Shown here one piece after another: positions 1 to 64,000 of a stretch of 64,000 nucleotides of DNA; the stretch's first letter is position 1; each line of letters begins with the position of its first letter. This stretch comes from Convolutriloba macropyga. Its lineage: Eukaryota. A program made the position numbers and the translations under genes. The DNA lies in contig NC_134479.1 of assembly GCF_964194025.1 (NCBI RefSeq), positions 40,858,001 through 40,922,000 of the forward strand. Reading direction: 5' to 3'. The notes beneath the pieces were generated by a model. The model did not search any database and was not told where the DNA came from. It saw only the letters and a program-made list of their open reading frames with translations.

Positions 1-2609
1 TTGTTGAGAGTTTTTTGTTTAATTGCTTTAACTGTTTTTCTGCTAGCCATCTGTTGTTTGGTAACTTGGCGTTTTCCTTCCAAAGAAGGCCTATTTCGTA
101 GTGACCATCAGAGAAGTTTGTAGTCGACTCAAGGATTTGCAGAGCTTTTTCATCATTTTTAGACATAGCCCTTTTTGATGAAGCTATATGGTAGTTCTCA
201 ATTTTCATCCACTGTTGTACTTTTGTGAAAAGTTCATTGTATAGATGAGGATGAGAGTTGATTTGTGTTTTGAACACTGGATTCTGTTCGTCTGCTGTGA
301 CGCTAGTTTTACCTGCACATGTCCATCCTAGAGGAGTTTCTACAGCCCAGGGCGTGTTTTCTGGGCCTTTAATCACCTTACTGTAATGGATCAGTTCCAG
401 ATTGTCGATGCCGATGATTATTGAGACTTTATTTTCATCAACATTAGGGAACGAAATGTGATTGAGATGTTCAAATTTCTTGCAAAGCTTGTTCAGCTCA
501 TTAGTGTTAACAGGGTTCATATTCAAATCGGGTACTGCCAAGACTTCGTTTACAAGGACTGGTGTCTTATTAGATTGATAAGGTTTAATTTTTAAAGACA
601 CTGGAGAACAATCTATTTCTTTTGTTGTGTGGTAGCCACTAATAGGCATCTTGCCAAAAGTGTTCATATCAATAGCTAGAATCAGAGCTGCGGATTGGAG
701 GAAGAGGCTCTGGCAACTTCCGTTTTCGAGATAAGCATATGTCTCAAACGTTTTCTCCCCGTTAGACAGTTGAACTGGTAAGAAAGCAACTTGACCTGTG
801 CCATGCAGTTGAACCGATTTAACTGTTGAAGAGGGTCGGATTCCTTGATTTTTTGCAATGAAGTTTTCATGGAGCATTGTGTGGTGCTTTTTGCCGCAGT
901 CTGCAGAGCGAAAAACATTTTTTGATGTGCATTGTTGTACATGGTGACTACCAAAACAGTTGAAACATAGTTTCAATTTTTTCACGTGTTCTCGTCTCTC
1001 GAGTGGAGACAGATCTTGGAAATGAGAACATTTGTATAAATACTGACAGCTACCGTTGTTTGGACAAACGACATCTTTCGCAGAGCTTGGTTGAAAGCTA
1101 TTTGACGGGTTTGTGCGTTGATCTTGGTGTGATCTGTTGGACGGACGGTTGAATTGGGTTTGGAGATTCGATTGCTTCCAAAGCTGGTTAGAGGCCTTTG
1201 AATGAGTGCTTGGAGGTTGAGCTGATGCACAAGAGGTGGGTAAATCTCTACAAGCCTTCGCATAGATTAGAAGCCACTCCGAAAGCTCTCTCAGAGATGG
1301 TTGAAGTAAACTTCTTTCCAAAGCGTGCTTATTCCATTCCAAGCGGACTGGTGTTGGAAGCTTGTTTAAGGCTTGATTGACATTTGTAGTGGAATGTATG
1401 TCATGGTTGAATCCAAGTTGCTGAAATGTGTCCACAAGGGTTAAAAGGAAAGCAGAGAACTGCGTGTAACTGTCTGGGATTGTCAGGTTAGGGGGTCTAA
1501 AATGTGACAGTTTTTCGAGGAAGGCATTGACAATCCTGTTCGGATTACCAAAATGTTCTTCCAGACGTGCTAAAGCCGGTGCGTACAGACTGCCATTGCA
1601 GCCATAGCCGTCAACCAGTGCTTTTGCTTCTCCAATCAGGAGCGATTGCAGATGAATCATTTTTTTCTGCAGAGGACATTGGAGAACGATCAATTGTTGC
1701 TTGAAACACACTGAACCACTTTAACCAACTTAATGGATCTCCATCAAACTTTGTTGCCTGTAACTTCGGAACCGATTTCTGAAAACGATGTACTGTAAAG
1801 GATGGTTGCGAAGTTCTGATTGGCGGATTTAAAGAAGAAGTTTGAGCCGCCTGATGAGAAACATGGAATGAGGGAAATGCGCCGTCGATTTTTGCGGAAG
1901 TGGAATTGAAGCCACCAGAGGTAACTCCAGACAAGGCATTGTTGATGGTGCTGGTGTCTGATACGTCAGCAGATGTGGTGGTGAGTTGTTGCGACAAATT
2001 TGCCGGCGGCAAAATTGTGTTTGAATCTCCCATTAAGCTACTGGGTGCAGCATTGTTAAGGAAGGATTCACTGTAAGAACGGTATTCAGCGGGTGCTGAG
2101 AAAATGTTGGTCGTTAGGGATGCCTCAGTATGAGTTTGATAACTGCTGTTTTCAAAGGTTACCCTCGGGATGTTGTTTGTTTGGTTGCTTTGTGTTGCGG
2201 ACACAAGTTCCTTTTTGTATTTTCGGTATGCGGAAGTAATCTTCCGTATCTTGAATTTGAGTTTGCTCAAATGGGAGCATAGAGTTTCTGCACCAGATGA
2301 TGGTGCTTTGTCTAAAAGTTCTTGAATTGTAACTTCGTACTTCTCCTGAAGTTCCTTGATTTCAAGGAGAGTTTCTTCGACTGTTTCTGAGTCCTCGCCG
2401 CAGTCGATGCCGGATGTAATAAATTCGATGCACGACTCGATTTCACTTTCGTACATCAACTTTAAGTTGGTCAGACGTTTTAAATGGGGATCTTCAGAGA
2501 CCTGCTCGTGACTTTCGGTGTTGTCGTCTGAGTATTGTGTCTGCGAATTTGAGGAGATCATTGTTTGGTTGTTACTTTCTGTGGATTTTCCAGTTCTAGT
2601 AAAAACCAT
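1..2609 (-). pseudogene. BEL/Pao gag-protease, copy A (same frameshift; 14-aa in-frame deletion)
   Basis: ATG at 2609. Same A7 frameshift near 1660-1666. Lacks most of LPTVGIVPQTPTSMSSC present in copy B. Confidence 0.85.
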
Positions 2610-2691
2610 TGATTTTGACCGGTCTAACAAAGACAGCTTCTTTCTTCGAAGCGCTACGTAATTTTTTTAGCAAGTCTGTTAGAAACTGCAA

Positions 2692-3082
2692 AACCTACCT
2701 GGTAAACCTACCTGAATACCTAAAAACCTACTAGATACCTACCTGAAACCTAACCAGAGACCAAATTGAAAACTACCTGAAAAAAAAACTAGCTGAATAC
2801 CTAAAATCTACCAAATACCTACCTGGACCTACCTGCAACCTAACTGAAACCTACTCAATAACCTACCGGATACCACTGAAACCTACCTTATACCACCAGA
2901 GGAACCTACCTGAAAACCTAACCGATTACTTTAAAAAAAACCCTACCTGGATATGCCTACCTGAAACCTACCTGCAACCTACCTGATGTGTATTCAATAA
3001 CCTACCAGATACCACTTAAACCTACCTGATAACACCAGAGAAAGCTACCTGAACAACCGAAACCTACCTGAATACCCTACCA
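2692..3082 (-). repeat. Degenerate ACCTACCTGA (minus strand TCAGGTAGGT) array upstream of gag, with an internal ~140-bp repeat
   Basis: Many acctacct(g) units; block 2828-2916 resembles 2968-3055. Confidence 0.8.
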
Positions 3083-4102
3083 ATGCCGACTCTACATAGC
3101 ATTTGGAAAAAATATATAGTTCAGAATAAGGTCGTTGTTTTTCCGGACATAAAAACAAAAAGAATGCTGTTTAAACATGTTTGGTGCGCTCGTGTGTGTT
3201 ACGCTCGTTTCGTAAAATTGGGAACGGATATTAAAGCGCTCGGTCGGAATTACCGGAAAATGCAAGAAAATAAAATTGTTGAAACATCGAATTTTTGTCA
3301 GTAATTTTTGGTCATATCCGGAAAAAATTCTCAGGCTGCAAGAAAGGGGTGAATAATCAAACGGGCGAAAAAATAACAGGGAAAGATAAATAATATTGAA
3401 ATAAGAAAGCCCAGTTAAATATTTGAAGCTCGTCTCGTGATGGAATGGGTGTTCTCCCGGGTGTTGGATGGGATGGGTATTTTTCTAAAATTTCCTTCTC
3501 TACCCTTTTTACGAGAAAAAAATTCTTCGAGAAGGAAATTTTAGTTCCTTTGTCTTTTTCGTTAGGCGTCAGAATGTCACATTGGCCGCCTTAAGTATAC
3601 TCAGGAAATCATTTTGCTTATTGGAATTAATAATGATGATACAAGCGTTTAAGATAAATAAATCAGTTCTCAGTTTTTTAGTTTTTTGTGTGTTGAAATT
3701 CGACTGCTTTTCTTTGCTTCCTTTTGTTTTTTCACTTCTTCTCTTAACCATTGAAGGTCTGTTTTGGGCAAAGATCCATAATAGTGCATAGATGTTCTCT
3801 AATTAATTGGGCATCAATGATGTATTGATGACATCTTTTTATTTCCTTAAAATTGCAACATACAGCATTGCAATTCAGTTGTGTTTGAAATCGGCAGTGA
3901 TCAAATAATTGTGGTGTCACATTCTTAAATAAAGAAAAAAAATCGGGTTGGATTCTTGCCTTGTTTGTGCGAAATTTTTTATTAGATTTGGAATCAACTG
4001 CTAAACCAAAGGCCCAGGTACATTGGCGGTATTTTGATGTTCGGTTTATTGTTTCTAAACCTTAAGCCTTGATTGAAGGTCTGTTTTTCATAGTATAAAT
4101 AC

Positions 4103-7100
4103 TCAGCGGACTGGTGTTGGAAGCTTGTTTAAGGCTTGATTGACATTTGTAGTGGAATGTATGTCATGGTTGAATCCAAGTTGCTGAAATGTGTCCACAA
4201 GGGTTAATCCTAATATGACTCCCACAAGATTACTCAACAAATCGGGTCCCTTCAAAAGGTTTGATTTCAAGGATTGACCTTGAAAAACACTGGATGCATT
4301 GGTGACTCTCCTGATTTTTCCGGGTTTGTTTTCATTTGAAACGGGATGATGAGGAAGATAAGAACATGCTGTTTCTTTGTCTGTAGCTGGATCAACTTTG
4401 ACAACATAACCATTGTGAAGATCTTTCTGGAGCGTCTCCTCGTACTTACTTTGTAGATCTGGTTTTGTTGAGAGTTTTTTGTTTAATTGCTTTAACTGTT
4501 TTTCTGCTAGCCATCTGTTGTTTGGTAACTTGGCGTTTTCCTTCCAAAGAAGGCCTATTTCGTAGTGACCATCAGAGAAGTTTGTAGTCGACTCAAGGAT
4601 TTGCAGAGCTTTTTCATCATTTTTAGACATAGCCCTTTTTGATGAAGCTATATGGTAGTTCTCAATTTTCATCCACTGTTGTACTTTTGTGAAAAGTTCA
4701 TTGTATAGATGAGGATGAGAGTTGATTTGTGTTTTGAACACTGGATTCTGTTCGTCTGCTGTGACGCTAGTTTTACCTGCACATGTCCATCCTAGAGGAG
4801 TTTCTACAGCCCAGGGCGTGTTTTCTGGGCTTTTAATCACCTTACTGTAATGGATCAGTTCCAGATTGTCGATGCCGATGATTATTGAGACTTTATTTTC
4901 ATCAACATTAGGGAACGAAATGTGATTGAGATGTTCAAATTTCTTGCAAAGCTTGTTCAGCTCATTAGTGTTAACAGGGTTCATATTCAAATCGGGTACT
5001 GCCAAGACTTCGTTTACAAGGACTGGTGTCTTATTAGATTGATAAGGTTTAATTTTTAAAGACACTGGAGAACAATCTATTTCTTTTGTTGTGTGGTAGC
5101 CACTAATAGGCATCTTGCCAAAAGTGTTCATATCAATACCTAGAATCAGAGCTGCGGATTGGAGGAAGAGGCTCTGGCAACTTCCGTTTTCGAGATAAGC
5201 ATATGTCTCAAACGTTTTCTCCCCGTTAGACAGTTGAACTGGTAAGAAAGCAACTTGACCTGTGCCATGCAGTTGAACCGATTTAACTGTTGAAGAGGGT
5301 CGGATTCCTTGATTTTTTGCAATGAAGTTTTCATGGAGCATTGTGTGGTGCTTTTTGCCGCAGTCTGCAGAGCGAAAAACATTTTTTGATGTGCATTGTT
5401 GTACATGGTGACTACCAAAACAGTTGAAACATAGTTTCAATTTTTTCACGTGTTCTCGTCTCTCGAGTGGAGACAGATCTTGGAAATGAGAACATTTGTA
5501 TAAATACTGACAGCTACCGTTGTTTGGACAAACGACATCTTTCGCAGAGCTTGGTTGAAAGCTATTTGACGGGTTTGTGCGTTGATCTTGGTGTGATCTG
5601 TTGGACGGACGGTTGAATTGGGTTTGGAGATTCGATTGCTTCCAAAGCTGGTTAGAGGCCTTTGAATGAGTGCTTGGAGGTTGAGCTGATGCACAAGAGG
5701 TGGGTAAATCTCTACAAGCCTTCGCATAGATTAGAAGCCACTCCGAAAGCTCTCTCAGAGATGGTTGAAGTAAACTTCTTTCCAAAGCGTGCTTATTCCA
5801 TTCCAAGCGGACTGGTGTTGGAAACTTGTTTAAGGCTTGATTGACATTTGTAGTGGAATGTATGTCATGGTTGAATCCAAGTTGCTGAAATGTGTCCACA
5901 AGGGTTAAAAGGAAAGCAGAGAACTGCGTGTAACTGTCTGGGATTGTCAGGTTAGGGGGTCTAAAATGTGACAGTTTTTCGAGGAAGGCATTGACAATCC
6001 TGTTCGGATTACCAAAATGTTCTTCCAGACGTGCTAAAGCGGGTGCGTACAGACTGCCATTGCAGCCATAGCCGCCAACCAGTGCTTTTGCTTCTCCAAT
6101 CAGGAGCGATTGCAGATGAATCATTTTTTTCTGCAGAGGACATTGGAGAACGATCAATTGTTGCTTGAAACACACTGAACCACTTTAACCAACTTAATGG
6201 ATCTCCATCAAACTTTGTTGCCTGTAACTTCGGAACCGATTTCTGAAAACAAGAAGACATTGAGGTAGGAGTCTGAGGCACAATACCAACTGTTGGAAGT
6301 GTAAAGGATGGTTGCGAAGTTCTGATTGGCGGATTTAAAGAAGAAGTTTGAGCCGCCTGATGAGAAACATGGAATGAGGGAAATGCGCCGTCGATTTTTG
6401 CGGAAGTGGAATTGAAGCCACCAGAGGTAACTCCAGACAAGGCATTGTTGATGGTGCTGGTGTCTGATACGTCAGCAGATGTGGTGGTGAGTTGTTGCGA
6501 CAAATTTGCCGGCGGCAAAATTGTGTTTGAATCTCCCATTAAGCTACTGGGTGCAGCATTGTTAAGGAAGGATTCACTGTAAGAACGGTATTCAGCGGGT
6601 GCTGAGAAAATGTTGGTCGTTAGGGATGCCTCAGTATGAGTTTGATAACTGCTGTTTTCAAAGGTTACCCTCGGGATGTTATTTGTTTGGTTGCTTTGTG
6701 TTGCGGACACAAGTTCCTTTTTGTATTTTCGGTATGCGGAAGTAATCTTCCGTATCTTGAATTTGAGTTTGCTCAAATGGGAGCATAGAGTTTCTGCATC
6801 AGATGATGGTGCTTTGTCTAAAAGTTCTTGAATTGTAACTTCGTACTTCTCCTGAAGTTCCTTGATTTCAAGGAGAGTTTCTTCGACTGTTTCTGAGTCC
6901 TCGCCGCAGTCGATGCCGGATGTAATAAATTCGATGCACGACTCGATTTCACTTTCGTACATCAACTTTAAGTTGGTCAGACGTTTTAAATGGGGATCTT
7001 CAGAGACCTGCTCGTGACTTTCGGTGTTGTCGTCTGAGTATTGTGTCTGCGAATTTGAGGAGATCATTGTTTGGTTGTTACTTTCTGTGGATTTTCCAGT

Positions 7101-7115
7101 TCTAGTAAAAACCAT
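4103..7115 (-). pseudogene. BEL/Pao gag-protease-partial RT polyprotein, frameshifted and truncated
   Basis: ATG at 7115 (MVFTRTGKST). An A7 run at 6124-6130 shifts SSAEK|MIHLQSLL between ORFs 6009-7136 and 4103-6175. The protease motif reads LENGS instead of LD(S/N)GS. Confidence 0.85.
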
Positions 7116-8612
7116 TGATTTTGACCGGTCTAACAAAGACAGCTTCTTTCTTCGAAGCGCTACGAAATTTTTTCAGCAAGTCTGTTAGAAACTGCAAAAC
7201 CTACCTGGTAAACCTACCTGAATACCTAAAAACCTACTAGATACCTACCTGAAACCTAACCAGAGACCAAATTGAAAACTACCTGAAAAAAAACTAGCTG
7301 AATACCTAAAATCTACCAAATACCTACCTGGACCTACCTGCAACCTAACTGAAACCTACTCAATAACCTACCGGATACCACTGAAACCTACCTTATACCA
7401 CCAGAGGAACCTACCTGAAAACCTAACCGATTACTTTAAAAAAAACCCTACCTGGATATGCCTACCTGAAACCTACCTGCAACCTACCTGATGTGTATTC
7501 AATAACCTACCAGATACCACTTAAACCTACCTGATAACACCAGAGAAAGCTACCTGAACAACCGAAACCTACCTGAATACCCTACCAATGCCGACTCTAC
7601 ATAGCATTTGGAAAAAATATATAGTTCAGAATAAGGTCGTTGTTTTTCCGGACATAAAAACAAAAAGAATGCTGTTTAAACATGTTTGGTGCGCTCGTGT
7701 GTGTTACGCTCGTTTCGTAAAATTGGGAACGGATATTAAAGCGCTCGGTCGGAATTACCGGAAAATGCAAGAAAATAAAATTGTTGAAACATCGAATTTT
7801 TGTCAGTAATTTTTGGTCATATCCGGAAAAAATTCTCAGGCTGCAAGAAAGGGGTGAATAATCAAACGGGCGAAAAAATAACAGGGAAAGATAAATAATA
7901 TTGAAATAAGAAAGCCCAGTTAAATATTTGAAGCTCGTCTCGTGATGGAATGGGTGTTCTCCCGGGTGTTGGATGGGATGGGTATTTTTCTAAAATTTCC
8001 TTCTCTACCCTTTTTACGAGAAAAAAATTCTTCGAGAAGGAAATTTTAGTTCCTTTGTCTTTTTCGTATGGCGTCAGAATGTCACATTGGCCGCCTTAAG
8101 TATACTCAGGAAATCATTTTGCTTATTGGAATTAATAATGATGATACAAGCGTTTAAGATAAATAAATCAGTTCTCAGTTTTTTAGTTTTTTGTGTGTTG
8201 AAATTCGACTGCTTTTCTTTGCTTCCTTTTGTTTTTTCACTTCTTCTCTTAACCATTGAAGGTCTGTTTTGGGCAAAGATCCATAATAGTGCATAGATGT
8301 TCTCTAATTAATTGGGCATCAATGATGTATTGATGATATCTTTTTATTTCCTTAAAATTGCAACATACAGCATTGCAATTCAGTTGTGTTTGAAATCGGC
8401 AGTGATCAAATAATTGTGGTGTCACATTCTTAAATAAAGAAAAAAAATCGGGTTGGATTCTTGCCTTGTTTGTGCGAAATTTTTTATTAGATTTGGAATC
8501 AACTGCTAAACCAAAGGCCCAGGTACATTGGCGGTATTTTGATGTTCGGTTTATTGTTTCTAAACCTTAAGCCTTGATTGAAGGTGTTGTTTTTCATAGT
8601 ATAAATACTCAG
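4107..8612 (-). mobile_element. BEL/Pao LTR-retrotransposon-derived unit, copy B (truncated within RT; no RNase H or integrase)
   Basis: The 690-aa ORF shows BEL hallmarks: CFNCFGSHHVQQC and CGKKHHTMLH knuckles, protease YAYLENGS, ETPLGW, GHYEIGLLWK, YLPHHPV..KPGKIRRV..AS, NLLKGPDLL. It then breaks off. Confidence 0.9.
7198..7587 (-). repeat. Second copy of the ACCTACCTGA array
   Basis: Duplicate of 2692-3082. Confidence 0.8.
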
Positions 8613-9217
8613 AGAGATTAACCCGGGTCGAGTCCGAATGGTTATCTTGTAAGAACTTGCAAGTTTCTGGCAGAAACTTACAAGGCGATGCATCGCCTTG
8701 CAAGTTTTTCTTCCAAAAACTTGCAAGTTCTTACAAGATAACCATTCGACTTGCAAGTTCTTACAAGTTAACCATTCGACTTACAAGGCTCTTACAAGTT
8801 AACCATTCGACTTACAAGGCTCTTTCAAGTTAACCATTTGACTTACAAGGCTCTTACAAGATAACCCTTCATCTTGCGAATGTTTGTCTTGTAAGAACTC
8901 GCAAGTTTCTGGCAGAAACTTACAAGGCGATGCATCGCCTTGCAAGTTTTTCTGCCAGAAACTTGCAAGTTCTTACAAGATAACCATTCTGCATATGCTG
9001 TAAAAAAACTGTAAAACGTCGCAAGATATGAATGTACACATATTCTGCGCATCGACAAAAGAACAAAAAATCATCAAAATTATTAATCTAAAGCATCAGA
9101 AAAGGTGTTCTTCATCTTCTTTTTTTTTTCATTTCCTTTTTCAATTTTCTTGATTTTTTTTTTCAAATTTTTTGATTTTCTTGGGTTTTTCTCTCTGTTT
9201 TCTTGGGTTGAATGAAG

Positions 9218-9294
9218 ATGGGTTGCCGATGGGTTGCCAATGGGCTGACGATGGGTTGCCAATGGGCTGACGATGGGTTGCCAATGGGTTGTCG
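9218..9294. repeat. 11-bp minisatellite (atgggttgcca / atgggctgacg)
   Basis: About 7 tandem units seen directly. Confidence 0.85.
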
Positions 9295-9327
9295 AAGTCC
9301 TGGCTATAACAAAGAGAAATTTTTCAT

Positions 9328-9485
9328 NNNNNNNNNNNNNNNNNNNNNNNNNNNNNNNNNNNNNNNNNNNNNNNNNNNNNNNNNNNNNNNNNNNNNNNNN
9401 NNNNNNNNNNNNNNNNNNNNNNNNNNNNNNNNNNNNNNNNNNNNNNNNNNNNNNNNNNNNNNNNNNNNNNNNNNNNNNNNNNNNN
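9328..9485. other. Assembly gap
   Basis: Run of N. Confidence 1.
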
Positions 9486-10357
9486 ATTCAACGATGAAAG
9501 TACAAAGAAAAAGATTCAAGTGATAATTTTTAATTATTTTTTCATAAAATGGCAGAGAACAATAACAAATTTTTTATTATTATTTTAACCACGCGCAAAG
9601 GTTCTTAATATGGACCAACATACTCTTCTCAACTTCTTCTCAATAAAAATTAATCAAGTCAGAAACTTTGAACAGTCAAAATTTTTGGGAATTTTTGTCT
9701 CTAGTGCAGCTTAAGAGGAGTCCTTTTTCGTCAAATGAACATAAATTCAAGAAACTTTGATATAACTGCCAATAATTGTTTATAAAATTAATCAAAATTT
9801 CGGTTTTCAGAGTGTTTTTCAGTTTGGACTGAAACTTACAAGTTAACCATTCGACTTGCAAGTTCTTACAAGTTAACCATTCGACTTGCAAGTTCTTACA
9901 AGATGACCATTCACTTGCAAGTTCTTACAAGTTAACCATTTTTTGCAAGAAACTTGCAAGTTCTTACAAGATAACCATTCGGACTCGACCCGGGAAGGTT
10001 CGGAGTTCAATAATACAAATTCCAAAATGTATTTAAAATAAATCTGTTCGATATTATTGAAAAGTATTCATAGGCCCTATACAAAGTTTTTTGTGCATAA
10101 AATTAGATTATTTTTGTTAACATCAAACTTAAATGAAAAATTACCCTTCTTTCATTAACGTGAAATAGTTGGCGCAGGTTTTTTTTAATTTTAGTTCTTC
10201 TTACATAAAAAAGCGGAAATTTTTTTTGAACACAACGAAAGGTCATGAGTGTCTTGCTTGTAAAAACAACTTAGAACTTACATGTCAAAATGATATTCAA
10301 AAAAGTTTTTAACGAGACCACAAGAGTTGCATAATATACCAGCTTATATTGATTACG

Positions 10358-11982
10358 CCGCCGAGGTATACCCAAATCGTCAGGGGCAAATTTTGTATCT
10401 GTTGTTCGTTTTTCCTATGTCAATAAATTGAAAATGCAACAATAATGCAAAAAATAGATAGAAAAACGGGCAAAATTGAAGGAGATTGCGCAACCCGTGA
10501 TAGCAAAAGTGTCCAAATTTTGTCCACGAATTTGAGATACAAGCTGTGTATCCTATTTTTCCCGCGCGACGTATCACGAATCTGATCGGCTTGAGTATAA
10601 TTTTTCGAACGTAAAGTAGCTCTATTTCGCACTGATTTTATCTAATTTTCGCGCTGACTGTATACCTAATCCGCAATTAAGCCTAATTTAAGGCGCGTTT
10701 TTTTAATTGATAGCAATTAAGAGATTAAAAGCGGCTTACAGGTTAATAATATAAAATATAGGGCTTAAATTTATCAAAACCTACATTATCTACCTTTTTA
10801 GGGATTTTATCAAAAAATTTGACAAATTAATTGATTTCTGAAACATATCTGTTTCTTTCAGGGTAATGAAAAATTAAAATAACATTAGCTGGTATTCTTG
10901 ATCCAATATTCTGAAAAATTCTTAAATTTCAACTTTTTGTATTCTCTAATTTTGAATTGGCTATTTCATTAAAAATTTAGAATTTAGGGAATATTTTCTG
11001 TCTAAAAAACGAAGGTTTGCACTAGCAACCTAATAATTCCTTTTATTTGTCCATATCAAGAGACGGTTGGACGGAGAGAAATTTCGCTAAAAAATCACAG
11101 GTGAACTGATTACTGTTTTTTGCTAATATTAATATTTTGTTTTGCTAAATCTGATTGAATGAGTGATTTGATTTTGCATTCAGCACATGAATTTCTATGT
11201 TGAAATTGTTTAATATTTGTGCGTCTATTTACAGTTTTACAGTTGTCAAGCACTTTTTCTGAAAAACCCTCAATTCTGCGTCGGTTTTGGATGTCAATTA
11301 TTTTTTTTTGAAAAACTCGTTCTTTGCTCGACCGCTTTTTGCGTCTTTTCAAAGGATGACTGGGGTCGATAAGTTTTTTAATCATCTTTTTATTGCTTCT
11401 ATTTACAGGTTTACAGATGTCTATAATTTCTTTGCAACTAATTACACGTTTTCAGGGGTCAAATAATTTCCTGTGTGAAACGCTCCATTCTGCTCTCTCT
11501 CCCCCCTCTCTCTATAAATGAGTCTCGAAAATATTAATTTCAGAAGCAGAAAAGTGGTGTATAATACTTATAAAATGACTTCAACTAAAAAAACATTTAA
11601 AACAAAAATCAGAATAAATATATTTTGTAGCGTCGTGAATTAACATCATTAAGTCATTTTAAAACCCTCAAATTCATTTTGCTTGCTCAATTAATGAAGC
11701 GCTAATTTATTTTTGCGTGCTCAAAAGCGCGCATTTAATTAGGACCAATTGCGAATTAGAGATAAATTTATTGCGAAAAATAGATGCCTAAAAAAGCGAA
11801 AACGTGCTACAAGACGTGTCCCCTATTTTACTATTTTGAAGTATCTCAATTTTGCAAACACGGCGTAAGCTCTTTTGAGAAAAATAAGGTAGAAAGCTTG
11901 TCTCCTAATTTCGTCATTTTATGTATCTGTTTTTCGCGCGATTTCTACTAACGCTGAATTTTTGGTGTATACCTGTGCGTCG
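10358..11982. mobile_element. Old foldback/MITE-like element with long degenerate inverted arms
   Basis: cctaatccgcaattaagcctaatttaaggcgcg (~10665) matches the reverse complement of 11727-11760. aggtatacccaaa (~10363) matches tttggtgtatacct (~11960). ttgagatac and gtatctcaa also pair. Confidence 0.55.
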
Positions 11983-13982
11983 CAATGCAAGCTCGACTCA
12001 ACTTACTCCAAACTTATTTTTATGTCTGCGAAGTACTCAAACTGAGACGAATTGTAAATCATTGTTTAATCCTTATAATTCAGTTAGTTCTGAGTTCTTA
12101 GCCCGGAACATTATTTTAGTAGTTTTAAAATATAGTTTTTGCCTGGAAAAATACTGGGCAGTGTAATTTCTCACTTTTCGTTGTTCCCGGTCATTTGAAT
12201 AAAGCGCATCCTTTTCAGGCATAACAGTTCAAAGTCTCAATCAATCCGTCAAATTAAAAAAAGTTTGCTTGCGTGAAAAAACTTTTTCTGACCAACAACG
12301 ATGCAACCATTTTTTTAATGCGACTAAGCTTACAGTCTTAAAAGGGTCGTTCAGGTCGCGCTGTCTGGATCCTACCGGAGTTTGTTTGTTTGGTGTGGCC
12401 GATACCCAAATTTTGGTCTATTCGCTATGGCCTCTCCCTCACCTTCGGTCTGTTTGTCCTGTATCACTATGTCCGCAACCTACGTCAATCTGACCAATAT
12501 GCTTTTCTGGTTCAAGTACATTATCTTGTGTTTCAAAAGTTGGGCTGTGTAGACATGAGTCATTGACTATTAGAGCTTGAAAATGACCTGTACAGCTCAT
12601 TTCACAACCTAATTTCTGTTAATTAATTATGCAGCAGACGGAAATACAGAATAAGTGTTCTCCACCAATCAGAAACTGAGATGACTCTATTCTCTTTTAT
12701 ATAGCGCATGCACACTTAACATCAGTCAATCTAGTAAATAATAACCGCAAATTATATGTGTAAATCTCTCTTGACCCCAGCGTTAAATACATTGTTCACC
12801 GTAAAAATCAAAGCTTGTGTTTACTGTTTTACTGAGTCGGTTAGTCTTAGAGAAATAGGTATTTTGCAATTGATTCATGTATAATATATTACTCAAAAAC
12901 AAATCAAGGCCTTCATACAAAACCCTGCAGTATTTTTCAAAAAACTAATAAATATATGAAAGAGAACATGTTAACATTGAACAAAATAAAATCGAAATAA
13001 TTCTTTTTTCTAAAAAAGATCAGCTGCCTCTTCTGAGGAGTTTCATTAAAATGAAAGTATCATAAAACTGAAAGTCTGTTGTAATTATTTGGGCGTAATG
13101 ATTGACAATAAACTGAAGCTTGACTTAGAACTAAACAAAATGTTGATGAAAATGGCGACTGCTATTAGATCAATTTACTTGTTGAGACATCTAATACCGT
13201 TAAAAGCAAGAATTGCCACATTTTAATTTCAGTGTAATTTTTTTTCCACTCTCTACCAGCCTCATCTATTCTGAGAATAAACAGACAAATAAATTGGGTT
13301 ATAAAGGTTCACCATGTGCGTAAAAAATTTGACAGCGCAAGCGATCTTCTAACAAGAGATAAAATTTTACCTGCATAGCTTTTCATTAATTAAATTCTCT
13401 TTTTTAGTTTTTTGATTGATTTAAGCATTAGAAGAAAAATAGTCAAATATACAAAAAATTGTCGTTCAAAATATTGGGAAATTATGAGATGAGAGAAAAT
13501 TTCCGAACTGTCCAGTTTTTTCCAAAAAATAACTGTCAATCTACATGGAGTGACCGATCAATACTCAGAAATTTCTTGAGAAAGTGGAACAACTTGCTAA
13601 TAGAAATCCGGAACGAAAAAACAAAAAAGGAAACAAGTTTAAGGAGAAATTAACTAGAGAAATGAGCAAATTACATGAACGTGTTCCAATAGATAGACAA
13701 GTACAAGATTCTAAAAATTATTTTTACTAGTATTTTAAGTACCAAATTTTTCATATGTTTTAAAGTGATTGTTAAATGTATATGTTTTACAAAACTTTTG
13801 TTATGGTTACAAATTTTTCAATTTTTATTTTACTGATTAAAAAGATAAAATTAAGTCTACTTCGCACGCAGAAATAAGTAGCCCTAACTCTTTATACTTT
13901 GGGGCTGTAAAAGAGCCCACCTTGTGAATTATTTTACCTTTATTGAACGACGCATCGTAAAAGTTTGAATGATCTGCTTCAG

Positions 13983-14187
13983 ATATAACAAAACCATGTC
14001 ATTCACTATGGATTCTACTTATGGTGACTTAATGTGGCTAGAATATGGAGGGCTGTTTACCAATTTTTTGCTGAACAACTTGACTCAACTTCCTCAAAGC
14101 GAAGAAGAACAAATGACGGGAATGTTGTTGTTAATGAAAAATGGCGCAAATGAAGGAAATATTGCCCCGGTTGCTTTGCTCATAATG
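13983..14187 (+). CDS. Possible orphan coding exon (may or may not belong to the ARM-TIR gene)
   Basis: ttcag acceptor at 13982, ATG at 13996, open frame, ATG|gttagt donor at 14188. No recognisable domain. Confidence 0.3.
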
Positions 14188-14467
14188 GTTAGTTCACAAT
14201 AAAAAAATTTAGGTAAATTTACCATAACTTGCCCTAATTTTCAGGTAATTTTCTGGCTTGGTTAAGACAAAAATAAGGGAATTTTTGAGGCATTGTTCAG
14301 GTAATTAATTGAGGTATATTTAAGACAAGTACAGTAAATTTTTAAGGTAGTGAGGCCTTACCTTTTCAGGTAAAGTTCAGGTGAAGCTAGGGTTAGTTAA
14401 GGTAAGTTAAGGAAAGGCAAATCTACTTTAATAGTTGAGGTGAGTTAGGATGTTTTTTAAGGTAACC

Positions 14468-16382
14468 TAGTGATGAGCGGATTCAAATCTTGCAAAAATC
14501 TTGAAAGATGATCCAAAACTTGCAAGATTCTTGCAAGAATCTTACAAGATATCAAAGAAGGCAAAAAATAAATTGGGGTACAAATGATTTCCGAAGCATC
14601 TTTGAAGCAAATTATTGTTTATTAAACAAATTACGAAACTGAGTTCAATGAAAAAATTTTAACCCCGGATTCAAAATCTAGCAAGCACCTTGCAAGAATC
14701 TTGCAAGTTTCTGAATTTTGGGAAATTTTTTTGTGAATTTTTTTTGCAGCTGTGTGGCTGAAGTGACTGATATGTTAATTCTAGATCAACAGAATTGAAC
14801 CTAAATGACTTTTTGTTCGAAAACACCTTTTGAATGTGAAATCTTGAAAGAACCTTGCAATTTTCTTTCAAGATTCTGAATTCAAATACAACTTTCCGAC
14901 AAACAACTAGAGACTTCTTGAGGCAACCAAATCGGCCTTTTTTAAAATAAACTACCTAATAAAAGACGAAAACAAACATTTTCAAAAATTCTCTTGTTTT
15001 GTTTTCAACGACTTATTTATAGAGAAACAAACAGTTGGAATTTTTTTGTTAATGATCCTATCGGTAATTTAGCATCTTTTTGTAGTAGTAAAAATCATTT
15101 CAATTAAAGTTAGGTCTTATTATCTTCCTAATGAGATTTAAGTGAGCCTATTTGATGCCTTCAGCTGATAGCTATTGGTGTCAATGTCCTTGAAATTATT
15201 TCATTCGAAAACTTTTGATTTGTTTTTGAAGTTTCATTTTTATTCTTGATTCAGTTGATTTAGAATTCAGGCTCGTCCAAGAAGGTCAACCTCAAATTTC
15301 TGGTATGTCAAACATTAACTTCATTTTTTTTATGCTAAGTAATTTTTTTATTAAAAACAAAGAGAAAACAGCAGTCGGAGCTTTTTTGCTAAAATTTTGC
15401 AAACTACAACAACAAACTAATTGTACAAAGTGATATACTTTCGTCCAACCACTCCTTGGGACATAACATAGCAAGGAAAAAACAGTTCCAAATGGCGGTG
15501 TATCGCAGTTTTGGTGCTTTTATTACTTCTTGGTAAAGTGTATTGTTCATTAGCAACTGATGACGAAGTGCAGAACATCTTTTGTAACGTATACAAGCTA
15601 ATCCGGCTCAAAAATGTTGTGAGACATTGCAGTCCCCCTAATAACATCTATGTTTATATTCGACTGCAGATCCCAGGTCCGGAATGAAAAAGGAGGTAAT
15701 AACCACAAAATTCATACTGGAGAATCTCAAAATTGTCGGTTTTTAACTTGATTTGAAACAATTTTCCGACAACCTGTTAGCTATTTCTTATTTATAGTGA
15801 TCTTTGTTTTTTGTTGTCTTATATTTTGGAAAACTGTGTAACTGCGTGTTTTTAGCATACTATATCAGTATTCCTATAGTTTATTTCTGTAACTCCTACC
15901 TGCCGGTCCAGAGTCCGGAATAAGAAATGAGGGAATAATCACAAATTTCACAGTGGAAAACCTCAAAAGAGTCTGTTTTTTCTTGATTTGAGATCTTTTT
16001 CGATAATTGCTATCTATTCTAAATTTACTTATTCCTTTTATCTGGTTTTTGTCGTTTTGTTTGTTTTAGAAAAATGTGCAATTGCGGCTTTTTTTCCCGT
16101 ATTATATCAGTACTCCTATGGTTGATTTCAGTAACTCCGCCACTGTCGGTCTCAAGCTCGGAATGAAAAGGGAGGGAAGAAACCTCAAAAAATCATACTG
16201 GAAAAATCTCAAAAAAGTCAGGTTTTAGCTTGACTTCAGAAGGTTTTCCGACAGTTGATTAAACTATTTCACATCAACCAACAGCAAAAAAGCAGCCAGG
16301 TTACCAGGACAAAAAGGTAAATGTAAATACAAAAATCTTGCAGATGGATTCAAAATCTTGCAAGAATCTCGCAAGATGGATG
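14468..16382. mobile_element. Probable non-autonomous DNA transposon (TAGTGATG hAT-like end; CTTGCAAG subterminal motifs)
   Basis: Begins tagtgatg followed by clustered cttgcaag-type motifs. The other end is not visible (gap). Confidence 0.35.
15678..16262. repeat. Degenerate ~240-bp tandem repeat (~2.5 copies)
   Basis: cggaat...cacaaa..tca...tgga.aa.ctcaaaa recurs at about 15678, 15914 and 16157. Confidence 0.7.
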
Positions 16383-16582
16383 NNNNNNNNNNNNNNNNNN
16401 NNNNNNNNNNNNNNNNNNNNNNNNNNNNNNNNNNNNNNNNNNNNNNNNNNNNNNNNNNNNNNNNNNNNNNNNNNNNNNNNNNNNNNNNNNNNNNNNNNNN
16501 NNNNNNNNNNNNNNNNNNNNNNNNNNNNNNNNNNNNNNNNNNNNNNNNNNNNNNNNNNNNNNNNNNNNNNNNNNNNNNNNNN
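16383..16582. other. Assembly gap
   Basis: Run of N. Confidence 1.
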
Positions 16583-16614
16583 CCATTTGATTAATTTTAG
16601 TGCAGCTGTAAGTC

Positions 16615-18025
16615 ATGGACAACGTGGTTGATTGGCCGCGAGTGAACCAGTTTGATCAAAACTGGTTGTCAATCTCTATCATCTATAGATAACTTGGAAA
16701 ACACACTACAAAATTTGAAATTGATGCATTGCCTTTTCGCTAACGTGAACAGAAGAAACAGGTTCATGTTCTGCCAGAAGGTCAAAGATAACGACTTTGT
16801 GTCATCAGCCAAAAGTTTTCTCTTAAAATGTGATTATCAAAATAAATTCGATGGAATTCTTTATCAACTTTCCGAAAGGATTATTGGACTGTTGTGGAAT
16901 TTGTGTGATATCAGCGATGGCATTTGCCAACAAGTTGTCGAAGCTAACTTTCACGAAATGTTCATTCAAGATTTGAAGGACAATGAAATGCTTGCCCTTG
17001 AGAAGTTAGACGATTCCGAAACGGACACTTTTAACCCGGAGTCTGGAAGACAGCGGGTGCACTCATACCTGGGCGTCATGTTTAATCTTTTGAAAACATA
17101 CCCCGAATCTCGAGAGGAGTTACAAAAATTTGGACTTATTGAAGTGCTCCTCAAGCTGATTTTCGTAGAGGATGAACTTCTAAAAAGTGTCGTGGTATCC
17201 ACTTTGGCATTTGCAGTTGACGTGCATAGAGAAGATCAACAATCCCTAAAGAGCGTTAGTAATCTGACTTCACTCATTACTAAATTTTCCTTATTATTAC
17301 TTACCACTTTTTGTTTATTTCATTATCGGGGTCGGCTTTGTTGTATATATTATTTGAACGAAGGTTTTTACTACAATCTGAAGCACCAGGGTTCGAAGAT
17401 CATATTTAATTGCAAAAATCTAGTTTCAATCATGTTTTAGATAAAACACAACTTGAAGCCTCCATTTATTAATCATTCAGCAACTTTTTTTAGAAACTTT
17501 CACAAAATTTAATTTAAAAAGTTTCACAAAACTTTTCTAGAATTAACTTGTTCAGAATATTTTACAAAACTCTAGTTCAATGTCAAAAAATGGACAGAAA
17601 AGCAATTGATTAAAGTGTTTGAAGTGCATCCTAATTGTATTTGGAGCCTCAAAGTGGATTTATTTGTTTCGACTCCTTTGTTTGAACACTCAAAAAAATT
17701 TCAAATTTCTTAAAGAAACCAACACATTCTCTGTTCAGTAAATAAAACAAAAATTTAGTCGAAAATAATGTTGAGTCCGATGTTCTCAGTATATAAAAAC
17801 AACAAAATAACGAAAAAAGGAACAAACAAATCAGCGAAGAAAAGAAAAATGTTAATTACACAAAATAATCAATTTAACAGCTCGAACGGTGACCTAAAAT
17901 AAGCTGATAGCCTTTGTCTGGTGCTTCCAGATGTCTGGGAACTATAATATAACAGGCAAATTCTTAATGGCAAATCAACCTCAATATTTTTTTAATGTGT
18001 TCAGCCTAAAGTGTTTAAATCTGTT

Positions 18026-18063
<38 letters not shown>

Positions 18064-21000
18064 AGGCTTCTGTGGGTCTTTCCACATGGGTTTGCACCCT
18101 TCATATAACGACTGAGCTGAGCTTCTGCACCGTGTTACAATGTCCACAGCTGCAGTTGAAAGCCCAGGAACATAAGTTGACTTCCGAATAACTTTTGAAG
18201 AAGTAGTTCCAGTATATTTTTGTTAAATATTTCTTATCAATTTGATCGAGATCGACGTTCCCTACTTTTCGTATTATATTTAGTAAATAACTGGTTCTTT
18301 TCCAGAAGTTTTCATCAGCCTTCCTTGTTCTTGTTTTATTAATTGTTATTAGCTCATTTTGACGTGTGCTTAACAACCCTTCATTATTGTTTGTTTTAAT
18401 GGGTATTTTTATATTGATCCTTTAAGCAGTATTTTTATAAGATCCTTTAAGCAGTGAGATGAGCATTAATAGATCATGCAATTCAAAGTAATATGACAAT
18501 GGCAGCAACTTCAGTGTGGTCAGTCTTTGCTTGTAACTAATTTCCCAGTTACTGATTATCCACGACGTTGCTTTTCTTTGAATGCGCTCGATGCCTTTGC
18601 TTTCTGTCTTATTCGCGAACCATGCTTGTGAGTCATAACTTATGACTGGTATAACGTAGCCGACATATGCATTGAGTTTTGTTGTTTGCGATGCAACGTT
18701 TGATATGTTTCGTTTTAGGAAATAAAACGCTTTCCAGGCTTTGCTACAACGTTTCTTTATATTCGCTTTCCATGATAACTTAGTAGCCATAATTATACCT
18801 AGATCTTTTTGCTCGGTTTTATTTGAGAGAGTTTTAGAGTTAAGTATAAAGGAGTGCCAGTTTTTTTCGTTTACTTTAATCGGTAGGATGTGACATTTGC
18901 TTTCATTGAGTTGCATTTTGTTGTTATGGCACCATTTTTCGATTTTTTCCAGGTCACTTTGTATATTTGCTGGATTTGTTGATACAAGCTTGAAATCATC
19001 TGCGTATCCAAACGCAGAGCATTTTGATGTTTGTTGTGGAAGATCGTTTATATATATTATCAAAAGTAGGGGACCTAGGAGAGATCCCTGGGGGACACCA
19101 CTGGTTACTGGTACAGTTTCAGATTCCGAGTCATTTACTTTCACGTATTGTTTTTTATTTGATAGGTAACTGGCTACAATCTTTAAGAATTTCCCCCTAC
19201 ACCCAGGTTGTCCACTTTGTTAATCAGAAGATCGTGAGGAACTGTATCGAACGCTTTTTTGAAGTCAAGGTAAAGTACAAAAATTTCGTTGTCTTTTTCG
19301 TCGAATTCATTATACAACAGGTCTAGGAAAAGCAACATCTGGGTTACTACTGATCTATGCATTCTAAATCCGTGTTGTGATTCTTCTAGCTTTGTCTTGA
19401 CAGTTTCATATAGTTCGTCGAAAATTAGTTTTTCTAATACTTTGAGACGCTACATAAGAGACTAATAGGGCGGTATTGTTCAATCAATGCCCGATTCTCA
19501 TCCTTAAATATTGGTACAACTTCACTGATTTTCCAGTAGGATGGAAAAAAGCCTTTGTTCAAGGCAGTTTTGAAAATCAGAAAAAGTGATTTAGACAAGG
19601 CTGGCAGATTTTTTAGTACTGTGTTTCCCATCCTGTCTGGGCCGCAGGCTTTGTTTGTTTGAAGTTGTGACAGGATTTCTTTGATCTTACTCTCGTCTAT
19701 TTCAATTTTATTGTGCTGATGTTTATCGAAGGAGTTTTTCTTTATTTGATTGGTTTTAAGGAAAACTTTAGAAAAGAATTCACTGAAAAACGCACACTTT
19801 TTCTTATCTTCATTAGTTCGTGCATCCTTGTTTTTCATTGTTTCCGGGCATCTACTACTTTTATGACTTGACTTGAGATATTTTTGAAGATCCGAAAAAC
19901 GTCTACCTTGAAAGACTTTACTTTCGAATTCTGCTTGGTCCTCATTCAAGGAATTTCTTAATCGTTTTTCCATTTTCTTCAGTTTTATTAATCTCGCCAA
20001 GGTGGATTTCTTTGATGTTTTTCGTTTTAAGGTTGATATTATTTTAACAAGGTGGGAAGAATCTTTGCTTACCCAAGGAGCTAAGTTTGATCTGTGGGTT
20101 GTTGTTTTTGGGACATTTTCGCTAAGAACTTTGTCTAGCCATTTGTAAGATGCATGCATACTCCGCATGCTACACATAGAAAAATGGCAGATTTATTTTC
20201 AATGCTCGTTGAGCAACTTTTGCATCGGTTGTGTTTTGTTTTTTCTTTTTGCTCTTGACTGATTTTGTCGTTTCTGTTGATTTACTTTAGTTTCAAAAAT
20301 ATTTCTATCGTTTTAAAAGATTGTTACGATCTTTATTAAATCGACGTTCGTGTCAAATGATAGTAGGAAACCGTGATCTCCGTGCGGGGATCTATGGTTT
20401 ATTGAACTTGTTACTTTTGACCGTGATCTCCGTGCGGGGATCTATGGTTTTACTGGAATTACATGGTATACGAGGAGCTGCTGGAGGAAGGATAGAAAAG
20501 AGCCCGTGACCGCCGTACGGGGGTCTATGGTACTCTAATCTAATCGAAAAAACTGCACCGACAACCGGTATCACGGGAACACTCGAAAACTTGTGGGTGC
20601 TTTTCAGCTGCTAGCTTGTTCGTATACAAAACCTTGTTTTTTAGTAACGATACTACTTGGCCTTTTCTTTTGTTGTTGAGATGGACGTTGTCGTTGTCTG
20701 AAATTTGAGCACTGGAGTAGATAGCGTCTGCTAAGCCCCGAAAACCCCAATCGTATTTTTTGGATAGCTGATGAAGTTTTCGATTAACTGCGCGATGGCG
20801 AAGCAGGTCGTGGTCCTCGTACTCGGATTTAACTTGTTCAATTTCGTGTTCTGGGGGAAAACGTGGTGGGATGCCAAAACAAAAACGTTATCGGTAACTT
20901 CAAAAAGGGTAATTGCTAACTCACAGATACTGTCAACTACTTCCTGCACTGGAGTGTTGGAGGGCAAATATCCGTTGTACAAGTCGTTTCCACCAATGAA

Positions 21001-24000
21001 TATTGCTATTTTATCGTATTTTCCTTTTGGTTGTATGAAGTTTTGCACGTGTTTCACCCCTGCGCCAGGAAGGGACAGGATGTTGATTTCAGGGTAAATG
21101 AGTTGTCTGACATGTGAGTCACCAATCAGCAGGCCTTTGTTGTTTGACGTCTTGAAAGTGTGATATCTCATTTAAACATACACGCAGGTCACTGAAACCC
21201 TTCCATTGAAGGTCTTCCACACCTTGCGTTGGTAGACGTTTAACATGAAACTATTTAATAAGTTTATCCTCAAGCTTACAAATTAAAGTTTAGTTAAAGT
21301 TTGGCCTCAAGCTTACAAATATCTCACAAGCAGTTAGAAATTAACCATTCAGTCTCGCCCGAAATTTATAAGCGAGGCCAGCTTTTCTTTTCTTCATTCG
21401 AATCTCTAATTTCTGATTACGCTGAAGTACTGATTTCATTATAGTTTGTATTATTGTATAATTTTGTTTCAAAAAGGACAACTTCCACTGGAAAAACCTA
21501 ACACAATGGAAAAAATGGGTGTAGGTGGGTGGGGTACGTGGGAGTGGGAGGGGGGTTGAGGCGGGGGAGGGGGAGGGGTGTGCGTGTGTATGTGTATATG
21601 TGTGATAAACCTGATATTCTGCAGTTCTATACATTTATTTTAACAACAGCTACATGGAATTAAACCTAATAATTTTTAAATAAAGGGTGAAAAAAGGTTT
21701 AGAAAAACCCAAAAGGACGTAAGTTTGTTTTACAACTAATCTTTATGATAAGTCTCCTCTGAACTGTATTGTGATTAAAAATCAATTCAAATAGCTGAAC
21801 AGCTCAAAAATTTTGGAATTCAAAAGCGTTAACTTTTCACTTTCTAAAAAATGTACATATGGAAACTTAATAAGGTCTTCAGAAATTTTCTTAGTTCAGA
21901 ATTTATAGTTGTATTTTTCACTCGCTTTCACATTTTTCACTCAAATTCCGATGAAAGTCAGAAAACAATTTTTTTCTCAAAAAAGAAATTGAAATGAAGT
22001 TTAAAAGACGGAAATAATAAAAATAGCTGAGCTGAAAAACGGAATAAATATTCTCTACCATTCTCTATTTGCATTCGCTTTCTAACTTCTACAAATTTAA
22101 CCAAATAATGATTTTCTTGCAAGAAAGTGAGCCGAAAATGTTTTTAGGTAATGTAACGAGGAAAACCTCAAATCTGCTTGTAAATTATTTGTCTGGAATT
22201 GCTATTTTTTTCAGTGTTCTCTGAGCATAGTTTATAAGAAGTAGCGAAAACTTTTCGAAATAAGTGTTCCATATAATCAAAAACTGATCAACATTTTTTA
22301 CCGAGAGTTTAAAACTGTACAATTTGAAAAAATAAAACCTCAAAACTAGAAAATTTTCGACTCTATTCAAAACTTTTTTTAAATATAAATATGCATCAAA
22401 AGTGTTCGTCTCCAAGTGTTGATTCTTTTTGTGCGTTTAATATCGACAACACTTAAATTGTCGATATTAAACGTGATCGACGCTTTCCCCCTAAAATACT
22501 GCTTCAAGATTTTAAGGACAATCTTTTTCTTCTTGAGATAAAAACTCTTTTGGCAAGTCTTCAGAGACTTGTTAAAAGATTTGTGCTACTCAGCCACTCG
22601 CGCGATCCGTGTTGTTTCTTCTTGTCCCTTGATTCTTTGCTTCCTAATAAATTTAAGTTCATATTTGATTGTTATATTTGTTTCCAAATGTTTAGGTTAG
22701 AAGACCTGTCATAAGTTTTCTAGTTCAACGATTGTTGATAACGTCAGTAGAAAACGAAAACGTTACCCAACAATCAATGAAGAAATCGTTTAAAACAACC
22801 ACAGAAGGACGTGCTGTTCACTTTTGTGCCAGCGAAGTTTTCGAATTTCTATCAAGATTGGCAGTTAATGGAAATAATGCAACGGAAATGATCAAACAAG
22901 GTGTCTTTGCAATTTGCGAATCATTTTTGGAAACTAGTTGTGAGAACGAAGCTGCAATGACCTTGGCAGATACTAGCAAGCACCCTGCTATCCACTGGGC
23001 CCTTCGTTTACTTTGGCGAATTAGTTTTATACGTGAAGCCCTCTTCATGTTTACATTTAAGGATTTGATCAAATGTTTCAGGGCATCTGTTTCCTTTTCC
23101 CCTCGTGAACAAATCAAAATTTTCAGAAGACTTCGTGAACAAACTATCTCGCATTTTTCCATTAACAGTATGGTTTGCATAGCCAAATACATTCAACAAC
23201 AAAAGTCATTAACGTTCAAATAACAAAATTATACAATGAACTGCCTGTTTTTTGAGCTTTTTTCAGTAAACTGCGGAAGATAAACGTATATAGTTTGAAC
23301 AATTTTTTAGAAAAACAGAAGTATGAAATGATTCTGGCAAAAAAATGCTTATCATGTAGAATTCTGTTAGAAATTGTAATCATAAGAGTAGCATATGTGA
23401 TTGCTTTGGTTTCATGCAAGGATCGAACTAAGATATCAAGTATGGACAGCATGATATCATAATTGATCCTTGTATGAAATCAAAGAAATTTCAAGCCGAG
23501 TACACAACTTGATCGCGCCTACATCATTTGCGGCAAGTTGTGTGTTGTTAATTTATGAATTTCATGATAAGTTTTTTATCCACAGATTTCACGTGGTATT
23601 GAACGTACTGCTTCTTACAGAAAACTGGCAACTTTGAATCTCAATTTTCTCCGAAAATAATATTGTCGTTTGTCTTGAATTTGAAGCAATTGAATTTCTA
23701 TCGATTTGCATTTGATTCATCTAAGGAAAAGGAAAACGAAATGTTTCTTAAAAACAGACTTTTTACTATGTAATTTTAGTCTTTGGACGTTTGCTTTTGT
23801 TACTGATTACCTCATGAGACCATAGTCATTACATTTGAAATGTGCAGCGCCACTTAAGTAATTTTAGTTACAGAAACGATTTAAACTCGACTTTTTTAAT
23901 TGGTTTCGTCAGTTTATTCGGTACATAAAAGCTAGAAAGCATAGGTATCCTTGTTTATTTTTTTAAAAACCGAACACAGATATAAACATACCGAATTTTT

Positions 24001-24744
24001 TTCCAAACAAACCAATTTTTTTTACTTTTCAAATGATAACAAATAAGTCTTCTTACAATAGGGTAATGACTGGTTCCAAGTGGGGCCAGGATTTAAGAAA
24101 AAGGGAAATTATAGATGGGCATAATTTACCGGGGAAAAGTAAACAATTCCCATTTCAAGGATCATCCAAGTACCGAAATTGTTGAAAGCGCAACAGGACT
24201 TATATTTTCCCTGGAAAAACTATCAGTTTCTAACAACGTCCCAACTGGTCGAGATACTGTAGATAAAAAGTACTCTAGCGATGAAAAACAATCAAGTTCA
24301 TGGATGTCAGCTCAAAAAAGCGATACGCAAAATAAAGGCCAGATATCAGTCATGATCAGTTATTCTTGGAAACAGAAAGAAACAATTTTGCGACTTCGGA
24401 AGGAGCTTGATGAAATCGGCAAATTTAAAATTTGGATCGACGATGACCATATGCACAAAAGCCGGAACATCCGAGCGGAAATGGCAAACGCTATTGACGG
24501 TGCCGATTTCGTAATCTGCTGTTATTCTAAAGCCTATGCTGAAAGCGAGAACTGCATGACTGAGTTTAACTATTCATGTGACTTCAAAAAGAATATGGTG
24601 TTCGTAAGAGTGGAAACGTCGGAATCCGACTATAAACCTCGTGGAAACCTCGGAGCTGTTGTTGCAGGAAAATTTTACTTTGATCTTGCAACGCCTGAAA
24701 ACTTTGATCAGAATTTCCCGAAGCTTGTCGAGCGTCTCGGTTAG
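16615..24744 (+). CDS. ARM-repeat + C-terminal TIR domain protein (SARM1-like architecture without visible SAM); exons ~16615/16652-17254, 22696-~23080, ~24160-24744
   Basis: ARM-like helices (IIGLLWNLCD, YLGVMFNL, FLSRLAVN, ALRLLWRISF). Phase-0 donor gttagt at 17255 fits phase-0 acceptor tttag at 22695. The last exon is a TIR. The 5' end and the exon2-exon3 junction are uncertain. Confidence 0.7.
18027..18060. repeat. (AG)17 microsatellite, i.e. the (CT)n tail of the LINE
   Basis: Seen directly. Confidence 0.95.
18101..20177 (-). pseudogene. LINE ORF2 reverse transcriptase (fragmented)
   Basis: Split over ORFs 19434-20177, ~19145-19440, 18422-19144 and 18101-18376. Confidence 0.88.
20620..21171 (-). 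pseudogene. LINE ORF1, SGNH/GDSL esterase-like
   Basis: LLIGDSH (block I), PGA (II), IGGND (III), and DNVHL (DxxH, block V) at ~20680-20698 beyond the ORF's stop. Confidence 0.75.
24160..24744 (+). CDS. Terminal exon encoding a TIR (TIR_2-like) domain
   Basis: VMISYSW, KIWIDD, MANAIDGADFVICCYSKAYAESENCMTEF, YKPRGNLG, YFD motifs. Confidence 0.88.
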   Translation, partial: DHPSTEIVESATGLIFSLEKLSVSNNVPTGRDTVDKKYSSDEKQSSSWMSAQKSDTQNKGQISVMISYSWKQKETILRLRKELDEIGKFKIWIDDDHMHKSRNIRAEMANAIDGADFVICCYSKAYAESENCMTEFNYSCDFKKNMVFVRVETSESDYKPRGNLGAVVAGKFYFDLATPENFDQNFPKLVERLG

Positions 24745-24862
24745 ATTATCACGGAAGCATTAATGGAAACAAAAAAGAGTTTTTCCCGTTATAGCCCCAG
24801 CGTGCAATTTATACCTCTCAGTTAACGTAAATGTACTATAATAGTTGCGCGTATGCCTGTGA

Positions 24863-24900
24863 TGTGTGTGTGTGTGTGTGTGTGTGGGGGGGGGGGGGGG
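24863..24900. repeat. (TG)n microsatellite plus poly-G
   Basis: Seen directly. Confidence 0.9.
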
Positions 24901-26176
24901 TAGGGGTTGGTAGAATTTTGCTGCGGGCTATATCATTCATATGAGGCAAATAATTATATTAATATCAACAAATTTAACAAAATCAAACTTTTGAAAGGCA
25001 ATATTACACAATAACAGCCTGCCTTTCAAAGGCACTTTCGGCAGCATTCCGACTTTTGTTTACCATAAATTTTATATGGATTGACTGGAAATAAAAAATT
25101 CAATTGTTGAAAATTCTAGATGTAGAATTTTGTATTTTTGTCGTTAGAAGGCTTCTAGCTGGGGACTGGCTAGCGTCCAAAACTCTATCAAAATTCCAAA
25201 AGATTTGTTTGGTGGTTCCTCTTGTTGTAGGGAGTGTACCGTGTTGTCCACAAAAAATGTTGCTCTATCGGCTGCTTGAAAACTTCACTCTGGATAATTG
25301 AATTAATAATCAAAATATGTAATACCAGCAACAAGTAATGTTATAGCCAGAGACAATTAATTGAGTGAATTCAACAATCAAAAGGAATTTTTCTATCAAA
25401 ACTAATTAATGGTCCACACCAAATCAAACCAATTCAATCACTCTCTCCGCAAGTAACCACAAATCCGTTACTTCGTTTCCTATCCGTGATAACTAAAATA
25501 AGTTCTGCCTCCCAGTAGCTATGTTACTGGCCAAAAACTTATAATATTCCCAGCCAGCAATTTTGAATAACTTTGCAGTTTCACTCACTGCAACTGCTAA
25601 ACTATGTTCTTTCGCAAAGAACTCGCTAAACAACTAAAATTTTATCACTCTGAGAATCAACTGCTCCACTCGAGCTTTCTCTCTCACGTTTTGACTGACA
25701 AACTGCTGTTTCTCAGCCTCGTAAGTCTTTCTCTCAGACTCGCTCTCTCGCGTCTGATGGTTTTTCTTGTTCTTAAGGGTACTCAACCTTATCAGTTTTT
25801 ATCAGTAAAACGTAACGTGTCGTTCCTTTTCGAACAATTTGACCTAACGTATAAGTATATTAGTGAGCGTAGAGGTGTGGTCACGCGCTGCAGTTTATCT
25901 TATATAAATGTTTGCCTAATATGACCGGAAAGTTGTGAACAACTCGCTTTCATAAGTTCAAGATGCAACAAAACTTATGTTTCATGTTCAACAGTTCTTA
26001 TACAAGTACATACACTCTGTTTTATCCTTTTTCATGTTGCTAAAACTTGCCTGATTTAACCCAAGAATACGTTTGCTCCCCTATGGTTCTGAGAATATTG
26101 TGTTTTAATGATCTGGCAGTTATTTAAAAATCAGGGAAAACATAGTTCTTTCTGCCTTTTTCTTTGTTTTCTTTAA

Positions 26177-29100
26177 AGGCCAAAAAGGCGGTTTCGGGTA
26201 CCGGAAAAAGCCCGTTGTTTTTTTCAATGTGCAAGGAATTGTCCGAGGAGTGATCAGTTAAAATTTCATGGTGATCGGACTTGAGGAAGTAGGGTTTTCA
26301 GGACTTGCGGGGGGGGGGTCGCAAAAATAAGGACGCTTGTTTTTGTAACTTTGGAGTTTCTCTCTATCAGAAATTCCTTCAAACAGCCATTGGGCTCTTT
26401 TGGACTTATCAATCTATTTTCTAGAACACTTCAGGGCAATAATTAGTCCCATCTCATACATTGAACTCACTTCATAACTCGTTTTTTCCACCAAAAATTC
26501 TCTTTTGCAAATGTTTAGACCTTTTGAACCTCTAATACTTTAGTTACCGCTTTTCCTTGACAACAATGATTTCCTACAATGTGTAATTACCAAACCGATA
26601 GTAGTGTAACTTTTTCCGAGCTCTGATTCTAACTAGACACTATGATTTAACCGAAAATCCCCCGCTACATGCGACCTGACTGACAAAATTTGGATATAAG
26701 AACTCCAACAACTAATTGCAACAATTCCCAAGATCTCTACCAATTTTCTCCTGCAAAAATAAAACACTACTGAAATAATACTCTCACTAGTTCTCCTAAA
26801 ATGGGGTTACCGAGTTTGGATTCAAAACACTATTGCAATAAAAAGCTAACACTTTTTCAAACCGGTTTATTTTCCTTATCATTTCTTCATGCGTGTCCCT
26901 TCAACCATCTTTTTATTTTACTTAATTTTAATATGGATTCAAGCCGTTTGATTTTTGTGCAGAAAAGCCGAACACTTGTTGAATTACACCATAAAAGTAT
27001 CAGTTTTTAACGATTAAAAGTCTCTTTTCTACCATTTGAAAAACAAAATATTGGTAAGTGCTTTTTTTTCACATATAATTTGCTTTGTTTTTTCACAGAG
27101 TATAGTTTGTGACAACAACTTTACCTCTCTGTCTTTAATTGGTCTTCCCCATGCTGTGGGTAACTGTTGGAGGCTAACAAACATGTTTTTCGTTGGAAAA
27201 ATACAATAAATTTGGCCGACAAATTCTTCAAAGCATTCCTTTTGTTTTTCTCCCTTCTTTAGCAGTAATTTTTCCTAATTAACAAACCTATTATATACTT
27301 CCTGAAAACACTAAGCAGTAACCTCAAACTTTTAGTTACTTATAGGTAATAAATACTTGCATTTATCATACCAAAATGGCTATTAGAGGATGCATTTTTG
27401 GGATTTCGGGGAATTTATTTATTAAATTATCATTGCTTTTACCAAGCCCTTCCATACTTTTTTTTGGTATATTCGTACTTGGTTTCTTCCGTTTAATGAC
27501 CTTGGAGTTTGATTCTGACTATTTCTGACAACTTGATCGCTTTGCAAATCTAATCTCCCTTTTGTTTACATAAGATTTCACACCAACCTAAATCGCTCAA
27601 GTCCGCTCCTTTTGTTTACTTATCAAATACGCTCAAGATAAACTTCGAAACTTTGCAAATTAAGTACTATTTGGAAAGCTAAGTCTCTCTCTCAACTAGG
27701 GGTTAAGGACCCATCATTTATATCAATTCCACACTAGAAAATGAAAATACTTCCGGAAAAAATGCAGTTAGATCATAGCCAGTTTTCCGTAATGAAGCAG
27801 TAAACTCAGCCTCACATAAACTCTGTTCATCTCGGCCATAAATCTTGTTATGATCATGTTTCTCCAATAAAAAAATCGACTATTGTCTATAGGAATACAT
27901 CCTCGTGAACAACTTAAAATAATGTATATTGGAACATTATTAACAGGCCGAACCTCTGCAGCGCCAGATATATTTTTATATAAAATTGACTTTGCGAAAT
28001 TACGTGATACGTGCCAAAGATACGTGACTTTGCAAAATTAATAGTGAAATTTTAGCTACGCGGATCCGGAGAAACGCCACAAAATTTCAATGATTTCTAG
28101 CAGAGTCACATAGCTTGTAATTTGTTGCATGTTTTTACATGTATATGAAATGCATGTGCAAGCTAGATATGCCGATTCTTCTCAGCTCCAAGACTTAAAC
28201 ACGGCATATTCTTGTTTCAAGCAATGTACGAGACGCTGCTCAAGTAAGTTTGAAAAAGTGACTTGATTCACAAACATTTACGTGGCTCTTATTTACTGAC
28301 AGACTTTCTCAGTGACTTCAGTGAAGTCACGTAACCTATACATATAAATCGTATAATTTTTGCAGTGTTTTAGTTTCTATTTACTTGCAATACTTCAATT
28401 TACTCCATTTAATTGCAATAAGTTGCAAAAATTTTGTTAATATATTTAAAAATATCATCGCACTAAATTTGAAGGAGATATCTAACTAAACTCATGAAAC
28501 ATTACTCCAGAATCGAATTTTTTGATTAATTTTAACACACTCAACTAAAACTGCTTCATTAGAAGCTTACGTTATTGTTGAAAATTACTAATTTTATAAA
28601 TTGGATTCAGCCTTAGGAAATTTTTGGCTTTTCAATGTAGGAAATTTTGGAGTAACAAATTATAAATTCATGCAGTGCGTAATACTTATGCTTTAACGTT
28701 TTCTTTCTGAGATTTTTTTTACAGATGCATGAGATGCTCATATCTTCAAATTATTAACATTTTACGCTTTAACCGCACATAGCAATTTATAGATTCCGTA
28801 TGTACTTTTTTTCTTTTTACTGCATTACCTTATAATTAAAATGGGATAAGCAAACATTTTTAGGGCGGAGAGCTATAATAATTCTGGCAGCATGGCTGGC
28901 CAAAAAATTTCCATTTATTTGTTTCTCATTTCCATCATTCTAGAATGTTCACTACATACGGCTAACACCTCATAGCTTCATGAGCATTAAATGTGCGTAT
29001 TTTGTCATTTTTCACTGAAACAAGAATGGTCACTTATTTTTGAAGTGCTAGGTCAGATTCGAATATACACTTGTTTATATCTCTGTTTTGAAAATCCACT

Positions 29101-31481
29101 AAACTTGAACCGAATTATTGGATGAAATGAAAAAAAATACTAACAAAAAAACAACTGTTGTGATATTTGAAAACATTCCTTTGTCGAAAGATTTTGAACC
29201 CAAATATTTATTTACCCAGAATAATTAATTAATTGCTCTCAATTGAAGTTTGTCGCAATTGTTGTCGTTTAGTTTTATTCATGCGATTTACACTTATTTT
29301 TTGTCCCAAAAAATGGATCAAAAGATAACGAGATAAGGTCCGGAGGGCATTAAATCGATGAGCAGATCTCTCGGCGCCTTACGAGTCTCCGATTCAACAA
29401 AACTTCTTTGAATGGTGGTTCTTAACGTTAAAAGTTTTATTTGGAGGCGTCTTTACGCTTGACCCTCTATCACTCTATCAGTTTGGCACCATCCCCCCCT
29501 CCCCCCAGTCTCTCCCGTCCAACCTCTCAATCGCCTCCACCTGGTGATTTGCACTTTCCTCTCGTCCAGACCTCTCAAACTGTTCATCTCGGCCATAAAC
29601 GTTGTTATGATCATGTTTCTCCAATAAAAAAATCGACTATTGTCTATAGGAATACATCCTCGTGAACAACTTAAAATAATGTATATTGGAACATTATTAA
29701 CAGGCCGAACCTCTGCGGCGCCAGATATATTTTTATATAAACTTGACTTTGCAAAATTACGTGATACGTGCCAAAGATACGTGACTTTGCAAAATTAATA
29801 GTGAAATTTTAGCTACGCGGATCCGGAGAAACGCCGCAAAATTTCAATGATTTCTAGCAGAGTCACATAGCTTGTAAATTGTTGCATGTTTTTACATGTA
29901 TATGAAATGCATGTGCAGGCTAGATATGACGATTCTTCTCAGCTCCAAGACTTAAACACGGCATATTCTTGTTTCAAGCAAAGTACGAGACGCTGCTCAA
30001 GTAAGTTTGAAAAAGTGACTTGATTCACAAACATTTACGTGGCTCTTGTTTACTGACAGACTTTCTCAGTGACTTCAGTGAAGTCACGTAACCTATACAT
30101 ATAAACCGTATATTTTTTGCAGTGTTTTAGTTTCTATTTACTTGCAATACTTCAATTTACTCCATTTAATTGCAATAAGTTGCAAAAATTTTGTTAATAT
30201 ATTTAAAAATATCATCGCACTAAATTTGAAGGAGATATCTAACTAAACTCATGAAACATTACTCCAGAATCGAATTTTTTGATTAATTTTAACACACTCA
30301 ACTAAAACTGCTTCATTAGAAGCTTACTTTATTGTTGAAAATTACTAGTTTTATAAATTGGATTCAGCCTTGGAAAATTTTTGGCTTTTCAATGGAAGAA
30401 ATTTTGGAGTAACAAAATATAAATTCATGCAGTGCGTAATACTTATGCTTTAACGTTTTCTTTCTGAGATTTTTTTTACAGATGCATGAGATGCTCATAT
30501 CTTCAAATTATTAACATTTTACGCTTTAACCGCACATAGCAATTTATAGATTCCGTATGTACTTTTTTCTTTTTACTGCATTACCTTATATTTAAAATGG
30601 GATAAGCAAACATTTTTAGGGCGGAGAGCTATAATAATTCTGGCAGCATGGCTGGCCGAATAATTTCCATTTATTTATTTCTCATTTCCGTAATTCTAGA
30701 ATGTTCAATACATACGGCTAACACCTCATAGCTTCATGAGCATTAAATGTGCGTATTTTGTCATTTTTCACTGAAACAAGAATGGTCACTTATTTTTGAA
30801 GTGCTACATCAGATTCGAATATATACTTGTTTACATCTCCGTTTTGAAAATCCACTAAACTTGAACCGAATTATTGGATGAAATGAAATAAAAATACTAA
30901 CAAAAAAACAACTGTTGTGATATTTGAAAACATTCCTTTGTCGAAAGATTTTGAACCCAAATATTCTTTTACCCAGAATAATTAATTAATTGCTCTCAAT
31001 TGAAGTTTGTCGCAATTGTTGTCGTTTAGTTTTATTCATGCGATTTACACTTATTTTTTGTCCCAAAAAATGGATCAAAAGATAACGAGATAACGTCCGG
31101 AGGGCATTAAATCGATGAGCAGATCTCTCAGCGCCTTACGAGTCTCCGATTCAACAAAACTTCTTTGAATGGCGGTTCTTAACGTTAAAAGTTTCATTTG
31201 GAGGCGTCTTTACGCTTGACCCTCTATCACTATCAGTTTGGCACCATCCCCCCCTCCCCCCAGTCTCTCCCGTCCAACCTCTCAATCGCCTCCACCTGGT
31301 GATTTGCACTTTCCTCTCGTCCAGACCTCTCAAACTTACCTCCCCAATCGCTTGACTACCCCCCCCCCCCACTAATGCTAGCATCCCTAAGCCCCTGCTG
31401 ACTACTACTGAAGCAAAGCGCTCGTTTGAAAGCAATTCTTTAGCTTTTGGATTACTCGGAACTCCGAATAAATTGTTTCCT
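26177..31481. mobile_element. Possible Kolobok-like non-autonomous element (TTAA|AGG...CCT|TTAA)
   Basis: TTAA on both sides of AGG/CCT termini, with weakly similar inverted ends. Only loosely supported. Confidence 0.25.
27823..31335. repeat. Direct tandem duplication, unit ~1756 bp (27823-29580 / 29581-31335)
   Basis: Near-identical sequence at offset 1755-1757 with scattered substitutions. Confidence 0.95.
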
Positions 31482-32726
31482 TTAAAATGACATTTAAATC
31501 TCAAAAACGTATTGCAAAGTTGAGGCACACAAGTTTGATATGAGTTTTTACCTTCTTTTGTCTACACTGCCGTTTTTCTCTTGAAAGTTTCAAAATAGAG
31601 TATTACTCCTTTCTATCGTGACCACGATATTATTGGAAATAACTATTATTTCATTGCTTCTTTTTGCTCGCCAAAATTTTTCCCGAGTACAAAGAGGATA
31701 TCTGCTTGGAACGCAATTGTTAGAGCTGCCCATTTTAAGTTAAAGAGCGTCAACTAAGCATAAGAATTAAATTTCAAACAAACCGACTGGGATGAATTGC
31801 ACTCGAATAACAGACGGGGCAATCTTTTATGGGTGCAACCCCCCCCCCCCCCCCCCCCACACCCTTAAGGGGGTTTGAGCCCCAGACCTCCCGGATGCCA
31901 CTCCAACAATAACTTAACCAAAGCTACACAGGCGTTGCTTCTTTCGCTCACAATTGCCTCACATCAGCAACAAAATCAGGGAGAAAACAACTTAGATCGC
32001 TCAAAAAATAAGAACTGAAGCGTGAAAAATTTAGTCGAGACGTCAAAGAATGTTCTATAATAAAGGCACAAAAAGAGTCGAGCAAAAATTTGGCATTAGT
32101 AAAAGACACACCAGTGTACAATAATTGCTTCAAACTTTGTTTAAGAGCAATTTTTTAAAATGCATTTAAATGCATGTGACCAGAATAAAAATTTCCAAGA
32201 GTCATTAAGTGTGTACTAGTTTGCTTTTGACTGATGCCTTTATGGCTATTGCAAGCATCGAAGAACTTCTGAAAAGTATATATTAATTTTGCTAATTTCA
32301 AAGACGTTGGCGTTTTTCGTTCTGAAACCAGCGAAGATCAATTCAATTTCTGTAGCATAGTCTGTTATTACATTCCAATTACTTTTAAAATTTATTTAAA
32401 GCCCCGTTGATCTTACGGATTAAGAAAATTGAACTTTCAAATGTTAGGATGAAACATTCAACTTCCGGTATTTATAGCACCTAATTCACAGATTGCCACG
32501 CACTTTCAACAACGCTCACCACGAATTGTTTCAAACCGGGCATCACAAGACAGTCGAGATTAAAATGCATACACAAGTTAAATAGCTAAAATTCTAATTA
32601 CAAAAATTGATGAAAAAACAAGACGCACTAAACAATATACTACTCAACCTATTACCGAGACTTGAAGTTTCACTGAGCATACACAGATTTAGTAAAACTA
32701 CCTTTTTAAAGATTTCAATTAACGCC

Positions 32727-37812
<5,086 letters not shown>

Positions 37813-38244
37813 TCACACTGAAAATTTACAAGTAACCCTACGATGAGAGTAGCAATCGGACAGTAACCAGTGCCCAAAAAAATTTACCAAGAGATATTAA
37901 CTCAAATATTTTTTTACATCAGTAGTATTTTGAAATATGCTTAACACACGTAATGCAATTTTTACAAATCTCCACTAATAATCTACTTCGGTATCATAAA
38001 ACCAGTAAACAAATTTAGAAAATGTTAATCGACAGTTTAGAGCTATTGAGTTTTATCAAAAGGCAGAATTGATCTCGGCGAGCTGCTCCATCATAATAAC
38101 ATATACACTATATCATTATCACTTTTTATGATGCTGGTGATAATAATCAGATTTAAAGTTTTGCTACAAATTTTGATATGACAACAATATAGCAACATAA
38201 AGAGGAGTTAGAGCGTTGTGAGATTGTCAAATAGGTTCGAGGAG

Positions 38245-41200
38245 CTATTTTTGATCCTCCATTAGATTGATAGTTTCACGAACGATGTGTTTCACAAGAA
38301 GGTAGGTAACTTTGTTGTCCATGTTAGCAGCGATTGTCACTATGATAGGTGTACTCCAGTCTCCCTTGGGTGCACAGATTAAAAGGTATGAACACATACC
38401 TGTAGTGGCTCCACTGTGACCCACCATTACTGTACCTAAAAATGTAAAACCTGTAAAAATTAATACTACTTTACAAATGCAACACTAAAAGTTGCTTACA
38501 ATTCTATTTGAGAACTTACACCTAATATGAATTTAATAAATTTAGCCTAACTAGAAGAAAGTTGGTTGAAAGAACTTGGACAAGAGTATGGCTAATATAT
38601 GCAAAAGCATCCTATAGAGTTCAACTCTTTTTTGGCAATTTAAATGGCATAAATGCGCCGCCCATATATTATCAGCAGATTTGGATCCATTAATTAGTAA
38701 GCATATTATGGTAATATAATATACATATTTAAAATCCTTATAATGATGTACATTAATTGCGTGATGCTAAATATACTAATCATCAAAAGCAAGTTAGCAC
38801 CCCCTAGTTTTATGAAGTAAAAATTAAAATTTTGAGACAATAATTTTTCAACCTGAAATCAAATTTAGAAAACAAAATTTACGCCATTATTCACCAAAAG
38901 AAGTGGTCTTGTCTACCTATGAAATTCAGATAGTTTGCTATGATAACTTAACATAAACCCCGAAGTAAAGTTGAACTCGATCCAAAATTCACAGAAAAGG
39001 GAAAGTTGCCACAAGATGTGATACGTTTTCAGGTTAGTTCAACTATGGCTATGTTTGGACTTGTGTTCATGAGAGAGAGAGAAAAGATGCGAATAAATTT
39101 TGATCTCTTGACAACTTTTTCTACTGTAAAAATTGGATGGAGTTCATCAAGTTTACATTTTGGTAGCTAATTAATTATTATTGCATATTATCTGAACTTC
39201 ATATACACGCAAGACCACTAGCGTAGAGAAACAATTGTTTTCAAAATGTGATTTTGAGTTAGAGCAATATTGCCTCAAAAATTTTTACTTCATAAAACTA
39301 GGGGGGGTTCTAATCTGATGTTTAGAATATTAACTGTAATAGTCTCGTTACCAAGACAAATGTAAAACGGGCATCAATTTGCTCACATTTGCCAATGAAA
39401 ACAAATATTTTGTTAAGATATTAGTGTTTGAGAAACAGGCCTCACCTGCGGGAAAACTGGGATCCTCTTCGTAGACTCCAAACCCAAGAGAGTACTTCAC
39501 ATTTGGGCGCCCAGGCACTGGAACCTCTTTACCCTTAGGTGGTCTCAAAATCTGATCGAAAACTTCCTCCTTCACACCTGACATTTTTTTTGTCCCCGCA
39601 AACTGATCAGCTAATAAAGTACCCAATCGGCAAAGATCGGATAAAGTCGACAGCATGCCACCGCCGGCAGTTTTATGCATTATGGTAATTTCTGGCGCTA
39701 AAGTCAAAGACACAGTTTTAGTATTGAACAAGTAGCACGGCAATCTGTTGAGAACTATCTCTCGTGACTTGGGAGTTGGCTCAGGCATCGTATGATTCAT
39801 GCCCAATTGACGCACAAAGTCATGAATGTACTCGTGGAAAGGCTTGTCAATAACTTTTTCCAGAACCGCACTCAGAAGGACAACGGCATACGTTGAGTAG
39901 TGAAACTTAGAGCCTGGTTTATGGAGAAGGTCATCGTCTGAAGCAATGAAATGCACGTGATGAAAATACTCAAAATTATTAGCAAATTGTACAATACATC
40001 CTCTCCACTTATTTATTTTTGTGACTGGGCCGTCTTTACACTGTCTGGAGGGGAACAGCTTGGAGTGCAGCATCCGGCTACTAAGTGCTACTCATCATAC
40101 CCTATTTTTCGACCTACATCCATCGATGCCGGATGGTGTACACGGCCCTTTTTTTATTTTTTTAAGAGAAAAAAAACAATACATCTCTCATCATCTCAAC
40201 CAACTTTGATAGATACAACTGCATCACGTTCGAATGGAAGTCAATGTTTTTCTTTGTATAATAATTCCGTTTTCAATAGTAGTAGTAGAATACAATAGGC
40301 TAAATTAGACACATAATAATGAGTAAGTGGAGTACAAAACAGATGCCAGGCATTCTTCCTGCTCAAACTATTACAGAGCTATTCAAAATCAATGATGATT
40401 ATTTACTTGTTCCGCTAATTTAAGGAACTTTTCTTATTCCATATTTTTATTAGCAAACTGTTTAAGTTCACTGTCCATTAAAAGTTTCTCAATATCAAAA
40501 TCACATAGTTTCTCAACTTTCTATCAAACCAACGACACACAATACTGTCCAAGTTGGATGATCAGAAACATATTTGATTCTCTTTGGTATACTTGCACGT
40601 TCTTTAAACCGACCTTTGAAAAATTTGATGGATTCACTTAAAGATACGAATTCGTCATTTCTCTGCGAATTCTTCGCAATTTCAGCAGTTCTTTCTTCAC
40701 CAGTGAGTGTAGAGCCGACCGGCAGATAATCTCTGATTCCAGATGTGTGATTCAACAACTGCCTAATTGTAATGTCTACCTCCCGTCCATCGATTCGTTT
40801 CTTCGGGAAGTCTTTCAGATGCTTGTAAATACTGTCGTCTAAATCTATTTTGCCCTCACTGGCTAGTTTGAGAGTGAGTACACCCGTAATAAGCTTACTG
40901 ATGCTTGCCACTCTGAATACTGACTGTGTAGGGTCGCATGACAAAAGCTGCTCTACGTTACAGTAGCCGAATCCTTTCTCAAACACGGGTTGAGTCCCTA
41001 TTTGCACCTACTCAGAGAAACAATTTGTCATTACTCTTTCATTAATAATTGTCAGATAACGAGTGTCGCAACGGAACGGGCAAAAAGCTCGAGAGGGTTC
41101 TATCAAAATTGCCCAAATTATCAAAATATCCCGTTTGTGAGAAAACGCCAAATCGGCTAGGTGAAAAACCAAGCAAAAAATCGCATGAAAAACTTAACAG

Positions 41201-41754
41201 GGTCCAAATATTTGCCACAAAACTTTGTTTGAGAGCAATTAAATCATATCTCAAATATTCATTACCATAAAATATTCAAACCTTTAACTTTGTCCATCGA
41301 CGTTCATAACTTTAACTTTGTCTATTACGGGCACGAACAAACTCAAAAGCAATTCTTAAACTCTTAGATTCATAGCATATTCTGAACTCACCCGGCAAAT
41401 CATTCCAGGAATTGCGTTTGTCACCCGGTAAAGTTCAATCGTCCTTCTTATATTTTGTTTGTACACCTTAAAAAGCCGCTTTTTATCGCATTTGCTACTC
41501 ATTTTCGGTAAATTTTCCATTCTTTCTATCGAATTTCTCTCCGTCTCAGCATGAACTGACTTTTTCCTCCAAGGCGACAATTGATACAGTCCCATTAAAG
41601 CTAAAGCTGCGCCTGCGATACCAGGCGTTATGATGGGAAACCCTTTTATACGATGACTAATACTGGAAGACCGCTGATAAAATTGTTTATAAGCGGAGAT
41701 AAATCTTGTCGCTCTCTGGAAAAGTTGCCTTGAATATGTTTGCTTGCCGATCAT
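38245..41754 (-). CDS. LACTB: Serine beta-lactamase-like protein (LACTB-like, probably mitochondrial); exons 41754-41392, 41007-40614, 39937-39446, 38435-38245; 479 aa
   Basis: SxxK (ASISK), LLNHTSGIRDY, PGSKFHYST, AGGGMLST, GHSG. Arg/Ser-rich N-terminus with a hydrophobic stretch. Splice phases 0, 1, 1 are all consistent. Confidence 0.88.
38763..39336. mobile_element. Foldback MITE (Tc1/mariner-like ACTG|TA right end) in LACTB intron 3
   Basis: ccccctagttttatgaagtaaaaatt (38799) mirrors aatttttacttcataaaactaggggg (~39280-39305). Arms extend about 250 bp. Confidence 0.8.
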
Positions 41755-43399
41755 TTTTTCTCATAGAAGCACCTGGTCTGAAAAAGCTTCTTGAAGCTAT
41801 ATTTTTCCCCAGTAGGTGGAATATTTGCGCCCAAACTTTCTTCAAAAATCAATGTGACGGTAATAAAAAAGAATAATTGTGCTTTCCACAAAAAGATGAA
41901 ACTTAAAGAAGAAATTACACTGTAAAAATTACGTCCTTCTCATGATAGCCCCCCCCCCCCCCGAAGTTTAGCGGTCATATAACGCATAGCCCCAAACGAT
42001 TGGTTTCCTTGAAAAGAAACAGACTGGGTACATATTGGATCTATTCGGTTTTGCCCCCCCCCCCCCGGTTACAAATTATTTATATAGCGCGTTACTATGT
42101 AAAAAATAGGTACGCCTGAGGGCGTAAAAGATACAGACCCACTAAGCTAGGGGTTCAAAACAGAATAGATCCGAAAAATAATCCAAGAGCTGCCAGAACC
42201 GTTATGGTGAAAATGGATGCTTACTCAAGACAAAATTTACGCACAACGTCGCTGGTTAACCCAAACGCAGAGACGACGTTTTTGTTTTTTTTTGTTGAAA
42301 CATGTAAATTGTTCAGATCATAACCCTACGGTTTGATATTTACATGCATTTAAATGTTAAATAAATTAATCAGAATTGTTAATAATATAATAATCTTGAA
42401 CAATTGTGGCTGTTCGTTCTAGTAGGTAAAAATAGCGTTTGAAGGCTCCTATTTGTCCATATACGCGTACTTTCTTGTGCTGAACGAGCAAAATGTCGGT
42501 TCAAAAATTTTTAAAGCAAGTTTTACAGTTAAAAGTTCTTACTGAAGTCTGCAATTTCTTCCATTTTTGAACGCTTTTCAAGATGAATGAAATTGATCTC
42601 TTGTTCTGTCTAGCGTTTTGGCTACTAGTAAGCACTTCGCCAATTCCGAATGTTTCCCAGTTTCCTATATTGTTTTGTAGCTTCATTAGGTCAACTTTTG
42701 AGATAAACAATTCGGCTGACAAGATACTATAGAATCCCTTCGGATTAACTTGGATTCTAAAGTGTCCTCCGAATTCTTGCGAAAAATTCGAATTGGGTGA
42801 AATAATTGAATTCAGAAATTAAAAGCAAATTTCAGCTCAAAGAAGAATTAATACAAGCTAACTTTTATAAAAGTGTAAAGTAGGGAAGGCAGCTTCAAAA
42901 ATTGCGTTAAAAGTTATTATGAATCGTGATACTCGAATTTAACCGTTTAGACCCCGGTTTTATCTATATTTGCGTTCACCAAGATAATTTGTCCCAGAGT
43001 CCTTGCTCTGTTTGTTTTTCCCAAACGCAGTGTTTGGTCCCAACGATAGCGTTGAACATCATATTTATTCACTGACACAATCTCGGTTCTAATGTTTAAA
43101 CCATAAATCCTTGGTTACAGATACTGTCTCATAAATAATAAGCCATAAATCAGCTTGTTTAGCTGTCACTTTCAAGTGTTTTTTTTGTTTACAGCCTTTA
43201 AAATGTAATTTTCGAAAGCTTCCGCATTAAAAATTTCATGAGCATGTTTGTAGGGTCACTACAATACCATCCTTATTGACAAGATCAGTGGAGTGGTTAA
43301 TTTTTTGTTGTCGAAAATAACAAACATCTATTCTCCAGTTAATTTACCAATTTAGGTGGTTTATGTTATTTTTGCTGAAAGAGTTTGAGTGAAATGCCA

Positions 43400-44270
43400 C
43401 TGAAAGAAAGATGAGAGAGTATATATGATTTGAAAACATCAACACTTACTTCTAAAGCAATTTGATTTCCCACAAGATACAAAGAACGAATTGCTTTAGC
43501 CATTTTGAATAAAACTGAAGTCAAGCAATTTTGATGGGTTAGGTTTGAAGCAATTTCTATTCCAGGATAACGAGAAACATGTGCTGGTTTGATAACTTCA
43601 GCTTTAAAAATAAATTTTGGATCTACCGTTGGGTCCGATTTAATATATTTGTACAGAATAACACCTCTGTTTTATCGGAAATTAAAGTGAGTTCATTCAT
43701 TGTCCGGCATTTGTTTGTGTGTTCTTGTATTTTTTCAATACTTAAGGGAATATTTTCACTACTTACAAGTTTGCCTATAATACTAGTGTCATTCGCAAAT
43801 AAAAAAATAAAACATAATCATTTTTGCCATCCAATTTTTCAGAAAAATTGTTGACGTATAAACAAGAGTTCGTAACACAGTACAATGTGGAATACCATGA
43901 TTAATATTTCTTTTATCTGATAAGTCAATGCCCAACTTTACGCTTTTTCTTCGATTTGTGAGAAAAGATTTTGGAAGTAAAATTCTTGATTTAGAGAGAT
44001 TGAGATTTTTTTTAACGTTCTCGGAAATGATCTCATGTAAAATTAAATTGAAAGCATTTGCATGATCCAAAAACGCAGCACCTGTGTGGCTGTTAAGTTC
44101 CAAATTTCATTGTATTTTTTCAGTAAAATAAAGCACAGCATCAGTAGACGACTTTCTAGATTCGATACTGGGCTGTTTCCCGTTCATGAGCCCAAATTTT
44201 TCAAGATTTTGCTTTAACTGATGTATAAACGTCTTTCAAAGTTTTTCGCAAAAATTGGTGTTACGGAAAT
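43400..44270 (-). pseudogene. Highly decayed non-LTR retrotransposon RT remnant
   Basis: FLDHANAFN (cf. FLDLxKAFD), SFLTNRRKSV, NHGIPHCTVL (cf. GVPQGTVL). Boundaries are approximate. Confidence 0.65.
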
Positions 44271-46398
44271 TAAACTATACTCAGACGCCAGTTTATTGAT
44301 GGAGGAGAAAGTAGGGTTAAACCAAAACAATTTCCTGAAAAACAGTGGCAATTATTGCTGATTTTTAAATAGTGCCCTGGAACAGCTGTTTCATGAATCA
44401 TATGAGTCAGATCATATTTGCTGCGTTTTGTAAGTACTGATGTGTTTTTCTGGGCAATCACTGTCGTGGGGACAATTGTCTTCAAGCAACCAATACGGGT
44501 ACGACACGGTTACTTTGCTTAAATAAGTACCATTCATCTAGTACCATACAATTATCCTTTGAACTGCATGCATTACTAATTAGGGATCTAAAAATTGAGA
44601 AAAATCATTCTTCAATTCACTTTGCTTCTCGATATTGAGAGGTACTTGTTCATTTTCAAATAAAGCCAATCCAGAAACAGACTGACAATTATTGCAGACA
44701 TTGATTTCAAAAACAATTAATGAACAAATCACAAGGTTACACTATATCGAATTCAGTGAAATGTTTATAGATTTTTGGCATCATGTTTTTGTTTAGAAGC
44801 CGAGATCAACTTGAAAACTGCCCTCAAATTGAGACCATATTGTGATTTAATAGGTATCGACATCTCTTCGTTAGACACCTCGATTTGCATAAATTCTTTT
44901 GATTACTTGCAATACGTCATAAAGCTTGAAGATTTATTGGAGAATACAGTCAAAAAGGTTCTGGATATTCATTTATTTTGGCTTGTCATACCACAAACGC
45001 TTTTATTGGTCACCTGATTGGCCTAAAGTTTCTTTTTGGTTGCAAAAGTGCTCGAATGGAATTTATTGAATTTGATTCATTGCTGAACTCCGAAGTTGTT
45101 GTTCTAGATTTGGGAGGTTTTTCGACATAAAGAACCTTTCATTAAAAAAAAATTGTCAAAATGTTTGAACAAATACTCCCACAATAATTTTTTCTAACAC
45201 CAATGCCGTATAATTCCCTTTCGGCGAGTGATTGGGTTAGAAATTTTTTGAAACCGTTTACCTTTGATTACTGGCACCTACTCTTACGAGTTTCCACCCA
45301 CATTTTAAATGTATATTGCAAAAATAACTTTGGTTTCTATCCAGAAAATTTCTTTCAAAATGAAAAGAGAAATCGGAATTGCTGCAGACCTGTTTGCAGG
45401 AGGAAGAGTACCTTTTGAAACTTTTTTGTTCCCCACAGTTTATGATCTGATTAAACAATTTACCTGAGCTTTGCACTCATTCGTTTTTACAAAAGAAACA
45501 AAAAAGAAAAAACTTTATGCTAAAATAAAAGCACAGTTGTATTTCTATTAGCTAACACTGCCCGATAAAGACCGGAAAAGGTAGCTGCTTCAAATCTTCT
45601 TCCATTAAATTTATCTCGAATTTTGACAATAGGCAATTACTGAACCAATTAAATCAGCTTACTTTATCATCGATCAAAGAAAAGAAAAGAGAATGATGAA
45701 GACGTACTATTCTAGGGAAATAGCAGTTTTTGTGCAATTTAATTAAGATTTAGTTGCTGGAATATATCTTCTACTACATGAAGCGTTTCAAAAATACCAT
45801 CTATGTACAGGAGAATATGAATATTCTGTCACTAATCCCTTTGCCTATTCACAAGTCCCCAGTACCTCTGTGAGTTATCCTGGCGAAAAAAAATTTCTAT
45901 GGTGAAAACAAGCCGGTAGCCAAAAAAATCAGTGTTTAGTCAATTCTCCGCTATGCAAATGATTATGGCGTCAGGCAAACTACTAAATGACACAGAAAAA
46001 GAAAGACAAAGACTTTGGATACTTTACTTATAATTTTGTTGATTGGCTGAGTTACAAACAAAACAATGATTTAATTTTAAAATTAGAATTTTTTTTTCAA
46101 AATTATAATACGCTTGTTTCAAATGAGTGAAAAAGAAGATCAGACAGATTTTTTGTTCGAGTAGTTTTGAAAGACTTCTTTTCTGATGAAGAAAAAAAGA
46201 GACGATCATGAAAACTATATAATTGGTGACTACCATGTTTAAAAATTGTCCACTTTGCTTAACTATTTTTTATACTGATTCTAATTGTTCTTTCTTTGAT
46301 TGAATTTCTCTTTAATGTGATCTTGATTCCAAAGGGTCAAAGATTCGGTTTTCATTTCTTTCATGCACAGTTGGATACGTTTATTCAAAATCAAAGCT

Positions 46399-47010
46399 AT
46401 GGACATTACAATTTCAAAGAACAATGTTTTTCTAATGGTTGTTTGTGGTCCTTTATGATGCAGACAGACAGAATTCTTGTTTTAAAAGAAAGAACTGAAA
46501 ACCACTGTTTAACTAAATGTCAAAAACAGTTTATTACATCTATCAACATGAGCAACCAAAGTAACGAAAGTATAGCCCAATAGATTGAAAACTGAACATA
46601 TTTTTTTTCAACCAACATAAAGCATTTTTTTAAATTTCGTAGCTGAAAACTATCCGCTTATGTTTAACGATTATTGTGATTAAAATTCTAACGACAAAAT
46701 TATTCAAAACTTGCAACAGCCGGAGGCCATAGAAATATTCGTTTAATTTTTGTTTAGCAGAACTTTTTTTTAACATATCAAATGGTCACAAACAATTGTT
46801 CATAAAACAACATACACTATTTTGTTCAAATCACCTACAGATATACAGCAGATCACCAATGCTGGAGAATAGTTAGACATCACAACTTTCGAAAAAAAAT
46901 CTATGAGCTCGCAGCAAAACAATATTTTGGAGGCCTAATCATTGACTTATATTCAAAGACTTCAGATTCCTTGGGTTATTGTTCAATTATTTTACAATAA
47001 GAATCAACAT
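46399..47010 (+). pseudogene. Polinton packaging ATPase (A32/FtsK-like) relic
   Basis: Read across frames: VCGPL*CRQT (Walker A relic), LMFNDYC (Walker B relic), ATAGGHR, ILFKSPTDIQQI, FGGLIIDL..KTSDSLGYCS. Confidence 0.7.
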
Positions 47011-47689
47011 TTTTTATCTACATTCGCCCGAAACGATTACAAAAAACAAATCTCATCAGGGCGATAGGATCCTCCATTTTCGATAAAACAATGAGAAGAA
47101 CACAAGACAAAGACACTCAGTCTTAACGTTTGCTCATGAAAACATGGAGCACTGGTGATGCAAGATGCGATTCAGACAAGATGAGAATCGACACTTTTGT
47201 TAGTGGCGACAGTGACATAGAGCCAATAGTCGAAAAAACGAAAAGAATGAGCATTTGAATCAGTAAGGTTTGAACTAAAATTAGTGGAGAGAAACAAAGA
47301 AAGCTGCAACGAGTCTAATTGAAGTTGTTTTCAATTCTAATAATGTTTCTAAATTTCTCCATATAAACAATGAGCCTTAACGAGTGAATAAAACAGGTTT
47401 TTTGTACAATTTACAACAACCTCTAAAAAATTGGCTTGCCAAAGTATTCCAGAACCTTGGGGAAACTTGATATGTCAACCAACCTGGTTTGTAATAAGCA
47501 CGTAAAAAATGAGATGTACAGTGAAGAGGAAAAAGAAGAAACCCTGCCAAAACAACCAAACCAAAAAGAAAAAAAGACGAAACATCATGACGGTAGAAAA
47601 TCTGAGAAAAAGGAAAAAAAAACGGAAAGCCAACTGTCGACAAAAATGAAAAAGAAGGCAGACAAAATTTCGTAGGAAAGACTGAGATT

Positions 47690-48345
47690 TTTAATGTTGA
47701 TGTGTGAGATGTTAACAAGCTTTTTTCAATTGGTCCTGTGTAATTTAGAAATCCAGATTTTGCAAAAAGAGTACAGCTTGTCAATGAAACAAATAAAGAT
47801 GCATCTGCAAACAAAAGTATTTTTCACCCAATACGGTTCACGTCACTTCAGGTTTCAAAGGATCAAAGTAATTGTAAATGACATTAATGAGATCTGGTCC
47901 GTAGATTTAGCATTTGTAGACAAAATTTCAAAATATAACCATGGCGTAGAGGTTTTGCTTGTGGCATTTGATTGTTCGTCAATGTATGTCAGGGTTGAGT
48001 CATTGAAACCAAATATGCTAAAAAAAGAGCAGATGCCTTCAAAAAGATGATCAAAAGTAACCGATCTAAAGGCGTTTGTTTTTATGAGGGTACCGATTTC
48101 CTCGATTTACTCAAAATCCTCCGCAAATAACACGGTATTCGTTTTTACAGTACGTTAAGCAAGAAGAACTCTGCAATTGAGGGAAAAATATGCACTCTTT
48201 GAAAAATATAGTCTACAGTTATTTAGGAGAAAAGTGGATTTTTCCATATATGGATAACATATATTTTTTTGTTAAAATAATGACTTCTAGAGTTAATTGA
48301 GCAATACAACTAGCACCCTACAAAGTCACAGGAAGACGCAAAAAC
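47690..48345 (+). pseudogene. Polinton retroviral-type (RVE) integrase relic, cut by satellite
   Basis: INEIWSVDLAFVDKISKYNHGVEVLLVAFDCSS, followed by an EGTDF (cf. DxGxEF) relic. Confidence 0.8.
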
Positions 48346-48910
48346 TCTTGCGTCATTTTATCCCCTCTGAACAAATTACCCCCTCACTCTTACACCATTT
48401 TACCCCCCTGGTAGTTCAACTCTTAGCTCATTCTACCCCCTGGACAAATTACACCCTCACTCTTACACCATTTTACCCACCTTTGCAGCCCAACCCTTAC
48501 ATCATTTTACCCCCTCTGAACAAATTACCCCCTCACTCTTACACCATTTTACCCCCCTTGGCAGCCCAACTCTTACATCATTTTACCCCCTCTGAACAAA
48601 TTACCCCCTCACTATAACACCTTGTAACCCCCTGGCAGCCCAACTCTTATATCATTTTACCCCCTCTGAACAAATTTTTACCCCCCTTGGCAGCCCAACT
48701 CTTACATCATTTTACCCCCTCTGAACAAATTACGCCCTCACTATTACAACTTGTTACCCCCCTGGCAGCCCAACTCTTATATCATTTTACCCCCCTGGAC
48801 AATTTACCCCCTCACTCTTACACCTGTTTACCCCCTTGGCAGCCCAACTCAAACTTCATTTTACCCCCTCTGAACAAAGTATCCCTCACTCTTACACATT
48901 TTTACGCCCC
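48345..48910. repeat. Short block of the ~76-bp satellite
   Basis: Same monomer as 51165-64000. Confidence 0.95.
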
Positions 48911-51165
48911 TTTTTTCAAATTTATAATACGCTTGTTTCAAATGAGTGAAAAAGAAGATCAGACAGATTTTTTGTTCGAGTAGTTTTGAAAGACTTCTTT
49001 TCTGATGAAGAAAAAAAGAGACGATCATGAAAACTATATAATTGGTGACTACCATGTTTAAAAGTTGTCCACTTTGCTTAACTATTTTTTATACTGTTTC
49101 TAATTGTTCTTTCTTTGATTGAATTTCTCTTTAATGTGATCTTGATTCCAAAGGGTCAAAGTTTCGGTTTTCATTTCTTTCATGCACAGTTGGATACGTT
49201 TATCCAAAATCAAAGCTATGGACATTACAATTTCAAAGAACAATGTTTTTCTAATGGTTGTTTGTGGTCCTTTATGATGCAGACAGACAGAATTCTTGTT
49301 TTAAAAGAAAGAACTGAAAACCACTGTTTAACTGTATGTCAAAAACAGTTTATTACATCTATCAACATGAGCAACCAAAGTAACGAAAGTATAGCCCAAT
49401 AGATTGAAAATTGAACATATTTTTTTTCAACCAACATAAAGCATTTTGGTTAATTTCGTAGCTGAAAACTATCCGCTTATGTTTAACGATTATTGTGATT
49501 AAAATTCTAACGACAAAAATATTCAAAACTTGCAACAGCCGGAGGCCATAGAAATATTCGTTTAATTTTTGTTTAGCAGAACTTTTTTTTAACATATCAA
49601 ATGGTCACAAACAATTGTTCATGAAACAACATACAATATTTTGTTCAAATCACCTACAGATATACAGCAGATCACCAATGCTGGAGAATAGTTAGACATC
49701 ACAATTTTTTCGAAAAAAATCTATGAGCTCGCAGCAAAACAATATTTTGGAAACCTAATCATTGACTTATATTCAAAGACTTCAGATTCCTTGGGTTATT
49801 GTTCAATTATTTTACAATAAGAATCAACATTTTTTATCTACATTCGCCCAAAACGATTACAAAAAACAAATCTCATCAGGGCGATAGGATCCTCCATTTT
49901 CGATAAAACAATGAGAAGAACACAAGACAAAGACACTCAGTCTTAACGTTTGCTCATGAAAACATGGAGCACTGGTGATGCAAGATGCGATTCAGACAAG
50001 ATGAGAATCGACACTTTTGTTAGTGGCGACAGTGACATAGAGCCAATAGTCGAAAAAACGAAAAGAATGAGCATTTGAATCAGTAAGGTTTGAACTAAAA
50101 TTAGTGGAGAGAAACAAAGAAAGCTGCAACGAGTCTAATTGAAGTTGTTTTCAATTCTAATAATGTTTCTAAATTTCTCCATATAAACAATGAGCCTCAA
50201 CGAGTGAATAAAACAGGTTTTTTGTACAATTTACAACAACCTCTAAAAAATTGGCTTGCCAAAGTATTCCAGAACCTTGGGGAAACTTGATATGTCAACC
50301 AACCTGGTTTGTAATAAGCACGTAAAAAAATGAGATGTACAGTGAAGAGGAAAAAGAAGAAACCCTGCCAAAACAACCAAACCAAAAAGAAAAAAAGACG
50401 AAACATCATGACGGTAGAAAATCTGAGAAAAAGGAAAAAAAAACGGAAAGCCAACTGTCGACAAAAATGAAAAAGAAGGCAGACAAAATTTCGTAGGAAA
50501 GACTGAGATTTTTAATGTTGATGTGTGAGATGTTAACAAGCTTTTTTCAATTGGTCCTGTGTAATTTAGAAATCCAGATTTTGCAAAAAGAGTACAGCTT
50601 GTCAATGAAACAAATAAAGATGCATCTGCAAACAAAAGTATTTTTCACCCAATACGGTTCACGTCACTTCAGGTTTCAAAGGATCAAAGTAATTGTAAAT
50701 GACATTAATGAGATCTGGTCCGTAGATTTAGCATTTGTAGACAAAATTTCAAAATATAACCATGGCGTAGAGGTTTTGCTTGTGGCATTTGATTGTTCGT
50801 CAATGTATGTCAGGGTTGAGTCATTGAAACCAAATATGCTAAAAAAAGAGTAGATGCCTTCAAAAAGATGATCAAAAGTAACCGATCTAAAGGCGTTTGT
50901 TTTTATGAGGGTACCGATTTCCTCGATTTACTCAAAATCCTCCGCAAATAACACGGTATTCGTTTTTACAGTACGTTAAGCAAGAAGAACTCTGCAATTG
51001 CGGGAAAAATATGCACTCTTTGAAAAATATAGTCTACAGTTATTTAGGAGAAAAGTGGATTTTTTCATATATGGATAACATATATTTTTTTGTTAAAATA
51101 ATGACTTCTAGAGTTAATTGAGCAATACAACTAGCACCCTACAAAGTCACAGGAAGACGCAAAAA
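48911..51165 (+). mobile_element. Duplicate of the Polinton ATPase and integrase fragment
   Basis: Near-identical to 46091-48345 at offset 2819-2821. Confidence 0.85.
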
Positions 51166-54100
51166 CTCTTGCGTCATTTTATCCCCTCTGAACAAATTAC
51201 CCCCTCACTCTTACACCATTTTACCCCCCTGGTAGTTCAACTCTTAGCTCATTCTACCCCCCTGGACAAATTACACCCTCACTCTTACACCATTTTATCC
51301 ACCTTTGCAGCCCAACCCTTACATCATTTTACCCCCTCTGAACAAATTACCCCCTCACTCTTACACCATTTTACCCCCCTTGGCAGCCCAACTCTTACAT
51401 CATTTTACCCCCTCTGAACAAATTACCCCCTCACTATAACACCTTGTTAACCCCCTGGCAGCCCAACTCTTATATCATTTTACCCCCTCTGAACAAATTA
51501 CCCCCTCACTCTTACACCATTTTACCCCCCTTGGCAGCCCAACTCTTACATCATTTTACCTCCTCTGAACAAATTACGCCCTCACTATTACATTTTGTTA
51601 CCCCCCTGGTAGTTCAACTATTAGCTCATTCTACCCCCCTGGACAAATTACACCCTCACTCTTACACCATTTTACCCACCTTTGCAGCCCAACCCTTACA
51701 TCATTTTACCCCCTCTGAACAAATTACCCCCTCACTCTTACACCATTTTACACCCCTGGTAGTTCAACTCTTAGCTCATTCTACCCCCCTGGACAAATTA
51801 CACCTTCACTCTTACACCATTTTACCCACCTTGGCGACCCAACTCTTACATCATTTTACCCCCTCTGAACAAATTACCCCCTCACTATAACACCTTGTTA
51901 ACCCCCTGGCAGCCCAACTCTTATATCATTTTACCCCCTCTGAACAAATTACCCCCTCACTCTTACACCATTTTACCCCCCTTGGCAGCCCAACTCTTAC
52001 ATCATTTTACCCCCTCTGAACAAATTACGCCCTCACTATTACAACTTGTTACCCCCCTGGCAGCCCAACTCTTATATCATTTTACCCCCCTGGACAATTT
52101 ACCCCCTCACTCTTACACCATTTTATCCACCTTTGCAGCCCAACCCTTACATCATTTTACCCCCTCTGAACAAATTACCCCCTCACTCTTACACCATTTT
52201 ACCCCCCTTGGCAGCCCAACTCTTACATCATTTTACCCCCTCTGAACAAATTACCCCCTCACTATAACACCTTGTTAACCCCCTGGCAGCCCAACTCTTA
52301 TATCATTTTACCCCCTCTGAACAAATTACCCCCTCACTCTTACACCATTTTACCCCCCTTGGCAGCCCAACTCTTACATCATTTTACCTCCTCTGAACAA
52401 ATTACGCCCTCACTATTACATTTTGTTACCCCCCTGGTAGTTCAACTATTAGCTCATTCTACCCCCCTGGACAAATTACACCCTCACTCTTACACCATTT
52501 TACCCACCTTTGCAGCCCAACCCTTACATCATTTTACCCCCTCTGAACAAATTACCCCCTCACTCTTACACCATTTTACACCCCTGGTAGTTGAACTCTT
52601 AGCTCATTCTACCCCCCTGGACAAATTACACCTTCACTCTTACACCATTTTACCCACCTTGGCGACCCAACTCTTACATCATTTTACCCCCTCTGAACAA
52701 ATTACCCCCTCACTATAACACCTTGTTAACCCCCTGGCAGCCCAACTCTTATATCATTTTACCCCCTCTGAACAAATTACCCCCTCACTCTTACACCATT
52801 TTACCCCCCTTGGCAGCCCAACTCTTACATCATTTTACCCCCTCTGAACAAATTACGCCCTCACTATTACAACTTGTTACCCCCCTGGCAGCCCAACTCT
52901 TATATCATTTTACCCCCCTGGACAATTTACCCCCTCACTCTTACACCTGTTTACCCCCCTTGGCAGCCCAACTCATACTTCATTTTACCCCCTCTGAACA
53001 AATTAACCCCTCACTCTTACACCATTTTACCCCCCTTGGCAGCCCAGCTCTTACATAATTTTACCCCCTCTGAACAAATTACCTCCTCACTCCTACTCCA
53101 ATTTACCCCCCTTGCCTGCTCAACTCTCAGCTCATTTTACCCCCCTCTGGACAAACTACCCCTCACTGTTAAACCGTTTTACACCCCTTGGCAGCCCAAA
53201 TCTTACCTCATTTTACTCCCTCTGAAGAAATTACCCCCCTTATTCTTACACCATTTTACAGCCTTTGGCAGCTCATTTCTTAGCTCATTTCAACCCCCTC
53301 TGAATAAATTACCCCCTCACTCTTACACCATTTTACCCCCTTAGCAGCCCAACTCTTACATCATTTTACCCCCTCTGGACAAATTACATCCTCACTCTTA
53401 CACCATTTTACCCCTTGGCAGCCAAACTCTTAAATCATTTTACTCCCTCTGAAGAAATTACCCCTCAATCTTCCACCACTTTACCCCCCTTGGCAGCCCA
53501 ACTTTTACCTCACTTTACCCCCTCTGGACAAATTACCCCCTCACTCTTACACGAATTTACCCCCCCCCCCCCTGGCGGCTCAACTCTTATATCATTTTAC
53601 CCCCTCTGGACAAGTTACACCCTCACTCTTACACCATTTTACCCCTTGGCAGCCAAACTCTTAAATCATTTTACTCCCTCTGAAGAAATTACCCCTCACT
53701 ATTCCACCATTTTACCCCCCTTGGCAGCCCAACTTTTACCTCACTTTACCCCCTCTGGACAAATTACCCCCTCACTCTTACACGAATTTACCCCCCCCCC
53801 CCTGGCAGCTCAACCCTCAGCTCACTTAACGCCCCTCTGGACAAATTACCCCCTCACTCTTATACCATTTTACCCACCTTGGCAGCCCAACTCTTACATC
53901 ATTTTGCCCCCTCTGAACAAATTGCCCCCTCATTCTTACACCAATTTACCCCTCCCCCCTGGCAGCTCAACTCTTAGCTCACTTTACGCCCATCTGGACA
54001 AATTACCCCCTCACTCTTACACCATTTTACCCACCTTGGCAGCCCAAATCTTGCATCATTTTACCCCCTCTGGACAAGTTACACCCTCACTCTTACACCA

Positions 54101-57100
54101 TTTTACCCCTTGGCAGCCGAACTCTTAAATCATTTTACTCCCTCTGAAGAAATTACCCCTCACTCTTCCACCATTTTACCCCCCTTGGCAGCCCAACTTT
54201 TACCTCACTTTACCCCCTCTGGACAAATTACCCCCTCACTCTTACACCATTATATATCCCCTTTGCAGCTCAATTTTTAGCTCATTTCAACACCCCCTGG
54301 ACAATTTACCCCCTCACTCTTACACCTTTTTACCCCCCTTGGCAGCCCAACTCTTACGTCATTTTACCACTTCTGAACAAATTATCCCCTCACTCTTACA
54401 CCATTTTACCTCCCTTGGCAGCCCAACTCTTACATAATTTTACCCCCTCTGAACAAATTATCCCCTCACTCTTACTCCAATTTACCCCCTTGCCTGCTCA
54501 ACTCTCATCTCATTTTACCCCCCTCTGGACAAACTAACCCCTCACTGTTAAACCGTTTTACACCCCTTGGCAGCCAACTCTTACCTCATTTTACCCCCTC
54601 TGAACAAATAACCCCCTCTCCCTTACAGCATTTTACCCCCCTGGCAGCCCAACTCTTACATCATTTTACCCCCTCTGAATAAATTGCCCCCTCACTCTTA
54701 CACCAATTTACCCCCCCTCCCCCCCTGGCAGCTCAACTCTCATTTCACTTTACGCCCCTCTGGACAAATTACCCCCTCACTCTTACACCATTTTACCCAC
54801 CTTGGCAGCCCAACTCTTACATAATTTTACCCCCTCTGAAGAAATTACCCCTCACTCTTCCACCATTTTACACCCCTTGGCAGCCCAACTTTTACATCAT
54901 TTTACCCCTTCTGGACAAATTACCCCCTCACTCTTACACCATTATATATCCCCTTGGCAGCTCATTTTTTAGCTCATTTCAACACCCTCTGGCCAAATTA
55001 TCCCCTAACTCTTACACCATTTTACCCCCTTGGCAGCCAAACTCTTACATCTTTTTACCCCCTATATTCAAGTTACACCCTCACTCTTACACCATTTTAC
55101 CCCTTGGCAGCCAAACTCTTAAATCATTTTACTCCCTCTGAAGAAATTTCCCCCTCACTCTTCCACCCTTTTACCCCCCTTGGCAGCCCAACTTTTACCT
55201 CATTTTACGCCCTCTGGACAAATTTACCCTCACTCTTACACCATTTTACCCCCCTTGGCGGCTCATTTCTTAGCTCAATTCAACACCCTCTGGACAAATT
55301 ACTCCCTCACTCTTACACCATTTTACCCCTTTGGCAGCCCACTCTTAAATGGCAATTACAGTCAGGGGGTAATTCCTCAAAAGTCCTCCCATTGAAGCCT
55401 ATTGCAGGCCACTCTTACATGGCAATTTCAGTCAGGGGGTAATTCCTGAAAAGTCCTCCTGTTGCAGCCCAATCTTACAAGGCAATTTTATTCAGGGGAT
55501 TAATTCCTGAAAAGTCCTCCCGTTGAAGTCCATTGTAGCTCACTCTTAAATGGCAATATCAGTCAGGGGGTAATTCCTGAAAACTCCTCCCATGCAGCCC
55601 ATGAAGCCCACTCTTACATGGCAATTTTAGTCAGGGGGTAATTTTTCAAAAGTCCTCCCATTGCAGCCCGTTGCAGCCCACTCCTACTTGGCAATTTCAA
55701 TCAGGGGGTAATTCCTCATAAGTGCTCCCATTGCAGCCCATTGCAGCCCACTCTTACATGGCAATATCAGTCGGGGGGGGGGGGGTAATTCCTCAAATGT
55801 CTTCCCATTGCAGCCCAACTGTTACATCATTTTACCCCTTCTGAGAAAATTACCCCCACACTCTTAAAACATTTTTACATCCCTTGGCAGTCCAACACTT
55901 ACATCATTTTACCCCCTGAACAAAGTATCCCTCACTCTTACACATTTTTACGCCCCTTGGCAGCCAAACTCTTAGACCATTTTTCCCCTCTGAAGAAATT
56001 ACCCCATAACTCTTACACCATTTTACCCCCCTTGGCAGACCACCTCCTACCTCATTTTAACCCCTCTGGACAAATTACACCCTCACTCTTACACCATTTT
56101 ACCCCCCTTGGCAGCCCAACCCTTACACCATTTTACCCCCACTGTACAAATTACCCCCTCACTCTTACAACAATTTTACCCCCCTTGGCAGTCCAACTCT
56201 TACATCATTTTAACCCTCTGAACAAAGTATCCCTCACTCTTACACATTTTTACGCCCCTTGGCAGTCGAACTCTTAGACTTTTTTTCCCCTCTGAAGAAA
56301 TTACCCCCTAACTCTTACACCATTTTACCCCCCTTGGCAGACCACCTCCTACCTCATTTTACCACCTCTGGACAAATTACACCCTAACTCTTACACCATT
56401 TTACCCCCCTTGGCAGCCCAACCCTTACATCATTTTACCCCCACTGTACAAATTACCCCCTCACTCCTACAACATTTTACCCCCCTTGGCAGCCCAACTC
56501 TTAAATCATTTTACTCCCTCTGAAAAAATTTCCCCCTCACTCTTCCACCCTTTTACTCCCCTTGGCAGCCCAACTTTTACCTCATTTTACGCCCTCTGGA
56601 AAAATTACCCCCTCACTCTTACACCATTTTACCCCCCTTGGCGGCTCATTTCTAAGCTCATTTCAACACCCTCTGGACAAATTACACCCTAAATCTTACA
56701 CCATTTTACACCCTTGGCAGCCCAACCCTTACATCATCTTACCCCCACTGTACAAATTACCCCCTCACTCCTACAACATTTTACCCCCCTTGGCAGCCCA
56801 ACTCTTAAATCATTTTACTCCCTCTGAAGAAATTTCCCCCTCACTCTTCCACCCTTTTACCCCCCTTGGCAGCCCAACTTTTACCTCATTTTACCCCCAC
56901 TGGACAAATTACTCCCTCACTCTTACACCACTTTACCCCTTTGGCAGCCCACTCTTAAATGGCAATTACAGTCAGGGGTGTAACTCCTCAAAAGTCCTCC
57001 CATTGAAGCCTATTGCAGGCCACTCTTACATGGCAATTTCAGTCAGGGTGTAATTCCTGAAAAGTCCTCCTATTGCAGCCCACTCTTACATGGCAATTTT

Positions 57101-60100
57101 ATTCAGGGGGTTAATTCCTGAAAAGTCCTCCCGTTGAAGTCCATTGTAGTTCACTCTTAAATGGCAATTTCAGTCAGGCGGTAGTTCTTGAAAACTCCTT
57201 CCATGCAGCCCATTGAAGCCCACTCTTACATGGCAATTTTAGTCAGGGGGTAATTCCTCAAAAGTCCTCCCATTGCAGCCCGTTGCAGCCCACTCCTACA
57301 TGGCAATTTCAGTCAGGTGTAATTCCTCATAAGTCCTCCCATTGCAGCCCATTGCAGCCCACTCTTACATGGCAATCTCAGTCAGGGGGTAATTCCTCAA
57401 ATGTCCTCCCATTGCAGCCCAACTGTTATATCATTTTACCCCTTCTGAAAAAATTACCCCCACACTCTTAAAACATTTTTATCTCCCTTGGCAGTCCATT
57501 TCTTACATCATCTTACCCCCTCTGAACAAAGTATCCCTCACTCTTACACATTTTTACGCCCCTTGGCAGCCGAACTCTTAGACCATTTTCCCCTCTGAAG
57601 AAATTACCCCCTAACTCTTACACCATTTTACCCCCCTTGGCAGCCCAACCCTTACACCATTTTACCCCCACTGTACAAAATACACCCTCACTCTTACAAC
57701 ATTTTTACCCCCCTTGGCAGCCCAACTATTAAATCATTTTAACCCTCTGAACAAAGTATCCCTCACTCTTACACATTTTTACGCCCATAGGCAGTCGAAC
57801 TCTTAGAGTTTTTTCCCCTCTGAAGCAATTACCCCCTAACTCTTACAACATTTTACCCCCCTTGGCAGACCACCTCCTACCTCATTTTACCACCTCTGGA
57901 CAAATTACACCCTCACTCTTACACCATTTTACACCCCTTGGCAGCCCAACCCTTACATCATTTTACCCCCACTGTACAAATTACCCCCTCAATCCCACAA
58001 CTTTTTTACCCCCCTTAGCAGCCCAACTCTTACATCATTTTAACCCTCTGAACAAAGTATCCCTCACTCTTACACATTTTTACGCCCATAGGCAGTCGAA
58101 CTCTTAGACTTTTTTTCCCCTCTGAAGAAATTACCCCCTAACTCTTACACTATTTTACCCCCTTGGCAGACCACCTCCTACCTCATTCTACCACCTCTGG
58201 ACAAATTACACCCTCACTCTTACACCATTTTACCCGCCTTTGGCAGCCCAACCCTTACATCATTTTACCCCCACTGTACAAATTACCCCCTCACTCCTAC
58301 AACATTTTTACCCCCCTTAGCAGCCCAACTCTTACATCATTTTACCCCCTCTGAACAAAGTATCCCTCACTCTTACACATTTTTATGCCCCTTGGCAGCC
58401 GAACTCCTAGACCATTATGCCCCTCTGAAGAAATTACCCCTAACTCTTACACCATTTTACCCCCCTTGGCAGACCAACTCCTACCTCATTTTACCCCCTC
58501 TGGACAAATTACAACCCCACTCTTACACCGTTTTACCCACCTTTGCAGCCCAACCCTTACATCATTTTACCCAACTGTACAAATTACCCACTCACTCTTA
58601 CACCATTTTACCCCCCTTGGCCGCAAAAACTCTTGCATCATTTTGCCCCCTCTGAACAAATTACCCCCTCACTCTTACACCATTTTACCCCCCTTGGCAG
58701 ATCAACTCCTAGCTCAATCTACCCCCCTGGACAAATTACACCCTCACTCTTACACCATTTCACCCTCCTTGGCGGCTCATTTATTAGCTCATTTCAACAC
58801 CCTCTGGACAAATTACTCCCTCAATCTTACACCATTTTACCCCTTTGGCAGCCCACTCTTAAATGGCAATTAAAGTCAGGGGGGGGGGGAATTCCTCAAA
58901 AGTCCTCCCATTGAAGCCTAATGCAGCCCACTCTTACATGACAATTTCAGTCAGGGGGTAAATCCTCAAATGTCCTCCCATTGCAGCCCAACTCTCACAT
59001 CATTTTACCCCTTCTGAAAAAATTAACCCCACACTCTTACAACATTTTAGACCCCTTGGCAGTCCAACTCTTACATCATTTTACGCCCTCTGAACAAAGT
59101 ATCCCTCACTCTTACACACTTTTACGCCCCTTGGCAGCCAAACTCTTAGATCATTTTTCCCCTCTGAAGAAATTACCCCCTAACTCTTACACCATTTTAC
59201 CCCCCTTGGCAGACCACCTCCTACCTCATTTTACCACCTCTGGACAAATTACACCCTCACTCTTACACCATTTTACCCCCCTTGGCAGCCCAACCCTTAC
59301 ATCATTTTACCCCCACTGTACAAATTACCCCCTCACTCTTACAACATTTTCCCCCCTTGGCACCCCAACTCTTACATCATTTTACCCCCTCTGAACAAAA
59401 TATCCCTCACTCTTACACATTTTTACGCCCCTTGGCAGCCAATCTCTTAAATCATTTTACTCCCTCTGAAGAAATTACCCCCTCACTCTTCCACCCCTTT
59501 ACCCCTCTTGGCAGCCCAACTTTTACCTCATTTTACGCCCACTGTACAAATTACCCCCTCACTCCTACAACATTTTTACCCCCCCCCCCCTTAGCAGCCC
59601 AACTCTTACATCATTTTACCCCCTCTGAACAAAGTATCCCTCACTCTTACACATTTTTACGCCCCTTGGCAGCCGAACTCCTAGACCATTATGCCCCTCT
59701 GAAGAAATTACCCCTAACTCTTACACCATTTTACCCCCCTTGGCAGACCAACTCCTACCTCATTTTACCCCCTCTGGACAAATTACACCCCCACTCTTAC
59801 ACCGTTTTACCCACCTTTGCAGCCCAACCCTTACATCATTTTACCCCAACTGTACAAATTACCGCCTCACTCTTACACCATTTTACCCCCCTTGGCCGCA
59901 AAAACTCTTGCATCATTTTGCCCCCTCTGAACAAATAACCCCCTCACTCTTACACCATTTTATCCCCTTGGCAGATCAACTCCTAGCTCAATCTACCCCC
60001 CTGGACAAATTACACCCTCACTCTTACACCATTTCACCCTCCTTGGCGGCTCATTTATTAGCTCATTTCAACACCCTCTGGACAAATTACTTCCTCACTC

Positions 60101-63100
60101 TTACACCATTTTACCCCTTTGGCAGCCCACTCTTAAATGGCAATTAAAGTCAGGGGGGGGGGAATTCCTCAAAAGTCCTCCCATTGAAGCCTAATGTAGC
60201 CCACTCTTACATGACAATTTCAGTCAGGGGGTAAATCCTGAAAAGTCCTCCCATTGCAGCCCACTCTTACATGGCAATTTTAGTCAGGGGGTAATTTTTC
60301 AAAAGTCCTCCCATTGCAGCCCATTGCAGCCCACTCCTACATGGCAATTTCAGTCAGGTAGTAATTCCTCATAAGTCCTCCCGTTGCAGCCCATTGCAGC
60401 CCACTCTTACATGGCAATTTCAGTCAGGGGGGTAATTCCTCAAATGTCCTCCCATTGCAGCCCAACTCTTACATCATTTTACCCCTTCTGAACAAATTAA
60501 CCCCACACTCTTACACCATTTTACCCCCCTTGGCAGACCACCTCCTACCTCATTTTACTACCTCTGGACAAATTACACCCTCACTCTTACACCATTTTAC
60601 CCCCCTTGGCAGTCCAACTCTTACATCATTTTACCCCCACTGTACAAATTACCCCCTCACTCTTACAACACTTTCCCCCCTTGGCAGCCCAACTCTTACA
60701 TCATTTTACCCCCTCTGAACAAAATATCCCTCACTCTTACACATTTTTACGCCCCTTGGCAGACAATCTCTTAAATCATTTTACTCCCTCTGAAGAAATT
60801 ACCCCCTCACTCTTCCACCCCTTTACCCCTCTTGGCAGCCCAACTTTTACCTCATTTTACGCCCTCTGGACAAATTACCCCCTCACTCTTACACCATTTT
60901 ACCCCCGTTGGCGGCTCATTTCTTAGCTCATTTCAAAACCCTCTGGACAAATTACTCCCTCACTCTTACACCATTTTAAACCTTTGGCAGCCCAAACCTT
61001 ACATCATTTTACCCCCACTGTACAAATTACCCCCTCACTCCTACAACATTTTTACCCCCCTTAGCAGCCCAACTCTTACATCATTTTACCCCCTCTGAAC
61101 AAAGTATCCCTCACTCTTACACATTTTTACGCCCCTTGGCAGCCGAACTCCTAGACCATTATGCCCCTCTGAAGAAATTACCCCTAACTCTTACACCATT
61201 TTACCCCCCTTGGCAGACCAACTCCTACCTCATTTTACCCCCTCTGGACAAGTTACACCCCCACTCTTACACCGTTTTACCCAACTTTGCAGCCCAACCC
61301 TTACATCATTTTACCCCAACTGTACAAATTACCCCCTCACTCTTACACCATTTTACCCCCCTTTGCCGCGAAAACTCTTGCATCATTTTGCCCCCTCTGA
61401 ACAAATAACCCCCTCACTCTTACACCATTTTACCCCCCTTGGCAGATCAACTCCTAGCTCAATCTACCCCCCTGGACAAATTACACCCTCACTCTTACAC
61501 CATTTCACCCTCCTTGGCGGCTCATTTATTAGCTCATTTCAACACCCTCTGGACAAATTACTCCCTCACTCTTACACCATTTTACCCCTTTCGCAGCCCA
61601 CTCTTAAATGGCAATTAAAGTCAGGGGGGGGAATTCCTCAAAAGTCCTCCCATTGAAGCCTAATGCAGCCCACTCTTACATGACAAATTCAGTCAGGGGG
61701 TAAATCCTGAAAAGTCCTCCCATTGCAGCCCACTCTTACATGGCAATTTTAGTCAGGGGGTAATTTTTCAAAAGTCCTCCCATTGCAGCCCATTGCAGCC
61801 CACTCCTACATGGCAATTTCAGTCAGGTAGTAATTCCTCATAAGTCCTCCCGTTGCAGCCCATTGCAGCCCACTCTTACAAGGCAATTTCAGTCAGGGGG
61901 GTAATTCCTCAAATGTCCTCCCATTGCAGCCCAACTCTTACATCTTTTTACCCCTTCTGAACAAATTAACCCCACACTCTTACAACATTTTAGACCCCTT
62001 AGCAGCCCAACTCTTACATCATTTTACCCCCTCTGAACAAAGTATCCCTCACTCTTACACATTTTTATGCCCCTTGGCAGCCGAACTCCTAGACCATTAT
62101 GCCCCTCTGAAGAAATTACCCCTAACTCTTACACCATTTTACCCCCCTTGGCAGACCAACTCCTACCTCATTTTACCCCCTCTGGACAAATTACAACCCC
62201 ACTCTTACACCGTTTTACCCACCTTTGCAGCCCAACCCTTACATCATTTTACCCAACTGTACAAATTACCCACTCACTCTTACACCATTTTACCCCCCTT
62301 GGCCGCAAAAACTCTTGCATCATTTTGCCCCCCCTGGACAAATTACACCCTCACTCTTACACCATTTCACCCTCCTTGGCGGCTCATTTATTAGCTCATT
62401 TCAACACCCTCTGGACAAATTACTCCCTCAATCTTACACCATTTTACCCCTTTGGCAGCCCACTCTTAAATGGCAATTAAAGTCAGGGGGGGGGGGGAAT
62501 TCCTCAAAAGTCCTCCCATTGAAGCCTAATGCAGCCCACTCTTACATGACAATTTCAGTCAGGGGGTAAATCCTCAAATGTCCTCCCATTGCAGCCCAAC
62601 TCTCACATCATTTTACCCCTTCTGAACAAATTAACCCCACACTCTTACAACATTTTAGACCCCTTGGCAGTCCAACTCTTACATCATTTTACGCCCTCTG
62701 AACAAAGTATCCCTCACTCTTACACACTTTTACGCCCCTTGGCAGCCAAACTCTTAGACCATTATGCCCCTCTGAAGAAATTACCCCTAACTCTTACACC
62801 ATTTTACCCCCCTTGGCAGACCAACTCCTACCTCATTTTACCCCCTCTGGACAAATTACAACCCCACTCTTACACCGTTTTACCCACCTTTGCAGCCCAA
62901 CCCTTACATCATTTTACCCAACTGTACAAATTACCCACTCACTCTTACACCATTTTACCCCCCTTGGCCGCAAAAACTCTTGCATCATTTTGCCCCCTCT
63001 GAACAAATTACCCCCTCACTCTTACACCATTTTACCCCCCTTGGCAGTCCAACTCTTACATCATTTTACCCCCTCTGAACAAAGTATCCCTCACTCTTAC

Positions 63101-64000
63101 ACATTTTTATGCCCCTTGGCAGCCGAACTCCTAGACCATTATGCCCCTCTGAAGAAATTACCCCTAACTCTTACACCATTTTACCCCCCTTGGCAGACCA
63201 ACTGCTACCTCATTTTACCCCCTCTGGACAAATTACAACCCCACTCTTACACCGTTTTACCCACCTTTGCAGCCCAACCCTTACATCATTTTACCCAACT
63301 GTACAAATTACCCACTCACTCTTACACCATTTTACCCCCCTTGGCCGCAAAAACTCTTGCATCATTTTGCCCCCCCTGGACAAATTACACCCTCACTCTT
63401 ACACCATTTCACCCTCCTTGGCGGCTCATTTATTAGCTCATTTCAACACCCTCTGGACAAATTACTCCCTCAATCTTACACCATTTTACCCCTTTGGCAG
63501 CCCACTCTTAAATGGCAATTAAAGTCAGGGGGGGGGAATTCCTCAAAAGTCCTCCCATTGAAGCCTAATGCAGCCCACTCTTACATGACAATTTCAGTCA
63601 GGGGGTAAATCCTCAAATGTCCTCCCATTGCAGCCCAACTCTCACATCATTTTACCCCTTCTGAACAAATTAACCCCACACTCTTACAACATTTTAGACC
63701 CCTTGGCAGTCCAACTCTTACATCATTTTACGCCCTCTGAACAAAGTATCCCTCACTCTTACACACTTTTACGCCCCTTGGCAGCCAAACTCTTAGATCA
63801 TTTTTCCCCTCTGAAGAAATTACCCCCTAACTCTTACACCATTTTACCCCCCTTGGCAGACCACCTCCTACCTCATTTTACCCCCTCTGGACAAATTACA
63901 CCCTCACTCTTACACCATTTTCCCCCCTTGGCAGCCCAACCCTTACATCATTTTACCCCCACTGTACAAATTACCCCCTCACTCTTACAACATTTCCCCC
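51165..64000. repeat. Satellite array: ~76-bp C-rich monomer with higher-order repeats and interspersed 60-71-bp type-B blocks
   Basis: Consensus ttggcagcccaactcttacatcattttaccccc-tctgaacaaattaccccctcactcttacaccattttacccccc. Runs off the window end. Confidence 0.98.

What the first reader, a model, noticed from the sequence alone, without database searches (positions are those of the whole stretch)
16615..24744. SAM-less ARM-TIR protein with an intact NADase-type catalytic glutamate
Seen: two ARM-like exons, a Ser/Lys-rich linker and a terminal TIR with YAESENCMTEF (Glu codon 24562-24564). Known: this Glu aligns with the catalytic Glu of NAD+-cleaving TIRs (SARM1, plant TNL TIRs, bacterial TIRs), and SARM1 uses ARM autoinhibition plus SAM oligomerisation. 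Inference: this may be an intracellular immune or cell-death enzyme whose ARM region is the sensor and which must assemble without SAM. ARM-TIR families exist in invertebrates but are poorly characterised.
Basis: partly seen in the sequence, partly recalled or inferred. Interest (0 to 1): 0.72.

Follow-up and report, generated by a model that had tools for sequence, protein, structure and literature searches.

The report
Acoel ARM-TIR gene without SAM
This is a real, transcribed three-exon gene of the acoel worm Convolutriloba macropyga that joins an armadillo-repeat domain to a TIR domain with the catalytic glutamate of NAD+-cleaving TIRs; it is an ordinary member of an invertebrate ARM-TIR family, made more interesting because acoels lack the Toll pathway.

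Summary
The gene is RefSeq LOC142350813 of the acoel Convolutriloba macropyga, a 500-aa "uncharacterized protein". Its three exons are 16724-17254, 22696-23082 and 24160-24744. One contig of a transcriptome-like run joins all three exons, and the junction is absent from a DNA run, so no SAM exon lies in 23.1-24.1 kb.

An AlphaFold model (pLDDT 82.7) shows an armadillo solenoid (residues 1-330; beta-catenin Z 22.6), a disordered Ser/Lys/Asp/Gln-rich linker and a TIR_2 domain (75 bits). The glutamate at codon 24562-24564 is E441. It aligns with the catalytic Glu of plant TNL TIRs and bacterial Cat1, and 18 of 19 family TIRs keep it.

The TIR is not SARM1-type. The Trp four residues before the Glu is Asn. 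Enzymatic activity remains an inference, but published rotifer and fish TIRs with the same motif are active.

New here:
- A sister clade in the same genome carries a C-terminal SAM fold (ARM-TIR-SAM).
- SAM-less and SAM-bearing clades are both old.
- Intron 2 is a GC-AG intron that a paralogue lacks.

Verdict: a new member of a known kind, of moderate interest.

The parts
16383..16582 (.). 200-N assembly gap 32 bp upstream of the first readable base of exon 1. The promoter and 5' end are not readable. The gap was not filled.
16615..16692 (+). This frame is out of register with the ARM ORF. It has weak similarity to homologues' N-termini (DW-PRVNQ-FDQ against DWSTRINDAFDQ).
16646..16723 (+). 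In-frame extension of the ARM ORF upstream of the annotated Met. It is homologous to the N-termini of paralogue P0002 and relative P0004 but has no ATG. This implies a 1-nt frameshift near the A-run at 16658-16661, either real or an assembly error about 75 nt from the contig end.
16724..17254 (+). Exon 1 coding part (residues 1-177): the first half of the armadillo-repeat domain. The donor is GTTAGT at 17255.
   Evidence: (loose end ...CCCTAAAGAGC joined to 22696)
17255..22695 (+). Intron 1 (GT..AG, 5441 bp). On the minus strand it holds LINE-type reverse-transcriptase fragments (18422-20177) and a GDSL-like ORF (20731-21171).
22696..23082 (+). Exon 2 (residues 178-306): the second half of the armadillo-repeat domain.
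   Evidence: (X5 contig covers 22696-23081 with 0 differences)
23083..24159 (+). Intron 2 (GC..AG, 1077 bp). It is skipped in the RNA-like contig and holds a very high-copy repeat at about 23331-23572. It is absent from the 69% paralogue and from intronless relatives. Its last 7 nt (TTTCAAG) nearly repeat the 7 nt before it (TTTCAGG).
24160..24744 (+). Exon 3 (residues 307-500 plus the TAG stop). It encodes the last ARM helices (to about 24231), the disordered linker (about 24235-24333) and the TIR_2 domain (24340-24741).
24562..24564 (+). GAG encoding Glu441 in the motif S-E-N-C-M-T-E-F. It aligns with the catalytic Glu of plant TIRs (CLxEL) and Cat1 (CWDEL). The residue four positions before it is Asn437, where those proteins have Trp.

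Best explanation
This is an intact, expressed, cytosolic-type gene of the acoel Convolutriloba macropyga. It encodes an armadillo-repeat solenoid of about 330 aa, a disordered linker of about 35 aa and a C-terminal TIR_2 domain, with no SAM domain.

Most likely the TIR is an NAD+-processing enzyme, either a cADPR-type cyclase or an NADase, that uses Glu441. It would be kept quiet by, or targeted through, the ARM domain and become active when TIR domains are brought together.

Shown: the gene structure, transcription, folds, conservation of the Glu, purifying selection and family relationships.

Inferred: catalysis, the product, ARM as regulator or sensor, the mode of assembly and an immune or symbiosis-related role.
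For: Gene and transcript:
- The spliced CDS equals RefSeq protein P0001.
- A 1114-nt contig of run X5 joins the end of exon 1, all of exon 2 and 45 nt of exon 3. X5 covers exons only, and DNA run X1 lacks the junction.

Selection:
- dN/dS is 0.15 against the 99% twin copy. Against the 69% paralogue pN is 0.28 and pS 0.78.

Folds:
- The model has pLDDT 82.7.
- The ARM fold matches beta-catenin at Z 22.6.
- TIR_2 scores 75 bits.

Catalytic site:
- The Glu aligns with the catalytic Glu of SNC1, RPP1, ROQ1 and Cat1.
- The best solved relatives of the family TIR profile are NAD+-cleaving TIRs: Cat1 at 2e-9 and ROQ1 at 7.5e-7.
- 18 of 19 family TIRs keep the Glu.

Published activity (Table S4 of bioRxiv 10.64898/2026.04.20.719644):
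- TIRs with the same signature, M[IL]SYxW...W[IM]D...SxxYxxSx[NS]CxxE[FL]xY, were tested.
- Adineta steineri and Clupea harengus TIRs made cADPR, and the Latimeria TIR depleted NAD+.
- All three lack the Trp four residues before the Glu.
- Active non-TLR animal TIRs in that study include ARM-containing architectures.

Organism context:
- Acoels lack TLR, MyD88, IRAK and NF-kB (PMC12849515), so a role as a classical Toll adaptor is unlikely.
Against: - No activity was measured.
- A Glu is necessary but not sufficient. Only 12 of 61 Glu-bearing animal TIRs were active in E. coli.
- Two tested TIRs with an Asn four residues before the Glu were inactive: Didymodactylos, and the chytrid Rhizoclosmatium.
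- The conserved Trp at that position is Asn437 here and Asn, Ala or Pro across the family.
- My assignment of the published active TIRs to the same clade rests on motif comparison by eye, not on a computed tree.
- The annotated protein lacks the first ~25-45 residues that homologues have, because of a frameshift or assembly error next to the gap.
- Nothing here tests ARM-TIR autoinhibition or oligomerisation.
Confidence: 0.5

Rival explanations
1. A non-enzymatic scaffold. The TIR only mediates TIR-TIR contacts with some of the other ~35 TIR loci of this genome, the ARM domain recruits partners, and the Glu is kept for structural reasons.
For: Most Glu-bearing animal TIRs tested (49 of 61) showed no product in the only broad screen. 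The aromatic Trp of the NAD+ pocket is missing. One family member (P0007) has Gln in place of the Glu and is otherwise conserved. The genome holds many TIR architectures that could partner with it, including Ank-TIR, ubiquitin-TIR, TIR-HEAT and double TIR.
Against: The canonical partners of scaffold TIRs (TLR, MyD88, IRAK, NF-kB) are absent from acoels (PMC12849515). The Glu is kept in 18 of 19 family TIRs over deep divergence of about 30% identity. The closest solved relatives by profile are enzymes. Tested TIRs with the same motif are active.
Confidence: 0.3
2. An enzyme with another TIR chemistry, such as NAD-RNA decapping or nucleic-acid cleavage, rather than NAD+ depletion or cyclisation.
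For: TIR domains from bacteria and archaea can remove nicotinamide from NAD-capped RNA (PMC10937652, title and abstract seen). The altered pocket, Asn for Trp, could change the substrate.
Against: No specific feature points to it. Relatives with the same motif made cADPR or depleted NAD+.
Confidence: 0.1
3. A decaying duplicate. One of two near-identical copies is becoming a pseudogene, as suggested by the N-terminal frameshift, TE-filled introns and a weak GC donor.
For: ATG 16615 is out of frame with the conserved ORF. Intron 2 has a non-consensus donor, AGG|GCATCT. There is a twin copy 389 kb away.
Against: The gene is transcribed and correctly spliced. The 500-codon ORF has no stops. dN/dS is 0.15 between the twins. 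The frameshift lies about 75 nt from a contig end, where consensus errors are common. An in-frame Met at 16724 still yields a well-folded ARM model.
Confidence: 0.07

Closest known systems
SARM1 / C. elegans TIR-1 (ARM-SAM-SAM-TIR NADase)
   Same: Both have an N-terminal armadillo-repeat domain and a C-terminal TIR with a Glu in the catalytic position. Full-length hSARM1 is among the Foldseek hits (7anw, E 9e-5). Sister paralogues carry a SAM fold whose best matches include SARM1 SAM (Z 8.8, 26% identity) and TIR-1 SAM (Z 8.6).
   Different: This protein has no SAM domains. Where the family does have SAM, there is one copy after the TIR, not two before it. The TIR is not SARM1-type: the family profile finds no SARM1 chain at E<=0.01, and Trp638 of SARM1 corresponds to Asn. 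The ARM domains share only about 12% identity. No canonical SAM-SAM-TIR locus was found near any TIR_2 match in this genome by a crude test.
Invertebrate cytosolic ARM-TIR proteins (the 'ecTIR-DC' families of Gerdol et al. 2017, Dev Comp Immunol 70:145, as cited in PMC6836662 and PMC6321704)
   Same: They share the ARM-like N-terminal region plus a TIR_2 domain, with no LRR, TM or death domain. ESM Atlas neighbours by features and by shape are mollusc clusters with TIR_2+Arm and rotifer TIR proteins.
   Different: The N-terminal domain is very divergent. A scan of 1.84 billion representatives found only 18 relatives at E<=0.001. I could not read the 2017 classification itself, so no family number can be assigned.
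Glu-bearing animal TIRs shown to be catalytic (Hurieva et al. 2026, bioRxiv 10.64898/2026.04.20.719644)
   Same: They share the TIR sequence signature, including Ser or Asn instead of Trp four residues before the Glu. Adineta steineri A0A814VN55 and Clupea A0A6P8EVF3 made cADPR, and Latimeria H2ZXV5 depleted NAD+.
   Different: The fish proteins are short, at 236-296 aa. No acoel TIR was in that study. The kinship was judged by eye from printed sequences.
Plant TNL TIR domains (ROQ1, RPP1, SNC1) and bacterial Cat1
   Same: These are the best solved sequence relatives of the family TIR profile, with the motif SxxYxxSxxCxxE aligned residue for residue.
   Different: The partner domains differ (NB-ARC-LRR; CARF). 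They keep the Trp before the Cys, and identity is only about 25-30% over roughly 85 residues.

Membership tests
TIR_2 domain (Pfam PF13676) | Score above the curated gathering threshold over the whole domain | tested here: met
   75.4 bits against a cut-off of 28, covering profile positions 1-122 of 122. The model shows the beta-alpha fold at residues 367-500.
Armadillo-repeat proteins | Right-handed superhelix of three-helix ARM repeats | tested here: met
   The sequence HMM is below threshold (Arm 15 bits, cut-off 20.6). The predicted structure matches beta-catenin at Z 22.6, APC-ARM at Z 20 and designed ARM proteins at Z 20 over residues 1-330.
SARM1 family | Tandem SAM domains between ARM and TIR | tested here: not met
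   The RNA-like contig skips 23083-24159 entirely. There is no SAM hit in P0001 at E<=5. Intronless relatives join ARM to TIR directly.
SARM1 family | SARM1-type TIR domain | tested here: not met
   The family TIR profile against all PDB sequences gives 22 hits at E<=0.01, and none is SARM1. The Atlas feature score to SARM1 clusters is only 0.87.
SARM1 family | Catalytic Glu in helix alpha-C | tested here: met
   E441 aligns with the catalytic Glu of plant TIRs and Cat1. By eye it also aligns with E642 of SARM1 in KDWVHKEI (sequence printed).
Catalytic (NAD+-processing) TIR domains | Conserved Glu protruding from alpha-C into the pocket | tested here: met
   The Glu is present in 18 of 19 family TIRs.
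Catalytic (NAD+-processing) TIR domains | Aromatic Trp four residues before the Glu (W638 in SARM1; the plant SxWCLxEL motif) | tested here: not met
   Asn437 aligns with that Trp. The family has Asn, Ala or Pro at this position. It is not an absolute requirement, because published active TIRs have Ser or Asn there.
Catalytic (NAD+-processing) TIR domains | Measured, Glu-dependent NAD+ turnover | not testable with these tools
   This needs a recombinant protein assay.
TLR / MyD88-type signalling TIR proteins | LRR ectodomain plus TM (TLR), or a death domain (MyD88) | tested here: not met
   Pfam finds only Arm (weak) and TIR families in P0001. Acoels lack these pathway members (PMC12849515).

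The most novel reading that the evidence does not exclude
In acoels, which have lost TLR, MyD88, IRAK and NF-kB, this ARM-TIR/ARM-TIR-SAM family may be the core of a Toll-independent, enzyme-based TIR signalling system. SAM-bearing paralogues would form the oligomeric hub. SAM-less members such as this one would be recruited sensors or modulators whose ARM domains read pathogen- or symbiont-derived cues and whose TIRs make cADPR-type second messengers. This would be a sensor/helper arrangement built from the same three domain types as SARM1, in a permuted order.
Probability: 0.1. Interest if true: 0.7.

Novelty: new member of a known kind. Interest (0 to 1): 0.4.

Why it matters
TIR domains are now known to be enzymes in bacteria, in plants and, according to a 2026 preprint, in many animals. 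In most animals, however, enzymatic and scaffold roles are entangled with Toll signalling. Acoels have lost the Toll pathway but keep at least 30 TIR_2 loci, including this conserved, expressed ARM-TIR family. They therefore offer a natural background in which any TIR function must be Toll-independent.

The coexistence of ARM-TIR and ARM-TIR-SAM clades also bears on how ARM, SAM and TIR modules were shuffled around SARM1-like proteins. C. macropyga is a photosymbiotic laboratory species with infection assays available, so the questions can be tested.

Tried and rejected
- Complex prediction on two copies of the TIR domain (residues 362-500) gave no answer, with scores of 0.00 and 0.00 and the controls not run. 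This is evidence neither for nor against self-association.
- The search for homologous proteins found only the query itself, both with P0001 residues 1-340 and with residues 362-500. With an alignment of N-terminal domains it added only two proteins, P0022 and P0023. The word index is too coarse for this family.
- The look-up of sequencing runs lists no run on record as RNA. The splicing evidence rests on run X5, which the tool guesses to be DNA. X5 behaves like a transcriptome: it covers exons only, shows a spliced joint and has poly(A) loose ends.
- Only one read-laying run was allowed, so the exon 1 frameshift at about 16658 could not be checked against reads.
- The supplements of PMC12849515 contain no TIR or SARM entries.
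- A SAM-like exon downstream of the TIR was sought by tblastn with the C15 paralogue against the whole window and none was found. Pfam did not call SAM on that paralogue, but structure prediction did show a SAM fold.
- I looked for a canonical SARM1 by co-location of SAM_2 and TIR_2 matches. No pair lies within 100 kb. The one triple-SAM locus, at C11:35.95 Mb, has no TIR similarity by tblastn and looks like an unrelated multi-SAM gene. This test is crude and does not prove absence.
- The organism behind the ENA relatives (assemblies ERZ25071366 and ERZ25878734) could not be identified.
- The search of earlier findings returned nothing for this place.
Full report
**What is at the site**

The window is C12:40,858,001-40,922,000 of a 1.18-Gb animal genome. 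A protein search returned a 500-aa database protein, P0001. It is 100% identical to the first ARM-like ORF and is named by NCBI [quoted passage not shown]. The host is therefore an acoel worm, whose genome note is PMC13650328. Splicing 16724-17254, 22696-23082 and 24160-24741 reproduces P0001 exactly. The peptide YAESENCMTEF is in exon 3, and GAG at 24562-24564 is in frame and encodes Glu441.

**Exon chain and the "hidden SAM exon" test**

No run is on record as RNA. Run X5, from a 2016 study with 159 M letters, behaves like a transcriptome:
- It covers 22696-23081 and 24160-24769 but not the flanking intron sequence.
- One 1114-nt contig carries 683 nt of upstream sequence ending in ...CCCTAAAGAGC, which is the end of exon 1 at 17254. 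It then carries exon 2 with no differences, followed by 45 nt of exon 3.
- The joint skips 1077 nt. With the allowed shift the skipped stretch is 23083-24159, with GC..AG ends.
- DNA run X1 of the same species covers the intron and lacks the joint.

ARM and TIR exons are thus one mRNA, and nothing from 23.1-24.1 kb is included. Intron 1 (17255-22695, GT..AG) holds LINE reverse-transcriptase fragments on the other strand.

**N-terminus**

The ARM frame is open only from 16646, and its first ATG is at 16724. Homology to paralogue P0002 and to relatives extends upstream of that Met, to about 16649. The 16615 frame weakly resembles their extreme N-termini. The simplest reading is a 1-nt frameshift in the A-run at 16658-16661. 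It lies about 75 nt from the end of a contig that abuts a 200-N gap, so it may be an assembly error. I could not test this and did not touch the gap. The annotated protein lacks the ~25-45 N-terminal residues that homologues have.

**Domains**

An AlphaFold2 model built on a 28-sequence family alignment has mean pLDDT 82.7. It shows:
- an all-helical region at residues 1-330;
- a disordered stretch at 332-364, rich in Ser, Lys, Asp and Gln;
- a beta-alpha TIR fold at 367-500.

Sequence alone does not establish ARM (Pfam Arm 15 bits, cut-off 20.6). The fold does: Foldseek ranks designed armadillo proteins first at 2e-5, and hSARM1 appears at 9e-5. A second alignment of those hits gives beta-catenin Z 22.6 (265 residues, rmsd 4.0) and APC-ARM Z 20. 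TIR_2 is unambiguous at 75.4 bits against a cut-off of 28.

**Catalytic site**

In pairwise alignments to solved structures...YSKAYAESENCMTEF aligns with ...FSKNYASSTWCLNEL of SNC1 and with the same motif in RPP1 and ROQ1. This puts E441 on their catalytic Glu.

A profile of 12 family TIRs finds as best solved relatives:
- bacterial Cat1 (2e-9);
- ROQ1 (7.5e-7);
- a chain deposited as ADP-ribosyl cyclase/cyclic ADP-ribose hydrolase, 7xoz (2e-5), and RPP1 (5teb, 1.7e-4);
- TLR6, TLR1 and TLR2 at about 1e-4.

It finds no SARM1 chain. The Glu is present in 18 of 19 family TIRs; P0007 has Gln. One difference stands out. The Trp four residues before the Glu in those proteins (W638 in SARM1) is Asn437 here, and Asn, Ala or Pro in the family.

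**Family and the SAM question**

The genome has at least 36 TIR_2 matches. Their architectures include Ank-TIR, ubiquitin-TIR, TIR-HEAT and double TIR.

Close paralogues of this gene:
- A 99% twin lies 389 kb away on the opposite strand. A second contig in both X5 and X1 differs from the window at nine positions in exon 3 and probably represents the twin, which would mean the twin is transcribed too.
- A 69% paralogue at C12:41.37-41.39 Mb has exons 2 and 3 as one continuous ORF.

Purifying selection is clear. Between the twins dN/dS is 0.15. Against the 69% paralogue pN is 0.28 and pS 0.78.

More distant paralogues are intronless ORFs of 630-650 aa at C15:26.07 and 26.10 Mb and C1:33.90 Mb. 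They have the same ARM and TIR plus a C-terminal extension of about 80 aa. A model of that extension (pLDDT about 85 over the folded part) was searched without Foldseek against 48,161 chains. The top matches are almost exclusively SAM domains, including human SARM1 SAM (Z 8.8, 26% identity) and C. elegans TIR-1 (Z 8.6). Pfam SAM_2 gives a weak hit at E 0.0044. The wider family therefore includes ARM-TIR-SAM, a permutation of SARM1's ARM-SAM-SAM-TIR.

Intronless relatives of both kinds occur in unidentified eukaryote-like ENA assemblies. A maximum-likelihood tree of 18 full-length rows was built, leaving out partial rows: the twin, the 69% paralogue and fragments P0002, P0003, P0006, P0009, P0011, P0012, P0014, P0017 and P0018. 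It recovers a SAM-less clade containing this gene (support 95/94) and a SAM-bearing clade (85/90). Each clade mixes C. macropyga and ENA sequences. Absence of SAM is thus an old, clade-wide state and not a gene-model artefact.

**Context from the literature**

- PMC12849515 reports that acoels lack TLRs, MyD88, IRAKs and NF-kB. It does not discuss SARM or other TIR proteins.
- Cytosolic ARM-plus-TIR proteins are a recognised invertebrate class, the ecTIR-DC families. Atlas neighbours of this protein are mollusc Arm+TIR_2 clusters, rotifer TIR clusters and green-algal Arm+SAM_2+TIR_2 clusters.
- A 2026 preprint (10.64898/2026.04.20.719644) shows that most non-TLR animal TIRs keep the Glu and that 12 of 61 tested produce cADPR or deplete NAD+ in E. 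coli in a Glu-dependent way.
- In its Table S4, TIRs with the same signature as this family and without the Trp are active: Adineta steineri and Clupea harengus make cADPR, and Latimeria depletes NAD+. A Didymodactylos TIR and a chytrid TIR are not active. I compared these by eye only.

**Mechanism and rivals**

My best reading (confidence 0.5) is a Glu441-dependent NAD+-processing TIR held in check or targeted by its ARM domain. It would be activated by induced proximity, without SAM, through TIR-TIR or ARM contacts or through SAM-bearing paralogues.

The rivals are:
- a purely scaffolding TIR (0.3);
- another TIR chemistry (0.1);
- a decaying duplicate (0.07).

The scaffold rival is weakened by the loss of the Toll pathway in acoels and by deep conservation of the Glu. 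It is kept alive by the low hit rate of the published screen and by the missing Trp.

**Verdict**

This is a correct observation of an already annotated but uncharacterised gene. It is a new member of a known kind (invertebrate ARM-TIR proteins). It is not a SARM1 orthologue, because two defining features were tested and not met. Interest is moderate (0.4), mainly because of the Toll-less host and the sister ARM-TIR-SAM clade.

Noticed in passing
window 23083-24159; compare L003 (G000:C12:41369918-41373241): Intron 2 looks like a lineage-specific gain. The 69% paralogue and all intronless relatives read straight through this point. The intron uses a rare GC donor in a poor context (AGG|GCATCT). 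Its last 7 nt (TTTCAAG) nearly duplicate the 7 exon nt before it (TTTCAGG), like a target-site duplication. It also carries a very high-copy repeat at about 23331-23572, with depth in the tens of thousands in the DNA run.
   Followed up: partly
L005, L006 (G000:C15:26.07-26.10 Mb), L004 (C1:33.90 Mb), L008 (C12:49.98 Mb): Paralogues have the order ARM-TIR-SAM, that is, SARM1's three domain types permuted. Their SAM fold is closest to the CNK, SARM1 and TIR-1 SAM domains.
   Followed up: yes
G000:C12:41270027-41277459 (L002, L014): An inverted near-identical twin of the whole gene lies 389 kb away, probably transcribed too. Both copies have a 200-N gap inside or beside exon 1, which suggests that the assembly broke at this segmental duplication.
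   Followed up: partly
G000 genome-wide: The genome has at least 36 TIR_2 matches despite the reported loss of TLR and MyD88. Architectures include Ank-TIR (C1:34.23 Mb, C6:48.03 Mb), ubiquitin-TIR (C8:9.10 Mb), TIR-HEAT (C8:19.10 and 19.15 Mb) and double TIR (C6:13.93, C16:36.75, C4:57.98 Mb). A WD40-TIR sits on a 56% GC mini-contig (C3351) that may not be host DNA.
   Followed up: partly
window 51164-63995: About 13 kb is a ~76-bp (and 150/152-bp) tandem satellite with 46% GC and extreme GC skew (-0.5 to -0.7). The long ORFs it produces are repeat artefacts.
   Followed up: partly
window 1611-7136 (- strand): A retrotransposon-like element has two nearly identical gag-like ORFs (1611-2630 and 6009-7136) and a 690-aa ORF with a DUF1759 match.
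   Followed up: no
window 32727-33338 (-) and 39348-41007 (-): The neighbouring host genes are an exon of an rRNA adenine dimethylase (RrnaAD, 1e-30) and exons of a beta-lactamase-fold (LACTB-like) gene.
   Followed up: no
window 18422-21171 (- strand, inside intron 1): There is a LINE-type element with an RVT_1 fragment (7e-17) and an upstream 146-aa ORF with a weak GDSL-lipase-like match.
   Followed up: no
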